Positions 1-64,000 of a stretch of 64,000 nt of DNA are shown here, piece after piece. The DNA comes from Candidatus Limnocylindrales bacterium (GTDB lineage Bacteria > Chloroflexota > Limnocylindria > Limnocylindrales > CSP1-4): positions 22,697 to 86,696 of the forward strand of contig DASUKL010000052.1 of NCBI GenBank assembly GCA_036278755.1. The letters run 5' to 3'. How positions within the stretch are numbered: position 1 is the first letter of the stretch; each line of letters opens with the position of its first letter. The translations under genes and the position numbers were made by a program. Under the pieces are notes generated by a model. It was not told where the DNA came from and ran no database searches. It saw only the letters and a program-made list of their open reading frames with translations.

Positions 1-228
1 CTTGATGAGCGCCAACTCCACGACGTTCATCCCGATCTCGGGATCCACGACCGAGCGGAGGGCGTCGAGGATGGCCAGTTCGGTGGCCCGGGCCTCGGCG
101 TCGAAGGCCGGCCCGGGGGCGGAAGCGGCGGGCTGGGCGGTCGGGGCCGTGGGCTCAGCGGTCGGGGCGGGCGTAGCCTGGGAGGCTGCGCTGACGGTCG
201 GGTCGGCGGTGGCTTGCTGGTCGGTCAT
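1..228 (-). CDS. Fe-S cluster assembly protein, DUF59/MIP18 (SufT-like) family; truncated by window edge (start at 228, 3' end outside window)
   Basis: Reverse translation from the ATG at 226-228 gives MTDQQATADPTV...ELAILDALRSVVDPEIGMNVVELALIK. This contains the DUF59 signature V.DPEIG.N.V.LGLI. A GAGGAA SD lies 6 nt upstream on the minus strand. The + strand ORF 2..289 is an Ala/Gly artefact. Confidence 0.7.
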   Translation of the reverse strand, partial: MTDQQATADPTVSAASQATPAPTAEPTAPTAQPAASAPGPAFDAEARATELAILDALRSVVDPEIGMNVVELALIK

Positions 229-285
229 CGGGTTCCTCGCTGGCGCGTTCGGCCAAATCCTACCATCGAGGTCGGAGATCGCCGG

Positions 286-624
286 CTAGGCGGGGGCGGC
301 CTCAGGCTCAGGCTGGACGACGATCCCGCTCAGCTGGCGGAGGAAGCTCGGCAGGCGGGCCGCCTCTGCGGCGGTGAAGGCGGGGCCGGGCAGGCTGCCG
401 TCGGCGGCGAAGCAGTCGGCGTAGCGGTCGCGATGCTCGACGGCGTAGCGGAAGGCCTCGGCGATGGTCATCCGCCGCAGCTCGGGATGCTCCATGACCA
501 TGCGGGACGGGGTCAGGCCGGCGGCCCGCATCTCGAGGATGTTGCGCACGCTGAGGCGGGTGTTGTAGCAGAACGGCTCGCCGTTCATGACTAGGGGGTC
601 CACCTTGACCCACTTGACCGTCAT
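286..624 (-). CDS. DUF433 domain protein
   Basis: Internal ATG at 622-624 gives MTVKWVKVDPLVMNGEPFCYNTRLSVRNILEMRAAGLTPSRMVMEHPELRRMTIAEAFRYAVEHRD. This matches the DUF433 pattern (G.P.I.GTRI.V..IL.....G.S...IL..YP.LT..DI..AL.YA). The ATG overlaps the TGA of the upstream gene (ATGA). Confidence 0.6.
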   Translation of the reverse strand: MTVKWVKVDPLVMNGEPFCYNTRLSVRNILEMRAAGLTPSRMVMEHPELRRMTIAEAFRYAVEHRDRYADCFAADGSLPGPAFTAAEAARLPSFLRQLSGIVVQPEPEAAPA

Positions 625-1127
625 CAGATCACCGAATCGTCGAGGATGCCGGCGCCCTTGAAGGCGAAGCGCACCACGGGGTTGCCGGGGTGGTCGCCGG
701 GCAACCGGCGGTGGAACTCGAGGACCTTGACCCATGCGTCGCAGGCCGCCTGGAGGGCGGGCAGGTCGGCCGGGGCGATGACGGCCGTGGCCGCCGCCTG
801 GAGGCCGCGCAGCAGGGTGGCCTGATCCTTGGCCTGGACGTTGCGCCGACGGTAGAGCGGGATGAGCCACTCGGCGTACTCGGTCACGAAGCGATCCTGG
901 CCGGTCTCGAGGGCCCGGGCGAGCTGCTCGATGTGCCGCTCGTAGTCACGCAGTAGGTGGCGCAGCTCCAGCTCCGTGTAGCGATCGCTGAGGGTCGGGT
1001 CCTGCCTGACGGCCGCTTCGAGGGCCACGGCGCCCAGCCGGGCGGCGGCTCCACGGATGCGGGCGGCGGCTTCCGGCCGGCCGGCCGTCGGATCAGCCGG
1101 CGGCAGGCCCTGGTTGGGATGGCTCAC
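624..1127 (-). CDS. hypothetical all-alpha protein, translationally coupled to the DUF433 gene
   Basis: 167-aa ORF with GTG start at 1127. Its stop overlaps the DUF433 ATG. Composition is protein-like (DRYTELELRHLLRDYERHIEQLARALETGQDRFVTEYAEWLIPLY...). I recognise no family. Confidence 0.45.
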   Translation of the reverse strand: MSHPNQGLPPADPTAGRPEAAARIRGAAARLGAVALEAAVRQDPTLSDRYTELELRHLLRDYERHIEQLARALETGQDRFVTEYAEWLIPLYRRRNVQAKDQATLLRGLQAAATAVIAPADLPALQAACDAWVKVLEFHRRLPGDHPGNPVVRFAFKGAGILDDSVI

Positions 1128-1169
1128 GAGCCAAGTCTAGCGGCCGGTCCCGCGGGCTACAGTGGAGCC

Positions 1170-1610
1170 ATGTCCGACCCTCAGCTGTCCGGCCGAGCGG
1201 CGTCCCGACCCCGGGCCATGGCCTTCGGCCTGGGGGCGGCGGCCCTCGGGGCGGCCGGCTGGTGGCTGACGGGCGGACTGTTCGCCCTGGCCGCCGGCCT
1301 CCTCGTGGTCAGCGTGGCCCTGGGCTGGCTCGTCGGGACGGGCGTTGCCTGGGGGGCCTGGGGCGAGCGGGCCCATGCCCCAGACCGAGGCCTGCGCGGG
1401 CTGGCCGTCGGGCTGGGCCTGCTGGCCTGGCTCGTCGGCTCCTTCGCCGTCTACGTCTTCGAGTTAGCCTTCCTGCCCCAGTCGCATCTGCCGCTACTGA
1501 CCAAGATGGCCCAGCTGCCCTTCCTCGACTTCACCCTCCAGCAGTTCATGCCGTATGGGCCCTTCGAGCTGATCCTCATCGCCCTCTTCGCCTGGCGCGC
1601 GGCGCGTTAG
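1170..1610 (+). CDS. hypothetical integral membrane protein (about 4 TM helices)
   Basis: ATG at 1170 preceded by GGAG. Product MSDPQLSGRAASRPRAMAFGLGAAALGAAGWWLTGGLFALAAGLLVVSVALGWLVG...FELILIALFAWRAAR has four hydrophobic segments. Confidence 0.45.
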   Translation: MSDPQLSGRAASRPRAMAFGLGAAALGAAGWWLTGGLFALAAGLLVVSVALGWLVGTGVAWGAWGERAHAPDRGLRGLAVGLGLLAWLVGSFAVYVFELAFLPQSHLPLLTKMAQLPFLDFTLQQFMPYGPFELILIALFAWRAAR

Positions 1611-2872
1611 CCGGGCAGATCGGCCCGCAGGAGGCTCGGCGTCGTGGTCGCTCCCAGGAGGCGGCGGAAGCGGGGCACGGCGAGGGTGCGCCCGTCGAGG
1701 CCAGACCAGGCCTGGACCAGCCTGGCCCCGCCGGCGTAGCCGAAGAGGGCCGTGCCGAAGGTGCCCGCCGTGCGGGTCCGGGCCCTGGCCCGCTCTGGGT
1801 CGAGGCAGATCTCGTCCACCAGCCAGCGGACGACCTCGTCCGGCGAAGCGCCCGCCTCGTGGATGCGCAGGGCCGCATCGGCGCCCGCGGCGATGCCTCG
1901 TTCCCGGAGGCACTGGACCTGCGCGGCCGTCTCCGCGTCGGTCCCCACGCCCGCCAACCCGGCAGCCCCGGCGATATGCCGGTAGGCATCGGCCAGGAGG
2001 TCGGGCGGGAGCAGCATCTGGGTGCCGGCCACGGCCAGGCCCTCGCTCAGGTATTCCTCGGGCGTGCCGATCAGCACGATCGTGGCCTCGACCCAGCCTC
2101 GGCCCTCCACCCGTTCCGTCTCGCGGGCGGCATAGTCGAGGTGATGCCCGGCGTAGGTCTCGTGGGCCAGCGTGTCGACCAGCTCGGGCAGCTGGCGGGG
2201 CAGGTCGGCCGAGATGTCGATGCGGGTCCGCAGCCCGCCCAGGAACTCGGCCGCGCCGGCCGAACGGGCACCGGTCACGACGTGGCTCTCGACCGTCTCG
2301 CCGTCCGGCAGGGCCGCCTCGCCGATGGCCCCGGCCACCGTGTCGCGGATCCAAGGCAGGGCAGCCTCCAGGGCTGCCCCGAGCCGCCCGGGGGCGACGA
2401 TCCAGCGGGCGTCCCACTCGGCCAGCCGCCGTCGGAGCGGCCCCCGGCCCGGCACCAGCTGCTCCAGCCCGTCGCGCATCTCGACCCAGGCCTCCTCGGG
2501 CGTATCGGCTGGCTCGTCGTCGAGCGCGGCGCGGATGCGCTGGCGATAGCCCAGTGGCGCACCGGCCGCGACCCGGGCTCGGGTCTCGAGGGCCATGAGC
2601 TGGCGTTCGAGCCAGGCCGCACGATCATGTTCGGCGACCTCCTGGGGGACGCGCGAACGTAGTTCGGCGGCATCGTCCGCCAGGCGCTCAGGTGACGGCA
2701 GGGGCTCGAGCTCGGCCCGGGCCTTCAGCTCGGCCGGCCCGAAGTAGGCGTCGATGAGCCCTGGGGCGTGCTGGTCCAGGCGGAGGGCCAGGAGCAGGTA
2801 GTCACGAGCGACGGCGTCCGGCTCCGGCACGCTGCGCTCACCCCCGACCGCCGGGACACGAGCCCTGGTCAT
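1607..2872 (-). CDS. DUF885-like protein (HE..GHH motif; putative metallo-hydrolase fold)
   Basis: 421-aa product from the ATG at 2870-2872, with a purine-rich gagggggagggggg tract upstream. The motif LAHETYAGHHLDY resembles the DUF885 HE.PGHH.Q signature. Composition is non-repetitive. Confidence 0.5.
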   Translation of the reverse strand: MTRARVPAVGGERSVPEPDAVARDYLLLALRLDQHAPGLIDAYFGPAELKARAELEPLPSPERLADDAAELRSRVPQEVAEHDRAAWLERQLMALETRARVAAGAPLGYRQRIRAALDDEPADTPEEAWVEMRDGLEQLVPGRGPLRRRLAEWDARWIVAPGRLGAALEAALPWIRDTVAGAIGEAALPDGETVESHVVTGARSAGAAEFLGGLRTRIDISADLPRQLPELVDTLAHETYAGHHLDYAARETERVEGRGWVEATIVLIGTPEEYLSEGLAVAGTQMLLPPDLLADAYRHIAGAAGLAGVGTDAETAAQVQCLRERGIAAGADAALRIHEAGASPDEVVRWLVDEICLDPERARARTRTAGTFGTALFGYAGGARLVQAWSGLDGRTLAVPRFRRLLGATTTPSLLRADLPG

Positions 2873-2888
2873 GGTTCCCCCCTCCCCC

Positions 2889-3215
2889 TCAGCGGTCCTC
2901 ACCCACGAAGGGCATGCCTTGCTCGGCGACGGCCTTGAGGCTCATCCGCAGCGCCGCCGTCTTCTGTTCGGCCACCTCGCGCACGTAGGCCGCCTCCTCG
3001 TCCGGCGTCATCGATCGGCCGCGGACACGCCCTTTGGGCCGACCGACGGACAACCACGCCAGATGGTAGCGGTCCATGGGACCCCATGCCGAGGCCAGGA
3101 GGTCGTCGCTGAGCTGCAGCCAGAGGCGCAAGGCGCCCAGGCTGGGGCTGGTCTGGAGGCGCTGGCCCTCGTCGATGAGCTGGTGCGTGTGGGCGATGAG
3201 CTCGTCGCGGGTCAT
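2889..3215 (-). CDS. hypothetical protein (108 aa)
   Basis: Clean ORF: MTRDELIAHTHQLIDEGQRLQTSPSLGALRLWLQLSDDLL...AEQGMPFVGEDR. It ends 16 nt upstream of the DUF885-like start, so probably the same operon. Confidence 0.4.
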   Translation of the reverse strand: MTRDELIAHTHQLIDEGQRLQTSPSLGALRLWLQLSDDLLASAWGPMDRYHLAWLSVGRPKGRVRGRSMTPDEEAAYVREVAEQKTAALRMSLKAVAEQGMPFVGEDR

Positions 3216-3264
3216 CGGGCCTCACGGGCCATCGCGCCGTGCGGGATCATCGGACTCTCCGGGA

Positions 3265-4137
3265 TCATCGGGCGACCCGCCGGTCCTGCCAGGCGCGCCG
3301 GGTCCAGGGGCCCGGCCGGCCATCGCCCAGGGGGCGGCCCTCGAACCGGGTCACGGGCAGGACGCCGGCCACACTGCTGGACAGGAAGGCCTCGTCCGCC
3401 TCGTGCACCTCGCGGGTCGTGAGGAGCGTCTCGAGCGGCCGCAGGCCCACCTTGGCGGCCCAGGCCAGCAGCCAGCTTCGGGTCGTCCCGGCCAGGATCC
3501 CGCAGCCTAGCGAGGGCGTGGCCAGCTCCTCGCCCCGGACGAGGAAGAGGTTGGCACTCGTGGCCTCGGCCACGTAGCCGTCGAGGGTCAGGAAGAGGGC
3601 ATCGTCGGCACCCGCCCGCTGGGCCTCCAGGCGGGCGAAGACGTGATCGGCCCGGCTGACGATCTTGAGGCCGGCCAGCGGGCTCTCCGGGTCGCGACGC
3701 ACGCTGCTGACGGTGAGGCGGATGCCGCGTTCGAACCGCTCCGCGTCGGGCGGCAGGTGGGGCCAAGCCTGGACCACGATCGTCGGCCGTGCCGCCCCGG
3801 GGGCCGGCAGGATGGCGCGCTCGCGGATCGCGCCCCGGCTGACCGTGATCCTGATGGCCGCCTCCTGGTCAGGGGCAGCCAACTCGTCCGCGCGCAACAG
3901 CTCGCGGATGGCGTCCGCCAGGGTGGCCTCCAGGTCGGCCGGCAGATCGATGGCCAGCCCCTCGGCCGAGTGGCGCAGACGGACCACGTGCTCGTCCAGC
4001 TCGACGGCCTGGCCGTCCCGTGCGTGGAGCGTCTCGAAGACCCCGTCGCCGAGCTGGAAGCCGCGGTCGAAGGCGGAGAGGTGTCGTTCCTCGGCCGACC
4101 GAAGGGCGCCGTCGACCCACACATGCGTCGCTGCCAT
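3265..4137 (-). CDS. class IV aminotransferase (aminodeoxychorismate lyase / D-amino-acid or BCAT-like)
   Basis: 290 aa. FDRGFQLGDGVFETLHARDGQ...RITVSRG...ANLFLVRGEELATPSLGCGILAGTTR is the typical PLP fold type IV signature. Confidence 0.8.
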   Translation of the reverse strand: MAATHVWVDGALRSAEERHLSAFDRGFQLGDGVFETLHARDGQAVELDEHVVRLRHSAEGLAIDLPADLEATLADAIRELLRADELAAPDQEAAIRITVSRGAIRERAILPAPGAARPTIVVQAWPHLPPDAERFERGIRLTVSSVRRDPESPLAGLKIVSRADHVFARLEAQRAGADDALFLTLDGYVAEATSANLFLVRGEELATPSLGCGILAGTTRSWLLAWAAKVGLRPLETLLTTREVHEADEAFLSSSVAGVLPVTRFEGRPLGDGRPGPWTRRAWQDRRVAR

Positions 4138-4157
4138 GACGGCGACATCATCCCATC

Positions 4158-4227
4158 GCGAGCCTTCGGCCTACCTGCTAGCGAGGCTTCGGCCCACCTG
4201 CGGGCGAGGTTTCGGGCCCACCTGCGC
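4158..4227. repeat. three tandem 23-bp direct repeats in the divergent promoter region between the class IV aminotransferase and serine hydrolase genes
   Basis: gcgagccttcggcctacctgcta / gcgaggcttcggcccacctgcgg / gcgaggtttcgggcccacctgcgc. Each contains a small ggc-ttcg-gcc hairpin. Confidence 0.7.
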
Positions 4228-4256
4228 GTCCGCGGCCCGAGGGCCAAGATGGCGGC

Positions 4257-5366
4257 GTGACGAGCTTCGGCGCCCGCGGTGCGCTGCCGACGGCCGCTCT
4301 CGAACCTGCCTTCGCGGCCGTCGCCCGGCAGCTCGCGTCGACCGGCGCCAGCGCCGCGGTGTGGGCCGTGGCCGATGCCCAGGGCATCGTCCGGGCCCAG
4401 GCCTTCGGGCGACGCGGCGACCGGGTCACCCCGGAAACGCGGTTCATGATCGCCTCGATCACCAAACCGATGCTCGGCGCGGCGGTCATGCAGCTGGCCG
4501 ACGAAGGGCGCCTCGACGTCTACCGGCCGGTCCACGACCTGCTGCCCGGCTTCCACCCGCCGCCCGCGGCCCCGGGTGAGCCGGGTGGCGAGGCCATCAC
4601 CCCCTGGCACATCCTGACCCACACCTCGGGCATCCCCGAGCTGGGGGCGGCCGAGATGCTTCACGACCGGCCCTCGGCCGAACGGATCCTGGAGCGGGCC
4701 TGCACCCGCCGCCTCGAGTTCGCCCCGGGCACGCGCTACGCCTACGTCTCGGTCTCGTTCTACGTCCTGGCCGAGCTGCTCCACCGCCTCGAGGGTCGGC
4801 CCTACGCGGAGGTCCTTGGGCGCCGGGTCTTCGATCCGCTGGGCATGGCCGAGACCGGGTTCGCCGTGCCGCCCCAGCCGCGGGCCCGGGTCCACGACTT
4901 CGGGCCGCCGGCGCCGCTCAACGCGATCTACCTGCGGCTCTTCGCTCGCCGCGAGATGCCCGGCGGCGGGCTGTGGTCGAGCCTGAGCGACGTCGTCCGC
5001 TTCGGCCAGGCCTTCCTCGCCGACGCGCCGTCGCCGCTCCTCGGCGGGCCGGCCATGGCCCTCATGACGAGTGAGCAGACGCACGGCATCCCCGAGGGCG
5101 ACCCGCCGCTCGAGCCCTATTACGCCCTGGCCTGGAACAAGTCGGGCCTCCGTCCCGAGCGGCCGGGCGGGCCCGGGGTCATCGACCACGGCGCCGCGAC
5201 CGGCAGCTGCCTGTGGGTCGACCGCGACCACGGCTTCCTGATCTGCTTCCTCATGAATCGCTGGACCGCGGGGCGAACGTGGTCGCTGCCCGCGGTCCGG
5301 ACGATCTATGACGCGCTGGGCCTACCGACGGGGGCCTCCGACGCGACCGCCGCAGGCACCCGCTAG
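4257..5366 (+). CDS. serine hydrolase, beta-lactamase / PBP4-like (class C) family
   Basis: GTG start. SxxK motif in RFMIASITKPMLGAAVMQLADEGRLDV, HTSGIPE box, and YxN-like downstream. No signal peptide, so probably a cytoplasmic esterase-type enzyme. Confidence 0.75.
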   Translation: MTSFGARGALPTAALEPAFAAVARQLASTGASAAVWAVADAQGIVRAQAFGRRGDRVTPETRFMIASITKPMLGAAVMQLADEGRLDVYRPVHDLLPGFHPPPAAPGEPGGEAITPWHILTHTSGIPELGAAEMLHDRPSAERILERACTRRLEFAPGTRYAYVSVSFYVLAELLHRLEGRPYAEVLGRRVFDPLGMAETGFAVPPQPRARVHDFGPPAPLNAIYLRLFARREMPGGGLWSSLSDVVRFGQAFLADAPSPLLGGPAMALMTSEQTHGIPEGDPPLEPYYALAWNKSGLRPERPGGPGVIDHGAATGSCLWVDRDHGFLICFLMNRWTAGRTWSLPAVRTIYDALGLPTGASDATAAGTR

Positions 5367-5374
5367 GCCGAGCC

Positions 5375-6214
5375 TCAGCGCTCGATGGGCACCCCGACCA
5401 TGGAGCCCCATTCGGTCCACGAACCGTCGTAGTTGCGGACGCGGGGGTAGCCCAGCAGCTCGTGCAGGACGAACCAGCTGTGGCTCGACCGCTCGCCGAT
5501 GCGGCAGTAGGCGATGATGTCCCGATCGGGCGTCACGCCCTTGGCCTCGTAGAGCGACTTCAACTCATCGGGGCTCTTGAAGCGCCCGTCCTCGGCCACG
5601 GCCTGCGACCAGGGGACCGAGGCCGCCCCGGGGATGTGCCCGCCGCGCTGGGCCGTCTCGGACAGTCCGGGAGGGGCCAGCACCTCGCCGCTGAACTCGG
5701 CCGGCGAGCGGACGTCGACCAGGGCCAGGGTGGCGTCACCGATGCGCGGCAGGATGTCGTCGCGGAAGGCGCGCAGGGCGAAGTCGGGCTGCGAGACCGT
5801 GATCGAGCCCGCGGGGTGCGATGGCGCGTCCACGGTCAGCGGCAGGGCCTTGTCCAGCCACAGCTTGCGGCCGCCGTCGAGCAGCGAGACGTTCTCGATG
5901 CCGTGCAGCCGGAGCTGCCAGTAGGCCCAGGCGGCGAACCAGTTGCTGTTGTCGCCGTAGAGGACGATGTGGGTGTCATCGTCCACGCCGGCCGCCCGCA
6001 GGAGAGCCTGGAGGTCCTCGGTGCTGGCCAGGTCGCGGCGCAGGCCGTCGGCCAGCTGGCTCGTCCAGTCCCAGCCCACGGCGCCTGGGATGTGCCCCTG
6101 GTCGTAGGCGGTCGTGTCGACGTCCACTTCGATGAAGCGGACCTTGGGGTCGTCGAGATGCTCTCGGGCCCAATCCGCCGTGACGAGCGGCTGGGTCGCG
6201 ATCGATGTGGTCAT
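5375..6214 (-). CDS. sseA: thiosulfate / 3-mercaptopyruvate sulfurtransferase (tandem rhodanese)
   Basis: 279 aa with two rhodanese domains. Active-site CRIGERSSHSWFVL, N-terminal VRFIEVD...GHIPGAV, C-terminal WTEWGSMVGVPIER. Confidence 0.85.
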   Translation of the reverse strand: MTTSIATQPLVTADWAREHLDDPKVRFIEVDVDTTAYDQGHIPGAVGWDWTSQLADGLRRDLASTEDLQALLRAAGVDDDTHIVLYGDNSNWFAAWAYWQLRLHGIENVSLLDGGRKLWLDKALPLTVDAPSHPAGSITVSQPDFALRAFRDDILPRIGDATLALVDVRSPAEFSGEVLAPPGLSETAQRGGHIPGAASVPWSQAVAEDGRFKSPDELKSLYEAKGVTPDRDIIAYCRIGERSSHSWFVLHELLGYPRVRNYDGSWTEWGSMVGVPIER

Positions 6215-6379
6215 GGGGATCCTTCTGATGGGCGCGGCCGTGCGGGATGGGCGCGGCTGCGCAGCGGGGAGGCCGGCGCGGAGGTCAGCGGGCGACGTGG
6301 GCCCGCCAGAGACATCTACATCGACCGCCGATCCGCGGCAGGAGGTCGGTGCGGCGAGGCCGGACGGGGGGTGTGCGGG

Positions 6380-6796
6380 TCACGGTATGGCCCCCTCCTC
6401 CACGGCGAATGTGCGCAGCCGCTCGCGGCACGCACCCACCAGCCGCTCGGTCTGGCTGATCATCCAGGCGTCGACCCGGGTCGTGTCCTCGAGGGTCACC
6501 GTCTCGCCGGCGGCGTCCCGGCCGAACTCGATGCCCGACGTATTGCGGAAGTCGATCATCCAGTTGGACTGCAGCTGGACCAGCGTCTCGACCACCACGC
6601 GGCGGTCGAACGACCAGTCGACGTACTCGCTGTTGAGCCGGTCGACGATGTCCCGCAGGCGGACCGGCGTGCCGCGGGGGATGCGGGCCACGAGGTGGGC
6701 CACGCGCAGCCGGGCGAACGGATCGCCGGACTGGGCGATCTGCGGCGGCGAGATGTTCGGGTCGGGGAGACCGCTGGTCTCCCGGAGGGGCAGCAC
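6380..6796 (-). CDS. hypothetical protein (start uncertain; GTG at 6796 chosen)
   Basis: The C-terminal 120 aa are clearly protein-like (LRVAHLVARIPRGTPVRLRDIVDRLNSEYVDWSFDRRVVVETLVQLQSNWMIDFRNTSGIEFGRD...). The N-terminal part of the longer ORF (to 7030) is low-complexity P/R/S and probably not coding. Confidence 0.4.
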   Translation of the reverse strand: MLPLRETSGLPDPNISPPQIAQSGDPFARLRVAHLVARIPRGTPVRLRDIVDRLNSEYVDWSFDRRVVVETLVQLQSNWMIDFRNTSGIEFGRDAAGETVTLEDTTRVDAWMISQTERLVGACRERLRTFAVEEGAIP

Positions 6797-7010
6797 GGCT
6801 GGGGCAGGCCTCGTGGCTGAAGATGATCCTGGTCGGCCCGGCGCGCCCCTCACGGCCAAATCCGACCGGCCGGGTCGGGATGGGGCCCGACTATACCACC
6901 GGCTCCGGGCCGAGCCCGAGGAGGCCTCCGGGCCGGGGTCCGGCCAGGCCTCCGGCTGGGCCGACCGAGGACTCCGGCGCCGGCCTTCGGGCTCCGCTAG
7001 GCTCAGCGCC

Positions 7011-7532
7011 ATGGATACCTGGACCGCCATCGACTCCGTGCGGGTCGTCCGCCGCTTCGCCTCTCGACCGCTCGATGAGGCTCACCTGCGACGCATCCTC
7101 GACGCCGGCCGTCGGGCCGGCAGCTCGAAGAACCTCCAGCGCTGGGCCTTCATCTCGGTCGAGCAGCCCGATCTGCTGAGCGAGCTCGCGGGGGTAGGGC
7201 CGTACGCTGGCCATCTCGCCGGAGCCGCCGTGGCCATCGCCCTCATCACGCCCGACCCAAGGAACGCGGACAGCCCGATGTCGGTCCTGTGGGACCTGGG
7301 TCGGGCGGCCCAGAACATGGTCCTCGCAGCCTGGGAGCTGGGCGTCGGCTCCTGCCCAGCGACGGTCTATGAACATGACCTGGCCGGCCGCCTGCTGGGC
7401 TACCCGGCCGACCGGCACTGCGAGTACATCCTGTCCTTCGGCTATCCGGCCGATCCCGAGGTGCTGGGCCGGCCGAACCGGGCCGGTGGCCGGCGCCAGC
7501 TGGCCGAGATCGTCCACCAGGAGCGCTGGTGA
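7011..7532 (+). CDS. nitroreductase family protein (NAD(P)H-flavin oxidoreductase fold)
   Basis: ATG at 7011 gives MDTWTAIDSVRVVRRFASRPLDEAHLRRILDAGRRAGSSKNLQRWAFISV...AWELGVGSCPATVYEH, the typical nitroreductase fold sequence. The long ORF 6114..7532 upstream of this Met is low-complexity. Confidence 0.75.
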   Translation: MDTWTAIDSVRVVRRFASRPLDEAHLRRILDAGRRAGSSKNLQRWAFISVEQPDLLSELAGVGPYAGHLAGAAVAIALITPDPRNADSPMSVLWDLGRAAQNMVLAAWELGVGSCPATVYEHDLAGRLLGYPADRHCEYILSFGYPADPEVLGRPNRAGGRRQLAEIVHQERW

Positions 7533-7972
7533 CCCCGAGTCCCGATACGCCTGAGCCGCCGGCGCCTGGAGCCTCCGATGCGTCCGAGCTTCCCCTGAGC
7601 CCGAGCTTCGCGCCCGACCTGCTCCAGCTCCTGTCCCATGAAGCCGAGGTCGACATCGAGACCGCTGTTCCGGACGGGCCGGCCCACCGGGCCACGATCT
7701 GAATCGTCGTCAGCGGGGGAACGGCCTACGTGGCCTCCTACCACGGGCCGCGAGGGCGCTGGTACCGGGAGCTGCTGGGGCAGGGGAGCGGCGCGCTGCA
7801 CGTCGGTGGGCGGCGCGTGCCCGTGCGCGCCGTGCCGTCACCCGCAGCGGCCGACGCGGTCGTGGGCGCCTTTCAGGCGAAGTACGCGGGCGACCCGGCC
7901 CTGCCGGCCATGGCGGAGCCCGACGTGCTGGCCACGATCCTGCGCCTCGAGCCGCTCGAAGCCGCGCCGTGA
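7529..7972 (+). pseudogene. DUF385 / Ddn-like (deazaflavin F420-dependent nitroreductase family) gene interrupted by an in-frame TGA at 7700-7702
   Basis: Same frame on both sides of the TGA. After the stop: IVVSGGTAYVASYHGPRGRWYRELLGQGS...VVGAFQAKYAGDP...DVLATILRLEPLE. This matches the Ddn family C-terminus (ASKGGA..HP.WY.NL...A.YW...YP.Y...T.R.IPVV.LEP). Before the stop, AVPDGPAHRATI resembles TTGRKSGQPRTTPL. GTG at 7529 overlaps the nitroreductase TGA (GTGA). A truncated 80-aa product from GTG 7730 is the alternative. Confidence 0.4.
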
Positions 7973-7991
7973 GCCCGGAGGCGGCGGCGAG

Positions 7992-9491
7992 CTAGCCGGG
8001 TGGCTGGGTCCCGGGCCGATCCGCTGGGGTAGCCTCCGCGGGCCCGGGCTCGCCCGGCTCGCCGGAGGGCAGGACGGGCAGGGGGCGGCGAGCCTCGCCC
8101 TCGACCGCGCCCACGCCGTAGGGCTGCCACTTGTGGGGGTCGATGAGGCGGTGGCCCTCGTGGCGTCCTCGGGCGTGGGTCTCCTCGAAGCCCTGCGGCT
8201 CGATCCACATCCGCTCGCCCTCGAGCAGGCCCAGGACGCCCGACTGACCGGGTTCCGGCCGGGGCCGCTGGCAGGCCGCGCAGGTCGCCGGATCGTGACG
8301 CTGGTAGGTGGGCGGCTCCTCGTAGGTCGTGACGTAGCCCTCGTAGTTACGCAGCACGACCTTGTGATCCGAGTAGCTGACGAGGTAGTTGGGGTTGAGG
8401 GGGATCTTGCCGCCGCCGCCCGGGGCGTCGATGACGTAGGTCGGCACGGCGTAGCCGCTGGTGTGGCCCCGCAGACCCTCGATGATCTCGATGCCCTTGC
8501 CGACCGGGGTCCGGAAGTGGCCCGAACCCTCGACCAGGTCGCACTGATAAAGGTAGTAGGGCCGGACCCGGATCTCGACCAGGCGCTGGACCAGCTCCCG
8601 CTGGATGTTGACGCAGTCGTTGACCCCGGCCAGGAGGACCGACTGGTTGCCGAGGGGGATGCCGGCGCGGGTCAGCTTGTCGCACGCGCGGGCCAGCTCG
8701 GGGGTGATCTCGTTGGCGTGGTTGACGTGGATGTTGATCCACAGGGGGTGGAACTGGCCCAGCATCTCGCACAGCTCGTCGGTGATGCGCTGGGGCAGGA
8801 AGACGGGCACCCGCGAGCCGATGCGGATGACCTCGATGTGGGGGATCTCCCGCAGGTTGCGGATGATCGTCTCGAGCAGCTTGGGGGCCAGGGTGAGGGC
8901 GTCGCCTCCACTGATGAGGACGTCGCGCACCTGGGGCGTGCGGCGGAGGTACTCCAGCTGGGCCTCGTGCTCGCGGCGGTTGAAGTTCTGGGTCGGGTCG
9001 CCCACGATCCGCGAGCGGGTGCAGTAGCGGCAGTAGCTGGCGCACTGGGTCGTGACCAGCATGAGGACCCGGTCCGGGTAGCGGTGGACCAGGCCGGGCA
9101 CGGGCGAGTGGCGATCCTCGGCCAGGGAGTCCTCCATCATGCCCGTGAAGGCCTGGGCCTCCCGGCCGGTGGGGATGACCTGGCGACGGATGGGATCGTC
9201 GGGATCGTGGGGGTCGATGAGGCTGATGAAGTAAGGCGTGATGTCGACCCGGAACTTGTCGGGAGCCGAGAGGCCCTCGCGCTCGTCGTCGGTCAGTTCC
9301 AGGATCTCGGCCACCTCGTCGAGGTCATTGACCCGGTGGCTGAGCTGCCAGCGCCAGTCGTTCCACTGCTCGTCGGGCACATCGGCCCAGCGCGGTGCGC
9401 GGCGGCTGACGGCGAGCTTGCCGTCAGGGCCCAGGCGGCGGGCCGGGTCACGCTGATTGACGAAGGGGAGGAGGTCGTCGGCTTGGGTCAT
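7992..9491 (-). CDS. kamA: lysine 2,3-aminomutase, radical SAM (KamA family) with about 80-aa C-terminal extension
   Basis: 499 aa. Radical-SAM cluster motif TTQCASYCRYCTRS (CxxxCxxC). KamA-specific blocks include VLISGGDALTL, PYYLYQCDLVEGSGHFR and IDAPGGGGKIP. Confidence 0.85.
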   Translation of the reverse strand: MTQADDLLPFVNQRDPARRLGPDGKLAVSRRAPRWADVPDEQWNDWRWQLSHRVNDLDEVAEILELTDDEREGLSAPDKFRVDITPYFISLIDPHDPDDPIRRQVIPTGREAQAFTGMMEDSLAEDRHSPVPGLVHRYPDRVLMLVTTQCASYCRYCTRSRIVGDPTQNFNRREHEAQLEYLRRTPQVRDVLISGGDALTLAPKLLETIIRNLREIPHIEVIRIGSRVPVFLPQRITDELCEMLGQFHPLWINIHVNHANEITPELARACDKLTRAGIPLGNQSVLLAGVNDCVNIQRELVQRLVEIRVRPYYLYQCDLVEGSGHFRTPVGKGIEIIEGLRGHTSGYAVPTYVIDAPGGGGKIPLNPNYLVSYSDHKVVLRNYEGYVTTYEEPPTYQRHDPATCAACQRPRPEPGQSGVLGLLEGERMWIEPQGFEETHARGRHEGHRLIDPHKWQPYGVGAVEGEARRPLPVLPSGEPGEPGPAEATPADRPGTQPPG

Positions 9492-9556
9492 GGATGCATA
9501 GTCCTTATGCAGACTGGATACCCATGATACCGCGCGCCGTTTGCTAGACTCGTGGG

Positions 9557-9979
9557 GTGAAGGTCGTCGGTTCCCTGGCCCTGGTCGGGTTCATCGTCGT
9601 CATGGCCGCCTGCCTCTTCGGCGCGTTCGTGGCCACCATCGCCCCCGGGGTCCTCGAGGCGGTGGTCATCGGCGGGCCCATCGCGGTCCTCACCGCCGGG
9701 CTCATCGTGGTCATCGTCGGCTCGTCCGCCCTCAGCCCGCAGCACCGGGCCAGCGCCTGGGCTCGAGCCGTGACGAACGTCAACATGAAGTACCTCTTCG
9801 GCCTGGGCATCATCGTCTGGATGGTGTACATGGCCGCCGTCCACCTCGTCGTGCCGGCGATCAACACCCCCGGCGGCTACAGCGGCTCGGCCAACGCCGA
9901 GGGCGGTCTGGCCTTCGTGGGCCTGCTGGCCGGGGTCTTCATCTTCCTCGGCTTCATCTGGGCGGTCATCGGGGAATAG
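9557..9979 (+). CDS. hypothetical small membrane protein (4 TM)
   Basis: GTG start. MKVVGSLALVGFIVVMAACLFGAFVATIAPG...LLAGVFIFLGFIWAVIGE, hydrophobic throughout. Divergent from kamA. Confidence 0.5.
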   Translation: MKVVGSLALVGFIVVMAACLFGAFVATIAPGVLEAVVIGGPIAVLTAGLIVVIVGSSALSPQHRASAWARAVTNVNMKYLFGLGIIVWMVYMAAVHLVVPAINTPGGYSGSANAEGGLAFVGLLAGVFIFLGFIWAVIGE

Positions 9980-10036
9980 CCCCGGCGGGGGAGCGGCCCG
10001 GCCGGACTGCTGGGCCGGGGCTCGTCGCTCGGCCGG

Positions 10037-11701
10037 TCAGTCGCTCGGCGTGGCCAGGACCCGAACGGCCTGCCAGCCGGTAGAGCCTGAAGGCAGGGCC
10101 GACGTCTCGTCCCCTGACTGGACGGCACCCGTGCCATCGACCGCCCGCACCACCAGCCGGGCGGGGCCCGTCGGCAGGGTCACCTGCGCTCGCCACAGGA
10201 TCCAGGTCAGCGGACCGAACGGCGCGGCATGGACGTCGTCGAGTTCCGCCGCCTGCCAGGTCGAGCCGCCGTCGGCGGAGAGCTGCACGGCGCTGATGCC
10301 CCGGTCACCGGCGTTGGCGATGCCATAGACCGAGACTGGGCGAGCGGCCGGGACCGAGGCGCCCGGGAGCGGGAAGTCGATCCGCGACATGGTCTTGACG
10401 ATGGCCTGTTCGTCCCAGCCCCGCTCCTCCCAGTAGCCGGCCGGCACGGAGGCCGCGAGGTGCATCCGGGTGACCCACTTGGGCTGCTTCATGCCGAAGC
10501 GCCCGGCGATCAGGACGCGAGCCGGGGCACCATGCTCCACCGGGAGCGCGGCGCCGCCCATCTCGTAGGCGATCCATGAGTCCGGATCGAGCGCCACCGG
10601 GAGGGGGATCGACTCGGTGTAGCCGTCGGCCGCCTCCCAGAGGATGGCAGTGGCGGCGGGCTGGACGCCCACGGGGGCCAGCAGGTCGGCGATCCGGACG
10701 CCCTTCCAGTGCTGGTTGCCGATGAGATGGTCGCCGGCCACGATCTCGGTGCTGATGCATTCCAGGGTCCGATAGGCCGCGAGCGGCGGCCTGGCCCGCA
10801 GCTGGGCCAGGCTGATCGAGGTCGGCCGGTCGACCAGGCCGTCGATCAGGAGCCGCCAGGCTTCGGCGTCGACGTTGGGGGCGATGATGTCCTTGGCCAC
10901 GATGTAGAAGTCGGACACCGGTGTCAGCGGCGGCGTGGGGCCGAAGCTGTCCGGCGGGAAGGTGCTCGCCGTCCCGCCGCTGCGACCCCGGGCCGCGGTC
11001 ACGACCTGGGTGCCCATCGTGCCCAGGGAGGCCAGGATCGAGAGCCCGCCCAGGAGTCCCAGGCCACCGCCCAGGAAGCTGCGCCGGGCAAGCGTCGGGG
11101 CCCCCGCGGCCGGAGGGCCCGTGATCGCCGGGCCCACGAGCCCGGGGCCTGAGGCCGTCGGAGTGCGGGCTAAGGGTCCCGGTCCGGCGGCCGCTCGGCC
11201 GGCCCGGTCGCGCAGGGCAAGGTAGGTGAAGCCGTAGAGGAGGCAAGCCAGCAGCAGCGGCGCGTGCAGGGCCAGCGGATCGAAGCCCGTCTGTGAGCCG
11301 AAGAGCCCCTCCTGGAAGATCGGCAGGACGATGACCTCGGCCAGGGCCAGGAGGCCGATGGCGATCGTCACCGCGTGGCCCGCGTCCGCGGGACGGGGCA
11401 GGTAGCGATCGACGAGGATGCCGACGAGGACGCCGAGGGCGAGGAAGCCGAGTCCCACGCCCAGGTAGACGAGCCCCTTGGCCAGCGGACCGAACGTCGC
11501 GATGGCCGCTCCGACGACCTGGATGGGCAGGAAGCTCAGCCCGTCAGCCAACGCCTCCAGGAAACCGGGCGAGCCGGTCAGGGTGTGGACGGCGACGAGG
11601 ACCAGCAGGCCGGGCCCGGTCGCCAGAAGCCCGGCCAGGGCCGGCTGGCGCAGGGACCTCCCCGGACCCGGGGCGGCCAGGGCTGCAGGCGAGACGGCCA
11701 T
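10037..11701 (-). CDS. sulfite-oxidase-family molybdopterin oxidoreductase (YedY/MsrP-like) fused to an N-terminal polytopic membrane domain
   Basis: C-terminal domain: YRTLECISTEIVAGDHLIGNQHWKGVRIADLL...VRAVDGTG, the SO-family Moco plus dimerisation/Ig fold. The N-terminal 200 aa have 5-6 TM helices. An internal twin-arginine-like ARRSFLGGGLGLLG motif lies at the junction. Start is taken at the ATG at 11701 (MAVSPAALA...). Confidence 0.75.
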   Translation of the reverse strand: MAVSPAALAAPGPGRSLRQPALAGLLATGPGLLVLVAVHTLTGSPGFLEALADGLSFLPIQVVGAAIATFGPLAKGLVYLGVGLGFLALGVLVGILVDRYLPRPADAGHAVTIAIGLLALAEVIVLPIFQEGLFGSQTGFDPLALHAPLLLACLLYGFTYLALRDRAGRAAAGPGPLARTPTASGPGLVGPAITGPPAAGAPTLARRSFLGGGLGLLGGLSILASLGTMGTQVVTAARGRSGGTASTFPPDSFGPTPPLTPVSDFYIVAKDIIAPNVDAEAWRLLIDGLVDRPTSISLAQLRARPPLAAYRTLECISTEIVAGDHLIGNQHWKGVRIADLLAPVGVQPAATAILWEAADGYTESIPLPVALDPDSWIAYEMGGAALPVEHGAPARVLIAGRFGMKQPKWVTRMHLAASVPAGYWEERGWDEQAIVKTMSRIDFPLPGASVPAARPVSVYGIANAGDRGISAVQLSADGGSTWQAAELDDVHAAPFGPLTWILWRAQVTLPTGPARLVVRAVDGTGAVQSGDETSALPSGSTGWQAVRVLATPSD

Positions 11702-11836
11702 CGTTCGTCCGCAGCATAGACCGCGTGCCCGGCCTGAGCAGGGATCATGGGCTGAGGTGCCAGCGGTGCCTGGCAGCCGGCCCGTCCGCCGTCGGGTCAT
11801 GACCGCCGATCAGCCCGGGCTGGCATCATCAGGGCC

Positions 11837-12283
11837 ATGAAACGTGTCGTCGTCGCCTGGCGGCCCGCTGCCGGCCGCTTCGAGGCCGTCGGCGGCCACG
11901 CTGATTTCCCCATCGCGGTCAACGCGCCCCACGGCGAGGGCCCGGCCACCGGATTCTCGGCGGCCGAGTTGCTGCTCGCGGGCTGTGCCGCCTGCTCCGC
12001 CTGGGACGTGGTCGAGATCCTGCGCAAGGCCCGCCAGCCGCTGGTGGGGCTGGAGGTCGAGGCCGTGGGCACCCAGATGGACGAGCGTCCGTTCGCCTTC
12101 ATCGGAGTGGAGCTCATCTACCGGGCCCAAGGTCCCCGGCTCGACCGCCGTCGGGTGGAGCACGCCGTCCACCTCAGCGTCGAACGCTACTGCTCCGTCA
12201 TCAACACCATCACCGGCGTGGCCACGGTGACCACGCGGGTCGAGCTGGACGAGGTCACCGACCCGGCCGCGACCGTCGCCTGA
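11837..12283 (+). CDS. OsmC/Ohr family peroxiredoxin-like protein
   Basis: 148 aa with the two conserved Cys contexts: LLLAGCAACSAWDVVEILRK and SVERYCSVINTITG. Confidence 0.75.
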   Translation: MKRVVVAWRPAAGRFEAVGGHADFPIAVNAPHGEGPATGFSAAELLLAGCAACSAWDVVEILRKARQPLVGLEVEAVGTQMDERPFAFIGVELIYRAQGPRLDRRRVEHAVHLSVERYCSVINTITGVATVTTRVELDEVTDPAATVA

Positions 12284-12296
12284 GCGGAGGCTGACC

Positions 12297-14609
12297 GTGT
12301 TCGGGCGGCTGGGCGCCGCCATGGCCCGCCGTCGTTGGACGGTCATCGCCGCCTGGGCAGTCCTGCTCCTGGCGGCCCTGCCCTTCGCCCCGCGGGCCGG
12401 CGCTGCCTTGCGGGCCGGCGGCTTCACCCTCGAGTCCCTGCCCGCCGTCGAGGCCGATCGCACCTTGGCCCAGCTGGGTCTGCCCCCGTCCGTCCTGGTC
12501 ATCGTCATCCAGAGCCAGACCTCGGCCCGGGCCGGCCAACCGGCCTTCGAGGCGGCCGTCGCGGGAGCCATCCGCGAGGTGCCTCGGGCACGCTATGTGA
12601 CCGCCGTCCAGACCCACCTGACCGACCCGCGACAGGTGGGTGCCGACGGCTCGGTGGTCTACGAGCTGGTCGACCTCTCCCTCTCGCCCGACGACTCCCC
12701 GGCCGCCCTGCCGCCGGTGGAGGCGGCCCTCCATCAGGAGCCCGGCCTGCGCATCCTGCTGGCCGGGGGCCCGGCCTTCTACGGCGACATCCAGACGGCC
12801 TCCGAAGCCGATCTGCGCCGCAGCGAGATCGTCTCGCTGCCGCTGGCCGCGGCGGCGCTGCTGCTCGTCTTCGGCTCCGTGGTCGCGGCCGGCATGCCGC
12901 TCATCGTGGGCGGGGCGGCCGTCGTCGTGGCCCTGGCGGTCATCTTCGGCTTGGCCACGCTCACCCCGATGAGCATCTTCGTGCTCAACCTGGCCACCCT
13001 CCTGGGCCTGGGCCTGGGGGTCGACTACTCGCTCCTCATGACCAGCCGCTTCCGCGAGGAGCTGGCTCGCCGCGGAGGCGGCCGGACGGCCCGTGGCGGG
13101 ACCGACCGGGCCGCCGTCGATGCGGCCGTGGCGGCCACCGTGGCCAGCGCCGGGCGGGCGGTCTTCTTCAGCGGCCTGACCGTGCTCCTGGGCTTGCTCG
13201 GCCTGATCCTCTTCGAGTTCATGATCCTGCGCTCGGTGGGCGTGGCGGGGGCCATCGTCGTGGGCCTGGCCGTCTTCGCCGCCCTGACCCTCCTCCCCGC
13301 GGGCCTGGCCGTCCTGGGCCCCGATATCGACCGCCTCAGCCTGCGGGGGCTCCGGCGCGGGAGCCCGAGGACCGATGGGTCGGGCGCGGGTGGGTCGGGC
13401 GCGGGTGGGTCGGGCGCCTGGCATCGGCTGGCCTGGTGGGTCATGGCTCGGCCGTGGCCGATCTTCCTGGCCAGCCTGGCCCTGCTGGTGGGCCTCGGCT
13501 TGCCCTTCCTCCACGTCCGCCTCGACGCCCCGGACGCGACGATCCTGCCGCCGTCGCTGCCCTCCCGGCAGGGCTACGACCTCCTCGCCCGGACCTTCGG
13601 CGAAGGGGCCTTCGCCCCCCTGACGCTGGCCGTCCGGACCGCTGGGCCGGCCACGGCCCCGGCCAACGTGGCCCGCCTGTACGACTACACCCGGACGATC
13701 GCCGCCGATGCCCGGGTCAGCCGCGTGGACAGCATCGTCGACCTCGATCCACGCCTGACGAAGGCCCAGTACGAACTGCTCTACGGCGCTCCCGGCGGCC
13801 CGGCCGACCGCTTCGCGGCGACGGTCCTGGCGGCCACGACGAAGGGCGACCTGACGGCGGTCACGGTGACCACCCGCTACGGTCCCAATGACCCTCGGGG
13901 CCGAGCCCTCGTCGAGGCCCTGCGCGATCCTGACTCGGGGCTCGCGCCGCCGGCCGGCCTGAGCGTCCAGGTGGGCGGTGGGGCAGCCGAGGTCAAAGAT
14001 GTCGTCGATCGGATCGGGCAGGACTTCCCCCGGACCGGCCTCTTCGTCTTCCTGACCACGTATGCGGTGCTCTTCCTGCTCCTCCGCTCGGTCGTCCTGC
14101 CACTCAAGGCCCTGGTCATGAACGTCCTCTCGATCCTGGCCAGCTTCGGGGCCCTGGTCTGGATCTTCCAGGACGGCAACCTCTCGGCCGTCCTGGGCTT
14201 CCATCCCCTGGGCTACGTCGAGACGACCCAGCCGGTGATCCTCTTCTGCGTCCTCTTCGGGCTCTCGATGGACTACGAGGTCTTCCTGCTGAGCCGCATG
14301 AAGGAGGCCCACGACCGCCTGGGCGACAACGCCACGGCCGTGGCCCAGGGCCTGGAGCGGAGCGGGCGCATCGTGACCAGCGCCGCGGCCATCGTCGTCC
14401 TGGTGGCCGCGTCCTTCGCCCTGGCCGACGTCGTCCTGGTCAAGGCCCTGGGCGTGGGCATGGCCATCGCCGTGGCCCTCGACGCGACCCTGGTGCGGGC
14501 CCTGCTCGTGCCGGCCACGATGCGGCTGCTGGGGGAGTGGAACTGGTGGCTGCCGGCCTGGCTGGAACGCTGGGTCGCCAGCCGGTTGCCCATCGTGGAG
14601 GGGGAGTGA
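12297..14609 (+). CDS. MMPL family RND-type transporter
   Basis: 770 aa. Two 6-TM bundles separated by soluble loops: LGLGVDYSLLMTSRFREEL and LSMDYEVFLLSRMKEAHD. GGAGG SD 7 nt before the GTG. Contains a GSGAGG x3 tandem (15-bp repeat at about 13375-13415) in a loop. Confidence 0.85.
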   Translation: MFGRLGAAMARRRWTVIAAWAVLLLAALPFAPRAGAALRAGGFTLESLPAVEADRTLAQLGLPPSVLVIVIQSQTSARAGQPAFEAAVAGAIREVPRARYVTAVQTHLTDPRQVGADGSVVYELVDLSLSPDDSPAALPPVEAALHQEPGLRILLAGGPAFYGDIQTASEADLRRSEIVSLPLAAAALLLVFGSVVAAGMPLIVGGAAVVVALAVIFGLATLTPMSIFVLNLATLLGLGLGVDYSLLMTSRFREELARRGGGRTARGGTDRAAVDAAVAATVASAGRAVFFSGLTVLLGLLGLILFEFMILRSVGVAGAIVVGLAVFAALTLLPAGLAVLGPDIDRLSLRGLRRGSPRTDGSGAGGSGAGGSGAWHRLAWWVMARPWPIFLASLALLVGLGLPFLHVRLDAPDATILPPSLPSRQGYDLLARTFGEGAFAPLTLAVRTAGPATAPANVARLYDYTRTIAADARVSRVDSIVDLDPRLTKAQYELLYGAPGGPADRFAATVLAATTKGDLTAVTVTTRYGPNDPRGRALVEALRDPDSGLAPPAGLSVQVGGGAAEVKDVVDRIGQDFPRTGLFVFLTTYAVLFLLLRSVVLPLKALVMNVLSILASFGALVWIFQDGNLSAVLGFHPLGYVETTQPVILFCVLFGLSMDYEVFLLSRMKEAHDRLGDNATAVAQGLERSGRIVTSAAAIVVLVAASFALADVVLVKALGVGMAIAVALDATLVRALLVPATMRLLGEWNWWLPAWLERWVASRLPIVEGE

Positions 14610-15790
14610 TGGGCCGGTCGTGGGGCTGGCCGGGCGGCACGGGCCACCGGCGGCGGGCCGGGGCCGTGCTGTCGGGGGCCCTCCTCGTCTCCGCCTGCAC
14701 CACGGGGCAGCCGCTCCTGGCCGAGGCGCCGGCCGTCCATCCCACGCCGCCACCGCCGACCGCCACGGCCACCCCTGTCCTGCCCGACCCGCAGCCCATC
14801 GTCCTGCCCCGCGACGACGGCCCGCACGGCCGGCTGACGGAGTGGTGGTACGACACGGGGCACGTGGTCACAGCCGACGGCCGGCACTTCGGCTTCGAGT
14901 TCGTGATCTTCCGCGCGGAGCGGGGCGGCTTCCCGGTCAGCTGGGCCTCGCACCTGGCCCTGACCGACGAGGCGGGCGGCACGTTCGTCTACGACCAGCG
15001 GACGGCCGTAGGTCCCCAGGTGGACCATCCAGTGGCGGGTGGTGGATTCGACCTCGCCCTGCCCGCTCTCGACGCATCCGGCGCGCCGCTGCCCGGCGGC
15101 CAGCCCTGGACGATGATCGGGGGCGGCGGTCACGATCGCCTGACGGCGGCCAGCGAGGCAGCCGGATTCGGCCTCGACCTGACCCTCGACGCGGGCGGCC
15201 TGCCGGCGCTGCTCCACGGCCAGGACGGCTGGGTGGACTTCGGGCCGGCGGGCGGCTCGTACTACTACTCGCGGCCGCGGCTGCGGGTGAGCGGCACCCT
15301 CACCCTGGGCGGCACGGCCCTGCCCGTGAGCGGCCTGGCCTGGTTCGATCATCAGTGGGGCGACTTCATCGCCGTCGGTGGCGGTTGGGACTGGTTCGCC
15401 GTCGATCTCGACGACGGCAGCGCCCTGACCCTCTCCCTGGTCCGAGACGTCGAAGGCCGGCAGGCCCTGGCCTACGGGACGCTCATGCAGCCCGACGGCA
15501 CGGCCGTCCACCTCGCCGCGGCCGACTTCGCGGTCCAGGTCCTGGACCACTGGACGAGCCCCCATACCGGCGCCCTCTACCCAGCCGGCTGGCGCCTGAC
15601 CGTGCCCGGCCGCGGCCTCGTGATCACGCTCCGACCCACGGTCGCCGACCAGGAGCTGGACACCCGGGCCTCCACGGGCGTCATCTACTGGGAGGGCTCC
15701 CAGGTCGTGTCGGCCACGCGCGACGGCCTGCCGCTGGGCGGCCAGGCCTACGTGGAGCTGACCGGCTACGCCTCCGCGGCGAGCCGTTAG
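14609..15790 (+). CDS. AttH/CrtC-like (lipocalin-like, hydroxyneurosporene-synthase family) lipoprotein
   Basis: ATG overlaps the MMPL TGA (ATGA). Lipobox ALLVSAC. LPRDDGPHGRLTEWWYDTGHVVTADGRHFGFEFVIFRA and DHQWGDF...WDWFAVDLDDG are typical of the CrtC/AttH family. Confidence 0.7.
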   Translation: MGRSWGWPGGTGHRRRAGAVLSGALLVSACTTGQPLLAEAPAVHPTPPPPTATATPVLPDPQPIVLPRDDGPHGRLTEWWYDTGHVVTADGRHFGFEFVIFRAERGGFPVSWASHLALTDEAGGTFVYDQRTAVGPQVDHPVAGGGFDLALPALDASGAPLPGGQPWTMIGGGGHDRLTAASEAAGFGLDLTLDAGGLPALLHGQDGWVDFGPAGGSYYYSRPRLRVSGTLTLGGTALPVSGLAWFDHQWGDFIAVGGGWDWFAVDLDDGSALTLSLVRDVEGRQALAYGTLMQPDGTAVHLAAADFAVQVLDHWTSPHTGALYPAGWRLTVPGRGLVITLRPTVADQELDTRASTGVIYWEGSQVVSATRDGLPLGGQAYVELTGYASAASR

Positions 15791-15799
15791 CATCCGGGG

Positions 15800-17011
15800 G
15801 TGCCCCTCGATCCCGCCCGCCGGGCTCTCATCCTGACCTGCCTCTATGCCGCCGCGACGGGCACCGACTACACGAACCATGGTCCGGTGCTCGACGTCAT
15901 CAGCCGCGAGTTCGGCCTGTCCGACGCCAGCGCGGGGGCCATGGCCACGGCCTTCTTCGCCGGCTCGGCGGCGACGATGCTCCTGGGCGGATCGCTGGCC
16001 GACCGCTTCGGGGCCCGGCTCATGGTCACCCTGGGCTTCGCCCTGGTCGTCATCTCCAACATCGGCTGCGGGCTCCTCGCGCCGAGCTACCCGATCCTCC
16101 TGGCCTGGCGGGTGGTGGGCGGGATCGGCACCGGCATCTCGTTCCCGGCGGGGTCGGCCTACCTGACCCAGACCAGCCGGAGCGGCGGCTCACACTTCGC
16201 CCTGGGCCTCTACGGGGCCGGGTTCCTGCTCGGCTCGGCCAGCACCTTCCTGTTCATGCCCGCCCTCGCCGGGCCGGGGCACGACTGGCGGCTGGCCTAC
16301 GTCGTCTCGGGCCTGGGCGTGGGCCTCTGCTTCCTGTTCTGGCTGGCCTGGGCGCCGCGCGTGCCGAAGGGGGCGACCTCGGGCCTTCGGGCATCCAAGA
16401 CCGGGAGCTCGGGATCGGGACTGCGGGCCGCCATGAGCGTCCGCAACAGCTGGCTGCTGGCCCTCTGCCACACCTGCGGCTTCGGGCTGGCCATGATCCT
16501 GGGCACCTGGGTCACCAGCTTCCTGACGCGCGACTTCGGCCTGGGCCTGGCCCTCGCCGGTGGGCTGGGCTCGCTGGTCCTGGTCATGGGCATCGTCGGC
16601 CGGTTCGGGGGCGGCGTGGCTGTGGAGCGGGGCCTGCCGCCGTTCCTCGTCATCCGGGCCTCCCTGGCTGTCTGCGCCCTGGGCCTGCTGGCCATGGCCC
16701 TGGCCGGCGACCAGCTGTGGCTGGCCCTCGCCGGGGTGGTCGTCACGGGCCTGGCCATCGGCCTGCCCTACGCCTCGCTCTTCGACGGGGCCGCTGCCAG
16801 CGCACCGTCCAGCCCGGCCTCCGCTCAGGCCCTCGTCGGCTGGGGCGGGACCATGGTGGCCGTGGTCGGCCCGCCCCTGGTGGGAGGCTTGCTGGACCTG
16901 ACCGGCGGCTTCCCGGCCGGCTTCACGACCCTGGCCGTCTTCAGCGCCCTGGTCCTCCTCTCGACCTGGTTGCTGCGGCCGTTCGGCGGGCTTGTCCTGG
17001 CCGAGGGATAG
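15800..17011 (+). CDS. MFS transporter
   Basis: GTG start, 403 aa with 12 predicted TM segments. MFS motif GGSLADRFGARLM between TM2 and TM3. Confidence 0.8.
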   Translation: MPLDPARRALILTCLYAAATGTDYTNHGPVLDVISREFGLSDASAGAMATAFFAGSAATMLLGGSLADRFGARLMVTLGFALVVISNIGCGLLAPSYPILLAWRVVGGIGTGISFPAGSAYLTQTSRSGGSHFALGLYGAGFLLGSASTFLFMPALAGPGHDWRLAYVVSGLGVGLCFLFWLAWAPRVPKGATSGLRASKTGSSGSGLRAAMSVRNSWLLALCHTCGFGLAMILGTWVTSFLTRDFGLGLALAGGLGSLVLVMGIVGRFGGGVAVERGLPPFLVIRASLAVCALGLLAMALAGDQLWLALAGVVVTGLAIGLPYASLFDGAAASAPSSPASAQALVGWGGTMVAVVGPPLVGGLLDLTGGFPAGFTTLAVFSALVLLSTWLLRPFGGLVLAEG

Positions 17012-17094
17012 GTCGATACTGACCTTCCGACGCGGAGGTGGGGATCACCGAGCAGGCGACCGTCGGACCGGACAAGGCCGACCCTGTCTCTCGC

Positions 17095-18012
17095 TCAGAC
17101 GCCCAGGGCGGCCTCGATGGCCGAGCGGAGCGGCATCCCTTCGCGAGCGCCGGTCACGGTCACTGACAGCCCCGCCGCCACGACGGCCCTGTGGGCCGCC
17201 TCGTCGAGGGAGCGGCCCTCGAGGAGCCCCGCGGCGAGCACACCGTTGAAGGCATCACCGGCCCCGGTCGTGTCGACGGCCCGGACCCGATGGGCGGGCA
17301 GCGTGGCCTGGGCCTGCGGACCGTCGACCCGCGCACCGGCTGGGCCCAGGGTCGTGATCACGGTGAGCCCGGGGTGCCTGGCGCGCAACCCGCCCGGGCC
17401 ACCCAGGGCCGCCACCTCCACCTCGTTGGGGGTGATGACCTGGGCCCGAGCGGCCAGGTCCTGGCCGCTGACCCCGGCCGGGACGGGGGCCGGATTGAGG
17501 ATCGTGACGGCCCCCGCGTCGTGAGCTGCCTGGAGCCCTGCCTCCACGGCGGCCAGCGGCACCTCCAGGCTGGCCAGCAGGACGCCGCCGTCGGCCAGGA
17601 GGCGGCTCACCTGCGTCGCCACCGCGGCCGGATCGAGGTGCTCGTTGGCGCCGGGGGCGACGGCGATCTGATTGCGGCCGTCGGCGGCGACGACGATGAG
17701 GGCCACCCCGGTGGCCGCTTCCGCGCGCACCAGACAGGCCTCGTCGGCGATGCCTTCATCGTCGAGGGCGGAGAGGGCCGCGCGACCATGCGAATCCGCT
17801 CCCACGGCCCCCACGAACCAGACCCGCCCGTCCAGCGGGCCGCCGCGCAGGGCGCGAGCCGCGGCCACGGCCTGATTGCCCCCCTTGCCGCCCTGGTGGG
17901 TGGAGAACCGGCCGCCGACGACGGTCTCCCCGGGGCTCGGCAGGTGGGGGCTGCCGGCCAGCACGAGGTCGACGTTGATGGAGCCGAGGATGACGAGCCG
18001 CGGCTGCGTCAC
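17095..18012 (-). CDS. PfkB-family carbohydrate kinase (ribokinase-like)
   Basis: LVILGSINVDLV...GGKGGNQAVAAARAL...DTTGAGDAFNGVLAAGL gives the ribokinase GG and DTxGAGD signatures. Confidence 0.8.
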   Translation of the reverse strand: MTQPRLVILGSINVDLVLAGSPHLPSPGETVVGGRFSTHQGGKGGNQAVAAARALRGGPLDGRVWFVGAVGADSHGRAALSALDDEGIADEACLVRAEAATGVALIVVAADGRNQIAVAPGANEHLDPAAVATQVSRLLADGGVLLASLEVPLAAVEAGLQAAHDAGAVTILNPAPVPAGVSGQDLAARAQVITPNEVEVAALGGPGGLRARHPGLTVITTLGPAGARVDGPQAQATLPAHRVRAVDTTGAGDAFNGVLAAGLLEGRSLDEAAHRAVVAAGLSVTVTGAREGMPLRSAIEAALGV

Positions 18013-18027
18013 CGGATCAGCCAGCGA

Positions 18028-18852
18028 TCAGCCAGCGATGAGCTCGCCGCCGTCGATGCCGATGACGTTGCCCGTCATCCAGTCCGTGCCGTCCTGGGAG
18101 AACGTCACGATGGCCTGGGCCACGTCATCGACCGTCGTCATCCGCCCGCTGGGGTTGCGCGTCCGAGCGTGCTCGATGAGCTTCTCGCGCTCGGGGATCT
18201 GCATCAGGGCGTGGGTCACCGTGACCCCCGCCCGGATGGCGTTGACCGTGACGCCGCTGCCCAGTCGAGCGAACTCCATGGCCAGCTGGCGGCAGTGGGA
18301 CTCGAGGGCGCACTTGGCCGCGCTGACGGCGCCGTAGCTCTCGATCATGCGGCTCGAGCCCTCGCTGGTCATGGCATACAGCTTCGAGCCGGCGGCCAGG
18401 AAGCCGCCCCGCCACAGATCCTGGGCCCAGTAGACGAGGCTGTGGGCCATGACGTCCAGGGTCATCTCCATGTTCTTGCGGCTGATGGCCTCCGGGGCGT
18501 CATCGGCCAGGAAGGGCTTGAGGGTCCCGAAGGCCAGCGAATGGAGGAGGACCCGGACGTAGGGCCGCCGGCCGGCCGCTTCCTGGGCCTGGAAGCGCTC
18601 GCGGAGGCCGGTCAGGAACTCGGCCCGCCGCTCGTCGTCAGCAGCGTTGATGTTGACGAAGTGGGCCTCCCGGCCGAGGCTCGCGATGCGGGCCGTGATC
18701 TCCGCGACATGGGCCAGCCCCTGGCGACGGTCGAGGTGGACGCCGGCCACGTCGTAGCCGTCGGCCGCCAGGGCCAGGGCCGCGGCCTCGCCGAAGCCGC
18801 TGCTGGCACCGAGGATCAGGGCCCACGGTTGGTGGATCTCGGCGTCGGGCAT
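18028..18852 (-). CDS. SDR-superfamily enoyl-(ACP) reductase-like protein (FabI/FabL type, Y-x6-K)
   Basis: ALILGASSGFGEAAALALA Rossmann motif. Catalytic SYGAVSAAKCALE has Y-x6-K spacing, typical of enoyl reductases. Same strand and 16 nt upstream of the PfkB kinase. Confidence 0.7.
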   Translation of the reverse strand: MPDAEIHQPWALILGASSGFGEAAALALAADGYDVAGVHLDRRQGLAHVAEITARIASLGREAHFVNINAADDERRAEFLTGLRERFQAQEAAGRRPYVRVLLHSLAFGTLKPFLADDAPEAISRKNMEMTLDVMAHSLVYWAQDLWRGGFLAAGSKLYAMTSEGSSRMIESYGAVSAAKCALESHCRQLAMEFARLGSGVTVNAIRAGVTVTHALMQIPEREKLIEHARTRNPSGRMTTVDDVAQAIVTFSQDGTDWMTGNVIGIDGGELIAG

Positions 18853-19025
18853 CGAGCGTCTCCTCGGCAGCGACGAGCGACCGGCGGCCCGTCCTGAGGT
18901 GAGTCTACGCGGCGGCCGACCGGCGGAGTGGCGGCTTCAGCGGACGCGAGGGCACGGATCGGGGTCAGATGACACGGGGCTAGCGTGGGAGCCGACGCGC
19001 CGGGGCCGGGGCTAGACTGGCCCCG

Positions 19026-19616
19026 ATGGTCGCCGCCGTGAGCCAGCCCCAGGACGCCGGGCCCCGCATCGAGCCCGAGGCCTATCGCGACGTCATGGGC
19101 CGATTCGTGACCGGCGTCACGATCGTGACCTGTCTGGACGAGCGTCGGGGGCGGTCCCACCCCTGGGGCACGACGGTCAACGCCTTCAGCTCGGTCAGCC
19201 TGGAGCCCCCGCTCGTCCTCGTCTGCATCGGCCGTGAGCGGTCCATCCACCCCATCATCGCCCGGGCTGGGCGCTTCGCCGTGAACATCCTGGGCGAGGA
19301 CTGCCAGGCCCTCTCCGACTGCTTCGCCGGGGCCCCCGGTAGCCGGGCCAAGGATGCGTTCTGCGAGGCCGCCTACCGGCTGGGACAGGACGGCCTGCCC
19401 GTCCTCGAGGCCAGCATCGCCTACATCGAATGCCTCGTGGAGCAGACTTTGGAAGCCGGCGATCACACGATCTACCTGGCCCGCGTCACCGGCCTGGGCA
19501 CCAGCGAGGTCCATCCTCTGCCGCTTCTCTACTACCGCGGCCGCTATCTGCGCATCGAGCGGGCGGCCACGGCGGCGCTCCAGGGCAAGCCCGACGAGCG
19601 CTACCCCGAGCGCTAG
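19026..19616 (+). CDS. flavin reductase (NAD(P)H:FMN/FAD oxidoreductase, HpaC-like)
   Basis: FRDVMGRFVTGVTIVTCLDERRG...VNAFSSVSLEPPLVLVCIG...FAVNILGED is the flavin_reduct domain. Confidence 0.8.
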   Translation: MVAAVSQPQDAGPRIEPEAYRDVMGRFVTGVTIVTCLDERRGRSHPWGTTVNAFSSVSLEPPLVLVCIGRERSIHPIIARAGRFAVNILGEDCQALSDCFAGAPGSRAKDAFCEAAYRLGQDGLPVLEASIAYIECLVEQTLEAGDHTIYLARVTGLGTSEVHPLPLLYYRGRYLRIERAATAALQGKPDERYPER

Positions 19617-19642
19617 ACCCTCCGCGAGCGACCGTCGAGCAC

Positions 19643-20539
19643 GTGGCCGAGCTGGACGTCGACGGCCTGCGGATCCATTACCTGACCGAGGGCGCCGGGC
19701 CGCCCCTGGTCATGCTCCACGGCGCCACGTCCTCCGGCGGCGAGGACTGGGCCGCCCAGCGACCGGCCTTTCGGCGCGCCTTCCACCTCCTCATCCCCGA
19801 CGCGCGCAGCCATGCCGGCACGCGCTGGGACCCCAGCGAGGGCTTCAGCACCGAGCTCCTGGTCCACGACCTCGAAGGCTTCGTGGACGGGCTCGGCCTG
19901 CGCACGTTCCACCTCGTCGGCTTCAGCATGGGCGGGATGACCGCCCTGACCTATGCCACCCGCCACCCGGAGCGGCTGCGGACGTTGCTCATCAGCGGCA
20001 TCGACAACCAGCCCCAGCCCCGCTCGGCCGTGGCCGCTCGCCTGATGGATCCCGAGCGGGTGGACCGCGACGAACCGGCCTGGGCGGCCCAGCTCGAGCG
20101 ACGCCATGGGCCGGTCCAGGGCCCGGGGGCCTGGCGACGGCTGCTGCGGGCCCTGGCCTCCGATGTCGGGGCTCAAGCGATCCTCTCCCCGGCCGTCCTG
20201 CGGGGCATCCGGGTGCCGACCCTCCTGGCCTACGGTGACCGCGACGTCTTCTGCCCGCCCGACCATGCCGTGGCCCTCTACCGCTCGCTGCCCCAGGCCC
20301 GGCTCTTCATGGCCCCCGACTGCGACCACCAGGTCATGGTCAGCCGGCCCGGGCTGTTCAACGAGGCCGCGGCGGCCTTCTACCGCGAGACGGCCCAGGA
20401 GGCCGAGGCCCGGGCCGCGGGCCGATCGACCGGTGGGCCTCGGATCACGCGTTCGGCCGCCCGAGCCCCGATCCCGACCGAGCTGCACGACCTGCCCGTC
20501 ACCCCGACCGAGACGCCCACCCGACCGGATGGAGGTTGA
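19643..20539 (+). CDS. alpha/beta hydrolase fold protein
   Basis: GTG at 19643. VMLHGATSSG, nucleophile elbow VGFSMGG, acid and His near LLAYGDRDVF...DCDHQV. Confidence 0.75.
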   Translation: MAELDVDGLRIHYLTEGAGPPLVMLHGATSSGGEDWAAQRPAFRRAFHLLIPDARSHAGTRWDPSEGFSTELLVHDLEGFVDGLGLRTFHLVGFSMGGMTALTYATRHPERLRTLLISGIDNQPQPRSAVAARLMDPERVDRDEPAWAAQLERRHGPVQGPGAWRRLLRALASDVGAQAILSPAVLRGIRVPTLLAYGDRDVFCPPDHAVALYRSLPQARLFMAPDCDHQVMVSRPGLFNEAAAAFYRETAQEAEARAAGRSTGGPRITRSAARAPIPTELHDLPVTPTETPTRPDGG

Positions 20540-21438
20540 GCCCGATGTCGACCACCGAACCCCAGCCACCGTCCGAACCCCCGCGGAGGCCCGAAGCCCA
20601 GCCCGAGCCTGCCCTCGGCGCCGCCGGAGCCGAAGCCGGACGCCCGCACCGCCTGCGCCTCGAGCTGCCGGCCGAGGGCCCTGACCGGACCTTCGCGGGC
20701 GTGGCCCTCATCACCCTCGACCGGCCCGCGGTCCTCAACGCCCTCGACTTCGAGACGATGCTCCAGCTGACCGAGGCCCTGGAGCGCTTCGACGCCGACC
20801 CGGCCTGTCGCTGCATCGTCATCACCGGCGCGGGCCAGCGGGCCTTCGCCGCCGGGGCCGACATCGGCGAGCTGGCCGAGGCCAGCCCGACGGACCTGGT
20901 CGCCTCCGACGTCTTCTCGCGCTGGGAGCGCATCCGGCGCATCCACACGCCCATCGTGGCCGCCGTGCAGGGCTACGCCCTGGGCGGCGGCTGCGAGCTG
21001 GCCATGGCCTGCGACATCGTCGTGGCGGCCGAGGACGCGGTCTTCGGGCAGCCCGAGATCAGGCTCGGCATCATCCCCGGAGCCGGCGGCACCCAGCGCC
21101 TGACCCGGGCCCTGGGCAAGGCCCGGGCCATGGACCTCATCCTCACCGGGGCTGAGCTGCCGGCCCGCGAGGCTCTGGCCCGCGGCCTGGTGAGCCGCCT
21201 CGTGCCGAGCGAGGAGACCGTCCCGGCGGCCCTGGAGCTGGCCGCTCGTATCGCGGCCCAGCCGCCCCTGGCCGTCCGGGCGGCCAAGGCCTCCATCGAT
21301 CGGGCCTTCGAGCTGTCGCTGGAGGCGGGCCTGGAGTTCGAGCGGCGGGAGTTCTACCTGCTCTTCGCCTCGGAGGATCAGGCGGAAGGGATGCAGGCCT
21401 TCGTGGCCAAGCGCGCTCCCGAGTGGAAGGGCCGCTGA
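20536..21438 (+). CDS. enoyl-CoA hydratase/isomerase (crotonase) family
   Basis: ALITLDRPAVLNAL...ITGAGQRAFAAGADI...VQGYALGGGCELAMACDIVVAAEDAVFGQPEIRLGIIPGAGGTQRL. Start overlaps the upstream hydrolase stop. Confidence 0.85.
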   Translation: MSPMSTTEPQPPSEPPRRPEAQPEPALGAAGAEAGRPHRLRLELPAEGPDRTFAGVALITLDRPAVLNALDFETMLQLTEALERFDADPACRCIVITGAGQRAFAAGADIGELAEASPTDLVASDVFSRWERIRRIHTPIVAAVQGYALGGGCELAMACDIVVAAEDAVFGQPEIRLGIIPGAGGTQRLTRALGKARAMDLILTGAELPAREALARGLVSRLVPSEETVPAALELAARIAAQPPLAVRAAKASIDRAFELSLEAGLEFERREFYLLFASEDQAEGMQAFVAKRAPEWKGR

Positions 21439-21603
21439 GCAGGCCGCGTCGCCCGGGATGCTGGAGCCGCTCAGGGGGCCAGGTCGCCTGCGATCTGCTG
21501 GTGGCCGGCCATCTGGCTCTTGGCCGCGGGGAGTACCCTGTGGCCGACGGCGCCAGCAGTCACCGCTGACCATGTCCACGGCGGGAGCCATGGAGGACGA
21601 GGC

Positions 21604-22368
21604 ATGACCGACGAGGGCTACGGCCGCGATATGGGAGACGAGGCGGCGGGGGCCATCCGCGACCGGCCACCCGACCCCCTGGCGCCCATCGATCCCGACG
21701 CGCCGGTGAGCGGCCACCAACCGGCCCCCGCGCCCGTCCCGGCCTCCTCCCTCCCGGAACGCGACTGGGATACCGCGCGGCGGAGCGTCTTCCCGATCCT
21801 CCGGCCAGTGGGCACCACGGGCGCCGCGGCGGACGTGCCGCTCGACCCGTCGACGGCCGGGACGCGCGACCACAACGAGCCGCTGATCAGCCCCGGTCCG
21901 TGCAGCCTGGTCGTCGGCTTCGTGCTCCCGAGCAGCGGCTTCGACGTCATGGTCAACGGCGACCACCTCCTGAGCTGGGGCATCAGCGCCGACGACCTGG
22001 CCGCGGCGGCGGGCGCCAACCTGGCCACCTGGTCGGCCTCGGTGGGCTGGTCGGACGAGACGAGCGGCGAGCGGCGGCTGCTCGGCTCGGACAGCGGCGA
22101 CGGCCACGACGCCACGCGCATCCTCCTGCCGCCGGTCCGCGAGTGGCTGACCCGCGAGCTGGCCGGCTCGGCGCCGGCCGGAACCCGGGTCCTGGTCGGC
22201 CTGCCCGAGCGCCACCTCCTGATCGCCGGCGCGTTGCGGCCCGACGACCCGGAGTTCGTGGCCCTCTTCCGCGACTTCGTGGTCGAGTCGTCGGGCAACG
22301 CCGAGGAGCCCATCGACCGCCGCGTCTTCGAGCTGCTCAAGGGCGAGCTGGTCGAGTTCGAGGCCTGA
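21604..22368 (+). CDS. hypothetical protein (conserved-looking, no family recognised)
   Basis: ATG at 21604 preceded by GGAGGA. 254 aa, acidic N-terminus, then LISPGPCSLVVGFVLPSSGFDVMVNGDHLLSWG...VLVGLPERHLLIAGA...VFELLKGELVEFEA. Embedded between two crotonase genes. Confidence 0.45.
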   Translation: MTDEGYGRDMGDEAAGAIRDRPPDPLAPIDPDAPVSGHQPAPAPVPASSLPERDWDTARRSVFPILRPVGTTGAAADVPLDPSTAGTRDHNEPLISPGPCSLVVGFVLPSSGFDVMVNGDHLLSWGISADDLAAAAGANLATWSASVGWSDETSGERRLLGSDSGDGHDATRILLPPVREWLTRELAGSAPAGTRVLVGLPERHLLIAGALRPDDPEFVALFRDFVVESSGNAEEPIDRRVFELLKGELVEFEA

Positions 22369-22375
22369 GCCGGCC

Positions 22376-23146
22376 ATGGCCCTCCGCGAGGAGCTCGGCG
22401 AGGGCGTCCTGACCCTGACCCTCGACCGGCCGGAGGCTCTCAACGCCCTCGACCGCGAGCTGAAGACCGGGTTGCTGGCCGCCTTCCGTCGAGCGGGCCG
22501 CACGGCCGACGTGCGGGCGGTGGTCCTGACCGGAGCGGGGCGGGCCTTCTGCGCCGGCCAGGACCTCGGCGAGGCCGACGTCATCGGGACGGGCATCGGG
22601 GCCGAGGTCCGCGAGCGCTACGTGCCCCTCATCCTGGCCATGCGCCGCCTGGACAAGCCGATCGTAGCCGCCATCAACGGCGTGGCCGCCGGGGCCGGCC
22701 TGTCGCTGGCCCTGGCCTGCGACCTGCGCCTGGCGGCCCAGACGGCCACCTTCGCCTGCGCCTTCGGGCGCATCGGGCTCGTGCCGGACAGCGGCCTGAG
22801 CTGGTTCCTGCCCCGCCTCGTCGGCACCGGCTGGGCGGCGCGCCTCGTCCTGGCCGGCGAGTCGATCGACGCCCCCACCGCGGAGCGGATCGGCCTGGTG
22901 GAGTGGCTCGTCCCGGCCGCGCGGCTGGCCGAGGAGGCCCATGACCTGGCCGCCCGGCTGGCGGCCGGGGCGCCGCTGGCGCAGAGCCTGGCCAAGCGTT
23001 CCCTGGCCTTCGCCGCCACGGCCGATCTGGGGGCCGCCCTGGAGTTCGAGGCCCAGGCCCAGACGGCGGCGGCCCGGAGCGACGACTTCGCCGAGGGCCT
23101 AGCGGCCTTCCGGGCCAAGCGCGCCCCCCGCTTCGGCGGGCACTGA
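22376..23146 (+). CDS. enoyl-CoA hydratase/isomerase (PaaG/crotonase-like)
   Basis: VLTLTLDRPEALNAL...LTGAGRAFCAGQDL...INGVAAGAGLSLALACDLRLAAQTATF. Confidence 0.85.
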   Translation: MALREELGEGVLTLTLDRPEALNALDRELKTGLLAAFRRAGRTADVRAVVLTGAGRAFCAGQDLGEADVIGTGIGAEVRERYVPLILAMRRLDKPIVAAINGVAAGAGLSLALACDLRLAAQTATFACAFGRIGLVPDSGLSWFLPRLVGTGWAARLVLAGESIDAPTAERIGLVEWLVPAARLAEEAHDLAARLAAGAPLAQSLAKRSLAFAATADLGAALEFEAQAQTAAARSDDFAEGLAAFRAKRAPRFGGH

Positions 23147-23152
23147 GGCGCC

Positions 23153-24352
23153 ATGCGGGTCGCCGTGATCGGCGCCGGGACGATGGGCGCCGGGATCGCC
23201 CAGGCCTGCCTGGGCGCGGGCCATGGGGTGGCCCTCTACGACGTCGATCCGGGGGCCGTCGAACGGGCGCGCGAGCGCATCGCCGAGGGCCTGGGACGCC
23301 TGGTGGCCAAGGGGCGCCTGGGTGCCGAGGCTCGGACGGAGGCCCTCGCTCGGCTATCCGCGGCGGACTCCGTCGAGGCAGCGGCGACGGGAGCGGAGGT
23401 GGTCATCGAGGCGGCGCTGGAGGAGCTCGAGGTCAAGCGTTCGATCTTCGCGAGGCTGGACCGGGCCGCCCCGGCACAGGCCCTCCTGGCCTCGAACACG
23501 AGTGCCCTGTCGATCAGCGCCCTGGCCGAGGCGACCGGCCGGCCCGAGCAGGTCCTGGGCCTGCACTTCTTCAACCCGGCTCCCGTCATGGCCCTCGTCG
23601 AGGTCGTTGCCGGCGAGCGGACAACGGCGGCCACGGTGGCCGCGGCCCGATCGTTCGCCGAGGGCCTGGGCAAGACGCCGGTCTCCTGCAGCGATGCGCC
23701 GGGCTTCATCGTCAACCGGGTGAACCGGCCCTTCAGCCTGGAGCCGCTGCGGATGCTGACCGCGGGTGAGGCGAACGTCCCGGCCATCGACGCGGCCGTG
23801 GTCGAGGCTGGCTATCCCCTGGGCCCGTTCGCCTACCTGGACCTCGTGGGGCTCGACGTCAATCTGGCCGCCACGACCGCCATCTGGCGGGGCTTCGACG
23901 AGGACGAGCGGTTCCGTCCGTCGCCCCTCCAGGAGCAGCTCGTGGCCGCGGGGCTGCTGGGCCGCAAGACGGGCCGCGGGTTCTACGTCTATGACGCGGC
24001 CGGGCGGCGGGGAGCGCCCGCGGCGGCCTTCGCGGCCGGGGCAGCCGGGGCAGGCGCGGCGGGGCCCGGAGCGGCCCACGCAGGGGCGGCCGATCTCGCC
24101 CCCGCGGCCATCGTCGAACGGATCGGATCGGCCATCATCAACGAGGCCTATCTCGCCGTGGGCGAGGGCGTCGCGACGCCGCCCGAGATCGACCTGGCCA
24201 TGCGTCTCGGCGTCAACCATCCGGCCGGACCGTTCGAGCGCGCGGGCCAGCTCGGCCTGCGTCGGGTCATCGAGGGCCTGGCCCGCCTCGAGTCGGCGTA
24301 TGGTGAGCGCTACCGGGTCGCGCCGGCCCTCTGGCAGGTGGCCAACGCCTGA
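23153..24352 (+). CDS. 3-hydroxyacyl-CoA dehydrogenase (NAD-binding plus C-terminal domain; extended C-terminus)
   Basis: MRVAVIGAGTMGAGIA Rossmann motif. LASNTSALSISALA...LGLHFFNPAPVMALVEVV...PGFIVNRV is the HCDH signature. Confidence 0.85.
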   Translation: MRVAVIGAGTMGAGIAQACLGAGHGVALYDVDPGAVERARERIAEGLGRLVAKGRLGAEARTEALARLSAADSVEAAATGAEVVIEAALEELEVKRSIFARLDRAAPAQALLASNTSALSISALAEATGRPEQVLGLHFFNPAPVMALVEVVAGERTTAATVAAARSFAEGLGKTPVSCSDAPGFIVNRVNRPFSLEPLRMLTAGEANVPAIDAAVVEAGYPLGPFAYLDLVGLDVNLAATTAIWRGFDEDERFRPSPLQEQLVAAGLLGRKTGRGFYVYDAAGRRGAPAAAFAAGAAGAGAAGPGAAHAGAADLAPAAIVERIGSAIINEAYLAVGEGVATPPEIDLAMRLGVNHPAGPFERAGQLGLRRVIEGLARLESAYGERYRVAPALWQVANA

Positions 24353-24395
24353 ACGCTCGGAGCGCTAGGCCGACGACGGCAGCCACGAGGAGGCC

Positions 24396-25625
24396 ATGAC
24401 TCGACCCACCGACCGCCCGCTCCGTGAGGCCTGGATCGTCAGTGCCGTCCGCACGCCCATCGGCCGCTATGGCGGCGCGCTCAGCGCGGTCCGGCCCGAC
24501 GACCTGGCGGCCCTCGTCATCGCCGCCGCCGTCGAGCGTTCAGGCCTGCCCGCCGAGCGGGTCGAGGACGTCATCATGGGCTGCGCCAACCAGGCCGGCG
24601 AGGACAATCGGAACGTGGCCCGCATGGCCGCCCTGCTGGCGGGGCTGCCCGTGGAGGTCGCCGGCCTGACCGTCAACCGGCTGTGCGGCTCCGGGCTGCA
24701 GGCCATCAACACGGCGGCCCACGCCATCATGGTCGGCGACGGCGACGCCTTCGTGGCCGGGGGCCTCGAGTCGATGAGCCGGGCGCCGTACGCCATGCTC
24801 AAGCCCGAGATGGCCTACGAGCGCGGACGGCACACCCTCGAGGACACGACGCTGGGCTGGCGCTTCACGAACCCCCGCCTGGCGGCGGTCCACCACCCTT
24901 ACTCGATGGGCGAGACCGGGGAGAACGTGGCCCAGCGCTGCGGGGTCAGCCGCGAGGCCCAGGACCGCTTCGCCCTGGAGAGCCACCAGCGGGCCGTGGC
25001 GGCCATCGAGGGCGGCCGCTTCGACGAGCAGATCGTCCCGGTCGTCGTGCCACAGCGCAAGGGCGAGCCGGTCGTCGTGGACCGCGACGAGCATCCTCGG
25101 CCGGACACCTCGCTGGAGGCCCTGGCCCGCCTGCGGCCCGCGTTCCGCGAGGGCGGCACGGTGACCGCGGGCAACAGTTCCGGGATCAACGATGGGGCCA
25201 GTGCCACGGTGGTCGTGGAGGCGGACCTGGCCCGAGCCATGGGCCTGCGGCCCATGGCTCGCGTCGTGGCCACGGCCGTGGCGGGCGTCGACCCCGCGAT
25301 CATGGGCCTGGGCCCCGTGCCGGCCACGCGCAAGGCCCTGGCCCGGGCCGGCCTCGACGTGGGCGACCTGGACCTCGTCGAGCTCAACGAAGCCTTCGCC
25401 AGCCAGGCCGTGGAGTGCATCGCCGAGCTCGGGCTGGACCCCGAACGGGTCAACGTCAACGGCGGGGCCATCGCCCTGGGGCATCCCCTGGGCATGAGCG
25501 GCGCCCGCCTGGCCACCATGCTCGTCCACGAGCTGGCACGGCGGGGCGGCCGCTACGGGCTGGCCACGATGTGCATCGGCGTGGGCCAGGGCATCGCCAC
25601 CATCGTGGAGCGCCTCGAGGCCTAG
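24396..25625 (+). CDS. acetyl-CoA C-acyltransferase / 3-ketoacyl-CoA thiolase
   Basis: Active-site Cys in [32 protein letters not shown] and CIGVGQGIA are the C-terminal thiolase signatures. Confidence 0.9.
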
Positions 25626-25700
25626 GCCTCAGGCGCGGAGCCCCCGGGGCTCCAGGCTCCAGGCCCCAGGATCAGTCCCGCCGCAGGGCCAGGCGACGGC

Positions 25701-25988
25701 CTAGTGGCCGAAGGCGGCCAGCCAGAACAGGGCGGCGGTCACGACAGCGATCAGGGCCCCGATCGCGGCCGCGGCCCAGGCCGTCCAGTCGATCGGGCCG
25801 AGTGGCTCATAGGTCGGCAGGGGGTCGGTGCCGTTGCCGCCCCAGTGCTCGTCGTGATCCCCACCATGGCCAGCGGCAGAGCCGGGACCCGATCGGTGGC
25901 CGGCCGTGCGGGTCTCGTCGTGCAGCGCCTCGCCGGCCGCCTCCACCGCGGAGCGGGTCTCCTCGTGGACGTGCCCCTCGTCCTTCAT
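25701..25988 (-). CDS. small hypothetical protein with His/Glu-rich N-terminus and C-terminal TM helix
   Basis: 95 aa. Start overlaps the SBP gene stop (ATGA at 25985-25988). C-terminal WAAAAIGALIAVVTAALFWLAAF. Could be a metal-binding membrane-anchored peptide. Weak evidence. Confidence 0.35.
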   Translation of the reverse strand: MKDEGHVHEETRSAVEAAGEALHDETRTAGHRSGPGSAAGHGGDHDEHWGGNGTDPLPTYEPLGPIDWTAWAAAAIGALIAVVTAALFWLAAFGH

Positions 25989-27105
25989 GGCAGCAACTCC
26001 TGGCTGATCAGATCGTCCACGCTGACCGGGTTCGGCACGAGGCCCCCGGGCAGGGATGCCAACTCGTCGATCGAGCGGGACCAGGCGTCGGTGTCGATCG
26101 CGCCCAGACCGTGGGACCGAGTGTAGGCGCTCTGCCAGGTCGCCACCGTGGCCTGCAGGATAGCCAGCTGCGTGTCGCGATCCTGGCCCAGGGCCGGCAC
26201 GGCGGCGACGGACGCATCGAGGCCCTTCGTCGGGTCCGCATCGATCGCCTCCATGGCCCGCAACGTGGCGGCCACGAAGGCCCGCAGGGCGGCCGTCTTG
26301 CTGGCCAGCTGCTTGGTGCCCACGACGAGGCCCGGCCCGGGGAGGGGCACGACCTGGTCGACGTGGAGCACCGTGGCCGGGAAGCCATGCAGCTCCAGCT
26401 GCACCGGCTCGTTGTTGGTGAAGCCCGTGGCCGCGTCGACCGCGCCCTGCTCGAGGGCCGCCTCCTGGCCGTAGTCGGGGTAGACCACCACCGACAGGTC
26501 GGCCGGGCTCAGGCCGGCCGACTTCAGGAGCGCCTGGAGCATGATCCAGCTGCTGCCGTACTTGCCCGGCGTCCCCAGGCGCGTGCCCTTCAGGTCCGCC
26601 ACGCTGGTGATACCGCTGGCCGCCTTGGCGAAGACGATGTTGGGGAACGTGCCGTAGATCGTGGCCACGTAACGGATGGGGAGGCCCTGGCTGACGGCCG
26701 GGATGACGCTCGTGCCGTCGGAGATGCTGACGTCCACGGCGCCCTGGGCGGTGAGCGTCACGAGGTCCGGGTCGATCTTGTTCTGGAACGTCACGTCGAG
26801 CCCGGCCTGGCGGTAGTAGCCGGCCTGCTGGGCCAGGTAGAACTGGGCGAACTGGACGCTCGGGATGTAGCCCAGCCCGACGATGAGCTTGGTGGGCGGA
26901 CCCGACGGCGAGGCCGACGCCGAGGCCGACGGCGAGCCCGAGTCGGAGGGCCCCGATGATCCACCCGGGGACGAGGAGCCCGGGGCCGATGCGGACGCCG
27001 AGCTCGAGTCTGAGGGGGAGGCCGATCCGGACGGGCCGGCGCAGCCGAAGACGAGGCCGACGATGGCCAGGCCGGCCAGCAGCCGGCGCCCGAACGCGAT
27101 GGTCA
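25985..27105 (-). CDS. ABC transporter substrate-binding lipoprotein, NMT1/THI5-SsuA/TauA-like
   Basis: GTG at 27105 with GGAGGA SD. Lipobox LVFGCAG. Ser/Pro-rich linker (SASPSDSSSASASAPGSSSPGGS...). Then IVGLGYIPSVQFAQFYLAQQAGYYRQAGLDV...GTRLGTPGKYGSSW. Confidence 0.75.
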
Positions 27106-27120
27106 CAGGTTCCTCCACAT

Positions 27121-27870
27121 TCAGCCGCGGTCGCCCACGAGGCGACGCTCGACGATCAGGACCACGAGATAGAGGGCCAGGCCGATGGCCGCCAGGGTCA
27201 CCAGCGTGGCGAACATGAGGGGGATGTCGAAGAGGCTGCCCCGGGCCAGGTTGATGAGGACGCCCAGGCCCTGGTCGCCGCCGGCCCATTCGCCGATGAC
27301 CGCGCCGATGACGGCCAGGGTGATGCCCACCCGCAGCCCGCCCAGGATCGAGGGCAGGGCGGCCGGTACCTCGAGGCGGGTCAGGACCTGCCACCGCGTG
27401 GCCCGGAAGGCGCGCCCCATCTCCAGGAGGCCGGCGTCCACGGTGCGGATGCCGACCATCGTAGCCACGACCACGGGGAAGAACACGATGAGGGCGCAGA
27501 TCACCACCTTACTGAGGAGGCCCGTCCCGAACCACAGGGCGATGAGCGGGGCCAGGGCCAGGATCGGGGTGGCCTGAGCGGCCACGATGTAGGGCGAGAG
27601 GAGGCGCTCGGCCAATCGGGAGCGAGCCAGGAGGAGCCCGGTGGCGAGGGCCAGGATCCCGCCCCCGGCAAAGCCCAGGAGGACCTCCTCGAGGGTCACC
27701 AGGGCGGCCGGCTCCATCGTGCCGTCGGCCCAGGCGCGGGCCAGGCGGCTGGCCACCGTGGGAGGGTCGGGCAGGATGTACGGCGGGTAGCCCCCCAGCA
27801 CCACGACCGCCTGCCAGCCCACGAGGAAGACGGCCGCGCCCACGGCGATCGGCCAGAGGTCGCGCTTCAT
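27121..27870 (-). CDS. ABC transporter permease (SsuC/TauC-like)
   Basis: 249 aa, 6 TM. EAA-like loop LEMGRAFRATRWQVLTRLEVPAALPSILGGLRVG. Confidence 0.8.
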   Translation of the reverse strand: MKRDLWPIAVGAAVFLVGWQAVVVLGGYPPYILPDPPTVASRLARAWADGTMEPAALVTLEEVLLGFAGGGILALATGLLLARSRLAERLLSPYIVAAQATPILALAPLIALWFGTGLLSKVVICALIVFFPVVVATMVGIRTVDAGLLEMGRAFRATRWQVLTRLEVPAALPSILGGLRVGITLAVIGAVIGEWAGGDQGLGVLINLARGSLFDIPLMFATLVTLAAIGLALYLVVLIVERRLVGDRG

Positions 27871-28904
27871 GCCGCGTCCGCCCGGCCTGCGTCGGTCGCC
27901 GAGCCGGCTGGCGCGCCGCCTGACGCGTCGTCTGGCGCCACACCCTCACCTCGACGGAGCCAGGTCCGGATCTTGGCCGAAGCGGCCGTGGCGGCCTCCG
28001 TGTCGAGATCTTCGGCCCGGCGCGGCCGGGGAAGCTCGACCGGGACCTCGGCCACGACGTGTCCCGGCCGGGGCCCCAGGACCACTACCCGCTCGGCCAG
28101 GAGGACCGCCTCGGGGATGCTGTGGGTGACGAGGACGATCGTCGTCGCCGTGCGCTCCCAGATGCCCAGCAGCTCCTGGCCGAATCGCTCGCGGGTCAGC
28201 GCATCGAGCGCGCTGAACGGCTCGTCGAGGAGGAGCACCGTAGGCTGCAAGGCCAGGGCCCGACCGATGGCCAGCCGTTGGCGCATGCCGCCCGAGAGCT
28301 GGTGGGGCCTGGCCGGCGCGAAGTCGGCCAGCCCCAGGAGGCTCAGGAGCTCGATGGCCCGGGCTTCCCGTTCGGCTCGCGGACGGCCCGCCAGCTCCAG
28401 GGGGAAGGCCACGTTCTCGGCCGCCGAGCGCCAGGGCAGCAGGCGCGGCTCCTGGAAGACGAAGCCGACCCGCGGGTCGGGGCCACTCACCGGCCGGCCG
28501 TCGATGGCCACGGACCCGCGATCCGGCGGCAGGAGGCCGCCCATGATCCGGAGCAGGGTGCTCTTGCCGCAGCCGTTGGGGCCGACCAGGGCGCAGATGC
28601 TGCCTTCGGCCACGGCGAAGCTCACGTCGTCGAGTGCCTCGAGGCGCCCGCTGGGCGTGGCGAAGCTGCGGCTGATGTGCTCGACGACGATGCTGGTCAG
28701 GGCCCGGATCTCCGCTGCGTGCCTCGTCCCCGGGGAGCCAGGGCACCCGGAGGTGGCCGGGGCCGTGGACCCCGCCGGCCGGACGCGCGAGCGCGCCGCG
28801 GCGGCACGGGGCAAGGGCTGGGAGTCGGGGCGGTCGGTGGGCTGCGACGACGCCGCGCGGAGGGCCGGAGGCCGGCTCGCCGAGCGGACGCCCATCGGGC
28901 GCAC
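27867..28904 (-). CDS. ABC transporter ATP-binding protein (SsuB/TauB-like); true start uncertain
   Basis: Walker A LVGPNGCGKST, signature LSGGMRQRLAIGRAL, Walker B LLLDEPFSALD. The first 75 codons of the ORF are Ala/Arg/Pro/Ser low-complexity. The real start may be an internal TTG or a non-canonical codon near IVVEHISRSF. Confidence 0.8.
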   Translation of the reverse strand: MRPMGVRSASRPPALRAASSQPTDRPDSQPLPRAAAARSRVRPAGSTAPATSGCPGSPGTRHAAEIRALTSIVVEHISRSFATPSGRLEALDDVSFAVAEGSICALVGPNGCGKSTLLRIMGGLLPPDRGSVAIDGRPVSGPDPRVGFVFQEPRLLPWRSAAENVAFPLELAGRPRAEREARAIELLSLLGLADFAPARPHQLSGGMRQRLAIGRALALQPTVLLLDEPFSALDALTRERFGQELLGIWERTATTIVLVTHSIPEAVLLAERVVVLGPRPGHVVAEVPVELPRPRRAEDLDTEAATAASAKIRTWLRRGEGVAPDDASGGAPAGSATDAGRADAA

Positions 28905-29148
28905 CGTGCCAGGCCTTCTCCCATCCGGACTGTGACCGTCGGCTCCCTGTCAGGGGATCCACCGCCGCCGCGGATCGACACGGACGGCGGGTCGTGGGCT
29001 GGCGGACTACGGCTGGCGCCGCATCCGCCGACCACCGGTCGGGACTTCCACCCGACCCCGAAGGCGAGGCGATATGAGGTTGACCCGGGCAGTGTAGCGC
29101 ACGCTTCGCCGCGCACCCGGCCCCGGGGCGAGGCGCTACGCTGCCCGG

Positions 29149-29868
29149 GTGCTGACCATCGTCCTCAGCCGCCACGGCCCCACCACCCGCTCCTCCCCCG
29201 AGCAGCATCTGGGCCAGCGCATCGACGCGCCCCTCTCCGAGGACGGACGCGAGGCCGCCCGGCGCCTAGGGGCCCGGCTCTTCGGCATCGACTTCGATCG
29301 GGTCATCGCCAGCCCCCTCTCACGGGCCCAGGAGACGGCCGCCATCGCCGCGCCCGGCTGCCCCGTCGAGGCCGAGGCGCGCCTCCTGGAGATGGACTAC
29401 GGCGCCTGGGAGGGCAAGACGTACGAGCAGATCGAATCGGGCGACGGGCTCTACCGGGCCCGCTGGGAGGCCGATCCGGCCGGCCTGCCCTGCCCCGACG
29501 GCGAGAGCGGCGACGACGTGGCCCGCCGGGTACGGGCCTTCCTCGACGACCTCATCGGCTGGTCGCGTGAGCCCTCCGAACCGTTCGACCCGTTCGACTC
29601 GAGCGATCAGACGTCCAGCCCCCAGGCCGCGGCCGGCCCGCCCGACCATCGCGTCCTGGTCATCGCCCACAGCACCCTCGACCGCATCTTCGTGTGCGTG
29701 GCCCTGGGCGTGCCGATCCACGACTTCCGGCGCCGCTTCCGCCAGGAGCCGGCGAGCCTGACCGTCCTGCGCTTCCCTGGCCGACTGGGGGCCGGGGCCC
29801 TGGCCCTCCTGGTCAACGACGTGTCCCACCTGCGGGGGGTGAGCGGCGCGACCTGGGACGGGCCGTGA
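29149..29868 (+). CDS. histidine phosphatase superfamily protein (phosphoglycerate mutase-like / CobC-like)
   Basis: GTG start. LSRHGPT (RHG motif), SPLSRAQETA, and VIAHSTL (second His). Confidence 0.75.
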   Translation: MLTIVLSRHGPTTRSSPEQHLGQRIDAPLSEDGREAARRLGARLFGIDFDRVIASPLSRAQETAAIAAPGCPVEAEARLLEMDYGAWEGKTYEQIESGDGLYRARWEADPAGLPCPDGESGDDVARRVRAFLDDLIGWSREPSEPFDPFDSSDQTSSPQAAAGPPDHRVLVIAHSTLDRIFVCVALGVPIHDFRRRFRQEPASLTVLRFPGRLGAGALALLVNDVSHLRGVSGATWDGP

Positions 29869-31484
29869 GCCCGCCCTCGGCCCAGCGGCGGAGCCAGGCG
29901 CCGAGCCAGGCGTCGAACCCGCCCCTGATCCTGACCGGCCGCGACCTCGACCTCGAGGCCGTGGCGGCCGTGGCGCGGGATCGGAGGCCGGTGGAGCTCA
30001 AGGCCGAAGCTCGGGCCCGGATGGTCCGCAGCCGGCAGGAGATCGAGCGCATCGTGGCGACCGGCGAGGCCGTCTACGGCGTGACGACCGGCTTCGGCGA
30101 CCTGGCCACCCACCGCATCGCGCCCCAGGACGCCGATCGACTCCAGGAGAACCTCCTCATCAGCCATGCCGTCGGGGTGGGGCCGCGCTTCGACGTGCCC
30201 ACCGTGCGGGCCATGCTCCTGCTGCGGGCCAACACCCTGGCCCTGGGCTACAGCGGCTGCCGGCCGGAGCTCGTGGAGCGGCTGCTCGACTTCCTGCGCC
30301 TGGGCCTCCATCCGGCCGTGCCGGAGCAGGGCAGCGTCGGCGCCTCGGGCGACCTGGCGCCGCTGGCCCACCTGGCCCTCCCGATCATCGGCCGGGGCGA
30401 GGCCGAGTTCGACGGGTCGTGGCTGCCGGGGGCCGAGGCCCTCGCGCAGGCCGGACTCGAGCCCCTGCGCCTGACGGCCAAGGAGGGCCTGGCCCTCCTC
30501 AACGGGACCCAGATGATGAGCGCCGTGGGGTGCCTGGCCGTCCTCGACGCGGAGCGGTTGGCCCACCAGGCCAGCGTCGTGGCGGCCATGAGCGTGGAGG
30601 CCCTCCTGGGCACGGACGTGGCCTTCGCCGCGGCTTACCAGGCCGCCCGGCCCCACCCTGGACAGCGCGACGTCGCCGCGGAGCTGCGCTACGTGTTGCG
30701 CGGCTCGGAGCTCCAGCGCTCGCACCATGGCCAGGCCCACAAGGTCCAGGACCCCTACTCCCTGCGCTGCGTGCCCCAGGTCCACGGCGCGTCGCGGGAC
30801 GCCCTGGCCTACGCCCGCCGGGTCCTCGAGATCGAGATCGGGAGCGCCACCGACAACCCCCTCGTCTTCCCCGAGGGGGCCGGACCCGACGCCGACCCAG
30901 ACGCCCTGGCCACGGCCGGCGGCCACGTGCTCAGCGGGGGGAACTTCCACGGCCAGCCGGTGGCCCTGGCCCTCGACTTCGCCAAGCTGGCGGCGGCCGA
31001 GCTGGCCTCCATCTCCGAGCGGCGCATCGCCCTGCTCATCGACGGCCGGCTGAGCGGCCTGCCGCCCTTCCTGGTGGGCAGCGAGGCCGGCCTCAACAGC
31101 GGCCTGATGCTCCTCCAGTACACCGCTGCGGCCCTCGTTTCAGAAGACAAGGTCCTCGTCCATCCCGCCTCCGCGGACTCCATCCCGACCTCCGCGAACC
31201 AGGAGGACCACGTCTCGATGGGCTCGATCGCGGCCCGCCACCTGCGGGCCGTGGTGACCAATGCCGAGCAGGTCCTGGCTCTCGAGCTGCTGTGCGCGGG
31301 GCAGGGCCTCGACGTGCGCCTGGCCGGCGGCCTGCGGCCGGGGGCCGGAGTGGCCGAGGCCCACCGACGCTTGCGCCAGCGGGTCTCCCACCTGGAGTCG
31401 GACCGGGATCCCGGGCCCGACATCGCGGCCGCCACGGAGCTCATCCGCAGCCACGCCTTCGCCGACCTCCTGCCGCCGGGCTGA
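29865..31484 (+). CDS. hutH: histidine ammonia-lyase
   Basis: GTG overlaps the upstream TGA (GTGA). MIO-forming GSVGASGDLAPLAHLA motif. YGVTTGFGDLA, NPLVF and HGQPVALALD blocks. Confidence 0.9.
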   Translation: MSPPSAQRRSQAPSQASNPPLILTGRDLDLEAVAAVARDRRPVELKAEARARMVRSRQEIERIVATGEAVYGVTTGFGDLATHRIAPQDADRLQENLLISHAVGVGPRFDVPTVRAMLLLRANTLALGYSGCRPELVERLLDFLRLGLHPAVPEQGSVGASGDLAPLAHLALPIIGRGEAEFDGSWLPGAEALAQAGLEPLRLTAKEGLALLNGTQMMSAVGCLAVLDAERLAHQASVVAAMSVEALLGTDVAFAAAYQAARPHPGQRDVAAELRYVLRGSELQRSHHGQAHKVQDPYSLRCVPQVHGASRDALAYARRVLEIEIGSATDNPLVFPEGAGPDADPDALATAGGHVLSGGNFHGQPVALALDFAKLAAAELASISERRIALLIDGRLSGLPPFLVGSEAGLNSGLMLLQYTAAALVSEDKVLVHPASADSIPTSANQEDHVSMGSIAARHLRAVVTNAEQVLALELLCAGQGLDVRLAGGLRPGAGVAEAHRRLRQRVSHLESDRDPGPDIAAATELIRSHAFADLLPPG

Positions 31485-31522
31485 GCGGCCGCCCCGGCCG
31501 GACGCACCGTACACTCGCCCTC

Positions 31523-32263
31523 GTGGGCACGATCCGCATCATCGACGTGACCGACGAGCCGACCTTCCGCCTCATCCCGCCCTGCGCCGACCCCGCCTTC
31601 GACCATCGCAGCTGCGACTACTGGGAGGAGGCCGAACGCGGTTCGAAGGCCGCCCGTCCGAGCTGGCTGGAGGCCCCCGCCGGCGGGCCGGCCGGGCGGG
31701 GCTCGGGCTCGGCGATCGCCAATCCGTTCGCCCCCGTGGCCCGACCGAGCGGCCCCAACCCCTTCGTCGACGAGGCTGCCTCGCTGGCCCCGACCGACAA
31801 TCCCTTCGCCCCGCAGCGGGCCGTGGAGCGGCCCCGACGCGAGGGCCTGCCCCGCAAGCTGGTCTTGCTCGATCGGGGGCGGGGCCTGTTCGGGACCTAC
31901 GCCAAGGTCCTCCTCGAGGACGACGAAGCGGCGGCCTATTGCCAGTTCGGGCCGCTCTCGGCCTATCCCCGAGCCCAACGACTGCGCGACCTCTATCCCC
32001 AGCTGCCCAGCGCTCCCCTGCCGGCGGTCATCACCTGCATCGCCTCGTCCGCCGCGGCCCGAGGCCAGGGACACGCCGCGCGGCTGGCCGCGGACGTCTG
32101 CGACGACCTGGCCGGCCGCGGTTTCAGCGCCGTGGAGGCCTACCCCGACCTGACCCGCGGCCCCGACGCCACGAGCGGAGCCAGCCCGGCCTTCTGGGAG
32201 CGGATCAGCTTCCGTCTGGCCGTGGACGACGAACGGTTCCCGGTCATGCGCCGCGAGCTGTGA
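31523..32263 (+). CDS. hypothetical protein, possibly GNAT-like acetyltransferase
   Basis: GTG at 31523, 246 aa. The C-terminal region QGHAARLAADVCDDLAGRGFSAVEAYP resembles the GNAT beta4-alpha3 acetyl-CoA-binding region. The central part is a Pro-rich low-complexity segment. Tentative. Confidence 0.4.
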   Translation: MGTIRIIDVTDEPTFRLIPPCADPAFDHRSCDYWEEAERGSKAARPSWLEAPAGGPAGRGSGSAIANPFAPVARPSGPNPFVDEAASLAPTDNPFAPQRAVERPRREGLPRKLVLLDRGRGLFGTYAKVLLEDDEAAAYCQFGPLSAYPRAQRLRDLYPQLPSAPLPAVITCIASSAAARGQGHAARLAADVCDDLAGRGFSAVEAYPDLTRGPDATSGASPAFWERISFRLAVDDERFPVMRREL

Positions 32264-32757
32264 GCGGCGGTCGCCTGGCCGATCTCCGGGGCGCGGCCAG
32301 GGAGGGGCTGGGCGTGGCCTGGGCCAAGGTCACCCGGGCCTACCTTCGATCGGTCGCCGCGGCGGCCGTCATCCACGATGCCGATGGCCGCATCCTGCTC
32401 GTCGAGAACGCCTTCCTCCATCGCGCCTGGGGCCTGCCCGGCGGACGCCTCGAACGGGGCGAGGAGGCACGAGCCGGCCTCGCCCGCGAGGTCCACGAGG
32501 AGACCGGCCTCGTGGTCGAAGTGGGGGCGCTGCTGACGGTCGTCGTCCGGCGGGCAGGGGTCGTGCTGGTCTTCGCCGCCATCGTCGTCGGCGGGGAGCC
32601 GCGCCCGGCGCCCATCGAGATCGCCCAACTCGCCTGGCTGACCGAAGACGAGGCCCGCGGGCGCCTCTCCTCGGTCTCCCGCCTGCACCTGGAGGCGGCC
32701 CTGGCCGGCGGGCAGGCGGGCTATCTCTGGGATCCCGGCCGCCCGCCCCACGGCTGA
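32260..32757 (+). CDS. NUDIX hydrolase
   Basis: GTG overlaps the upstream TGA. Nudix box GLPGGRLERGEEARAGLAREVHEETGL (G.5E.7REV.EE.G.). Confidence 0.7.
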   Translation: MSGGRLADLRGAAREGLGVAWAKVTRAYLRSVAAAAVIHDADGRILLVENAFLHRAWGLPGGRLERGEEARAGLAREVHEETGLVVEVGALLTVVVRRAGVVLVFAAIVVGGEPRPAPIEIAQLAWLTEDEARGRLSSVSRLHLEAALAGGQAGYLWDPGRPPHG

Positions 32758-33056
32758 CGGATCCCGCAAGGCTGACTGACCAGGCCAGGCTGACGGACCA
32801 GTCACACGGCTGTGGCTTCCGACGGCTGCGACGACGATGCGAGGGCTCATCACGGACGATCCTGAGGCCTACATGGGCATCACCGATCCCGGGTCCAGTG
32901 CTACCCCCAGTGCCATCTGACCTCCTGCGCAGGTCCTGCGAACGTCCGGCTCCGGCGACGACGACGGCGACGAAGCCCTGTCCGATCGCGTCCATGCCCG
33001 CCTGCCCATCGGATCCTCGAACGGAAGCTGGGCCATGGCCCTAGGATGCGTTCATT

Positions 33057-34820
33057 GTGAGTGAGACCGATCCCGGCGCCGCGAACGATCCCGAAACCAG
33101 GACCCCAGGCGCTTCCGGGTCCGGCGTCCGGCCCGATCACGGATCCAGAGCGGGTGCTCCGGCGCCCGGACCGCGGCCCGTCCGGGCCCCCCGCGGCACG
33201 ACGCTCAGCTGTCGGGGCTGGCCCCAGGAGGCCGCCCTCCGGATGCTCATGAACAACCTCGACCCCGAGGTGGCCGAGAACCCCGACGAGCTCGTCGTCT
33301 ACGGCGGCACCGGTCGGGCGGCGCGCAGCTGGGCCGCCTTCGAGGCCATCGTCCGGGAGCTGCGGCGCCTCGGCGACGACGAGACCCTGCTGGTCCAGTC
33401 CGGCAAGCCGGTGGGCGTGCTGCGGACCCACGCCTGGGCCCCCCGCGTCCTCATCGCCAACAGCAACCTCGTCGGCAAGTGGGCCACCTGGGAGACCTTC
33501 CGCGAGCTGGAGCGGCAGGGACTCACGATGTACGGCCAGATGACGGCTGGGTCGTGGATCTACATCGCCACCCAAGGCATCCTCCAGGGCACCTACGAAA
33601 CCTTCGCCGAGTGCGCCCGGCAGCACTTCGGGGGCAGCCTCCGGGGCCGCCTGGTGCTGACCGCCGGCCTGGGCGGGATGGGCGGCGCCCAGCCCCTGGC
33701 CGTGACGATGAACGAAGGCGTGGCCATCGTCATCGAGATCGACCCCGAGCGGGCCCGCCGTCGCCTCGACGCCGGTTACGTCGACCGCCTGACCGAGGAT
33801 CCGGCGGAGGCCCTGGCCTGGGCCCGCGCGGCCGCGGCGGAGGGTCGGGCGGAGTCCATCGCGCTCATCGGCAACGCGGCCGAGATCGAGCCCGCCTGGG
33901 CCTCAGCGGGCGAGCCGTTCGACGTCGTCACCGACCAGACCAGCGCCCACGATGCCCTGGGGGGCTACGTCCCGGCCGAGATCAGCCTGGCCGACGCCCG
34001 CAGCCTGCGCCGCCAGGACCCCGGCCTCTACGAGCGGCGCGCGATGCGCTCGATGGCCGACCAGGTGCGGGCCATCCTGGCCTTCCAGCGGGCCGGCGTA
34101 GTCTGCTTCGACTACGGCAACAACCTGCGGGCCCAGGCCCAGCTGGCGGGGGTCGAGGACGCCTTCGCTTACCCGGGCTTCGTGCCGGCGTTCATCCGGC
34201 CCCTCTTCTGCGAGGGCAAGGGGCCCTTCCGTTGGGTGGCCCTCTCGGGCGACCCGGACGACATCCGACGCACCGATCAGGCCATCCTCGAGCTCTTCCC
34301 CGACGATCCCGCCCTCAGGCGCTGGCTCACCCTGGCCGAGGCCAAAGTGCCCTTCCAGGGCCTGCCGGCCCGCATCTGCTGGCTGGGCTACGGCGAGCGG
34401 GCTCGGGCCGGCCTGGCCTTCAACCGGCTCGTGGCCTCGGGCGAGGTGCGGGCGCCCATCGTCATCGGTCGCGACCACCTCGACGCCGGCAGCGTGGCTT
34501 CGCCCAATCGCGAGACCGAGGGCATGCGCGACGGCTCCGACGCGATCGCCGACTGGCCCCTCCTCAATGCCCTGGTCAACACCGGCGCAGGGGCCACCTG
34601 GGTGAGCATCCATCACGGGGGCGGGACCGGCATCGGCTACTCACAGCACGCCGGCATGGTGGTCGTGGCCGACGGCTCGGAGCTCGCCGCTCAGAAGCTG
34701 GAGCGGGTCCTCACGACGGACCCCGGCATGGGCGTCCTGCGCCATGCCGACGCGGGCTACGAGCGGGCCATCGAGGTCGCCGAGGAGCGCGGCCTCCGCC
34801 TCCCGATGCGCGAGGTCTGA
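33057..34820 (+). CDS. hutU: urocanate hydratase
   Basis: [51 protein letters not shown]...[19 protein letters not shown]...[16 protein letters not shown] aligns collinearly with HutU. The GTG at 33057 is the only in-frame start. Confidence 0.9.
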
Positions 34821-35151
34821 CCGCCTCCAGCTCCCCACGGCGAGGGCCACCGCGGCGTCACTCGGGTCGCCTGACACGCCGGGGACGGGCCCATCCGGAG
34901 CTCTGCCACCCGCCCGTCCGAGGCCCCCCGGTGGTGCGCGGACATGGTGCGCGCGGGGGCCCGAAAGGCCCAGCGGCGATTGGCTCCATCGGTCGATGCG
35001 CCGGCCGGAGGCCCCCGATACGGTGCCTGGGCCACACCCGGGGGGCTGTTCCGGGAGGTGTCCCATCGTGCGATACAAGGCCTTGCCGCCGACCCTGCGC
35101 GGCGCTCCGAGCCCTCATCCGGTCAGCGGACCACCGTGGGACCCGGCGCCT

Positions 35152-36606
35152 GTGAGCCACCCTCGAGGCGGTCGTCGGGAGACGTTCCTGGGCCGTTGGA
35201 TCTCGACGATCCTGGTCCTCGTGCTCGTCCCTGCCCTCCTCCTCCCGATGCTCCAGGCCGGTGCCGCCAGCGGCGGCAGCTACCTGATCATCGACCGGGC
35301 CGACCTGATGGCCCTGCCCACCTCGGGCACGGCCTGGCAGGCCGTCGTCAAGGCCGCCTCGAGCAGCCTGACCTCCCCGGACCTCTGCGACCAGAACGAC
35401 AAGACCGACGTCCAGGCCTTGGCCGCCGGGCTCGTCTACGCTCGCACCGGCCAGGCCAGCTACGCGGACAAGGTCCGCGACGCCATCGCCGCGATGATGC
35501 CCACCCAGAAGCCGGGCTGCAGCAATGCCGTCCTGGCTCTTGGCCGCCAGCTGGGCGGCTGGGTCATGGCTGCCGACCTCATCGACCTGCACGCCTTCGA
35601 CGCCCGCCTGGACGCCACGTTCCGCACCTGGCTGACCGCCATCCGGACCAAGGACATCGGTGGCCACGGACGCTGGTACGCCCTCGATCTCACGAGCGGC
35701 GACTCGGCCAACAACTGGGGCCTCTTCGCCACGGCCTCACGGATCGCCGCTGACCGCTACCTGGGCGATGCCGCCGACCTGGCCACGACGTGGGCCATCT
35801 TCACGGGCTACAGCGACGGGTCCTGGGCCTTCAACAAGACCTCATCCTGGAGCAGCACCTGGTCCTGCCTACCGAGCACGAGCAGCATGCGGCTGCCCAT
35901 CGCCATCGACGGCAGCTGCGCCGTCTCCGGCCATCAGCTCGATGGGCTGCCGGTCGAGGACGCCTCGCGCTCCAGCTTCCCCACCCCCTCGAGCGGCTAC
36001 ATCAACGAGGCCATCCAAGGCCTGACCCTGAGCGCCCTGCTCCTGAGCCGGGCCGGCTACCCGGCCTTCAGCACCGGTGACCGGTCCGTCCTCCGCGTGG
36101 CCCAGGCCCTGCAGCGCTACGGCGATCTGAACGGCACGACCGTGGCCCACCACACGACCTGGGTCGTCAACGCCTTCTACGGGGCCAAGCTGCCTACCGT
36201 GGCCGCCACCTACGGGCGGGACTTCGGCTTCACCGACTGGCTCTACGGCTCGACCACGGCGACCATCGCACCGGCCTCCACGCCGGCCCCGGGCACGCCC
36301 CAGCCGACCCCCGAACCGACGGCCGAGCCGACACCCAAGCCGACGGTCCAGCCGACGCCGACCCCCGCGCCCGCGGCGACGCCGACCGAACGGCCGGCCC
36401 CCACCGCCACGCCGGAGCCGACCGCCAAGCCCACGCCCAGCCTGACCGTGAACCCCACGCCGAGCCCGACCGACAGCCCGACGCCACGGACCGCGGCCAG
36501 CCCGACCCCGGACCCGGTCGAGGCCGCTATCATGGCCGACCCCGACCTGTCGGCCTCGGACAAGGTACGGCTGCTGGACCTCTACGAGCGGCTGCGCAAG
36601 GACTAG
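35152..36606 (+). CDS. secreted protein, polysaccharide-lyase-like (alginate lyase/heparinase-type helical fold suspected) with C-terminal Pro/Thr-rich linker
   Basis: GTG at 35152. Signal-peptide-like RWISTILVLVLVPALLLPMLQAGAASGG. A 330-aa domain rich in W/Y/N (NNWGLFATASRIAADRYLG). Then 36240-36510 encodes a PT-rich linker (PTPEPTAEPTPKPTVQPTPTPAPAATPTERP...) and a 30-aa acidic tail. Confidence 0.5.
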   Translation: MSHPRGGRRETFLGRWISTILVLVLVPALLLPMLQAGAASGGSYLIIDRADLMALPTSGTAWQAVVKAASSSLTSPDLCDQNDKTDVQALAAGLVYARTGQASYADKVRDAIAAMMPTQKPGCSNAVLALGRQLGGWVMAADLIDLHAFDARLDATFRTWLTAIRTKDIGGHGRWYALDLTSGDSANNWGLFATASRIAADRYLGDAADLATTWAIFTGYSDGSWAFNKTSSWSSTWSCLPSTSSMRLPIAIDGSCAVSGHQLDGLPVEDASRSSFPTPSSGYINEAIQGLTLSALLLSRAGYPAFSTGDRSVLRVAQALQRYGDLNGTTVAHHTTWVVNAFYGAKLPTVAATYGRDFGFTDWLYGSTTATIAPASTPAPGTPQPTPEPTAEPTPKPTVQPTPTPAPAATPTERPAPTATPEPTAKPTPSLTVNPTPSPTDSPTPRTAASPTPDPVEAAIMADPDLSASDKVRLLDLYERLRKD

Positions 36607-37427
36607 CCGCCGGCGGCGCTGTAGGGGTCCTCGTCGGCCGCGATGCGGGTCAGGGCGGCCACCAGGTGCTCCTGGACGAGGTGGTGCAGACCGCCGCCGA
36701 AGGAGACGCGGGCCACGCCCAACTCGGCCAGGCGGGCCAGTGACGGGCCGGCCGACCGGAAGAGGATGTTGACCGGGCCGCCGATGCCCTCGACCAGGCC
36801 GCGGATCGTGGGCTCGTCGGTGACCATGATGGGGTAGACGCAGTCGGCCCCGGCGGCCAGGTAGGCCCGCCCCCGGCGGACCGCCGCGGCCAGCCGCTCC
36901 TCCTCCGGGCCATAGCGGCGGAGGTGGACGTCGATCCGGGCGTTGATGACGACCGGGACACCGGCCCGAGCGGCCGCCGCGCGGACCTCGGCCAACCAGG
37001 CGGCCTGGGCATCGGGGTCGCGCAGCCCGCCGGCGCGATGGTCGCTGTCCTCGAGATTGCAGCCGGCGGCCCCGGCGGCCACGAGCCGGGCCACCAGCTC
37101 GTCGGGGCGCAGGCCGTAGCCGGCCTCGGCGTCGATGGTGACCGGCAGGTCGACGGCCCGGGCGACCCGCGTCGCGGCAGCGAACATCTCATCGGCCGGG
37201 GCCACGTCGCCATCCTCGAACCCGAGCGCCGCCGTCATGGCGCTGCTGGAGGTGGCCACGGCGGCGAATCCCGCGTCCGCAACGGCCCGCGCCGAGGCCG
37301 CGTCCCAGGCGTTGGGCAGGATCAGCGGCTGCCCTGCGCGATGAGCGGCACGCAGCCGCTGCGCTGCGGCCGCCAGGGCCGCCTCGGTCGCCCAGGAGGC
37401 CGAGGACAGCTCGTCGGACCTCCTCAT
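36603..37427 (-). CDS. isocitrate lyase/PEP mutase superfamily enzyme (carboxyvinyl-carboxyphosphonate phosphorylmutase / methylisocitrate lyase-like)
   Basis: ATG at 37427 with GGAGG SD. LILPNAWDAASARAVADAGFAAVATSS, VDLPVTIDAEAGYG and GAAGCNLEDS are the PEP mutase/ICL family signatures. The upstream 450-aa ORF extension is P/R/G junk. Confidence 0.75.
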   Translation of the reverse strand: MRRSDELSSASWATEAALAAAAQRLRAAHRAGQPLILPNAWDAASARAVADAGFAAVATSSSAMTAALGFEDGDVAPADEMFAAATRVARAVDLPVTIDAEAGYGLRPDELVARLVAAGAAGCNLEDSDHRAGGLRDPDAQAAWLAEVRAAAARAGVPVVINARIDVHLRRYGPEEERLAAAVRRGRAYLAAGADCVYPIMVTDEPTIRGLVEGIGGPVNILFRSAGPSLARLAELGVARVSFGGGLHHLVQEHLVAALTRIAADEDPYSAAGG

Positions 37428-38230
37428 CGGGGCGCTCGGCCGGCCGCTGGCGCCCGGCGCGTCTCGGGCGGCGGCGACGGGGCTAGGGTGGCTCGGCCCA
37501 CCCCCGCCGGCACCTTGTGGAAGAGGGCCGGGTCGGCCTGCCCGGGCAGGACCCGGATCAGCGAGGCCGGCCGCAGGCCCATCGAGCTGCGGCCGCGGGG
37601 TCCCTCCAGGGTCAGCGCATCGAGGCCCACCGAGACCTCCACCACGCTGGCCTGGGCGCCGGGCACGAGGGCCTGCTCCTCGAGGTAGTGGAGCAACTCC
37701 TTGTCCTCCTCGGCCCGCTCCGTGATGCGGTAGATCGTGATGTCCTCGCCGGCCTTGACCTCGCTGAGCGGTACGCCGCGCGGCCGCGTCCGGCTGGCTT
37801 CGGCGCTGATGGGGTTGCCGTGGGGGCAGGTCGGCGGATCGCCGAGCAGCGTCGCCACCGCCGCCTCGACCCGCGGCGAGACGGCGCCCTGGAGGCGCAT
37901 GGCCTCCTCGTCGGACTCGGCCCAGCCCAGGCCCACGACCTGGGTCAGGAGCCACTCCATGAGGGAGTGCCGGCGAAAGATCGTGTCAGCCGCGGCCCGC
38001 CCCGGCTCGGTCAGCGAGAGCTCGCGGTCCTCGGAGACGCGGACCAGCCCGTCCCCAGCCAGGCGGCCGATCATCTCCGAGGCGGCCTGGGTGGAAACGC
38101 CCAGCTCCCGGGCGAGGGCCGACGTGAGGGCCGTCGCACCTCCGTCGGTGATGGCCCGCAGGGCCAGCAGATAGCCCTGGGCGGCCTCGGTCAGGTTGGG
38201 TCCAGCCTCCTCGTCGTGCCGCCGATTCAT
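37424..38230 (-). CDS. ideR: iron-dependent transcriptional repressor, DtxR/IdeR family (with SH3-like C-terminal domain)
   Basis: MNRRHDEEAGPNLTEAAQGYLLALRAI...LARELGVSTQAASEMIGRLAGDGLV (wHTH). TCPHGNPI metal site. C-terminal VKAGEDITIYRI FeoA/SH3-like. Stop overlaps the PEP-mutase ATG. Confidence 0.8.
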   Translation of the reverse strand: MNRRHDEEAGPNLTEAAQGYLLALRAITDGGATALTSALARELGVSTQAASEMIGRLAGDGLVRVSEDRELSLTEPGRAAADTIFRRHSLMEWLLTQVVGLGWAESDEEAMRLQGAVSPRVEAAVATLLGDPPTCPHGNPISAEASRTRPRGVPLSEVKAGEDITIYRITERAEEDKELLHYLEEQALVPGAQASVVEVSVGLDALTLEGPRGRSSMGLRPASLIRVLPGQADPALFHKVPAGVGRATLAPSPPPETRRAPAAGRAPR

Positions 38231-38302
38231 CGCCGCCATGGTAGCCGGCCGGCCCCCCGCAGACCATCCTCAGGCGCCCCTGAGCGCCTCGCTCAAGGGT
38301 AC

Positions 38303-38338
38303 TTGACCGCCTCTCGTCAGCGGCGCTAGGATAGCGCC
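38303..38338 (+). promoter_or_regulatory. candidate efeU promoter (TTGACC-N18-TAGGAT) overlapped by a perfect 17-bp palindrome GGCGCTA-GGA-TAGCGCC
   Basis: ttgacc at 38303-38308. Palindrome at 38322-38338 overlaps the -10-like taggat. It lies in the ideR-efeU divergent intergenic region about 100 bp upstream of efeU ATG. Confidence 0.4.
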
Positions 38339-38438
38339 AATCCCGACCCAGCAGGTCGGAATGGCCCGACCATGCAGGCCGGACGGACCAGACCCGAGAT
38401 CCGACCGGACGCCGCACCCTCAGCCCCCTGGAGGCGCC

Positions 38439-39302
38439 ATGCTCGCCACGTTCGTCATCGGCCTGCGCGAAGGCCTGGAGGCCGCCCTGATCGTGGGCAT
38501 CGTGGCCGCCTTCCTGCGCAAGCGGGGCCGCCTCGACGCCCTGCGCGCGGTCTGGATCGGGGTGGCGGCGGCCGTGGCCATCTGCGTCGCCGTGGCGGTC
38601 GGGCTGCAGGTCCTGGCGGCGGAGCTGCCGCAGGCCCAGCAGGAGGGGCTGGAGACCATCGTCGGGGCGGCGGCGGTGGTGACCGTGACCTACATGGTCC
38701 TCTGGATGCGCGGCCATGCCCGCGACCTCAAGGGCCAGCTCGAGGGCGCTACGGCCTCGGCCCTGGCGGAGGGCTCGGCCTGGGCCCTGGTGGCCATGGC
38801 CTTCCTGGCCGTCCTGCGCGAGGGCTTCGAGACCTCGGTCTTCCTCCTGGCCGCCTTCCAGGCCGCGGTAGACCCCATGCTGGCCGGCCTGGGCGCCCTC
38901 ATCGGCATCCTCGTCGCGGCGGGCCTGGGCTACGGCCTCTACCGGGGCGGCATCCGGCTCGACCTCAACCGTTTCTTCCGCCTGACCGGCGTGGTCCTCG
39001 TCCTCGTCGCTGCCGGCCTGGTGATGAGCGCCCTCCACTCGGCCCATGAGGCCGGCTGGCTCAACGTCGGCCAGCAGCAGCTGCTCGACCTGACCTGGCT
39101 CGTCCAGCCGGGGACCATCATCTCGGCCCTCATCACGGGCGTCCTGGGCATCCAGCCCCGGCCGACGGTCATCGAGGTCCTGGGCTGGCTCGTGTACCTC
39201 ATCCCGGTCGGCCTGTACGTGGCTTGGCCGCAGCCGCGCCCCGCCCCCCGTCCCGTCCCGGCCGGTCCCGAGCAGACCTCGCTGCCTGTCTCGCGCTCCT
39301 GA
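38439..39302 (+). CDS. efeU: FTR1-family ferrous iron permease
   Basis: Two RExxE motifs: GLREGLEAALIV and VLREGFETSVFL. 7 TM. Confidence 0.8.
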   Translation: MLATFVIGLREGLEAALIVGIVAAFLRKRGRLDALRAVWIGVAAAVAICVAVAVGLQVLAAELPQAQQEGLETIVGAAAVVTVTYMVLWMRGHARDLKGQLEGATASALAEGSAWALVAMAFLAVLREGFETSVFLLAAFQAAVDPMLAGLGALIGILVAAGLGYGLYRGGIRLDLNRFFRLTGVVLVLVAAGLVMSALHSAHEAGWLNVGQQQLLDLTWLVQPGTIISALITGVLGIQPRPTVIEVLGWLVYLIPVGLYVAWPQPRPAPRPVPAGPEQTSLPVSRS

Positions 39303-39337
39303 CCCCGATCGCCCCACCCACCATCGATGGAGGTCCC

Positions 39338-40540
39338 GTGCCCCGCGCTTCGACGACCCTGCCGCACCGCGCCCCCATCGGCCCCCTGAGCGCCCTCGTC
39401 GGCGCCCTGTTCCTCGCGGGTTGTAGCGGCCAGGGCGCGACCCCCGGGGACAGCGGCGGGCCGAACGGCTCGGCCGGGACGACCATCGTGGAGGTCACCC
39501 TGAGCGCCGACGGCTGCCCGCCCCAGCCGGCCTCGGTGCCGGAGGGCCCGGTCACGGTCCACATCAAGAACACCGATGCCGCTGCCGCATCGGAGGTGGA
39601 GCTCCTGCAGAACGGGGCCATCCTGGGCGAGAAGGAGAACCTCGTGCCCGGGCTGTCCGGCACGTTCTCCCTCGATCTGAAGGCCGGCCAGTACATCCTC
39701 TCCTGCCCCGGGGCCAAGACCGAGACGGCCACGTTGACCGTGGTCGCGGCCACGGCGGGCGGGGCCAGCCCGACCCCGATCTCCAGCACCCAGCTGGCGG
39801 TGGGCGCCGCCCTGGCCCGGGCCACGTCCGGCTACCAGGCCTACGTGCGCGACCAGGTCGACCAGCTGGTCACGGCCACCCAGGCCTTGGCCCAGGCCGT
39901 GGAGGCCGGTGAGGTGGCCAAGGCCAAGGAGCTCTACGGTCCGGCCCGGGTCTTCTACGAGCGGATCGAGCCGGTGGCCGAGAGCTTCGGTGATCTCGAC
40001 CCCAAGATCGACGGCCGCATCGATGACGCGGCCTCGCCGGCGGACTTCACCGGCTTCCATCGCCTCGAGCAGGCCCTCTGGATCGACGGCAGGACCGACG
40101 CCATGACGCCCATCGCCCAGGGCCTGGTGACCGACGTCCAGCAGCTCCAGACGCTGGTCAAGACGGCCTCCTACCAGCCGGCTCAGGCGGCCAACGGGGC
40201 CAGCGAGCTGCTCGACGAGGTGGCGGCCTCCAAGATCACCGGCGAGGAGGAGCGCTACTCGCACCTCGACCTGCTCGACTTCCAGGCCAACCTCGATGGC
40301 GCCCAGAAGGCCTTCGAGCTCCTGCAGCCTGCCCTGACCCTCATCGACCCCGACCTGAGCTCGACCATCAGCGCCCGATTCGCCGACGTGCAGGCCGCCC
40401 TCGCGCCGTACCAGGAAGACGGCGTCTTCGTCTCCTACACCACGCTGACGGAGGCCGACACGAAGCTGCTGGCCCAGAAGGTCGATGCCCTGGCCGAGCC
40501 GCTCTCCCACGTGGCGGCGGCGGTCGTCGGCCATGGCTGA
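39338..40540 (+). CDS. efeO: iron uptake system component EfeO (cupredoxin-like N-domain plus imelysin/M75-like domain), lipoprotein
   Basis: GTG with GGAGG SD. Lipobox FLAGCSG. Cupredoxin-like N-terminus (VHIKNTD...GQYILSCPG). Imelysin-like HxxE region (FTGFHRLEQALW). Confidence 0.8.
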   Translation: MPRASTTLPHRAPIGPLSALVGALFLAGCSGQGATPGDSGGPNGSAGTTIVEVTLSADGCPPQPASVPEGPVTVHIKNTDAAAASEVELLQNGAILGEKENLVPGLSGTFSLDLKAGQYILSCPGAKTETATLTVVAATAGGASPTPISSTQLAVGAALARATSGYQAYVRDQVDQLVTATQALAQAVEAGEVAKAKELYGPARVFYERIEPVAESFGDLDPKIDGRIDDAASPADFTGFHRLEQALWIDGRTDAMTPIAQGLVTDVQQLQTLVKTASYQPAQAANGASELLDEVAASKITGEEERYSHLDLLDFQANLDGAQKAFELLQPALTLIDPDLSSTISARFADVQAALAPYQEDGVFVSYTTLTEADTKLLAQKVDALAEPLSHVAAAVVGHG

Positions 40541-40579
40541 GCGACGCGTGACCGGCGATGGCTGAGCGCAGGCGGGTCC

Positions 40580-41860
40580 ATGCCTGAGGGCGAGCGGCCG
40601 GGCATCAGCCGGCGAGGCTTCCTGCGGGCCGGCGCGGCGCTGGGCGGGGCCGCCGTCCTGGGCGGCGCCGGCGGCTTCGCGGCCGGCCGCTCCGGCCTCG
40701 CCGTGGGCGGCAGCGGGTCGCCGCTGCCGGGGTCCGGGACGGACAACGGCCGCATCCCCTTCTACGGGGCGCATCAGGCCGGCATCGCCACCCCGGCCCA
40801 GGATCGGCTGGCTATCGCCGCCTTCGACGTCATCGCCGCCCAGCGCTCCGACCTCGTGGCCATGCTGAAGCGCTGGACCGCGGCGGCGGCCCTCATGGTC
40901 GAGGGCAAGCCGGTGGGCGACGTCATGGCCGCGCCGCTCGCCCCGCCGACCGACACGGGCGAGGCCTACGGCCTCGCGCCGGCCCGGCTGACCCTGACGG
41001 CCGGCTTCGGGCCCAGCCTGTTCGACGCTCGCTTCGGTCTGGCCGGCCTCCGGCCCGCGGCCCTCGAGGCCCTACCGTCGCTGCCGGGCGACCTGCTGGA
41101 TCCGGCCATCAGCGACGGCGACCTCGTCGTGCAGGCCTGTGCCGACGACCCCCAGGTCTGCTTCCACGCGGTGCGCAACCTGGCCCGCCTGGGCCGGGGC
41201 ACGGTCGTCATGCGCTGGTTCCAGTCGGGCTTCGGGCGGACGTCGAGCACCAGCAGCAGCCAGGAGACGCCGCGCAACCTGATGGGCTTCAAGGACGGCA
41301 CGAACAACATCGTGGCCGAGGACACCTCGGCCATGGACCGCTTCGTGTGGGTCGGCCTGGAAGCTGACCAGCCCTGGATGCGGGGCGGCACGTACCTGGT
41401 CGCGCGGCGCATCAGGATGCTCATCGAGTCCTGGGATCGCGATGGGTTCCTGGACCAGGAGCACGTCTTCGGGCGCCAGAAGCTGAGCGGCGCGCCGCTC
41501 GGCGAGACGGCCGAGCACGACCCCGTGCCGCTGACCGCCCGCGACGTCCACGGCGACCTCGTCATCCCGGCCGACGCCCATATCCGCTTGGCCGCGCCGT
41601 CGAGCAACGGCGGCCAGCGCATCCTGCGCCGTGGCTACTCCTTCACGGACGGCACCGATCCGGTCACGGGCCAGCTGGAGGCGGGGCTCTTCTTCATCTG
41701 CTTCCAGCGCGACCCCAACACCCAGTTCGTGGCCATCCAGCGCCAGCTGGGGGCCCACGACGCGCTCGATGAGTACATCAAGCACACCGGCTCCGGCCTG
41801 TTCGCCTGTCCGCCCGGGCTGGCCGCGGGGGGCTGGTGGGGCGAGGCCCTGCTGGGTTGA
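40580..41860 (+). CDS. efeB: Tat-exported Dyp-type peroxidase / deferrochelatase
   Basis: Twin-arginine signal ISRRGFLRAGAALGGAA. Dyp blocks GFKDGTNN, RRGYSF and GLFFICFQRD. Confidence 0.85.
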   Translation: MPEGERPGISRRGFLRAGAALGGAAVLGGAGGFAAGRSGLAVGGSGSPLPGSGTDNGRIPFYGAHQAGIATPAQDRLAIAAFDVIAAQRSDLVAMLKRWTAAAALMVEGKPVGDVMAAPLAPPTDTGEAYGLAPARLTLTAGFGPSLFDARFGLAGLRPAALEALPSLPGDLLDPAISDGDLVVQACADDPQVCFHAVRNLARLGRGTVVMRWFQSGFGRTSSTSSSQETPRNLMGFKDGTNNIVAEDTSAMDRFVWVGLEADQPWMRGGTYLVARRIRMLIESWDRDGFLDQEHVFGRQKLSGAPLGETAEHDPVPLTARDVHGDLVIPADAHIRLAAPSSNGGQRILRRGYSFTDGTDPVTGQLEAGLFFICFQRDPNTQFVAIQRQLGAHDALDEYIKHTGSGLFACPPGLAAGGWWGEALLG

Positions 41861-41921
41861 GCGGGCGGCTCGCTAGACTTGGCCCGGCCGCCGTGGAGCG
41901 GCCGCCTGGCGAGGAGGAAGC

Positions 41922-42890
41922 GTGGCCCGGCTGGTCGAATGCGTGCCCAACTTCAGCGAGGGGCGCCGGCCCGAGGTGATCGAGTCCCTGGCCGCGGCGG
42001 TGACCGCCGACCCCGAGGTCCAGCTCCTCGATCGGACCAGCGACGTCGACCACAACCGCAGCGTGCTCACCCTGGCCGGCCCGCCGCAGGCCGTGGCGGC
42101 GGCCATGGAGGCCGGCGTGGGCGTGGCCATCGAGCGGATCGACCTCAACGTCCACGAGGGCCAGCATCCGCGGATCGGCGCCGTCGACGTCATCCCCTTC
42201 GTGCCCCTCGGCGACTCGACCATGGACGAGTGCGTCGCCCTGGCCCGGGACTTCGGCGCTCGCATCGCGGAACGCTTCGAGCTGCCCGTCTACCTCTACG
42301 CCCGGGCCGCCCTGCGCCGCGAGCGGACGATCCTGGCCGACATCCGCAAGCCCCAGTTCGAAGGGCTGCGCGACCAGATCAGCCACCCCGGGCGCGCGCC
42401 CGACTTCGGCCCGGCCCGCATCCATCCCACGGCGGGCGCCGTGGCCGTGGGGGCCCGACCCTTCCTCATCGCCTACAACATCAACCTCGAATCGGGCGAC
42501 CTCGACCTGGCCAAGCGGATCGCCCATCGCATCCGCGAGCGATCGGGGGGCCTGCCCCGCGTGCAGGCCCTGGGCCTCTACCTGGCCGACCTCCGCTGCG
42601 CCCAGGTCTCGATGAACCTGCTCGACTTCACGGTCACGCCGATGTGGCAGGTCTGGGAGCAAGTCGGGGCCGCGGCGGCGGTCGAGGGCGTCCGCCTCCG
42701 CGAGTCGGAGCTCATCGGCCTGGCCCCCCTGGCCGCCCTGACCGACGTGGCCGACCATGTCGGCGTGCCGACCGGGGCGCCGGTCGAGGAGCGCCTGCAG
42801 GCTGCCGCGGCCCGGCTGCGGATCCGCGACTTCCGCCCCGACATGGCCCTCGAACTGCGCCTCGCTGAAGCCGCCCGCGGGCCCGCGTGA
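41922..42890 (+). CDS. ftcD: glutamate formimidoyltransferase (FtcD formiminotransferase domain only)
   Basis: MARLVECVPNFSEGRRPEVIESL...DHNRSVLTLAG...GAVDVIPFVP aligns with the N-terminal FT domain of FtcD. No cyclodeaminase domain. Confidence 0.8.
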   Translation: MARLVECVPNFSEGRRPEVIESLAAAVTADPEVQLLDRTSDVDHNRSVLTLAGPPQAVAAAMEAGVGVAIERIDLNVHEGQHPRIGAVDVIPFVPLGDSTMDECVALARDFGARIAERFELPVYLYARAALRRERTILADIRKPQFEGLRDQISHPGRAPDFGPARIHPTAGAVAVGARPFLIAYNINLESGDLDLAKRIAHRIRERSGGLPRVQALGLYLADLRCAQVSMNLLDFTVTPMWQVWEQVGAAAAVEGVRLRESELIGLAPLAALTDVADHVGVPTGAPVEERLQAAAARLRIRDFRPDMALELRLAEAARGPA

Positions 42891-42941
42891 GCGGCGCGAG
42901 CGGCTCGGCCCGGTGAGCGCGATCACGGCACGGAGGCCTGG

Positions 42942-44255
42942 GTGAGCGCAGCCGGTTCGAGCGCCCTCCTCGTCGTCGGCGCGGCCGAGGTGGTGACCAT
43001 GGCCGGCGGCCTGCGCGGGGGCGCGAGCCAGGATGAGCCGGCCATCCTGTCGGCCGATGGGCCGGCCGTGGCCATCCAGGGGCAGCGCCTGGTGGCCGTT
43101 GGCGGGGAGGAGGCCGTGCGGGCTCGGCTCGACGAGCTGGGGCTGGGAGGGCCGGGGCTGGAGGTCCTCGACGCTCGAGGCGGGACCGTCACACCGGGGC
43201 TCATCGACCCCCACACCCACTTGCTCTTCGCCGGCACGCGCGAGGCGGAGCTGCGGCTCCGGCAGCGGGGCGCCGGCTACCTCGAGATCCTGGCCGCCGG
43301 CGGCGGCATCCTCTCCACCGTCGAACGGACCCGCGCGGCGAGCGTGGACGAGTTGCTGGCGCACGGCCGCCGCTGGCTGGGAGCCATGCTGGGCCACGGC
43401 GTGACGACGGTCGAGGCCAAGTCCGGCTACGGCCTCGAACGGGCCACGGAGCTGCGGCTCCTCGAGGTCGCCGGCCAGCTCGACGCGGAAGGCCCGGTCG
43501 AGGTCGTGCCCACCTTCCTCGGGGCCCACGCTGTGCCGGCCGAGTACCGCGACGAGCCGGGCGGCGGGGCCGAGGCCTACCTGCGCTCGGTCATCGACGC
43601 GCAGCTGCCGGCCGTCGTCGAGCAGGGCCTCGCCCGCTCCTGTGACGTGTTCTGTGAGGCCGGCGTCTTCAGCCCCGACCAGTCGCGCCGGCTCCTGCTG
43701 GCGGCCCGCGAACGGGACCTGGCCGTCCGACTCCATGCCGACGAGCTGGCACCGTCGGGCGGAGCCGAGCTGGCGGCCGAGCTGGGCGCCCTGTCGGCCG
43801 ACCACTTGGCCGCGCCATCGACCGAGGGGGTGGCCGCCCTGGCTCGAGCCGCGGCCGAAGGTCGGGCGGTCGTGGCCGTCCTCCTACCCGCCACCACCCT
43901 GTTCCTCATGAAGGACGAAGGCGCGCCGGCCCGGGCCTTCGTGGAGGCTGGCGTGCCCGTGGCCCTGGGCACCGACTTCAACCCCGGCACCTCGCCCACG
44001 GCCAACCTGCCCCTGGTCCTCTCGCTGGCCGTCCTGCGCCTCCGGCTCAGCCCTTCGGAGGCCCTCGCCGCGGTAACCGTCAATGCTGCCGCGGCGCTGG
44101 GGCTGGGGGAGAGCCACGGCTCGCTCGAGCCGGGCAAGCAGGCCGACCTCGTGATCTGGGACGCGCCCTCCCACGAGCTGCTGCCCTATTGGTTGGGGGC
44201 GGACCTCGTGCGGGTGGTGGTCAAGCGGGGGCGGGTGGTGGTCGACCGCCGCTGA
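42942..44255 (+). CDS. hutI: imidazolonepropionase
   Basis: PGLIDPHTHLLFAG, GGGILSTV, TTVEAKSGYGL, RLHADELA and LGTDFNPGTS are collinear with HutI. Confidence 0.9.
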   Translation: MSAAGSSALLVVGAAEVVTMAGGLRGGASQDEPAILSADGPAVAIQGQRLVAVGGEEAVRARLDELGLGGPGLEVLDARGGTVTPGLIDPHTHLLFAGTREAELRLRQRGAGYLEILAAGGGILSTVERTRAASVDELLAHGRRWLGAMLGHGVTTVEAKSGYGLERATELRLLEVAGQLDAEGPVEVVPTFLGAHAVPAEYRDEPGGGAEAYLRSVIDAQLPAVVEQGLARSCDVFCEAGVFSPDQSRRLLLAARERDLAVRLHADELAPSGGAELAAELGALSADHLAAPSTEGVAALARAAAEGRAVVAVLLPATTLFLMKDEGAPARAFVEAGVPVALGTDFNPGTSPTANLPLVLSLAVLRLRLSPSEALAAVTVNAAAALGLGESHGSLEPGKQADLVIWDAPSHELLPYWLGADLVRVVVKRGRVVVDRR

Positions 44256-44302
44256 GGTTCGGGCTGAGCGCTGGCGGTCGGGCTCAGCGCTGGCGGTCGG
44301 GC

Positions 44303-44986
44303 TCAGCCCTTGCCGCGCGACTCCAGGATGACGACGGTCAGCTCCTGAGGCACCGAGGAGACCGAGACGGTCAGCTTGGCCTGCGGAGCAGGAGCCTGGG
44401 CCACGCCCATCTCGTGGAGGAAGCGGCCCATGGCCGCATCGCAGTCCTCGGGCCGATCGCAGACCGGCATGGCCACGACGAGGTTGACGTCGAGCTGCGA
44501 GACGACCTCCGCGGCGCGGGCCACGGTGAGGTTGCCGCCGATGGGCAGGCAGGCCACGTCGACGGTGCCCAGCTCACCCAGCGTGGCCTCGGTCAGGGCG
44601 TGGCCGATGTCACCGAGGTGGATGGCATGGAGCCCGTCGAGCTCGTAGACGAAGGCGACGTTGCGGCCGCGCTCGCTGCCTCGGGACTCGTCGCGGAAGG
44701 TGCGCACGCCCGTGACCAGGACGTCGTGGACCTCGAACTCGCCCGGACCCTCGAGGACGAAGGCCTCCTCCAGGCTCGCCGGCAGCGGGGTCCCGGCCCG
44801 GGTCAGCGCGGTGCCCTTGCGGCCCCGCGGCCCGGCCTGATCAGCATCGGCATGGCTGAAGGTGACGATATCGGCGGTCAGCCCTCGCCCGGTAGGCCCG
44901 ACGACCGAACGGAAGGCGTCGGCGGCGATGACGCCTTCGCGGCCTTTGAGGCGCAGGCAGGCCCCGCCGTACCAGGTGATCTCCAT
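44303..44986 (-). CDS. MBL-fold metallo-hydrolase (short, lactamase_B_3-like)
   Basis: MEITWYGGACLRLKG...DIVTFSHADADQAG...AIHLGDIGHAL. AGGA SD 9 nt upstream. Confidence 0.7.
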   Translation of the reverse strand: MEITWYGGACLRLKGREGVIAADAFRSVVGPTGRGLTADIVTFSHADADQAGPRGRKGTALTRAGTPLPASLEEAFVLEGPGEFEVHDVLVTGVRTFRDESRGSERGRNVAFVYELDGLHAIHLGDIGHALTEATLGELGTVDVACLPIGGNLTVARAAEVVSQLDVNLVVAMPVCDRPEDCDAAMGRFLHEMGVAQAPAPQAKLTVSVSSVPQELTVVILESRGKG

Positions 44987-45012
44987 CGCCGCATCCTAGC
45001 GAAGAAAGGGAG

Positions 45013-45042
45013 AACGGGAGGCGCCTGCCCAATCGGCGCCTC
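45013..45042 (-). terminator. strong GC hairpin (10-bp perfect stem gggaggcgcc / ggcgcctccc, 9-nt loop) followed on the minus strand by a pyrimidine/U-rich tract, about 27 nt upstream of the MBL gene start
   Basis: Seen directly in sequence. On the minus strand the hairpin is followed by guucucccuuucuucg. Could be an intrinsic terminator or a 5' leader structure. Confidence 0.35.
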
Positions 45043-45635
45043 CCGTTCGGAGGGAGGGAGAGGGAACTGGAAGCGGTGGCTTCACGGTTCCGCTGCCATC
45101 ACGTTACGCGCGCTGCGTGAAGCGACAAGCCCCGAGTCGGTGAAGATTCCGACACCTTTGAGGGGGTCCGAGCGCTGCCTCCTGCCCGGCCGTTCCTGGT
45201 CATGCTCCGGGACCGAACCGTATCGCCGTCCACCCCTGCCGGACCTCCTCCCGCTCGATGGCCGCCCGGATCGAGTGGCTCCCGAAGGGCCGGTCCTGGC
45301 CAAACACGCCGGCAGCGGCGCCTTATCTGGGTCGGACTAGGGCCGGAGCGTCCGGACGTGCCCGACCGTGGCCAGACAGGTGCAGATTCGCGGCGCTACA
45401 TCCCTACGGGTCCGGGTCCTCGCCGCCTGATCCTCCAGATCGGCCTCGATGGTGGCCATACGCGCGCTGGGCGGAGGGTCTGGCCACGGATCAGGCCCGA
45501 TCCGGCCTCGACGAGGGCTCGAGGGTGGCCACGACACCGTGGTCGTCGCGGGGCTCGGGCATAAGGATGCCGGATCGGCCCTGTTTGGCCAGGACGCGGG
45601 GCTGACCGGCGCGGATCGGGGCAGAGGAGACCGGG

Positions 45636-46295
45636 CTACGATCCCGGGTCGAGCTCGATGGGGCCGCCGATGGGGAGGCGGGCGAAGTCGGCCCCGCCCT
45701 CGCGAGCCAGCCACGCGCAGGCCCCGCGGAGACCACGCTCGTTGAGCTGCCCGTCGTGGATGGGGTGGATGTGCCGGGGCGCGACAGCGCGTGCGAAGGC
45801 GATCGCCTCGTCGGTCTTCATCCACGAACCGTGGACCGGCACGAACAGCCGGTCGACCGGCACGCCGGGTGGGACGAGGGCATCGCCGGGCACATAGACG
45901 CGCTCGTCGACGAGGTAGCTCAGGTTGGCCACGTCGGGCCGGCCCTGCCAGATGGGGGCGTGGCGGCCGCCGAAGGCACGGACGGACCAGCCGGCGGCGT
46001 CGAACCGCTCGCCGACGTGAACGGGGACCAGGCGATCGCTCTGCGGCGCACCGTCCGCGGCGGCGACGACCGTGGCCAGGGCCGCGGCCGGGCCGTAGAC
46101 CCGGAGCGCGGGCGAGGCCGCCATAGCCGCGGCCAGCGGTCCGGGATCGATGTGATCCTCGTGCTCGTGGGTGATCAGCACGGCCTGAGCCCCCGCGAGG
46201 GCCGCCGGCTCGGTCCAACAGCCGGGGTCGACGACCAGGGCGCGGCCATCCTCCTCGATGCGAGCGCAGGCATGGCCGTAGCGGACAAGGCGCAC
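45636..46295 (-). CDS. MBL-fold metallo-hydrolase
   Basis: GTG at 46295 with AGGAGG SD. VRLVRYGHACARIEEDGRALVVDPG...VLITHEHEDHIDP (HxHxDH). The longer ORF 45636..47834 is an artefact fused across argS. Confidence 0.7.
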   Translation of the reverse strand: MRLVRYGHACARIEEDGRALVVDPGCWTEPAALAGAQAVLITHEHEDHIDPGPLAAAMAASPALRVYGPAAALATVVAAADGAPQSDRLVPVHVGERFDAAGWSVRAFGGRHAPIWQGRPDVANLSYLVDERVYVPGDALVPPGVPVDRLFVPVHGSWMKTDEAIAFARAVAPRHIHPIHDGQLNERGLRGACAWLAREGGADFARLPIGGPIELDPGS

Positions 46296-46305
46296 AGCAA
46301 CCCTC

Positions 46306-47979
46306 CTACATCGACTCGGGCGCGGAGATGCCCAGCAGACCCAGGGTGTCGGCCAGGGCGAGGCGGACGGCGGAGACGAGGCGCAGGCGCTGGGCCGAGG
46401 TGACCGCGTCGGTCGCATCGACCACCCGCCGGTCGCGGTAGTAGGCGTGGAAGGCGGTGGCCAGCTCGGTGGCATAGGTGGCCAGGCCCTGAGCTTCCTC
46501 GGCCGCGGCGGCGTCCTCGACGACTTCGGACAGGCGCAGCACGCGCAGGGCCAGGGCGGCGGCGACGGGGTCGTGGGCCAGGGCCTGAGGATCCGTGGCC
46601 GGGGCGGCCGCGAGGTCGGCCTCGGCGGCCTTGCGGAGGATCGAGCTGATCCGGGCGTGGGCGTACTGGGCGTAGTAGACCGGGTTCTCCGCGGACTGCT
46701 TCTTGGCCAGCTCGATGTCGAAGTCGATGCCCACGGTGTGCCCGCGGGCGGCGAAGAACCAGCGGGCCGCGTCGACCCCGATCTCGGCCAGCAGCTCGTC
46801 GAGGGTGATGAACTCCCCGGCGCGCTTGGACATCGAGACCTCCGCCCCATCGCGCACGAAGCGGACCCAGGCGATAAGCAGGACCTCCACCCGCTCGGCC
46901 CCGAAGCCCATGGCCTGGGCGGCGTTGCGCAGGCGAGCCACGGTGCCGTGGTGGTCGGCCCCCCAGAGGTAGATGAGCCGGTCGAAGCCGCGCCCGAACT
47001 TGTCCACGAGGTATCCGACGTCCGAGCCGAAGTACGTGGACTGGCCGTTGGAGCGGCGCAGGACGCGGTCCTTGTCGTCACCGTAGCTCGTGGAGCGGAA
47101 CCACAGCGCCCCGTCCTGCTCGTAGGTCGCGCCGGCCGCGGCGAGCCTGGCCAGGGCGTCCTCGACGTGGCCTTCGGCGTACAGCGAGCCCTCGCTCTTC
47201 CAGACGTCGAAGCGGACCCCCAGGCGAGCCAGCGAAGCCTCGATGCCGGCCCGGATGCGCTCCGAGGCCCAGGCGCCCAGGAGGCTCTCGGCATCGGCGC
47301 CAGGGGCCTCGGCCTGGGCCCACAGCTCGGCCGGCAGCTCGGCCGCCAGGGTCTCGACGTAGGCCCCGCGATAGCCGTCCTCGGGGATCGGCTGGCCGGC
47401 CCGCACGGCCCGCACCGAGGCGCCCAGGTTGCGGACCTGCGAGCCGAAGTCGTTGAAGTAGTACTCGCGGGTGACGTGGTGGCCGGCGGCTTCGAGGATG
47501 CGGCATAGGAGATCGCCCACGAAGGCCCCCCGGGCGTTGCCGATGTGCAGCGGCCCGGTGGGATTGGCCGAGACGAACTCGACGTCGATGCGCCGGCCCC
47601 CGCCCTGCCCCGCCGGCAGGCGGCCGAAGTCCGGCCCGGCGACGAGGGCCGCGTCGAGGGCTGCGGCCAGGTGGTCCGGGGCGAGACGGACGTTGAGGAA
47701 GCCCGGCGCAGCGACCTCGACCCCGGCGATGGCCGGATCCGCGACGCGGGCCGCGATGGCCGCGGCGATGGCCATCGGCGGGCGGCGCAGCGGGCGGGCC
47801 AGCTTGAGGGCCAGGTTGGAGGCGTAGTCGCCATGGGCCGGGTCGCCGGGCCGCTCGACCTCGACGGCCGGCGGGCCGGAGGCCTCGGTGTCGTGGGTCA
47901 GGTCGCCGGCCGCGACGGCGGCGAGATAGGCCCGTTCGATGGCCTGGCGCACGGCGCTGCGCAGGGTGCCTGGCTCCAC
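46306..47979 (-). CDS. argS: arginine--tRNA ligase
   Basis: 557 aa. VEFVSANPTGPLHIGNARGA (HIGH region), MSKRAG (KMSKS-like), and the C-terminal DALR anticodon-binding domain. GTG start with GGAGG SD. Confidence 0.9.
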   Translation of the reverse strand: MEPGTLRSAVRQAIERAYLAAVAAGDLTHDTEASGPPAVEVERPGDPAHGDYASNLALKLARPLRRPPMAIAAAIAARVADPAIAGVEVAAPGFLNVRLAPDHLAAALDAALVAGPDFGRLPAGQGGGRRIDVEFVSANPTGPLHIGNARGAFVGDLLCRILEAAGHHVTREYYFNDFGSQVRNLGASVRAVRAGQPIPEDGYRGAYVETLAAELPAELWAQAEAPGADAESLLGAWASERIRAGIEASLARLGVRFDVWKSEGSLYAEGHVEDALARLAAAGATYEQDGALWFRSTSYGDDKDRVLRRSNGQSTYFGSDVGYLVDKFGRGFDRLIYLWGADHHGTVARLRNAAQAMGFGAERVEVLLIAWVRFVRDGAEVSMSKRAGEFITLDELLAEIGVDAARWFFAARGHTVGIDFDIELAKKQSAENPVYYAQYAHARISSILRKAAEADLAAAPATDPQALAHDPVAAALALRVLRLSEVVEDAAAAEEAQGLATYATELATAFHAYYRDRRVVDATDAVTSAQRLRLVSAVRLALADTLGLLGISAPESM

Positions 47980-48329
47980 GCTTCCTCCGATCTCCTTGGG
48001 GTCGGGGCCAGCCTAGTCGCTCCCACGTGACCGCGCCGAGGGGATGTGGTGGGGCCCGACCTGTCCGACCGCCCGGGCGGCAGAAGTCCCGTCCGGGTCC
48101 TAGTCGCTCGGTGCGACAGGGCACCGGATATCGACCGCCGGCAGGGCGGGTGCGCCGGGGTGCAGGCCGGTCCAGGGGAGTCTGGTGCACTTCGTTCGTA
48201 CTGGACAGACCCATGACCATCCGCGACACTGCCGGTACTTCGTAAGGCAGGTCGTAAGGACCGGCCACCAACATCCGAGGTGACCCCTCGGTCAGCCATC
48301 ATCGCGACGACCGTCCCGTCGCCAGAGCC

Positions 48330-49409
48330 ATGACGAAAGGACCCCACGTGTCTGCCCGACCTGATCCAAACCTCTTCCATCTCGGTAGGACGCGCCGGCG
48401 CTCCGGCCCCGCGGTCGTCCTGGCCACCGTGGCCATGCTAGGGGTCGCCCTCGGCGGGGGGTCGATCGCGTTCGCTGCCGGGCCCGGCAACAACGGCCTC
48501 GGAACCCCGAACGACGGCTCCACGTCAGCCGTCATGGTCGGGGGCAGCGTCACCGCCGCCGGCGGTAGCGCGACGATGAACACGAACGCCACGATGTCGT
48601 GCACCTCGAACGACTCGGTGCTTGGCTTCAGCGGCTCGTTCACCTTGGACAAGACCGTCGACTCCGGTTCCCGGTTCGTGGTCTATCTCGTTCCCAACAA
48701 CGGTTCGGACGCGAACCCCAGCACCAACGTCGCCGCCAACTCCGCCACCGTCACGGTCAGCGCGCCTGACAACTTGAGCGGCAAGACCATCTCCTTCTCG
48801 ATCCCGATCACCAGCGCATTCACCGAGTCCAGTGGTGGCATCCTGATCGTCTTCGCGGTCAACTCGGACAGCATCACGGCCATCTCGTCGAGCAAGTCGA
48901 ATTCCCTGAACTGCAGCGAGGCCGCCACGCCGACGCCCACCGTGGCGCCCACGCCGACCCCGACGGTCGCCCCGACGCCGACGCCCACCGTGGCGCCCAC
49001 GCCGACCCCGACCGTGGCCCCGACGCCCACGCCCACCGTGGCGCCCACGCCGACCCCGACCGTGGCCCCGACGCCGACCCCGACCATCGCACCCACGCCG
49101 ACCCCGACCGTGGCCCCGACGCCGACCCCGACCATCGCACCCACACCCACGCTGCCCAACACCGAGGGCTCGCCCACCCCGACGCCCTCCGGCACGGTCG
49201 TCCCGGCCACGTCCACACCGGCCCCCTCGGGGACCGTCGAGCCGGCCACCCCGACCCCGACAGCCGGCCACACCCTGCCGGCGACCGACACGACCGGCTC
49301 CGGCGGGCCGTCCGGCCCCGGCTCATGGTTCCCGCTCCTCCTGCTCGGTCTGGCCTGCCTGGCCGCTGGGATCGTGCTCCTGAGGCCGGCTCCGGCACCG
49401 CGCCGCTAA
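48330..49409 (+). CDS. secreted cell-surface repeat protein with C-terminal membrane anchor (sortase-/exosortase-like sorting signal)
   Basis: N-terminal signal ([25 protein letters not shown]). A 150-aa S/T/N-rich domain. About 9.5 tandem copies of a 27-bp repeat encoding (A)PTPTPTVAP (48921-49150). C-terminus [19 protein letters not shown], then [18 protein letters not shown], then RPAPAPRR. Confidence 0.6.
48921..49150 (+). repeat. 27-bp in-frame tandem repeat (about 9.5 copies; alternating two codon variants, effectively a 54-bp higher-order unit) within the surface protein CDS
   Basis: gccacgccgacgcccaccgtggcgccc / acgccgaccccgaccgtggccccg units repeat perfectly. Last copies have V to I substitutions. 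Confidence 0.85.
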
Positions 49410-49521
49410 CCAGCCACGGCGCCCGCGGGGGGCGGGCGCTCATGAGGGGGACCCTGGGGGGAACCGAGAGGCGGGCCGAAAGGCCCGCCTCTTCGCGTCT
49501 GCTGGCGGGGTCGGCCTCGGT

Positions 49522-50289
49522 TCAGCCCTCCTCGAGGTGCTCCAGGACGAGGCCCGGCCGGGCCATGGCCACCGGGCCGTCGAACGTGCGGCGGGCTCGG
49601 GTCGCTGCGCCCGCCACGGCCTGGTCCAGGACGTGGGTCAGGATGAGCCGGCTGGCCCCTCCGTCGCGCGCCACGGCCGCGGCCTCGGCGGCATCGAGGT
49701 GCATCGCGGCCGGTTCGTTGGGCAGGGCCCCGAAGGCGGCCTCGGAGAGCAGCGTGTCCCTGGGCCGTACGAGGGCCAGCAGGTCGGCCATCCGGCCGCA
49801 GTCACCCGAGTAGACGAGCCCCGGACCGTCGGCCGCGCCGGCCGGCGTGATCCGGAAGGCAAAGCTGGGGCCCACGTGCGTCACGACCCCGATCTCGACC
49901 TCCAGTTCGCCGATCGTCCGGCGCCCGGGCTCGAGCTCGAGGCCCGAGCCGGGCAGGCAGCTCAGGAAGTCGGGCTCGTGCATCAGCACGTCATAGCGGG
50001 CCCGCAGGCCCACCGGCGCGTGGAGGGCCAGGGAGTGGCCCGGCCCGCAGCCCCAGCGCAGGTAGTGGCGCAGGGGGACGAGATCGATGTGATGGTCGGG
50101 GTGGAGGTGGCTGATCATCATCGCCGTCAGGCTCTCGGGCGGCAGCCGCGAGCCCAGGGCGGCGAAGCTGCCCTGTCCGATGTCGAAGCAGATCCGCGTC
50201 TCGCCCTCCTCCACGAGGTAGCAGGAGGAGGAGAGGCCGGCCGAGCGCCGGGTGTAGGCCGGGCCGGCACCGACCACGGTCAGCTTCAT
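49522..50289 (-). CDS. MBL-fold metallo-hydrolase (RNase Z/ElaC-like subfamily)
   Basis: ATG at 50289 (MKLTVVGAGPAY...). MMISHLHPDHHIDLVPL (HxHxDH). C-terminal LILTHV. The upstream part of the 409-aa ORF is Arg/Pro junk. Confidence 0.65.
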   Translation of the reverse strand: MKLTVVGAGPAYTRRSAGLSSSCYLVEEGETRICFDIGQGSFAALGSRLPPESLTAMMISHLHPDHHIDLVPLRHYLRWGCGPGHSLALHAPVGLRARYDVLMHEPDFLSCLPGSGLELEPGRRTIGELEVEIGVVTHVGPSFAFRITPAGAADGPGLVYSGDCGRMADLLALVRPRDTLLSEAAFGALPNEPAAMHLDAAEAAAVARDGGASRLILTHVLDQAVAGAATRARRTFDGPVAMARPGLVLEHLEEG

Positions 50290-51143
50290 GCGCCCACGGC
50301 CCCGGGAGCCACGGGCAGCGGCCCATCCAGGGGCAGCGCACCGCGGCGCCAGGCGAGGGCCGCGAAGCCGGACCGCTCGAGCAGCCCGTACGCCTCGCTG
50401 AGGCCGAAGCCGAAGTGGTCGAGCCGATGGGCGTCGGAGCCGGCCGTCACGCGCTGGCCGCCCAGGGCCCGGAAGCGCTCCACGGCGGCCCGCGGCGGAT
50501 AGGTCTCGAGCGCCTCCTGGCGCAGCCCCGAGCTGTTGACCTCGAGGGCCGTGCCGCTCTCCACGAGGGCCGTCAGGACCCGCTCGTAGAGGTCGGCGTG
50601 GGGCTCGTAGGCGAAGGGACCCAGATAGGGCACGAGGTAGCGCTTGATGAAGTCGAGGTGGCCCAGGGTGTCGAACAGACCGCTCCGAGCGGCCGCCTCG
50701 ACCTCCTTCCAGTAGGGCTGACTGGCCTCGCGGGGCGTCTTGTCGGCGCACCAGCGGGCCGCGGCGGTCCGATCACGAAAGGGGCTGTCGGGCCCCACGT
50801 GGACCGAGCCGATGATGAAGTCGTAGGCATGGCTCGCCAGATGGGCCCGGATGTCGTCCTCGAAGCGGCGCTCGTAGGTGATCTCGACGCCGAAGCGGAT
50901 GATGGGCCGGCCGGCCCAGCGCTCAGCGGCCTCGCCGACGACCCGTCGCCGGCGCTCGTAGTCGGTGAAGGCGAAGGCCGGGGCTCGGGGGTCGAAGTCG
51001 AGGTGGTCGGTGATCATCAGCTCGGCCACCTCGCGCTCCCGAGCGGCAGCGGCGTAGAGGTCGATGGGGACGTCCGCATCCGGCGAGAGGTCGGTGTGGA
51101 GGTGGGCATCGAGGGGCAGATCCAGGCGGTCGGGCGTGGGCAT
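50286..51143 (-). CDS. PHP-domain phosphoesterase (HisJ/histidinol-phosphatase-like family)
   Basis: LDAHLHTDLSPDA, ELMITDHLDFD, FIIGSVHV, AGSDAHRLDHFG are PHP metal-binding His/Asp motifs. Stop overlaps the MBL ATG (ATGA). Confidence 0.7.
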   Translation of the reverse strand: MPTPDRLDLPLDAHLHTDLSPDADVPIDLYAAAAREREVAELMITDHLDFDPRAPAFAFTDYERRRRVVGEAAERWAGRPIIRFGVEITYERRFEDDIRAHLASHAYDFIIGSVHVGPDSPFRDRTAAARWCADKTPREASQPYWKEVEAAARSGLFDTLGHLDFIKRYLVPYLGPFAYEPHADLYERVLTALVESGTALEVNSSGLRQEALETYPPRAAVERFRALGGQRVTAGSDAHRLDHFGFGLSEAYGLLERSGFAALAWRRGALPLDGPLPVAPGAVGA

Positions 51144-51265
51144 CGCCGCGCAAGGCTAGCGCGCCCCGGTCCACCCCGCGCGGCCACCGGGCAGGCGCCG
51201 GCGTAGCCACCCCTGGTCTGTGGCGATCCCGGCACTTCTGGCCTGGGGGCCTCCCCGGCGATGCC

Positions 51266-51530
51266 CCTGCCGTCACGCCCAGCGGTACAAACGACGAATG
51301 ACCCGGCGGCCGGCGGCCTGCCGTCACGCCCAGCGGTACAAGCGACGAACGAACCTGCGGCCGACGGCCTGCCGTCACGCCCAGCGGTACAAGCGACGAA
51401 CGAACCGGCGGCCAGCGGTCAGTCGTCACGCCCAGCGGCACATCCGACCGGTCTGCCCGTCATCCGTTGCACCCAGCGAACCATCCGACCGTTGGGCTCG
51501 CAGCCGTTCGTCGCTTGTCACGCCGGCTGG
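51266..51530. repeat. three tandem 51-bp direct repeats plus a degenerate fourth copy and a downstream inverted 14-bp arm, in the XRE-TPR / PHP-MBL intergenic region
   Basis: Copies at 51266, 51317 and 51368 share cctgccgtcacgcccagcggtacaagcgacgaacgaac plus a variable 13-nt tail. A partial copy follows at 51419. The sequence cgttcgtcgcttgt at 51497 is the reverse complement of acaagcgacgaacg found in each copy. Confidence 0.8.
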
Positions 51531-51728
51531 AACAAGCCTCCGTGGGACCGGCGTAGCATCACCGGCAGGAGGTGCCTCACGCGTCAGGAGCAGCTGCTCA
51601 GTGTCCTGCTCATCGCATTCGTCATCCTGCTGGCCCTGAGCGTGGTGGTCATCGTCGTCGCCGGGGTGGTGGCGCCGGCCTCGCCGGTCGGCCCTGGCTG
51701 AGGCGCGAGCGGCAGCCGGAACACCACC

Positions 51729-53039
51729 CTACTGCGAAGCGGCCGCCCGCATCAGCTCGTAAGCGCGGCGATGGTCGCCGCTCTCCGCGGCTAGGGCGGC
51801 CCAGGCCCGCAGGACCTCTGCCCGCCGCGACGGCAGACCATGCTCGGCGGCTATGTCGGCAGCGCGCTCGAAGTCGGTCGCCGCAGCCGACACATCGCCC
51901 AGAGCCTGCGCCGCCCGCGCCCGGGTGGTGAGGGCGTCGATCGCCGCCTTGTGATTGCTGCTGGCCTCCGCGTGCGTAAGCGCCGTCGTGGCCAGCTCGC
52001 GGGCGTTCTTGGGTTGACCGCGGGCGATAGCGATCTGGGCCTGCGTGTCGAGGACGTGGGCCAGCTTGCGCACATCATCGAAGCGAGCGAGGGCGGCGGC
52101 AGCCGCGGCCGCGTGGGTCTCGGCCGCGACGAGGTTGCCCAGCACGAGATAGGTCAGGGCGAGGTTGTTGTCCATCGCCGCGGCGTCGCGCTCGGCGGCC
52201 GCCTCGGCGTAGAGCGCCACGCTCCGCTGGCCCTGTCGCAGCGCCCCCTCGAAGTCGCCAAGTTCTCGGTAGCTGGCGGAGAGGGCGGCCGCGAACGAGG
52301 CGCGGCGCAGGGCATCGAAGCCGGCAGCGGCGCGCTGCGCCTCCTGGAGGAGGGCCAGGGCACTGGCGTGATCCCCGCGCCGGGCGTCCACGTTGGCCGC
52401 CGCCACCAGCGCGCGCACGTGCAGGTCCGGATCGACGCCCGGGTCGCCTGAGCGATCATCGAGCAGGCCGCGGAGCAGGCCGCGGGCCTCATCGAGGTCA
52501 TCGCTGCCGTAGTAGGCGGCGGAGAGCCAGTAGCGTGCCAGCGCAGCATCCGCAAGGCGGCCCGCCGCAGTGAAGAGCTCGAGGGCCTCCCCAGCCGGCG
52601 CGATCGCGTCGGCGCCCCGATCCAGGCGACAGAGCGCCTCGGCCTGGGCGCGCAAGAGCTCGGCCCGGGTCAGCGCGGCGGGCTCCCGGGCGAGGAGGGC
52701 GGCGTACCCGTCGGCCGCGGCCTGCCAATCGCCCGAGGCGAGATGCAGATCGGCATCGAGCCGCAGGGCGACGACGTCATCGTCACCTACGAGTGTGGCG
52801 GGCGTCGTCCCGAGCCGGGCTGCGAGATAGGCCAGCGCCTTGATCGATGGTTGGGTCAGGCTGTTCTCGAGGGCCGAGACATACGCCTTCGAGTACTGCT
52901 CGCCCGCTAGTTCCGCCTGGGTCAGCCCGGCTGCCAGACGAGCGGCACGGATCCGTGCGCCCATGCCCTGTGCGCTCCGGGCCGGAGGCCGCCCGACGCG
53001 ACGGGCCGACGGGGCCGATCGGGCGGACGTCGTGCTCAT
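51729..53039 (-). CDS. XRE-family HTH transcriptional regulator with C-terminal TPR-like helical repeat domain
   Basis: IRAARLAAGLTQAELAGEQYSKAYVSALENSLTQPSIKALAYLAARLG (HTH_XRE). Then about 330 aa of Ala-rich helical repeats. Confidence 0.75.
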   Translation of the reverse strand: MSTTSARSAPSARRVGRPPARSAQGMGARIRAARLAAGLTQAELAGEQYSKAYVSALENSLTQPSIKALAYLAARLGTTPATLVGDDDVVALRLDADLHLASGDWQAAADGYAALLAREPAALTRAELLRAQAEALCRLDRGADAIAPAGEALELFTAAGRLADAALARYWLSAAYYGSDDLDEARGLLRGLLDDRSGDPGVDPDLHVRALVAAANVDARRGDHASALALLQEAQRAAAGFDALRRASFAAALSASYRELGDFEGALRQGQRSVALYAEAAAERDAAAMDNNLALTYLVLGNLVAAETHAAAAAAALARFDDVRKLAHVLDTQAQIAIARGQPKNARELATTALTHAEASSNHKAAIDALTTRARAAQALGDVSAAATDFERAADIAAEHGLPSRRAEVLRAWAALAAESGDHRRAYELMRAAASQ

Positions 53040-53182
53040 GCTTGGCAGTGTACTCGATTATCCAGGCGGGTGGACAGACGGCCATTCATTAGTCAGTCCC
53101 ACTGGACTATTGCGCCCAGTTAGGCGTACCATCAGAGCGCCAACCCCGGACCGGACGTGCCCTCTCGGGAGGTTCGTCCGAC

Positions 53183-53695
53183 ATGCGAGAAGGCTCGCCA
53201 ACTCAGCGGCTAGGGACGGATTTCTCCGAGCCAACAGTCTATGATGCGATCAGGGAAGGCCTGTCGAGGAATGGACTGACGGGCGATAATGCCTTGGGGA
53301 TCGACCTCACGGACTATGCTGTCGGCTCTGTCGCCCACGTCACATCGTTGGCGAAGGAGGTGCCGTCCTATGAGCTGGCTGAGCTTCGAGTTGGAGGAGA
53401 AGTCCGAGCAGTCGTTCGCGTTGATGACACCGAAAACGGATACCTCTTCGCAGCTCTCAGCCCCGCAGGCAGCGACTACCCATTCGCCTCCACCGCGACC
53501 CTGAGCCGCTACATGACGGCCAACGGACTCAGCGGCACAGGAACTCTGGTCTGGGCCTGGGCGGACGAAGGCGCATCACCCTTCACACCGTACGTGGAAT
53601 CGACTAACCCTTCATCCAGCTCGCCCACGTACCTAACCCCCCAGGGTGTCTTCGCAACTCTCCATCTAGCCCCCGGCCTCACTCCATCCCAATAG
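53183..53695 (+). CDS. hypothetical protein (first gene of lower-GC island)
   Basis: 170 aa of balanced composition (MREGSPTQRLGTDFSEPTVYDAIREGLSRNGLTGDNALGIDLTDYAVGSV...). About 57% GC, against about 72% in flanks. No family recognised. Confidence 0.4.
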   Translation: MREGSPTQRLGTDFSEPTVYDAIREGLSRNGLTGDNALGIDLTDYAVGSVAHVTSLAKEVPSYELAELRVGGEVRAVVRVDDTENGYLFAALSPAGSDYPFASTATLSRYMTANGLSGTGTLVWAWADEGASPFTPYVESTNPSSSSPTYLTPQGVFATLHLAPGLTPSQ

Positions 53696-53744
53696 GGGAC
53701 CTGCCCCGCGGCATGCAACCATGCCCCAGATCGCGGAGAGCTGC

Positions 53745-53771
53745 TGAACGTTCTTGGGCAGCTGCCCGTCT
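53745..53771 (+). promoter_or_regulatory. ECF-sigma-type promoter (TGAAC-N17-CGTCT) upstream of the ECF sigma gene (likely autoregulatory)
   Basis: tgaac at 53745-53749, a 17-nt spacer, and cgtct at 53767-53771. This fits the GGAAC-N16/17-CGTCT pattern of ECF promoters. It implies translation starts at ATG 53801 (AGGAA SD). Confidence 0.45.
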
Positions 53772-53800
53772 CTACAGATGTGGAGCTTCACCAGGAACCG

Positions 53801-54337
53801 ATGCGCCCACTCGCTAGCCTCGACGTCCACGGCGGTCCAGCCTACTCTGAGGCTGAGTTCGTGCGGCTAGTTGAGCCGGAACTGCGACACGCGTACCACT
53901 TGGCACTGATGCTGCTTCGCAATGCCGCCACGGCCGAGGATGTGGTCCAAACCGCCATCTTGCGTGCCTGGGCCGGCTGGCCCACGCTACGGGACCGGGA
54001 CCGCTTCGTTCCTTGGTTCCACAGCATCCTAATCAATGCCTGTCGCGACGAGCTCCGGCCACGCGGGCGAATACGCTGGCTCCCGCTCGATCAAGTCAGT
54101 ATCATCGCTCCGGATGGCCTAGACTCGGCTCTAGACCGCGATGTTATCGGTCGGGCATTCACAGTATTGCCGCTCCCTGAGCAGGAAGTTTTGGCTCTCC
54201 GGTTCTGGGCTGACTTGACCGTGGCGGAGATCGCATCCCGGGTCGGGGCGCCGGTAGGCACCGTCAAGTCTCGGTTGCACTCGGCATTGAGACGCATGCG
54301 GGCGGCTGTCGAGGAAGCAGGGCAGGGGACGGCATGA
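53801..54337 (+). CDS. ECF-type RNA polymerase sigma-70 factor
   Basis: Region 2 (HAYHLALMLLRNAATAEDVVQTAILRAW...FVPWFHSILINACRDELR) and region 4 (LPLPEQEVLALRFWADLTVAEIASRVGAPVGTVKSRLHSALRRMR). The ORF track starts at GTG 53780. ATG 53801 is preferred from promoter geometry. Confidence 0.8.
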   Translation: MRPLASLDVHGGPAYSEAEFVRLVEPELRHAYHLALMLLRNAATAEDVVQTAILRAWAGWPTLRDRDRFVPWFHSILINACRDELRPRGRIRWLPLDQVSIIAPDGLDSALDRDVIGRAFTVLPLPEQEVLALRFWADLTVAEIASRVGAPVGTVKSRLHSALRRMRAAVEEAGQGTA

Positions 54338-55668
54338 ATATGCTCGACGACGAGCTTGAGCGCAGGATTCGGCGCTGGTTTGAGCGCATGACTCTTCCTA
54401 CCGAGCCGGATAGCCTGCACGAGGCGCTGCAACGTCTACCACCGACGACTCGTCGCAGGCGACAGTGGATAGTCGTTCCGAGTATTGTTGCCGGCTTGCT
54501 GGCGGCGATATCACTCATCGGACTACTAATCTTCGCGAACTCCTTGCTGGGTTCAGGCCAAGGAACTGGTTCGGGGCAGCCCATTGCCTCACAGACCACG
54601 ACCACTCCCTCATCTCGTCCAACGCCACACGAAATAACACTCGCGGGTAAGCTCACCGCAAGCGAGGGATGGGCTATAGCCGACGGCGTCCTCCAGTGGA
54701 CCAATGATAACGGCACCTCATGGCACCTCACGAAAGACCTCAATGCATGGCCCCTCCTCCCAACGAGCCAGGTTGGGTTCATCGACTCCATGCATGGGTG
54801 GGGGCTCAATTTGGCAGACCCTGCACGGCCGTTGTTCGAGGTGACCAGCGATGGTGGTCAGAGTTGGGCCGCAGTCCAGCTGCCGGACATGCCAGGATCG
54901 CCATCCTCTCCTTATTTCTCCAATGTGCATTCCGGGTGGCTCGTGATAACACATGCCAGTGGAAGCGGTGAGCTGCTAGCGACTGGTGACGGCGGGGCAA
55001 GCTGGCATGTCCTAGGCTCGGTCCCATCGAGCATCCTTGGCCCCGTCGTGTTCCTCGACGAGTCTAATGCCATCGCGATCGGGACAAGCGATCCTGTTGC
55101 TGCCGCAGGACGAACGGCTGATTCGCTGTTCGTAACGCATGATCAAGGACGAACGTGGACACACGTCAACATTCCTACCCCGACCGGATTCGGCTCTACC
55201 AAATCGTCTTCTGTGGCGCAACTCCCGAGAGCGACTTCCGGAAGCAGCGCGGTCGCCGTAATAGATGTTTCAAGCAGTGCGGCGTCGATTACTGAATTGC
55301 TGAGGACCAATGACCGTGGCAGCACATGGAGCATTGCAGGGATTCTGCCAGCGGACAACAGCGGCCTGCCGTTCGCAATGGCTACACCGGGTCGATGGCT
55401 CGCTGCCTTCGCGTCCGGCGGAGCCAGCGCGCCGACGCTCATGGAATCGTTGGACGCGGGCAGGACGTGGCATCCCGTGATGGTCACAGGGTTCCCTCAG
55501 TCCCCTGTGTTCAAGAGCCTGATGTTCTCGGACGCTCAGGATGGCTGGGCCCTGGTCGATTTGGCACCTACCCCTGACGCCCAAGTGACAGTCAGCGGTC
55601 AGCTATTCGCAACGACCGATGGTGGCGCGCACTGGATTTCCATAATGTCGGGACTGCAGGTGCCTTAA
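54334..55668 (+). CDS. putative anti-sigma factor: N-terminal cytoplasmic segment, single TM, extracytoplasmic BNR/Ycf48-like repeat domain
   Basis: ATG overlaps the sigma factor TGA (ATGA). TM is IVVPSIVAGLLAAISLIGLLIF. Repeated S.DGG.SW / TxDxGxTW BNR-type motifs: TNDNGTSWH, TSDGGQSWAAV, TGDGGASWHV, THDQGRTWTHV, TNDRGSTWS, SLDAGRTWHPV, TTDGGAHWI. Confidence 0.6.
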   Translation: MNMLDDELERRIRRWFERMTLPTEPDSLHEALQRLPPTTRRRRQWIVVPSIVAGLLAAISLIGLLIFANSLLGSGQGTGSGQPIASQTTTTPSSRPTPHEITLAGKLTASEGWAIADGVLQWTNDNGTSWHLTKDLNAWPLLPTSQVGFIDSMHGWGLNLADPARPLFEVTSDGGQSWAAVQLPDMPGSPSSPYFSNVHSGWLVITHASGSGELLATGDGGASWHVLGSVPSSILGPVVFLDESNAIAIGTSDPVAAAGRTADSLFVTHDQGRTWTHVNIPTPTGFGSTKSSSVAQLPRATSGSSAVAVIDVSSSAASITELLRTNDRGSTWSIAGILPADNSGLPFAMATPGRWLAAFASGGASAPTLMESLDAGRTWHPVMVTGFPQSPVFKSLMFSDAQDGWALVDLAPTPDAQVTVSGQLFATTDGGAHWISIMSGLQVP

Positions 55669-55807
55669 TAGCGAGAGCGTCGTCGGGTTCCGAGACTCTG
55701 CCACCACAAGTAACTTGACTCGACCCCAGCCTCTTCGTTTCCGGGCTTCCCGCGTGACCGCGGCACTAGGCATACCATGGCGAGTGGCCACAAGAAGCCA
55801 TGAAGAC

Positions 55808-55837
55808 TTGACAATGGCAACTATCAGTTTGTAGAAT
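55808..55837 (+). promoter_or_regulatory. sigma70-like promoter (TTGACA-N18-TAGAAT) upstream of the DUF1906-like gene
   Basis: ttgaca at 55808-55813 and tagaat at 55832-55837 in a 326-bp lower-GC intergenic region. An approximately 155-nt leader follows. Confidence 0.45.
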
Positions 55838-55994
55838 CCGGGTCACACCCTAGCCGCCAAGCAGCGGCATCGACGGAGAACCTCCTGGGCCCGAACCCGC
55901 AGAGGGCGACCTCCCCTCTCCAGGGGCGGGTTCCAAGGGTCACACACGGGTATGGGCATGGCCGAGGCCGCGGCCCTGAGCGGGAGGCAAAGCC

Positions 55995-56876
55995 ATGTGC
56001 TCACGCAATCGTCGATTCGTCTACACGAGCCATTCGCGACGACTGCTCGTCGCCATAACGGCACTCGCCTCTCTACTGATACCAGGATTGCGGGTGTCGG
56101 CATCGATTGGCACGCAAACCTACGTCCTCGCCGAAGGATTCGATACGTGCGCCAATGTCAGTGCAGCGACACTGAGCGCGTGGTGGAATGGTACTCCATG
56201 GTATGTCTACGGGACCTATCTTGGCGGAAGCGGCGGCGCATATGTTGGCTGTGTCCCTATGAGTCAGGCGACGATCAATTCTGCAATCGGGCAAGGTTGG
56301 GCGCTCGAACCGTTTTGGTATGGGCGCCAAATGCCGTCTTCTTGCATCCGCGAGACATATCCTTCGACCATTAGCCTCAACACCACAACTGCATATAGTC
56401 AAGGAAAGAGTGAGGCCGACTCGGCGAACACCGCTGCCGCATCGTTCGGATACGGAACTTTTGACATAATCTATTACGATCTGGAGGCGACAGGAGACTC
56501 CTCCGCTTGCATAGCGGCCGCCAAGGCGTTCGTAAACGGCTGGGAGTACGAGCTTGCGTATTTCACTGCGTATTGGGGAGGATTGTATGGCTCGTCATGT
56601 TCCTCCAACCTATCGTCATTTGCTTCGATCGCTAATGTTCCTCGGGCGATCGCACCAAGAGACGTCAACCACGATCCTACCGGTGTCTATGGTCTATCGT
56701 GTCTTTCGGATAGCCTTTGGGACAATGAACAACGTATCCATCAACTTGCGGCAATGGTGCCTCTGATGTATGGCGGCCATAGCTTAGTTGTTGATGAGGA
56801 TTGTGCCTACGGTCCCGTCGACACTAATTCGGGAGTCGATCGCTCACCCTTCAACTGCAGCTATGTCCACCAGTGA
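55995..56876 (+). CDS. secreted hypothetical protein, possibly DUF1906/Rv2525c-like glycoside-hydrolase-like (TIM-barrel) fold
   Basis: Signal peptide LLVAITALASLLIPGLRVSAS. Many Cys/Trp/Tyr. Blocks LAEGFDTC, FDIIYYDLEA and VNGWEYELAYFTAYWGG are collinear with the GFD...D.D.E...GYW pattern of DUF1906. Low confidence. Confidence 0.4.
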   Translation: MCSRNRRFVYTSHSRRLLVAITALASLLIPGLRVSASIGTQTYVLAEGFDTCANVSAATLSAWWNGTPWYVYGTYLGGSGGAYVGCVPMSQATINSAIGQGWALEPFWYGRQMPSSCIRETYPSTISLNTTTAYSQGKSEADSANTAAASFGYGTFDIIYYDLEATGDSSACIAAAKAFVNGWEYELAYFTAYWGGLYGSSCSSNLSSFASIANVPRAIAPRDVNHDPTGVYGLSCLSDSLWDNEQRIHQLAAMVPLMYGGHSLVVDEDCAYGPVDTNSGVDRSPFNCSYVHQ

Positions 56877-58174
56877 TGACCGGCACCGCCCGGAGGCATG
56901 TTGGCGAGCGGGTGGAGTCAGGAGGATACGGAATGGAGAGGATTCAGTCGACGGGGCATTGCAACTTGCAGATTGCACTTGGAGTGACCGTAACGGCCTT
57001 TATTCTTGCCCTCGAGGGCTGTTCCGCCGCCAGGATTCCGACAAAAGCGACGGCCCCCGCTCTTGGCGCCACGACGGGCCATTCCAGCAATCCGTGGGTT
57101 TCGGCGACCCCTCCAGTCAGTCCCAGCCCGGCCTCCAGCACGCCCCACAGCCTCGACGGACCGGTGGGCTTCGACGGCGCGGCTGGCTGGCGCTTCTCCC
57201 CGGATGGCATGTGGACCTCGAGTGACGGCGGGCGGCACTGGAGCGCTGCGACCCTGCCGGAGGGGGTCCAGCCGACCAAGGTGGTGGCCGCGGCGATCGA
57301 CCCGCAGGGGACGATCTGGCTGGCCGTGATCCACGATCAGGGCCTGGACCTCTATCGCTCCGACCTGCTGGGCCCCTGGTCGATGGTGACCCTGACGCCT
57401 ACCTGGCCGTCGGTCGGCGGCCTGTGGAGCGGGCCACCGGAACGGGTGTCGATCTGGCCTGGACCCGCGGGGCTGGTGACGGTCGTGGCCAGCCAGACCT
57501 CGGGCATGGCCTTGGCCGTTTCGTCGACCTTCGTCTCGACCGACGGTGGACGGACGTTCCGTCAGGGATCTGCCCAGGCCGGCAGCGAGGCCAACCTCGT
57601 CTGGTCGTCCATCGCCTTCGTCGATGCCGATCACGGCGTTGTGGTCGCTGGTCCTGCCGCGAACATCCTGTTCTGGACGGCCGACGGCGGCGCCTCCTGG
57701 TCGCCGAGTTCGGGTGGCGTGAAGCGCGCCTCCGGTGACATGGTGTTCGGCCAGCCCTTCGTCGCCGGCGCAATGATCGAGCTGCCAGTCACGACCGCCG
57801 ACGCCGATGGCGGCGAATCCCTCGCGATCTACGCCAGCTCCGACGGAGGCGGCCACTTCGAGCCGCTCGCGAAGCCGGTCCGGATCGGACCGGACTACGA
57901 CCCGCCGGCCTCCGTGGCCGTGAATGGCCAGACCCTCTGGGCCCTGGGCGAAGGAGCGACGAGCCTCGAGATATCCACCGACGGAGGACGGACATGGACC
58001 TCACGAACGACCGCCGGCCTCTCAGAGAACGCGTCGATGCTGGCCCTGACGGGCGGGGAGGGCGCAGTGGCCGTGGTCAGCGATACGACATGCGCGGGGT
58101 TCAAGAGCGACTGCACGACGGACACCTACCTCGAGTTCACCGCCGACGGCGGCGCGACCTGGAGTCGGCCATGA
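56873..58174 (+). CDS. BNR/Ycf48-like repeat lipoprotein (start probably ATG 56933)
   Basis: Lipobox ILALEGCSA. BNR-like repeats SSDGGRHWSAA, STDGGRTFRQG, TADGGASWSPS, SSDGGGHFEPL, STDGGRTWTSR, TADGGATWSRP. Overlaps the upstream gene's stop. Confidence 0.55.
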   Translation: MMTGTARRHVGERVESGGYGMERIQSTGHCNLQIALGVTVTAFILALEGCSAARIPTKATAPALGATTGHSSNPWVSATPPVSPSPASSTPHSLDGPVGFDGAAGWRFSPDGMWTSSDGGRHWSAATLPEGVQPTKVVAAAIDPQGTIWLAVIHDQGLDLYRSDLLGPWSMVTLTPTWPSVGGLWSGPPERVSIWPGPAGLVTVVASQTSGMALAVSSTFVSTDGGRTFRQGSAQAGSEANLVWSSIAFVDADHGVVVAGPAANILFWTADGGASWSPSSGGVKRASGDMVFGQPFVAGAMIELPVTTADADGGESLAIYASSDGGGHFEPLAKPVRIGPDYDPPASVAVNGQTLWALGEGATSLEISTDGGRTWTSRTTAGLSENASMLALTGGEGAVAVVSDTTCAGFKSDCTTDTYLEFTADGGATWSRP

Positions 58175-59325
58175 GCACGTTCGGCCGGCCAGGACTAGCC
58201 GTCGTGGCCTGCTGCTGCCTGAGCCTTCTTGCCGGATGCAGCGGCGTCGGCAGTCCCTCAACGCCGCCGGTCACATCGGCCCCGCCTTCACCGACCACCG
58301 GGACCTCGGGATCCCCGACGCTATCGGCCAGCGCCCCGGCGTCGGCGACCGCGACAGCGTCGATGACCGTCACGCCCTCGCCAACGACGCCGCCCGACCA
58401 GATCCCCGAGGCGCTTCGGGGCTTGCCGTTCGTCGTCGGGGAGCCGGGTCAGGGCCAGGTCGTCGGGCTCGTCGGATCGAGCGTCCGGCTGTCGGTGCCC
58501 ACGACTTCGACCGTCCTCGCCGCTTCGTCGCGGTACGTCGTGACGGCCAAGCTGGGCAAGGTCCCCGCTGAGGACGTGACGGTCTACGACCTTCAGGGAG
58601 ACACTGCCTCGGCGCTGACCTACGCCATCGGTCGGCCGGTCAGCTCGGCGGCCATCGCGGGCGACGTCGTCCTGCTTGCTGGTCCGGCGCCCAGCGGCGT
58701 CGACGGTGGGGTGACGGCCCTCGACCTTCGGACCCGGACGACCATGCAGCTGGTCAAGCCCGGAGGGGCCGTGAGCCGGCAGAACGTCCGAGCGGTGCTG
58801 CTCTCGTCGAGCGGCCAGACCGCCGTCTCGGCGTCATGCACTTCCGATGGCAGCGGCTGCACGGCCGACGTCATCGACGTGAAGGCCCTGAAGGCAGTGA
58901 GGACAGTGGATCTTGCCGGCTCGCCAAGCGCCGCCACCGACGAGATAGTGCTGGTAAGACCCGACGGCAGCACCATCAGCGGCGTCGACCTCCTCACGGG
59001 CAAACCCCGCTGGAGCCACTGTTGCGAAGAGTACGACTGGTCCTACGCGATCCCTAATGGCTTCATCGTGGCCAAGGGCTCCTACCCGTTCCGCCTCCTC
59101 CTCGTTGATGCAATGTCGGGCGTGGTCACGACCAAGCTCGAACGCGCGACACAGGATCACTGGACACTCTGGCCGTCGCTCTCCACCTCCTCGGCCGCCA
59201 TATTCAGCCCGAACGGTCTGCTCGCGGAGACCGCAGCCGATTCGGGACGCATCGTAGGCGACCTGCTCGACCTAGACACAGGTCAGGTAACCGAGCACGC
59301 CCTCGATATCGGGGCGCGACCATGA
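58171..59325 (+). CDS. hypothetical lipoprotein (beta-rich, S/T/A/V-rich)
   Basis: ATG overlaps the upstream TGA (ATGA). Lipobox LLAGCSG followed by an S/P/T linker. No family recognised. Confidence 0.5.
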   Translation: MSTFGRPGLAVVACCCLSLLAGCSGVGSPSTPPVTSAPPSPTTGTSGSPTLSASAPASATATASMTVTPSPTTPPDQIPEALRGLPFVVGEPGQGQVVGLVGSSVRLSVPTTSTVLAASSRYVVTAKLGKVPAEDVTVYDLQGDTASALTYAIGRPVSSAAIAGDVVLLAGPAPSGVDGGVTALDLRTRTTMQLVKPGGAVSRQNVRAVLLSSSGQTAVSASCTSDGSGCTADVIDVKALKAVRTVDLAGSPSAATDEIVLVRPDGSTISGVDLLTGKPRWSHCCEEYDWSYAIPNGFIVAKGSYPFRLLLVDAMSGVVTTKLERATQDHWTLWPSLSTSSAAIFSPNGLLAETAADSGRIVGDLLDLDTGQVTEHALDIGARP

Positions 59326-60377
59326 GATCCGCACGCACCTTCGTGGCGCTGACCCGGTCGGCCATAGGCGCCATCGGACTCGCCATGGCCCTTAGTGTCG
59401 CCGCGCCCAGCGCGCTACTTGCTCACGTTCCAACGACGGGAGCGAGCAAAGGCAGTTTCGTGAAAGACCAAGCAGTGACCTTCAAGTACGCTTCCGCCAG
59501 CTACCCATCATGGCTTACGACGGCGGTGACCGATACCTTGCAGAACTACTACCACGATGCAAATCACAACAGCCACGCTCCATCACTGACCTACTCCAGC
59601 AATGGAACTGCAGTCGTCCACTATGTCGCCCAAACAACGTCGCCGTGTGGCACTGGCTCGCAGACATGGCTCATGTGCACGACCGGCGGAGGGTCAAGCG
59701 GGTGGGATATATATGTACGCGACCTCGACAACTCGGGATCAAGCAATAACTGGTGGGAGGAGACGCCTCACTGCTCCGCTGGGTCGACGTGCTACTACGT
59801 CCATCGTGCAATGATCCACGAATCCGGTCATGCGATGCTGAGTTTTGCGGATGAGAGTGGTTGGTCGGAAGATGACACGGTCATGAACGGCATTGATCCA
59901 CATGTAGGCGCCACTGGCGCTACTCACTGGGATTACCAGCGGTGCGACGAGGCGGCATCGCAGTTACTATGGGACCTCAAGAACAGCGCCGGGGAGTATG
60001 GCGATTGCTTCGACGATATCGTCAACCACGGAACTCATGGTCTCAAGACGGATCTAACCATGGGAACGACTAGCTACAGCGCATGTAATGGCGACTCAAT
60101 CATCGCTAGCGGTCGCATCCAGGTTCACGACTATTCAAGCTACGGTCCCCTCGGAGGAAACCCCCTCACCAATCGGACCGTATGGGTCGATCGCGGGAGC
60201 ACGCTTAAGTTCACCTCGGCCATTGCCAGCAACGCTTCGAATGATAATTGGTCGGTAACGCTCAACGGGAGTAGCGTGACCTACAGCTACTCAGCTCATT
60301 TCGACTATTCGTCTGGTTCCGGGCTCGATGCCTCTGCCCACGTTGCCTTTACAGCGCGATGGGGGACCGCCTGCTAG
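59322..60377 (+). CDS. secreted zinc metalloprotease-like protein (HExxH zincin motif)
   Basis: ATGA overlap with the upstream gene. Signal peptide AIGLAMALSVAAPSALLAHV. HRAMIHESGHAML (HExxH) with downstream acidic FADESGWSEDD. Many Cys, Trp and Asn consistent with a secreted disulfide-bonded domain. About 55% GC. Confidence 0.6.
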   Translation: MRSARTFVALTRSAIGAIGLAMALSVAAPSALLAHVPTTGASKGSFVKDQAVTFKYASASYPSWLTTAVTDTLQNYYHDANHNSHAPSLTYSSNGTAVVHYVAQTTSPCGTGSQTWLMCTTGGGSSGWDIYVRDLDNSGSSNNWWEETPHCSAGSTCYYVHRAMIHESGHAMLSFADESGWSEDDTVMNGIDPHVGATGATHWDYQRCDEAASQLLWDLKNSAGEYGDCFDDIVNHGTHGLKTDLTMGTTSYSACNGDSIIASGRIQVHDYSSYGPLGGNPLTNRTVWVDRGSTLKFTSAIASNASNDNWSVTLNGSSVTYSYSAHFDYSSGSGLDASAHVAFTARWGTAC

Positions 60378-60389
60378 TCAAGCGCCCAC

Positions 60390-61679
60390 CTAGACAAGGT
60401 GCAGTTCCCGGCCGGCCGTGGCGAAGGCGTCAAGGCAGGCCTGGAGATCGTCCCGGCTGTGCTCGGACGTGACGATGGTCCGGATGCGGGCCTTGTCCAG
60501 GGCCACCGTGGGGTAGACGATGGCCTGGGCGAAGACGCCCAGCTCGCCCAACCGGTCGGAGAGTCGGGCGGCGTTCTCCGAGGAGCCGACGATGACCGGG
60601 GTGATGGGCGTCTCGCTGATGCCCGTGTCGAAGCCCAGGTCCTCCAGGCCCGACTTGAAGAAGCGGGTGTTGTCCCACAGGCGTTCGATCCGCTCCGGCT
60701 CGCCCTCCAGGACGTCGATGGCGGCCAGGCAGGCGGCGGCCACGGCCGGCGGATGGGAGGTCGAGAAGAGGAACGGCCGCGAGCGCTGGATGAGGTAGTC
60801 CCGCAGGGCCTGGGTCCCGGCCACGTAGCCGCCCAGCACGCCGACGGCCTTCGACAGCGTGCCGACCTGGATGTCGACCCGGCCGTGGAGCCCGAAGTGG
60901 TCCACCGTGCCGCGGCCGTTGTGGCCCAGGACGCCCGAGGCGTGGGCGTCGTCGATCATGACCGCCGCCTCGTAGCGGTCGGCCACGTCGCAGATGGCGG
61001 GCAGGGGACAGATGTCGCCGTCCATGCTGAAGACGCCGTCGGTGATGACCAGGATGTGCTCGTAGGCGCCGTTGGGGCCGCCCTTGGCCCGCGCTTCGCG
61101 GAGGACCGACTCCAGGCCGTCGACGTCCTTGTGGGGGAAGACCGCCCGGGAGGCCTTGGAGAGCCGGACGCCGTCGATGATCGAGGCGTGGTTCAGCTCG
61201 TCGCTGACGATGAGGTCGCGCTCACTCGTGACCGTGGGGATGACCCCACTGTTGGCCGTGAAACCGGACTGGAAGGTGAGGACCGCCTCGGTGTGTTTGA
61301 AGGCCGCCAGGCGCCGTTCCAGCTCCTGGTGGAGCTCCATGGTGCCGGCGATGGTCCGCACCGCACCGCTGCCCACGCCCAGGTCACGGACCGCGGCCAG
61401 GGCCGCCTCCACGAGGTGGGGATGCGTGGCCAGGCCCAGGTAGTTGTTGGAGGAGAGGCTGATGAGCGGCCGCCCGTCCATGACCGCATGCGGTGTCTGG
61501 GCCCCCGACAGGACGCGCAGAGGCCGGTAGAGCGACTGGGCCTTCAGCTCCTCGATGGCCTGGCCGAGGTAGGCCAGGGGGTCCGCGCGGGTCGAAGCCT
61601 GGGCCGGGTCAGGGATCTTGGTCTGCGCCGTGTCGCGGGTCGTGGTCTGCGCCGTGTCGCGAGTCGGGGTCTGGGCCAT
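60390..61679 (-). CDS. kbl: glycine C-acetyltransferase (2-amino-3-ketobutyrate CoA ligase)
   Basis: Collinear with E. coli Kbl: SNNYLGLATHP, DELNHASIIDG, TDGVFSMDGDI, DDAHASG, GTLSKAVG (PLP Lys). The N-terminus carries a 24-nt tandem duplication encoding TRDTAQTT x2. Confidence 0.85.
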   Translation of the reverse strand: MAQTPTRDTAQTTTRDTAQTKIPDPAQASTRADPLAYLGQAIEELKAQSLYRPLRVLSGAQTPHAVMDGRPLISLSSNNYLGLATHPHLVEAALAAVRDLGVGSGAVRTIAGTMELHQELERRLAAFKHTEAVLTFQSGFTANSGVIPTVTSERDLIVSDELNHASIIDGVRLSKASRAVFPHKDVDGLESVLREARAKGGPNGAYEHILVITDGVFSMDGDICPLPAICDVADRYEAAVMIDDAHASGVLGHNGRGTVDHFGLHGRVDIQVGTLSKAVGVLGGYVAGTQALRDYLIQRSRPFLFSTSHPPAVAAACLAAIDVLEGEPERIERLWDNTRFFKSGLEDLGFDTGISETPITPVIVGSSENAARLSDRLGELGVFAQAIVYPTVALDKARIRTIVTSEHSRDDLQACLDAFATAGRELHLV

Positions 61680-61680
61680 G

Positions 61681-62712
61681 TCATGCCTCCTGAGGCAGGA
61701 GTACCACTTTTCCGGCGTGCCCGGCGGCCACCAGGTCGAAGGCTTCCTGGAACCGCGCCAGGGGCAGGCGGTGGGTCACGATCGGGGACAGGTCGAGCCC
61801 GCCTTCGAGGAGGGCCTTGCTGCGCTCCCAGGTCTCCCACAGGCGGCGGCCGGTGATGCCGTAGAGGCGGATGCCGCGGAAGATGACCTCCTCCGAGAGG
61901 TCGAGCGTCACGGGCCGGGCGTGGGTCCCCAGGAGCGACATGCGGCCGCCGTTGGTGAGGGCCGCGAGGCCCTGATGGAAGGCCGGCTCCGCGCCCGACA
62001 TCTCGAGCACGACGTCGACCCCGTCGCCTCCGGTCTCGGCTCGCAGGCGGGCGGCCACGTCCTCGCGGGCGTCGATGACCGCGTCGGCGCCCATGCGGCG
62101 GGCGAGGTCCAGGCGCTCGGGCAGGAGGTCCGTGGCGAAGACGCGCCGGGCGCCAGCCTCGCGCAGGACGCCCACGGCCATCAGGCCGATGGGCCCGCAA
62201 CCGAGGACGGCCGCCGTCTGATCCGCCACGTCCTCGACGAAGACGGCGTGGACGGCGTTGCCCAGGGGCTCCTGGATAGCGGCGAACTCCGGGGCCAGGC
62301 CATCGCTGGGCCAGGCATTGGTCTCGGGGATGACGGCGTACTCGGCGAACGTGCCGGGGACGTGGACGCCGAGGATGCGGTAGTGCTCGCAGACATGGGC
62401 CCGGCCGGTCCGGCACTGGAGGCAGGTCCAGTCGACGAGGTGACTCTCGGCCGCGACCAGCGTCCCCAGGGGCACCCGCGTGGCGCCCGAGCCGGCAGCA
62501 ACGACGAGGCCTGCCATCTCGTGCCCGGAGACCATGGGCGGCGGCCCGAAGTTGGCCTGGGCCCACTCGTCCCAGCGCTCGATGTGGACGTCGGTGCCGC
62601 AGACGCTGGCGGCCAGGACCTTGACCAGCAGCTGCCCCGGCCCCGGTTCGGGGACGGGCACCTCCCGCAGTTCGAGTCCGGGCCCGGGTGCCGGCTTGAC
62701 GAGGGCCCGCAT
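61681..62712 (-). CDS. tdh: L-threonine 3-dehydrogenase (Zn-dependent MDR family)
   Basis: ATG at 62712 gives MRALVKPAPGPGLELREVPVPEPGPGQLLVKVLAASVCGTDVHIERWDEWAQ...PMVSGHEMAG...VLGCGPIGLMAV, collinear with E. coli Tdh. Stop is 1 nt before the kbl start. Confidence 0.9.
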   Translation of the reverse strand: MRALVKPAPGPGLELREVPVPEPGPGQLLVKVLAASVCGTDVHIERWDEWAQANFGPPPMVSGHEMAGLVVAAGSGATRVPLGTLVAAESHLVDWTCLQCRTGRAHVCEHYRILGVHVPGTFAEYAVIPETNAWPSDGLAPEFAAIQEPLGNAVHAVFVEDVADQTAAVLGCGPIGLMAVGVLREAGARRVFATDLLPERLDLARRMGADAVIDAREDVAARLRAETGGDGVDVVLEMSGAEPAFHQGLAALTNGGRMSLLGTHARPVTLDLSEEVIFRGIRLYGITGRRLWETWERSKALLEGGLDLSPIVTHRLPLARFQEAFDLVAAGHAGKVVLLPQEA

Positions 62713-62832
62713 CGCGGCGGGGATCGCAGCCGAGGTCGGGACGGCGGCCGGGGCGGGGAGCGCCGCAGCCGCAGGGCCCGGCTGGCTCATGGTCGGCCCC
62801 GGACCGCCCGGCTCATCGCTGCGGGCGGTCCA

Positions 62833-63804
62833 TCAGCAGACGCCCTGCTCGGGGTTGGTCTGGTCCATGTTCTGTTCGGCGAAGACGAGGCCGAGATTGG
62901 CGTCGAAGGTGTCCGTCAGATACACCCGGTCCCAGGAGAGCAGGGCGAAGCGGGTGGTCATGTCGTCGAAGCGGACGACGATGACCTTGTTGGGCAGGCC
63001 GCAGGCCTTCGCCCCGGCCGTCTGCGGGGCGGTGTCGAAGACGGTCTGCATGGCCGTCATCTCCTCCGAGCTGGGGCACGTGGTGCCGTCCTTGCCGCAG
63101 CTATAGGCGATGACCACATAGCCGTGCTCCAGGTTGTGGACGAAGCCGCCGGGCTTCTGCTCCTGGGTGGCCGGGTAGAAGGCCCGCGGCAGCGGGCCGA
63201 CACCGGCGATGTTGTAGTGGTTGCCGGAGGCGGGCGGGCAGAAGGCGTACTCGATGGATTGGTTCGCGTCCAGGACGTGGGTCCGGCCCATGTCGTTGGT
63301 GACGAAGCCCAGGCGGGTGGTGGGCTCCGGCGTGGGGCTGGGACTCGGCGTGGTCGTCGGGCTGGGCGAAGGCGTGGGGCTGGTCGAGGTGGTCGGACTT
63401 GCGCTGGGGCTGGCGGTCGGGCTCGGGCTCTCCGTCGGGCTGGGGCTCGGGGTCTCGCTGGGGCTCGGCGTCGGCGCGACGTAGGACGGGATCGACTGGC
63501 TGGGCCCGGGGGTCAGCAGGCTGTCGCAGCTGTAGGCCTTGCCGCTGCTGGGCAGGAAGACGAAGAAGGCCACGAGAGCGATCCCGGCCAGGGTGAAGCC
63601 GCCCAGCACGAAGCCGCCGTAGCGATCGAAGAACGAACGCTCCCGGGTCGTGTGGGCCCGCCGGTTGCGCTCTCGACGGGCCTGGCGGCGCTCGGCCGCG
63701 GAAGAGGCGGGCTCGTCGTCGGCGGCCTGGTCGCGGTCGGCGGCAGGCAGCAGGGAGGACGGGGCGGGGGCTCGGCCGGCGGGGCGGCGTGAACGTTTGG
63801 CCAC
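62833..63804 (-). CDS. DUF3105 domain membrane-anchored protein
   Basis: Basic N-terminus, TM ([20 protein letters not shown]), S/P/T-rich linker ([31 protein letters not shown]...). C-terminal domain has [13 protein letters not shown] and Cys pairs typical of DUF3105. Confidence 0.65.
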
Positions 63805-64000
63805 AGGGTCAGCGAACCTCGGCGGTCGATGGAGGGATCAGCCCGGGCGACGGGGCGCCGACGGCGTCAGCCGGGGTGGCTGCACCATCCGGGTGCACAG
63901 GGTAGCGCCGCCGCTCACAGCTCGCAGGGGTCCCTTGCTCGCAGGGGATGGACGCTCGCGCCGGGGTCATAGCTCGCTGAACCAGGCCCGCGAGGAGGAG

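Follow-up and report, generated by a model that had tools for sequence, protein, structure and literature searches.

A stand-alone globin of the bilin-binding superfamily is paired with a DUF433 protein across Limnocylindria-type Chloroflexota: a candidate split sensor-regulator

Proteins of the DUF433 family (COG2442) are best known as the antitoxins of PIN toxins (PMC2701414, PMC3834315), and Makarova et al. (2009) described no conserved neighbours for them except PIN. The presence, in a Candidatus Limnocylindrales bacterium (Chloroflexota), of a DUF433 gene coupled to a gene of another kind raises the question of what such a protein does when its partner is not a PIN nuclease. An earlier note, made from the sequence of this DNA, had pointed to the pair, described the partner as an all-alpha protein of 167 residues to which no family could be assigned, and proposed a toxin-antitoxin (TA)-like module of a non-canonical type. 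We addressed this question in a stretch of 64,000 nucleotides (contig DASUKL010000052.1, positions 22,697 to 86,696), referred to throughout as the window, and in related genomes.

The window does contain two co-directional open reading frames of the minus strand, encoding proteins of 167 and 112 residues (Table 1), and the stop codon of the first does overlap the start codon of the second, both as the earlier note had reported. The junction, however, is not the four-nucleotide ATGA that had been read there: the coding strand carries CTGATGA, in which the two codons have a single nucleotide in common. This TGATG overlap, which is consistent with translational coupling of the two genes, recurs in 33 of the 80 loci described below and ATGA in 2, with an overlap or a gap of at most 5 nt in 54. 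Both genes have a GC3 of 0.90–0.95 in a genome of 72% GC, and the composition of the pair is native. The first gene has 304 homologues, almost every one of exactly 167 aa, and the two proteins are both highly conserved (54–85% and 57–74% identity).

Table 1. Features at the globin-DUF433 locus, in window coordinates
Feature	Position	Strand	Details
DUF59 (FeS_assembly_P) gene, 5' part	1..228	-	ATG 228-226; cut by the window edge; Pfam PF01883, E 3.8e-5
DUF433 gene	286..624	-	112 aa; Pfam PF04255; ATG 624-622, TAG stop 288-286
TGATG stop/start overlap of the globin and DUF433 genes	622..626	-	1 nt common to both
Globin gene	624..1127	-	167 aa; Cys-less; phycobiliprotein/photoglobin-like; GTG start 1127-1125, TGA stop 626-624
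GCTAGACT, with -10-like hexamer TAGACT	1134..1141	-	6 nt upstream of the globin GTG start
Gene for the 431-aa neighbour	1607-2902	-	HETYAGHH motif

Across 80 species genomes of the class Limnocylindria and its relatives, the DUF433 gene lies directly downstream of the partner gene, on the same strand, at 80 of 80 loci, with intergenic distances of -4 to +42 nt. The pairing is also kept in divergent subgroups and in searches begun from DUF433 homologues; it is present in essentially one copy per genome, and occupies the same syntenic block across the whole class. This region, which includes a 108-aa gene, a beta-lactamase-like gene, DUF59 and an adenosyltransferase gene, is syntenic class-wide, but the adjacency of the two genes is the only invariant one, every other neighbour being lost or separated in some lineages. 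Thus, the co-occurrence search of the partner family with DUF433 that the earlier note had suggested strongly supports its proposal of a conserved, tightly coupled module of DUF433 with a non-PIN partner. The searchable literature contains no description of this association. A 286-aa protein (P0005) that resembled a fusion of the two turned out to be merely an open reading frame over-called at its N-terminus. The sole in-frame fusion present in an assembly (L069) comes from a long-read MAG and owes its difference from related loci to a single inserted base; it may be a 1-nt long-read error, for which reason it was not used as evidence.

The 167-aa partner has no Pfam or NCBIfam match of its own, and a phmmer search of the PDB with the single sequence was uninformative, its matches being limited to a designed repeat protein and, weakly, hemoglobins. 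Its AF2 model is all-alpha, as had been claimed, with a globin core at approximately residues 15–140, and its fold is closest to the phycobiliproteins (score 16.1), followed by photocobilin (15.5), with the RsbR-type globins at 12.5 or less. Profile homology to the phycobiliproteins is also detectable: the globin profile A1 matches ApcD at E 1.2e-3, placing LLRDY on CLRDY and Y92 on the Tyr of KEMY, and the alignments begin at ApcD residue 34 and at position 33–34 of the Pfam Phycobilisome profile (PF00502). The latter is matched at E<=0.1 by 11 of 32 family members, the best at 29.1 bits, so that some lie above its gathering score of 22.2, whereas the globin of the window has no PF00502 match at E<=0.1 and lies below every Pfam threshold. 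Furthermore, hhalign comparison with stand-alone C-x-[RKE]-D globins gave 99.1% and E 5.8e-19, with D61 falling on their invariant Asp, and the distant profile matches carry B12-binding domains, the architecture of photoglobins and photocobilin. On fold and profile comparison, the protein belongs to the bilin-binding globin superfamily of phycobiliproteins, BBAGs and photoglobins, and the view that it has no assignable family is overturned.

CXRD is the bilin motif of phycobiliproteins and BBAGs, and biliverdin is a ligand of the Cys-less BBAG-2 and of photocobilin (PMC10151467, PMC10979010). The predicted bilin site of the present globin comprises L58, R60, D61, H65 and Y92; conservation is complete at R60 and D61 and at least 90% at H65 and Y92. 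D61 and Y92, which align with the Asp and Tyr of ApcD, correspond to the conserved Asp of the superfamily that forms hydrogen bonds to the pyrrole nitrogens and to its aromatic or hydrophobic residue on the opposite helix. The motif takes the form [FLI]LRD in 69 of 72 sequences, Phe, Leu or Ile replacing the covalent-attachment Cys of CXRD, and 56 of the 72 are devoid of any Cys. A similar ligand is to be expected, because the conservation of R60-D61 and Y92 would otherwise be hard to explain; by analogy with these relatives it is most likely a linear tetrapyrrole, such as biliverdin, bound non-covalently. The family also has an N-terminal motif of its own (MxHPxLGLPP) and a specific conserved C-terminal tail (HRRLPGDHxGN...KGAGxxDD, residues 139–167), which is invariant yet intrinsically unstructured.

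The 112-aa protein matches Pfam DUF433 (PF04255/COG2442) over profile positions 1–56 of 56, with 47.8 bits (E 1.3e-12) against a cut-off of 23.6 bits. The domain occupies residues 6–61 and has the three-helix-bundle/winged-helix fold of PDB 2ga1; it contains an invariant Cys19 and is followed by a conserved C-terminal extension of about 45 residues (62 to approximately 104) that is specific to this subfamily. In one member of the wider family, VapB10, binding to promoter DNA has been demonstrated, and is abolished by its PIN partner VapC10 (PMC3834315).

Upstream of the globin gene, the position of the element GCTAGACT is conserved in nearly all of the 44 loci inspected, out of 78 upstream regions extracted. 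There are four copies of it in the window against 0.47 expected, three of them 6–7 nt ahead of the starts of open reading frames. The element was also considered as an operator, but had the character of a -10 element common to leaderless genes in this organism; judged by its sequence and placement, it is likely to be the promoter of a leaderless globin-DUF433 transcript. No conserved inverted, operator-like repeat was seen in the upstream regions of the pair, and a search of the whole window against Rfam gave no match, and therefore no cobalamin riboswitch.

Since the partner is a phycobiliprotein-like globin that stands upstream of DUF433 in 80 of 80 species, the pair has the appearance of a ligand sensor and its DNA-binding partner. 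Our best reading, which we hold to be about evenly poised between right and wrong, is that a bilin-type globin sensor controls a DUF433 DNA-binding protein, the two forming a split one-component sensor-regulator and not a TA module. The two genes would form a vertically inherited operon, lineage-wide in Limnocylindria-type Chloroflexota, with a leaderless mRNA probably transcribed from the TAGACT -10 box and translation of the second gene coupled to that of the first. The first product would be a stand-alone non-heme globin that has kept the Arg-Asp and Tyr bilin holders and lost the attachment Cys, and would bind a biliverdin-like tetrapyrrole non-covalently, as does the globin domain of photocobilin. 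The second would be a winged-helix/three-helix-bundle protein with its subfamily-specific C-terminal extension. We infer that the globin would bind to DUF433 or not according to its ligand, light or redox state, with the invariant, intrinsically unstructured tail as a plausible point of contact, and that this contact would switch the binding of DUF433 to DNA at its target genes, in parallel to the effect of VapC10 on VapB10. A more specific version is tentative, and we think it more probably wrong than right: an undescribed bilin-based gene switch of non-phototrophic Chloroflexota, possibly responsive to red/far-red light or heme turnover, in which the tail of a Cys-less, B12-independent globin gates a dedicated DUF433 transcription factor. 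Several observations weigh against a bilin sensor. No photoglobin-like B12-binding domain adjoins the pair, either by tblastn with two photoglobin-type B12 modules against the window and 88 loci (827 kb in total) or in the Pfam-annotated contexts; in the five contexts read, the Pfam annotation of the genes includes no heme oxygenase (HO) or bilin reductase (FDBR). To these can be added the missing operator-like repeat and the position of the window globin under every Pfam threshold.

The neighbouring genes suggest a different explanation, namely that the pair is a cofactor-handling module, in which the globin carries or buffers a tetrapyrrole (a heme breakdown product, corrinoid or precursor), DUF433 serves as an adaptor, and the maturation or repair of cofactors is a task that both share with DUF59, an Fe-S assembly protein, and with the PduO-type ATP:cob(I)alamin adenosyltransferase; we judge this to be unlikely, though deserving of some weight. 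The adjoining DUF59 gene claimed by the earlier note is borne out by its Pfam match, but the DUF885 label that it gave to a second neighbour is unsupported, because neither Pfam (at E<=1) nor a sequence search of the PDB gave any match to this 431-aa protein. DUF59 lies downstream on the same strand at 65 of 74 loci and the adenosyltransferase (Cob_adeno_trans) at 61 of 69, usually in this order (at one locus, L082, both were assigned by Pfam), and in most lineages, divergent subgroups among them, all four genes run in one direction at short distances from each other. The relatives of the globin are, moreover, typically coupled to B12-binding domains (PMC8717448, and the profile matches above), the globin domain of photocobilin contacts the corrin ring (PMC10979010), and both proteins are conserved to a very high degree, as an enzyme or chaperone would be. 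Yet the link can be broken: in some 20 loci an additional ~1.1 kb separates DUF433 from DUF59 (a phosphofructokinase-like gene in the one inspected, L003), and 8–9 have neither DUF59 nor the adenosyltransferase nearby. DUF59 is hence a frequent but not obligatory neighbour, and the arrangement looks like core-genome synteny and not like an obligatory operon. Furthermore, no B12-binding domain is present near the pair, and no role of DUF433 other than in DNA binding is known.

A sensor-regulator of the same general design might instead contain a globin that does not bind bilin, and responds to some other small molecule, such as a fatty acid, in the manner of RsbR, or acts as a ligand-free scaffold for partner switching. 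Such an arrangement would accommodate the loss of the attachment Cys, the lack of a bilin-synthesis gene in the annotated contexts, and the invariant YRRR, RLPGDHxGN and KGAGxxDD motifs, which are without counterpart in bilin-binding globins. We consider it improbable all the same, given that phycobiliproteins and photocobilin outscore the RsbR-type globins in fold comparison and that the invariant or near-invariant Arg-Asp and Tyr align exactly with the CXRD...Y site.

The TA reading of the earlier note, extended to addiction or defence pairs, would make DUF433 the antitoxin and the helical protein a new type II toxin. It draws on the usual role of the family and on two small, overlapping genes, but we regard it as very improbable: the partner has a globin fold and not that of a nuclease or known toxin, DUF433 is encoded downstream, the reverse of vapBC10, neither protein matches a PADLOC family at E<=1, and both are under strong purifying conservation over the whole class. 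A typical mobile TA module is excluded by the linkage in all 80 species, the essentially single copy, the native GC and GC3 and the conserved syntenic position. That the two genes do not interact functionally, and merely lie side by side within a block of conserved housekeeping genes, is as implausible: synteny extends over the entire region throughout the class, but theirs is the sole invariant adjacency, with close spacing in most loci and persistence in divergent subgroups.

Stand-alone relatives of phycobiliproteins in heterotrophs, the BBAGs and photoglobins, were recognised only in 2021–2024, and their functions are described as unknown (PMC10151467, PMC8717448). In the present family such a globin has a single small partner, a protein of a DNA-binding type, to which it is fixed genetically across a whole class; with so minimal a pair, two small soluble proteins suffice for a direct test of what these globins do. 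DUF433/COG2442 is also taken beyond the one context in which it was known. If the more specific version, a bilin-based gene switch, is correct, it would provide the first defined output for stand-alone bilin-binding globins of heterotrophs, and a role for DUF433 outside TA systems; should the globin bind biliverdin and control DUF433, the two would constitute a compact switch in two parts, set by red/far-red light or heme status and of possible interest for optogenetics. Failing that, a useful correction still remains, in that a pair with the size and overlap of a TA module is a core, vertically inherited operon.

Among known systems, the photoglobins (Schneider et al. 2021; PMC8717448) and photocobilin (Zhang et al. 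2024; PMC10979010; PDB 8j2w) share with the present globin a non-heme globin fold near the phycobiliproteins, in which the third core helix bears a conserved Asp and the fourth a residue that is hydrophobic or aromatic. Photocobilin, too, lacks a Cys linkage, its biliverdin being held non-covalently, and photoglobins likewise occur in non-phototrophic bacteria, including Chloroflexi, with a predicted sensory role. However, stand-alone photoglobins are reported almost always to adjoin B12-binding domains (PMC8717448), whereas no B12-binding or B12-binding_2 domain is fused to or adjoins the present globin; its motif is xLRD and not CXQD, it has no distal Cys/Ser/Thr, it possesses its own N-terminus and tail, and its obligate partner is DUF433, of which the photoglobin paper makes no mention. 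With phycobiliproteins and BBAG-1/-3 (Rockwell et al. 2023; PMC10151467) it has the Arg-Asp of CXRD and the bilin-facing Tyr in register, and some of its relatives pass the PF00502 gathering score. It differs from phycobiliproteins in the replaced attachment Cys, in that those family members which match the Pfam profile do so over less than its full length, the N-terminal X-Y helical hairpin of alpha/beta assembly being missing, and in belonging to organisms without a phycobilisome; as for BBAGs, none of the genes associated with them (HO, FDBR, V4R, Fe-S cluster) was seen beside it in the annotated contexts. In the PIN-COG2442 systems of the VapBC10 type, too, a small DUF433 protein and a protein partner are encoded by two tightly coupled genes, and the partner may modulate the DNA binding of DUF433 as VapC10 does that of VapB10. 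Here, in contrast, the partner is a globin, the usual order with the antitoxin gene upstream is reversed, the pair is chromosomal, core and essentially single-copy instead of patchy and multi-copy, and DUF433 bears its conserved extension. Finally, the proposed logic would be that of the CarH/LitR-type one-component factors, in which a chromophore or ligand module controls an HTH DNA-binding module, but with sensor and output on separate polypeptides, a globin in place of the B12-binding Rossmann domain and DUF433 in place of MerR.

The 167-aa globin-like gene and the DUF433 gene that follows it constitute a two-gene module that is real and unusually strict. In the window the two ORFs are co-directional, with a host-like composition (GC 0.71-0.73, window GC 0.72; GC3 0.90-0.95). 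The 112-aa product covers the full Pfam DUF433 model with a score of 47.8 bits (cut-off 23.6; E 1.3e-12), which bears out the assignment made in the earlier note. On the coding strand the junction reads ...CTGATGA..., and since stop and start codons share position 624, it is a 1-nt overlap of the TGATG type and not the 4-nt ATGA overlap previously described.

The linkage was surveyed by scanning 185,579 species, each represented by a single genome, with two tail motifs, which returned 91 relatives, from which 80 loci were kept. A tblastn check with the window's DUF433 protein as query placed a DUF433 gene directly downstream of the globin gene, on the same strand, at all 80, so that the proposed two-gene module with DUF433 holds throughout. 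These downstream proteins are 57-74% identical to that of the window, over the full length where the contig allows. Between globin stop and DUF433 start lie -4 to +42 nt, with at most 5 nt in 54 of the 80 loci; the junction is TGATG in 33 and ATGA in two. There is one copy per genome, except for one MAG with two copies on separate contigs (L017, L024). A reverse search from two DUF433 homologues (P0388, P0315) always found a globin-family gene directly upstream (hmmsearch E 1e-46 to 1e-49), with DUF59 and then Cob_adeno_trans following the pair. The DUF433 subfamily is itself highly conserved, at 73% mean column identity; Cys19 is invariant, and some 45 residues past the Pfam domain form a conserved extension.

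Features of the pair and its surroundings (window positions unless a related locus is named)
Feature	Position	Strand	Remarks
DUF59/FeS_assembly_P gene	ATG at 228	-	runs off window; next gene downstream of pair (Pfam)
DUF433 gene	286-624	-	112 aa; ATG start 624-622; Pfam DUF433
Globin gene	624-1127	-	167 aa; GTG start; stop TGA 626-624
Divergent hydrophobic (membrane-type) protein	1170-1610	+	146 aa; 42-nt intergenic region shared with globin gene
431-aa ORF	1607-2902	-	HETYAGHH motif
108-aa ORF	2889-3215	-	no Pfam match
GCTAGACT	1134-1141	-	
GCTAGACT	9543-9550	+	
GCTAGACT	19011-19018	+	
GCTAGACT	41872-41879	+	
Divergent globin	L089 2503-2991		
Divergent globin	L092 2528-2992		
Divergent globin	L093 1599-2042		
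Globin-DUF433 fusion	L069 5001-5861		286 aa, in frame
381-aa gene	L003 5810-6955		between DUF433 and DUF59

The adjacency extends to divergent members. Around P0142 (160 aa) the order globin, DUF433, (60 aa), DUF59, Cob_adeno_trans is unchanged. A divergent subgroup of 147-162 aa (L089, L092, L093) lacks MxHPxLGLPP at its N-terminus, terminates in KGAGILD and has a Cys following directly on RD (FLRDC); DUF433, DUF59 and Cob_adeno_trans still come next. The sole fusion protein, at L069, arises from a one-base insertion right ahead of the normal stop, and may be either a natural fusion or a single-base long-read assembly indel. We consider it very probable that globin and DUF433 are an obligate functional pair.

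The 167-aa product itself has no match in Pfam or NCBIfam, and the earlier note could assign it to no family; profile and fold comparison now identify it as a phycobiliprotein-type globin. A collection of 5.8 billion proteins yielded 304 homologues, almost all exactly 167 aa long. They stem for the most part from MAGs that carry the labels Candidatus Limnocylindrales, Limnocylindria or Chloroflexota. An alignment of 32 of the family's sequences (A1) has a mean column identity of 70%, with invariant residues including R60, D61, Q68, E86, P90, R93, R95 and W132, and an invariant C-terminal block, RLPGDHxGN...R.F..KGAG..DD. The AF2 model has a helical globin core (residues 12-140, pLDDT >90), in keeping with the helical character already noted from sequence, and a conserved C-terminal tail (146-167) of low confidence. 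In fold comparison it scored 16.1 with far-red allophycocyanin (8or7_A), 15.5 with both ApcB and photocobilin (8j2w_B, a biliverdin-binding globin domain plus a B12 domain), 13.5-14.8 with phycoerythrin and ApcE, and at most 12.5 with RsbR-type and heme sensor globins. The sequence-based evidence agrees: the A1 profile matched allophycocyanin alpha-B (ApcD; E 1.2e-3), and 11 of the 32 members matched Pfam Phycobilisome at E<=0.1 (best 29.1 bits, gathering threshold 22.2). When 1.84 billion representatives were searched exhaustively with the profile, only 228 proteins reached E<=1e-3, the distant ones being stand-alone globins, about 130 aa long, which match PF00502, and globin-B12-binding fusions of the photoglobin/photocobilin architecture. 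Aligned by hhalign with A1, these stand-alone globins (A4) gave 99.1% probability and E 5.8e-19. The 167-aa protein is thus almost certainly a globin of the bilin-binding superfamily. One protein from the profile search, P0182 (164 aa), matches the Ni-hook region of nickel superoxide dismutase (PF09055, E 1e-13) at residues 11-61 and aligns over its remainder with globin-family positions 35-159; either the protein is an unusual hybrid or its assembly is chimeric.

The profile alignment places LLRDY exactly over CLRDY of ApcD, and Y92 over the Tyr of KEMY. CXRD is the chromophore motif of phycobiliproteins and bilin biosynthesis-associated globins (BBAGs), in which Cys forms the thioether while Arg and Asp hydrogen-bond the bilin (Rockwell et al., PMC10151467). 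The ligand triad of phycocyanin consists of Cys80, Asp83 and Tyr115; in heme globins the distal histidine stands where Cys80 does, and the proximal one where Tyr115 does (Schneider et al., PMC8717448). The counterpart here is L/F/I58, D61 and Y92: D61 and the preceding Arg are invariant, Y92 is at least 90% conserved, and no member has the Cys; 69 of 72 sequences read [FLI]LRD here, and 56 of the 72 proteins are entirely free of cysteine. With Arg-Asp and Tyr retained and the Cys gone, the protein is a non-heme globin in which the non-covalent part of a bilin pocket survives. There are precedents: the Cys-less globin of photocobilin binds biliverdin non-covalently, with Asp270 as key residue (PMC10979010), and BBAG-2 proteins lacking CXRD also bind biliverdin (PMC10151467). 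From this site conservation we infer bilin binding by the family, and put the chances that the ligand is a bilin at about even; that the globin senses some non-bilin ligand appears unlikely.

The pair is part of a syntenic block. The 108-aa ORF lies upstream in 72 of 80 loci (about 70% identity) and shares bases with the beginning of the 431-aa gene. As the latter matches nothing in Pfam at E<=1 and no sequence in PDB, its former DUF885 label was not reproduced; a 45%-identical homologue between the 108-aa and globin genes at L089 makes it a recurrent, not universal, neighbour. Homologues of the divergent 146-aa protein occupy the same position in about 40 loci, and in others a c-di-AMP receptor-like gene (PF06153) is found close by. 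Downstream, Pfam confirmed the DUF59 neighbour already reported; in 65 of the 74 loci whose flank is long enough, DUF59 follows the pair, and 61 of 69 have a PduO-type ATP:cob(I)alamin adenosyltransferase (PF01923, E 6e-45) downstream. In about 20 loci DUF433 and DUF59 are some 1.1 kb further apart, the added stretch being taken up at L003, the one locus inspected, by a gene that we take by eye to encode a phosphofructokinase; this linkage is therefore synteny and not a fixed operon. Both downstream genes are absent nearby in 8-9 loci; their links are not obligatory, and only the globin-DUF433 adjacency is invariant. A cofactor-handling role with DUF59 and the adenosyltransferase is suggested by the near-constant ties of the globin's relatives to B12-binding domains and by the adenosyltransferase producing the AdoCbl chromophore. 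No gene for a B12-binding domain occurs in the window or any of 88 loci, and we judge this role rather improbable. Heme oxygenase and bilin reductase families were absent from five Pfam-annotated contexts, and Rfam gave no match on the window.

The octamer GCTAGACT lies 6-12 nt before the globin start codon in nearly all of the 44 upstream regions listed, of 78 extracted. The window has four copies against 0.47 expected, three of them 6-7 nt upstream of ORF starts; given this excess and placement, we read it as a likely strong -10 element (TAGACT) from which this organism makes leaderless transcripts, and the pair is accordingly predicted to have its own promoter. TACAGT stands at an equivalent distance, 7 nt, before the ATG of the divergent gene. 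No conserved operator-like repeat was seen upstream of the globin gene.

The best-supported mechanism, which we rate at roughly even chances overall, is a split sensor-regulator. In it, the state of a globin that binds a ligand, probably a bilin, would be relayed to the DUF433 winged-helix protein; candidates for the interface are the globin's invariant, intrinsically unstructured tail and the subfamily-specific DUF433 extension. The DUF433 half of this model is backed by the classification of its fold as a DNA/RNA-binding three-helix bundle (PMC2701414) and by the DUF433 protein VapB10, which binds its own promoter specifically until bound VapC10 abolishes binding (PMC3834315). We put at somewhat less than even the chances that DUF433 serves as a DNA-binding output under the globin's control. 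That the genes are merely neighbours, with no functional interaction, is very improbable. Equally so is the TA-like module proposed in the earlier note, which fails at every testable point: 1) the partner has a globin fold; 2) the gene order is opposite to that of the PIN-COG2442 pair vapBC10; 3) the pair is essentially single-copy, of native composition and syntenic across a class; 4) purifying conservation is strong in each of the two proteins; and defence or TA models gave no match. We are confident that the pair is not a TA module.

The fold family (phycobiliproteins, BBAGs, photoglobins and photocobilins) and DUF433 are already known. DUF433 is absent from the photoglobin paper (PMC8717448), Makarova et al. 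found COG2442 without conserved neighbours except PIN, and in the literature searched no paper joins DUF433/COG2442 to globin or phycobili terms. What is new is: 1) a distinct, narrowly distributed globin subfamily, which, in contrast to CXRD/CXQD globins, has xLRD and no Cys, and possesses its own N-terminal motif and invariant C-terminal tail; 2) its B12-independent context, whereas stand-alone photoglobins almost always adjoin B12-binding domains (PMC8717448); and 3) the obligate pairing of a globin with DUF433, which brings the function of stand-alone bilin-binding globins in heterotrophs within reach of a two-protein experiment.

Follow-up and report, generated by a model that had tools for sequence, protein, structure and literature searches.

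Sortase signals of the LPXTG type have a tripartite C-terminus, in which a motif with an invariant proline at position 2 and an invariant threonine at position 4 is followed by a hydrophobic segment and a basic tail. They are found on proteins that also carry an N-terminal signal peptide, and they are shared by many unrelated surface proteins; domains of the CLIPPER, SpaA, SdrD_B and DUF5979 kind carry LPXTG in Gram-positives. The known motif variants of sortases include, besides LPXTG, LPNTA for class D, LAXTG for class E, NPQTN for class B and (S/P)PXTG in C. difficile. A recent survey used LP.T[G/A/N/D] as its sortase regex (PMC12617251). The PEP-CTERM, PGF-CTERM and GlyGly-CTERM domains combine a lineage-restricted motif, a membrane segment and a basic cluster on many secreted paralogues, often after linkers rich in Pro, Thr or Ser, and the motif of exosortase, archaeosortase and rhombosortase signals abuts the membrane segment. 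Low-complexity spacers of variable copy number are known from the Ser-Asp stalks of the staphylococcal Clf/Sdr proteins and from the Pro/Thr linkers of actinobacterial glycoside hydrolases; in Clf/Sdr-type stalks, the repeated spacer joins a folded head domain to the wall anchor.

In this study, we analysed a surface-protein gene of Candidatus Limnocylindrales within a 64-kb window, by which we mean the whole stretch of DNA under analysis (Table 1). Limnocylindria are abundant in soils and lakes; we know of no cultured member and of no description of their cell envelope. The C-terminal tail of the protein and its relatives was found to share with LPXTG signals the tripartite layout, the invariant Pro and Thr, the accompanying signal peptide and the occurrence on unrelated surface proteins (SpaA, SdrD_B, CLIPPER, DUF5979), and its position 5 varies by clade (D, A, S, G), as in variant signals. 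Unlike LPXTG, it has Asp as the fifth residue of the motif and little constraint on the first (L/P/A/Q/E), a further conserved Thr two positions upstream, a longer spacer of 12-15 residues ahead of the membrane segment (mostly 12-17 when counted from the motif Thr), and a conserved W-R at the outer face and T-P at the cytoplasmic face of the membrane segment; no HMM matches it, and no cognate sortase was found in the loci searched. The tail resembles the PEP-CTERM, PGF-CTERM and GlyGly-CTERM domains in its general composition and its position after a linker of this kind, whereas its motif stands off from the membrane by about 13 residues, the HMMs of those systems do not match it, and no such enzyme was seen in the searched loci. 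The stalk is comparable to the Clf/Sdr spacers and the glycoside hydrolase linkers, but it is built of an 8-residue unit, PTPTPTVA, and the head that it carries shows no relative in solved structures beyond a generic Ig/FN3-like fold.

Table 1. Features of the surface-protein locus, in window coordinates.
Feature	Position	Strand	Basis or remark
argS (arginyl-tRNA synthetase)	46306..47979	-	Pfam Arg_tRNA_synt_N, tRNA-synt_1d, DALR_1; conserved divergent neighbour
Divergent intergenic region, 350 bp	47980..48329	.	holds TCGTAAGG twice and CCTAGTCGCTC twice
Surface-protein CDS	48330..49409	+	359 aa plus stop; frame conserved in 50 homologues
Signal peptide	48330..48476	+	basic n-region (RTRRR), hydrophobic core, AFA-AGPG cleavage site (site inferred)
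Beta-sandwich head domain, ~148 aa	48477..48920	+	conserved; no Pfam or NCBIfam family
Tandem array, 24-bp unit, ~9.4 copies, 48-bp higher-order repeat	48920..49148	+	TRF and sequence
Imperfect 39-bp duplication	49174..49249	+	TRF, tail alignment
Core motif T-L-P-A-T-D-T, aa 315-321	49272..49292	+	window version of consensus T-x-P-P-T-D-T
12-aa Gly/Ser/Pro spacer, last residue Trp	49293..49328	+	tail alignment
Hydrophobic membrane segment, 18 residues	49329..49382	+	sequence, tail profile
Cytoplasmic tail RPAPAPRR	49383..49406	+	Pro right after membrane segment 98% conserved in tail family
GC-rich hairpin between convergent surface-protein and MBL genes	49466..49493	.	dG -33.1 kcal/mol, z -3.9
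MBL-fold hydrolase gene	49522..50289	-	convergent neighbour; far end of tail-protein island in relatives

Gene and head domain of the surface protein

The first 199 residues of the protein matched 50 proteins, with E values from 5e-54 to 2.5e-14, and all those with a named source stem from metagenome-assembled genomes (MAGs) of Chloroflexota or Candidatus Limnocylindrales. The 46 family loci in species-representative genomes are nearly all from Limnocylindria, the exceptions being two MAGs, one with the label Methylomirabilota and one from Dehalococcoidia, and the nearest relative of the protein in this genome collection shows 59% identity. A look-up of the exact protein returned no record, and its source is therefore an unsampled species of Limnocylindrales. 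The window has a G+C content of 72%, and antisense ORFs overlapping the gene have an equally high GC3, so that the strand is decided by homology and not by composition alone. Two antisense ORFs (48525-49271 and 48683-49291) are by-products of the repeat. Based on its conserved frame, we consider the gene to be real. Translation may alternatively begin at a GTG at position 48348, which has AAGGA 8 nt upstream and is also where the closest homologue (P0001) starts.

From the N- to the C-terminus, the protein comprises a signal peptide, a head in the form of a beta-sandwich with two cysteines, a Pro/Thr stalk and the C-terminal tail. The secretion signal, which is located on the same protein as the tail, was assigned by reading the sequence and by aligning homologues: the region is aligned in all of them and ends ahead of an invariant GPG, and the AF2 model has a pLDDT below 60 over it. 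The product is a secreted cell-surface protein of Limnocylindrales (Chloroflexota). Taken by itself, the gene is unremarkable and belongs to a set, specific to this lineage, that encodes displayed proteins.

The whole protein showed no match in Pfam at E<=1 and nothing above cut-off in NCBIfam. Its head domain contains the invariant residues C91, C195, K189, N123, N133, N137 and N194, and the alignment of the protein with 25 homologues (A2, 26 members) has 24 invariant columns. We defined from this alignment a Limnocylindria 2-Cys beta-sandwich family, whose signature consists of G51-P52-G53 after the predicted cleavage site, C91...C195, PNNGS..P..NV..N, a GG.L.VFA strand and SSK(S/T)NSLNC(T/S)E at the end of the domain; the window protein exhibits all of it. 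The AF2 model has a pLDDT above 90 across the head, and structure comparison returned only generic Ig/FN3/CBM-like folds; apart from the Ig/FN3-like fold as such, no solved structure was found to be specifically related. We regard the head as a new family, the predicted fold of which is a generic Ig-like one. A role in adhesion or binding would be a guess.

The C-terminal tail across Limnocylindria

The preliminary description had noted a C-terminus resembling a sorting signal. This view is supported by its conservation, as the tail is present in every full-length homologue, and by profile matches; the expected succession of a hydrophobic segment and a positively charged tail was found (18 residues, then RPAPAPRR). 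A profile built from 24 tails (A1) was searched against 1.84 billion cluster representatives and matched 712 clusters at E<=1e-3, 89 of them at E<=1e-10, the clusters being defined at 50% identity and 712 being a lower bound. Among the best 150 of the 712 matches, the tail lies at or a few residues from the C-terminus of proteins of 50-783 aa. The lack of any other protein with this tail, which the preliminary description had named as an observation that would speak against its reading, is thus contradicted in related genomes. A word-indexed search with the tail profile returned 17 proteins only, mostly short, and the tail subtype to which the window protein belongs gave no matches when used as a profile. 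One conserved C-terminal module therefore marks what appear to be most displayed surface proteins of Limnocylindria (at least 712 clusters at 50% identity), and it provides a simple sequence tag with which the surface proteome of this lineage could be listed from metagenomes.

The lineage consensus reads T-x-P-P-T-D-T, about 13 residues, W-R, 16 hydrophobic residues, T-P and a basic tail. Column frequencies, computed from 186 tails, show a core of T5 (94%), a position 6 that is L in 45% and P in 29%, P7 (99%), P8 (81%), T9 (98%), D10 (82%, with S in 10%, A in 5% and G essentially absent) and T11 (67%). The spacer of about 10-13 residues is rich in G/S/P/T and is followed by D22 (68%), W24 and R25 (73% each), the hydrophobic segment of 16 residues, T42 (74%), P43 (98%) and an end rich in R/K. 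Motif Thr and membrane segment are separated by a narrowly distributed distance, mostly 12-17 residues. The W-R and T-P pairs at the two membrane faces speak against a sortase and might indicate another kind of partner, one embedded in the membrane. A canonical LPx(T/S)G directly follows PPPTDT in 5 of the 186 tails.

The LPATD of the window protein had been regarded as a near-miss of LPXTG. It is instead a variant of the lineage consensus [L/P]-P-P-T-D, in which P, T and D reach 99%, 98% and 82%, respectively. Read against this consensus, the tail as a whole (T-L-P-A-T-D-T ... S-W-F, 18 hydrophobic residues, R-P-A-P-A-P-R-R) is a consensus variant and not a decayed LPXTG signal.

The N-terminal parts of the tail proteins are mutually unrelated. 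In the 103 tail proteins of at least 150 aa, we identified DUF7507/CLIPPER_2 (8), DUF11/CLIPPER (7), SpaA (4), DUF5979, SdrD_B and SpaA_4 (2 each) and Trypsin_2 (1), while most had no match. Tail variants follow the lineage of the genome, not the protein family; one of them, AWLLVVALGVLLASxVVLTPARAKSRR, occurs on at least 10 N-terminal types, including the family of the window protein. This tracking of lineage rather than family points to a shared trans-acting partner. Distant Limnocylindria orthologues have VPNTA(M/I/L/F), TPNTAF or QPDTST at the same position, one Limnocylindrales sublineage has (Q/E)-P-x-T-(D/A/N), and the orthologue in the Dehalococcoidia MAG has FPPTGG there, followed by a membrane segment and an RRRR tail. 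With this x-P-x-T-(D/A/S/G) core across clades, the motif behaves as an LPXTG-type signal and shows the pattern of known sortase signals.

None of the sorting models of Pfam and NCBIfam (release 20.0) reached its cut-off with the window tail, the consensus tails or the variants. The LPXTG pentapeptide of TIGR01167 and PF00746 (Gram_pos_anchor) is replaced by L-P-A-T-D, and the best sub-threshold scores of the LPXTG type were those of Microco_LAVTG (16.5-20.1 bits vs a cut-off of 27). GVDTG_CTERM (NF058571) scored 18.8 against 29 and LPxTATN (NF058670) 12.6 against 32, both below cut-off, with alignments that are confined to the spacer and/or the hydrophobic part (residues 12-42 and 24-41 of the 49-aa tail) and leave the LPATD motif outside; the PNTA and LPPTAT tail variants did not match the LPxTATN model either. 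PGF_CTERM (8.7 bits vs 24.5) and MYXO-CTERM (7.9-14.3 vs 20) aligned over the hydrophobic part only. Exosortase and archaeosortase signals are defined by a motif at the membrane edge and an HMM match, neither of which was found, the motif being 12-17 residues away. The boundary at which the GlyGly-CTERM domain of rhombosortases has its GG reads G-S-W-F-P-L, and the only match of the GlyGly type was SVAGG, at 11 bits vs 150. A literature search on LPPTD, and on sortase in Limnocylindria or Chloroflexota, returned nothing relevant. The tail is thus described neither in the profile libraries nor in the literature searched, and it is apparently a conserved modular LPXTG-like sorting or anchoring module of Limnocylindria that has not been described.

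Possible processing of the tail

The best explanation, to which we assign a probability of about one half, is that a sortase-type enzyme processes the tail of a displayed, wall-linked surface protein. The monomeric protein would be exported by Sec, after which the hydrophobic segment and the basic tail would hold its C-terminus in the membrane, with the xPxT-D motif about 13 residues outside. A sortase-type transpeptidase with a housekeeping role, whose gene would lie elsewhere in the genome, would recognise this motif, cleave after the Thr and fix the protein to the cell wall. Held out by the rigid and possibly O-glycosylated Pro/Thr stalk, the head domain would then stand tens of nanometres away from the wall. 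If no enzyme acted on it, the module would be a plain membrane anchor. The varied cargo of the SpaA/CLIPPER/SdrD_B type, the xPxT[D/A/S/G] variation and the tight distance between motif and membrane were counted for the sortase. Counted against it were the gap between motif and membrane segment, which exceeds that of classical LPXTG signals, the Asp in place of Gly at position 5 together with the loose position 1, and the lack of a sorting-domain HMM above cut-off. If the enzyme is indeed a sortase that accepts xPxTD, it would have a new specificity, with a possible use in protein ligation, and the tail offers a handle for finding the cognate sorting enzyme via phylogenetic profiling.

The statement that the window encodes no sortase was borne out, as neither a TLxTC-type regex nor phmmer with SrtA found a sortase signature in its 64 kb. 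Nor did the same regex and phmmer with S. aureus SrtA detect a sortase in 84 related loci, which together span about 1.04 Mb. SrtA is a valid probe, although the sortases that it reaches in the PDB belong to classes A, C and D only, and not to B, E or F. The neighbourhoods examined for an enzyme comprised 12 look-ups plus 46 and 26 loci, and all-against-all clustering of 856 neighbour ORFs showed no recurrent candidate for a sortase, an exosortase-like or other membrane enzyme. Only about 0.4 unlinked single-copy genes would be expected by chance in the sample of loci searched, and the absence of an enzyme from these loci means only that it is unlinked to its substrates. A TIVTC match in the ORF at 18984-19613 of the window was rejected as chance-like; by eye, this ORF appears to encode a cytoplasmic flavin-reductase-like protein.

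A possible but doubtful alternative is that the tail is a plain type-I membrane anchor that is never cleaved, and that T-x-P-P-T-D is kept for glycosylation, as a hinge or by gene conversion. A hydrophobic segment followed by R/K suffices for anchoring, and no processing enzyme was seen near any of more than 80 loci. The clustering of tail genes in one island favours recombination between them, and identical tails in the paralogues of one island (L004) fit gene conversion or duplication. However, the P (99%) and T (98%) of the motif are invariant in different lineages although their membrane segments have diverged, which intragenomic gene conversion does not explain. PPTD, PNTA and PPTG moreover replace one another whole from clade to clade, always equally far from the membrane, in the manner of enzyme recognition sites. 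The hydrophobic core between R and T-P has only about 16 residues, which is little for an anchor that is to be permanent.

We consider it unlikely that the tail belongs to a new non-sortase system of Limnocylindria, with an enzyme similar to exosortases, archaeosortases or rhombosortases, a CPBP-type protease or another enzyme, which would read W-R, the membrane segment and T-P together with the PPTD motif. Such a system would account for the conservation of W24, R25, T42 and P43 (98%) at the membrane boundaries, where membrane-embedded sorting enzymes act, and it agrees with the lack of a match to any known sorting-domain model and of a sortase in the window or the related loci. Nevertheless, the known motifs of the exosortase type abut the membrane segment, whereas the best-conserved motif lies here about 13 residues outside; no conserved membrane-enzyme candidate recurs beside the island, and a sortase is indicated both by the xPxT[D/A/G] variation and by cargo of the SpaA/CLIPPER kind. 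We also propose, tentatively and at low confidence, that the tail is the signal of an undescribed sorting system present only in Limnocylindria, with substrates concentrated in the argS island and an enzyme that is either a sortase class for Asp/Ala at position 5 or wholly different.

An artefact, that is, a mis-assembled repeat or a chance ORF in a non-coding GC-rich stretch, is very improbable. In its favour, tandem repeats are often collapsed or wrongly joined when MAGs are assembled from short reads, and long high-GC3 antisense ORFs overlap the array. Against it, the same domain order recurs in 50 homologues, in which conserved sequence flanks the array on either side; a period of 8 aa characterises the family, synonymous changes distinguish the units, as they would in a real, older array, and only the copy number could be wrong.

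Repeat array, surface-protein island and intergenic regions

The array had been described as a perfect 27-bp repeat encoding PTPTPTVAP, nearly identical in DNA. The unit is in fact 24 bp or 8 aa (PTPTPTVA), the 9-aa reading having arisen because the first Pro of the next unit was counted in, and in register the array consists of seven PTPTPTVA and two PTPTPTIA. The earlier figure of about 9.5 copies agrees with TRF, which gives 9.4 copies with 80% matches at period 24 and 4.7 copies with 93% matches at period 48 (48920-49144). These percentages are incompatible with a perfect or nearly identical DNA repeat; the array is near-perfect in protein, and two synonymous versions of the unit alternate in DNA. 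The suggestion of recent expansion or contraction holds for one exact 48-bp duplication, the only one within the array (49044-49091 = 49092-49139), and not for the rest; most of this array is not recent.

The stalk as a whole is a Pro/Thr-rich segment of about 118 aa with 8-residue units, and its composition suggests an extended, possibly O-glycosylated rod. Linkers in the family range from 33 to 122 aa, and the period of eight residues is a family trait (PEPTPVVT, PTATPTEA, PSESPSEQ and others). In close relatives whose head domains are almost the same, the linkers measure 80-120 aa and keep the same period, and this difference in length supports the initial proposal of a cell-surface repeat protein with a length-variable spacer. 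The 39-bp duplication downstream of the array coincides with a weakly conserved G-x-V-E-x-A-T-G-T-P block upstream of the tail in homologues.

The divergent arrangement with argS, noted previously, was confirmed by Pfam, and 50 of the 85 clustered sequences (the 84 related loci and the window) contain a homologue of argS. A recurrent frame in Limnocylindria consists of argS (-), one or more tail genes (+) and MBL (-), often followed by genes for an ECF sigma factor and PHP, kbl and tdh; in the window, the start of the MBL gene overlaps the stop of the PHP gene (50286-51143). Islands contain from one to at least four tail-bearing genes with differing head domains, the window having one, and their products include SpaA/CLIPPER giants of up to about 1900 aa. 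Paralogues of one island can have identical tails (L004). The interval next to argS is therefore a variable surface-protein island, and it looks like a locus of surface variation in which interchangeable heads are set on a common stalk and tail.

In the region between argS and the surface-protein gene, the preliminary description had reported two direct repeats. TCGTAAGG-N4-TCGTAAGG is present, with 0.01 occurrences expected by chance, at 48240-48259 rather than at 48237-48260. It was found in none of the 84 related loci and was thus rejected as a conserved operator; only its first half falls inside a block shared with the nearest relative. The blocks common to the window and the intergenic region of its closest relative are GTACTGGAC and TCCGCGA..TACTTCG. 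CCTAGTCGCTC does occur twice, at 48012 and 48099, but the signal is weak, with three matches at up to one mismatch vs 1.6 expected, and this repeat is not conserved in relatives either. An Rfam scan of the intergenic region and the gene gave no match, a sigma-70 consensus scan found no promoter, and a scan for canonical intrinsic terminators found none. The strong GC-rich hairpin that separates the surface-protein gene from the convergent MBL gene resembles the stem of a terminator without a U-run.

A variable island between argS and the MBL-fold gene

The interval adjoining argS is a variable island. In related loci from other genomes (L003, L004, L010, L021, L028, L030, L038, L059 and L077-L079), the stretch between argS and the MBL-fold gene was found to contain from one to at least four genes per island, each of which ends in a PPTD-type tail, while the head domains differ. 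Among these tail-bearing products are SpaA/CLIPPER proteins 1500-1900 aa long. In the window, the island comprises a single gene (table). Upstream of this gene, two blocks, GTACTGGAC and TCCGCGA..TG.CG.TACTTCG, are kept in the argS/surface-gene intergenic regions of the window and of its nearest relative (L084); both may act as promoter or operator elements.

Features of the region
Feature	Location	Strand	Remarks
hutH-like	window 29571-31481		histidine utilisation; flanks region; by-eye reading
hutU-like	window 33045-34817		as hutH-like
FTCD-like	window 41877-42887		as hutH-like
hutI-like	window 42891-44252		as hutH-like
Island	window 47980-49521		one gene only
Conserved intergenic blocks	window 48199-48207 and 48221-48246; L084 about 4990-5060		
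HTH_3 + TPR (MalT-like) regulator	window 51729-53039	-	occupies position of relatives' ECF sigma/putative anti-sigma pair
DUF3105-like protein	window 62836-63837	-	N-terminal membrane segment, Pro/Ser/Thr-rich linker, domain with HNLEHG motif; by-eye reading only

Flanking genes and synteny

With regard to the convergent neighbours, PHP lies upstream of the MBL-fold gene, whose predicted ATG shares four nucleotides with the PHP stop codon, ATGA (window 50286-50289); this suggests that both genes form one translationally coupled operon, convergent with the surface-protein gene. Just past the island, 18 related loci carry an ECF sigma gene; none is found at that place in the window. Between PHP and kbl/tdh, the window has about 9 kb more genes than its relatives. 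In 13 related loci, homologues of the DUF3105-like protein recur in the neighbourhood of the island. Upstream of argS, hutU, hutI and FTCD homologues recur in 16-20 related loci, and synteny is therefore kept over a wider region.

Apparent modularity of the tail-bearing proteins

Many tail-bearing proteins from unrelated families look modular at both ends. In a small sublineage (the tails of five proteins, P0091, P0136, P0183, P0185 and P0186), a canonical LPx(T/S)G lies immediately C-terminal to PPPTDT, as exemplified by PPPTDT-LPATG-TPGGDSWR; each of these tails thus carries two candidate sortase-type motifs in tandem. In L004, an identical 75-aa C-terminus is common to three ORFs of one island (8974-9309, 10466-10801 and 11892-12260), which could reflect tandem duplication, gene conversion or an assembly repeat. 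Of these ORFs, several are short, possibly pieces of frameshifted genes. In the N-terminal columns of the alignment of 103 tail-bearing proteins, a similar signal-peptide region (R..GWL..A.ML..A...P) is common to many members from unrelated families.

Follow-up and report, generated by a model that had tools for sequence, protein, structure and literature searches.

A tandemly repeated 51-bp unit between two putative promoters in a Candidatus Limnocylindrales genome

An intergenic region in a metagenome-assembled genome of Candidatus Limnocylindrales (Chloroflexota) contains near-identical 51-bp units joined head to tail, raising the questions of what class of element they form, how they arose at this site and whether they serve the genes on either side. 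The region lies within a stretch of 64 kb, 72% G+C, referred to here as the window. The PHP protein encoded in it is 100% identical to a protein from a MAG of Candidatus Limnocylindrales; the host is thus a member of the Chloroflexota rather than an actinomycete. A sequence-only reading had placed the repeats in a 585-bp non-coding gap between an XRE-TPR regulator and a PHP-MBL gene pair, and had suggested that they might be iteron-like operators, a structured RNA leader or a MITE-like remnant. Pfam agrees with the identities given to these three genes, and confirms an ECF sigma factor, BNR proteins and ArgRS as other neighbours; the MBL hydrolase is also similar to cyclic-nucleotide phosphodiesterases, with a score under the curated cut-off. 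The description of the gap as non-coding holds for the repeats, but not for a 40-codon open reading frame (ORF) with a coding signal that lies beyond them. The genes flanking the repeats are as follows.

49522 to 50289, minus strand: MBL-fold hydrolase gene (Pfam), with a 4-nt overlap with the PHP gene
50286 to 51143, minus strand: PHP-domain, HisJ-family phosphatase gene (Pfam), the first gene of the PHP-MBL pair
51579 to 51701, plus strand: 40-codon membrane-peptide ORF, TRQEQLLSVLLIAFVILLALSVVVIVVAGVVAPASPVGPG, identified from its GC3 signal and coding pattern of substitution
51729 to 53039, minus strand: XRE-TPR regulator gene (Pfam), convergent with the small ORF

Anatomy of the array and its classification

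TRF reports an array at 51266 to 51442 with a period of 51, 3.5 copies, 90% matches and a score of 284, which is the second highest in the window and the highest among its non-coding arrays. The three full units and their 51-bp spacing were reproduced as first described, with 46 to 48 of 51 positions identical in each pair; a 32-nt core was matched three times at up to three mismatches, as against no match in 100 shuffles. The single decayed copy previously recognised after them is present at 51419, but it is followed by two more, giving a total of six copies, three full and three decayed. Starts of the core motif (GTCACGCCCAGCG-like) are spaced by 51, 51, 51 and 41 bp. The inverted 14-mer said to be an exact reverse complement of the core in every unit is exact for units 2 and 3 but has two mismatches with unit 1; it forms part of a 40-nt imperfect inverted repeat, in which 51381 to 51420 is 73% complementary to 51487 to 51526. 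The array as a whole is 122 nt from the start of the PHP gene and 160 nt from that of the small ORF, and the region is composed of the following features.

51144 to 51183, minus strand: conserved PHP-proximal region with a TAGCCT box (AGGCTA on the plus strand, 51153 to 51158)
51198 to 51207: PHP-side copy of a 10-bp direct repeat, CCGGCGTAGC, flanking the repeat-bearing block
51208 to 51265: poorly conserved, indel-rich spacer that separates unit 1 from the PHP promoter region
51266 to 51316, plus strand: 51-bp unit 1, the most diverged, with the ACAAACGACGAATG variant; 46 to 47 of 51 positions identical to units 2 and 3
51317 to 51367, plus strand: 51-bp unit 2, identified by TRF and repeat finding
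51368 to 51418, plus strand: 51-bp unit 3, which aligns to the lone unit of the relative L004 (44 of 50 aligned positions identical; 45 of 51 ungapped)
51419 to 51458, plus strand: old decayed copy 4, 40 nt, with its 5' half, GTCGTCACGCCCAGCG, kept in L004 and its 3' half variable
51459 to 51509, plus strand: old decayed copy 5, identical to L004 at 45 of 51 positions
51505 to 51518, minus strand: inverted 14-mer CGTTCGTCGCTTGT, the reverse complement of ACAAGCGACGAACG in units 2 and 3
51510 to 51560, plus strand: old decayed copy 6, overlapping the inverted arm and a -10-like TAGCAT
51548 to 51557: small-ORF-side copy of the 10-bp direct repeat CCGGCGTAGC, flanking the repeat-bearing block

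Further intergenic tandem arrays are found at 4158 to 4226 and 44259 to 44307, and tandem repeats are frequent in this genome.

The array has the features of a bacterial minisatellite, or VNTR: its units are joined head to tail, fall within the range of 10-100 bp and vary in copy number. Other classes were considered and rejected. The units abut without unique spacers, and the array is accordingly not a CRISPR array, a point on which the sequence-only reading was correct. An iteron array is excluded by the 51-bp unit and by the lack of a rep gene within 10 kb, and membership of the MIRUs by the lack of a dispersed family in the 64-kb window and in public collections, together with the position of the array between divergent genes rather than within an operon.

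With the 64-kb window as target, blastn of the unit, and of the full gap, returned nothing beyond the locus, and outside the locus the window shows no enrichment of the unit motif. A degenerate 20-base core gave two single hits in 185,579 representative genomes, both in unrelated sequence and judged to be chance matches. Scanning for the unit produced no hits in JGI metagenomes and only one chance coding hit in viral contigs, whilst blastn found no match in plasmids and phages. No tRNA or tmRNA was detected by a dedicated scan, and the window has no hit in Rfam 15 at gathering thresholds; at E <= 10, the region 51100 to 51760 has only two chance-level snoRNA hits (E = 5-9).

Relatives of the locus and the origin of the block

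Contigs encoding homologues of the PHP protein were compared upstream of this gene; they are listed with the amino acid identity of PHP.

L004, PHP about 86-87%: aminotransferase gene end, small ORF (ATG start), decayed copies 6 to 4, the inverted arm and one full unit; an extra tandem duplication (32 bp x 1.9) lies at the small-ORF end
L009, PHP 87%: the PHP-side spacer, then a 14 bp x 7.4 array with a unit resembling the start of copy 6
L010, PHP 81%: small ORF about 95 nt from PHP, without the repeat block and with one CCGGCGTAGC
L005 to L007, PHP 76-80%: aminotransferase gene about 50 nt upstream
L017, PHP 74%: a stretch of low GC in which no gene is called; a possible opposite-strand ORF is seen by eye
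L008, PHP 72%: an unrelated upstream gap of 415 nt

The number of full units is three in the window, one in L004, the closest relative, and zero in L010, from which the whole block of about 340 bp (51208 to 51547) is missing, with the small ORF and PHP gene retained. A single read set gave the Logan contigs L012 and L003, both of which have flanks 100% identical to the window and end inside units; at position 51291, L003 has G and the window A. These ends, and the difference at 51291, imply that at least two units are present in that population of reads and that there is allelic variation in the array. Judged from this comparison of sequences, the three-unit array arose by a recent, lineage-specific expansion from one ancestral unit. 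This unit would be the outermost in an older, six-copy block of direct repeats, amplified in tandem in this lineage only through slipped-strand mispairing or unequal recombination, the repeat block measuring about 190 bp in its one-unit form and about 290 bp here.

The surroundings of the block have also been rearranged. In the window, the aminotransferase gene (60390 to 61679) is 9.2 kb from PHP, with the XRE-TPR gene and a low-GC island in between, which marks the PHP upstream site as a rearrangement hot spot. The block itself may have entered or grown at CCGGCGTAGC, which is now on both sides of it, whilst the single CCGGCGTAGC of L010 joins sequences matching the two outer flanks in the window. 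The exact direct repeat, the resemblance of L010 to an empty site and the history of insertion at the locus are what would be expected if the block were a MITE-like remnant with CCGGCGTAGC as a 10-bp target-site duplication, yet we consider this origin very unlikely. The block has no terminal inverted repeats, local alignment of its 40-nt ends scoring 5 against a shuffle mean of 6.4; no second copy was found elsewhere in the window or among representative genomes, metagenomes, viral contigs, plasmids and phages, and no transposase is encoded nearby. Furthermore, a deletion in L010 between the 10-bp microhomologies would look alike. Apart from the flanking 10-bp repeat, the evidence thus runs against the earlier suggestion of a MITE-like remnant, for want of terminal inverted repeats and of other copies in the collections searched.

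Constraint on the block and its possible roles

Constraint was estimated from one genome pair, the window and L004, between which 178 of 210 positions (85%) are identical across 51368 to 51578, with no indels. This exceeds the identity at PHP third codon positions in the same pair (201 of 286, approximately 70%; binomial p = 8e-7) and that of the indel-rich spacer at 51184 to 51263 (42 of 71 positions in a MAFFT alignment, approximately 59%; Fisher p = 2e-5 against the block); the gapped alignment of 51208 to 51265 with L004 has 17 gap columns. The 32 differences in the block are distributed over the three phases as 10/14/8, so that neither strand has a coding frame there. Coding by the block was also considered on other grounds and rejected: frame 0 stays open across the repeats as far as the small ORF, in L004 as in the window, but GC3 is flat and codon periodicity is absent. 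The reading RHAQRYKRRTN, noted previously across the repeats, is correct as one of three open frames. Given the higher identity without indels and the lack of codon periodicity, the block is probably constrained non-coding DNA, although this comparison of sequences falls short of proof. The neutral benchmark is uncertain because the locus is mosaic, the small ORF being 90% identical to that of L010 and 74% to that of L004, compared with 81% and 86% respectively for PHP. The block must also be dispensable, since L010 does without it.

These observations bear on the alternative that the array is a neutral minisatellite in a recombination-prone hot spot, with the identity to L004 reflecting a recent recombination tract or a low mutation rate, which we regard as unlikely. 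The PHP upstream site differs in almost every relative (L005 to L010, and L017), the locus has its mosaic history, a second tandem duplication is found in L004, the genome is rich in tandem repeats and the block is missing from L010; all of these would suit neutral evolution. However, a single recent tract is an inadequate explanation, because the conserved block and the diverged spacer lie within the same insert. Similarly, each of the old paralogous copies 4 to 6 is 88% conserved between the window and L004, although inspection of the copy alignment shows them to resemble one another at only about 50-60%. The conservation extends over the whole of copies 5 and 6, beyond the motif that they share, and is as compatible with an RNA or a complex nucleoprotein region as with simple operators.

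On the far side of the block from PHP, a strong GC3 signal is found at 51560 to 51700 in the plus-strand frame ending at 51701. In L004, a 40-aa gene starting with ATG has been called at the same position; in place of this ATG, the small ORF of the window has ACG, a putative start codon. Identity to L004 at codon positions 1, 2 and 3 is 85%, 80% and 56% respectively, and there are eight synonymous and four non-synonymous codon differences from L010; by this pattern of substitution, the small ORF is conserved and under purifying selection. Its predicted product is a hydrophobic single-helix peptide with one hydrophobic stretch. A profile search for its family matched only the protein of L004 itself, and no match was found in Pfam or NCBIfam.

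Each of the two genes facing away from the block is preceded by a short conserved box. In the window, a distance of 9 nt separates the TAGCCT box from the ATG of PHP, and no Shine-Dalgarno sequence is present; the box is invariant in eight loci (72-100% PHP identity), always 7-9 nt before the ATG. This spacing, and the lack of a Shine-Dalgarno sequence, suggest a proximal core promoter at TAGCCT, from which PHP-MBL would probably be expressed as a leaderless transcript. Ahead of the small ORF is a TAGCAT box (51554 to 51559), common to the window, L004 and L010, followed in the window by GGAGG (51568 to 51572); we infer that TAGCAT is a -10-like box belonging to a putative promoter of the small ORF. 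A consensus scan of 50900 to 52000 for sigma-70 promoters and terminators found zero sites. A candidate ECF-type promoter (GGAAC-N18-CGTAG, 51529 to 51556) was rejected, as its spacer is 1-2 nt over the usual length and the -35 element is missing in L010. The repeat block lies between the TAGCCT and TAGCAT boxes, both of which are conserved and outside it, and in L010 the two are 42 bp apart.

The reading that we favour, with moderate confidence, is that the array is a VNTR-like expansion within a repeat block that is cis-regulatory and is flanked by two promoters placed back to back. The block would act as DNA, its core motifs being spaced by roughly whole helical turns; these motifs could make up a regulatory region upstream of the small-ORF promoter, and perhaps of that of PHP as well, to which a factor is predicted to bind. 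Extra units would alter the number of sites and increase the distance between the two promoters by about 100 bp. The positions of the promoters, the binding of a protein and the effect on expression are all deduced from the sequence, and should be read as predictions. One part of the original proposal of an iteron-like operator array stands, in that a cis-acting role for the DNA fits both the constraint and the position between core promoters, but its choice of the XRE-TPR regulator as partner is unsupported.

That the units are operators of the adjacent XRE-TPR regulator, through which it controls the PHP-MBL operon, is scarcely credible on present evidence. XRE-family proteins do bind repeated operators, and the gene is physically adjacent in the window. 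However, this adjacency is specific to the window among the loci compared: beyond the small ORF in L004, the block has the end of the aminotransferase gene and not XRE-TPR. The regulator belongs to a widespread Limnocylindria family, orthologues of which are found in other contexts without such repeats. The unit motif is missing from the region upstream of its own gene (53040 to 53182), where a different palindrome, TAGTC-N10-GACTA, is found instead, and the repeats are in the 3' flank of this gene. With the linkage lost in L004 and orthologues lacking the repeats, the neighbouring XRE-TPR protein is not sustained as the regulator.

The main rival to the favoured reading, ahead of a neutral repeat but less probable than cis-regulatory DNA, is that the block acts as RNA. 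Transcribed from the plus strand, it could provide the mRNA of the membrane peptide with a long, structured 5' leader; otherwise, it could give a small RNA or antisense regulator of this mRNA, as in type I toxin-antitoxin systems, where a small hydrophobic peptide is under the control of a structured or antisense RNA. Extra units would then extend one arm of the structure. A perfect 14-bp stem can form between 51389 to 51402 and 51505 to 51518, inside the 40-nt imperfect inverted repeat, and the two substitutions by which L004 differs within this stem leave G-U pairs on the plus strand and A-C on the minus. The plus strand of the window folds with a z-score of -2.6, and in L004 folding is stronger for the plus strand than for the minus (z -1.26 vs -0.18); a local hairpin at 51414 to 51452 has one double change from A-U to G-C. 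The conservation of whole copies rather than of the shared motif alone, and the presence of a neighbouring ORF for a 40-aa hydrophobic peptide, are also consistent with such a role. However, none of these z-scores is more than modest, and in the window the minus strand scores equally (-2.53), whilst a substitution of GACCG to GACCA disrupts a plus-strand pair. RNAalifold finds compatible structures on both strands, from two orthologous sequences, a number that leaves covariation without power. Against an RNA there are also the lack of Rfam matches other than the chance snoRNA hits, the lack of a terminator in the consensus scan and the persistence of the small ORF in L010 without the block; and TAGCAT, if it is a promoter, puts the block upstream of the transcript.

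A more specific conjecture, which we consider distinctly improbable, is that the block and the ACG-started, possibly toxic membrane peptide together form a type I toxin-antitoxin-like or riboregulatory module, of a kind undescribed in Chloroflexota. In such a module, a repetitive structured RNA, either leader or antisense, would control the peptide, and expansion of the unit would tune the length of the RNA.

Comparison with known repeat systems

The array resembles the VNTR and MIRU loci of Mycobacterium tuberculosis in having head-to-tail units of tens of base pairs (40-100 bp in MIRUs), in being intergenic in a high-GC genome, and in that its copy number varies among close relatives with the flanking genes conserved. 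MIRUs are typically found within operons, with small unit ORFs overlapping the flanking stop and start codons; in this they are unlike the array described here, which lies between putative divergent promoters. A further difference from MIRU-VNTR loci is that this array stands on an older, degenerate block that is apparently constrained. The MIRUs constitute a dispersed family of 41 loci (PMC2734929), whereas no second locus was found in the collections searched for the present repeat, which has no sequence similarity to them. The length of VNTR3239/ETR-F, upstream of fpg1 (Rv2924c) in M. tuberculosis, correlates with expression (PMC2734929). In kind, the array is comparable to promoter-region minisatellites such as this fpg1 VNTR, an ordinary bacterial type.

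Likeness to iterons is found in the same-orientation direct repeats, in their roughly helical-phase spacing and in the inverted copy nearby. Iterons are about 17-22 bp long and are bound by an adjacently encoded Rep protein, in association with AT-rich DNA and DnaA boxes; the unit here is, by contrast, much longer and GC-rich, and is found in a chromosomal context among housekeeping-type genes lacking a nearby rep. With MITEs, such as the Correia elements of Neisseria, the locus shares a short non-coding block in a promoter region, a flanking direct repeat and an empty-looking site in a relative, but it differs from them in its tandem internal structure, as well as in the missing termini and further copies described above.

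The type I toxin-antitoxin loci of Escherichia coli (Ldr/Rdl, Ibs/Sib and Zor/Orz) likewise combine a gene of about 35-40 codons, encoding a hydrophobic peptide, with unusually conserved non-coding DNA 5' of that gene and with local duplication. The 40-codon ORF has the properties by which a type I small peptide is recognised, being hydrophobic and shorter than 60 aa. In the E. coli loci, the whole gene pair is duplicated, over hundreds of base pairs; here, however, the duplication is of a 51-bp segment, and the peptide has no family match.

To our knowledge, no regulatory elements have been described for this uncultured soil and freshwater Chloroflexota lineage. The major open questions are unaffected by these findings. 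The TAGCCT box 7-9 nt before the start codon, suggestive of leaderless transcription, and the conserved small ORF with ACG in place of the ATG of a relative may aid the annotation of Limnocylindria genomes. If the favoured reading is true, the locus would be one more bacterial promoter-region minisatellite, in an uncultured member of the Chloroflexota, and would provide a natural series of zero, one and three units in which the tuning of two divergent promoters by unit number could be studied.

Sequences upstream of the PHP gene

The HisJ-family phosphatase (PHP) gene of the window is preceded on the minus strand by the hexamer TAGCCT (51153-51158), which is invariant, 7-9 nt 5' of the start codon, in eight loci whose proteins range from 72 to 100% identity; it stands at the same position in L004-L010 and L017, the L-numbers denoting contigs of relatives with PHP homologues. 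No Shine-Dalgarno sequence is found before the PHP start in these eight loci, and the box resembles a -10 element of a leaderless transcript.

Tandem repeats at the locus and in the window

In place of the 51-bp units, L009, the PHP of which is 87% identical, carries at 12-114 a 14-bp tandem array, CGCCACGACAAGCA, of 7.4 copies, the contig beginning within the array. The sequence GACAAGCG is common to this 14-bp unit and to the inverted arm of the window, the 14-mer at 51505-51518. In L004, the closest relative, a perfect 32-bp tandem duplication (x1.9; 88-149) spans the stop-codon end of the small membrane-peptide ORF, so that tandem duplication has occurred a second time, independently, at the locus. 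Intergenic minisatellites seem to be common in the host genome; two further ones are listed below, with a periodic repeat that lies inside an ORF.

Other repeats in the window
4158-4226, 23 bp x 3.0 (86%), intergenic, between divergent ORFs
44259-44307, 19 bp x 2.6 (96%), intergenic, between convergent ORFs
48920-49144, repeat with a 24/48-bp period (24 bp x 9.4), inside ORF 48683-49291

The last of these ORFs, assigned to the minus strand by GC3 and without a Pfam family, would encode a repetitive Gly/Val-rich protein.

The low-GC island and the XRE-TPR upstream region

Between the XRE-TPR regulator gene and an aminotransferase gene (60390-61679) lies a low-GC island (53000-60400; 52-64% against 72%), which includes a 70% stretch at 57000-58800. 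In relatives, unlike the window, the aminotransferase gene directly adjoins PHP. No integrase or transposase was seen in the island (53000-60400), in which three further ORFs are without a family.

Content of the island, 53000-60400
ECF sigma factor
two BNR-repeat proteins
Rv2525c-like glycoside hydrolase

Within the AT-richer divergent region 5' of XRE-TPR is a palindrome, TAGTC-N10-GACTA (53085-53105), a candidate autoregulatory operator of this gene, unrelated to the 51-bp unit.

Start codon and history of the small ORF

The start position of the conserved 40-codon ORF (51579-51701) is occupied by ACG (51579-51581), 6 nt 3' of GGAGG. The exact counterpart in L004 (256-258) is ATG; in L010, where the ORF is on the reverse strand upstream of PHP, it is ACG, as in the window. 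Either translation would initiate at ACG, or the ORF has an unrecognised start. Codon differences between these two ACG-bearing genomes (eight synonymous, four non-synonymous) indicate that the ORF is still under purifying selection.

The locus has a mosaic history. For the small ORF, the window shares 90% identity with L010 and 74% with L004, whereas for PHP the two values are 81% and 86%, which suggests a recombination breakpoint close to the small-ORF start.
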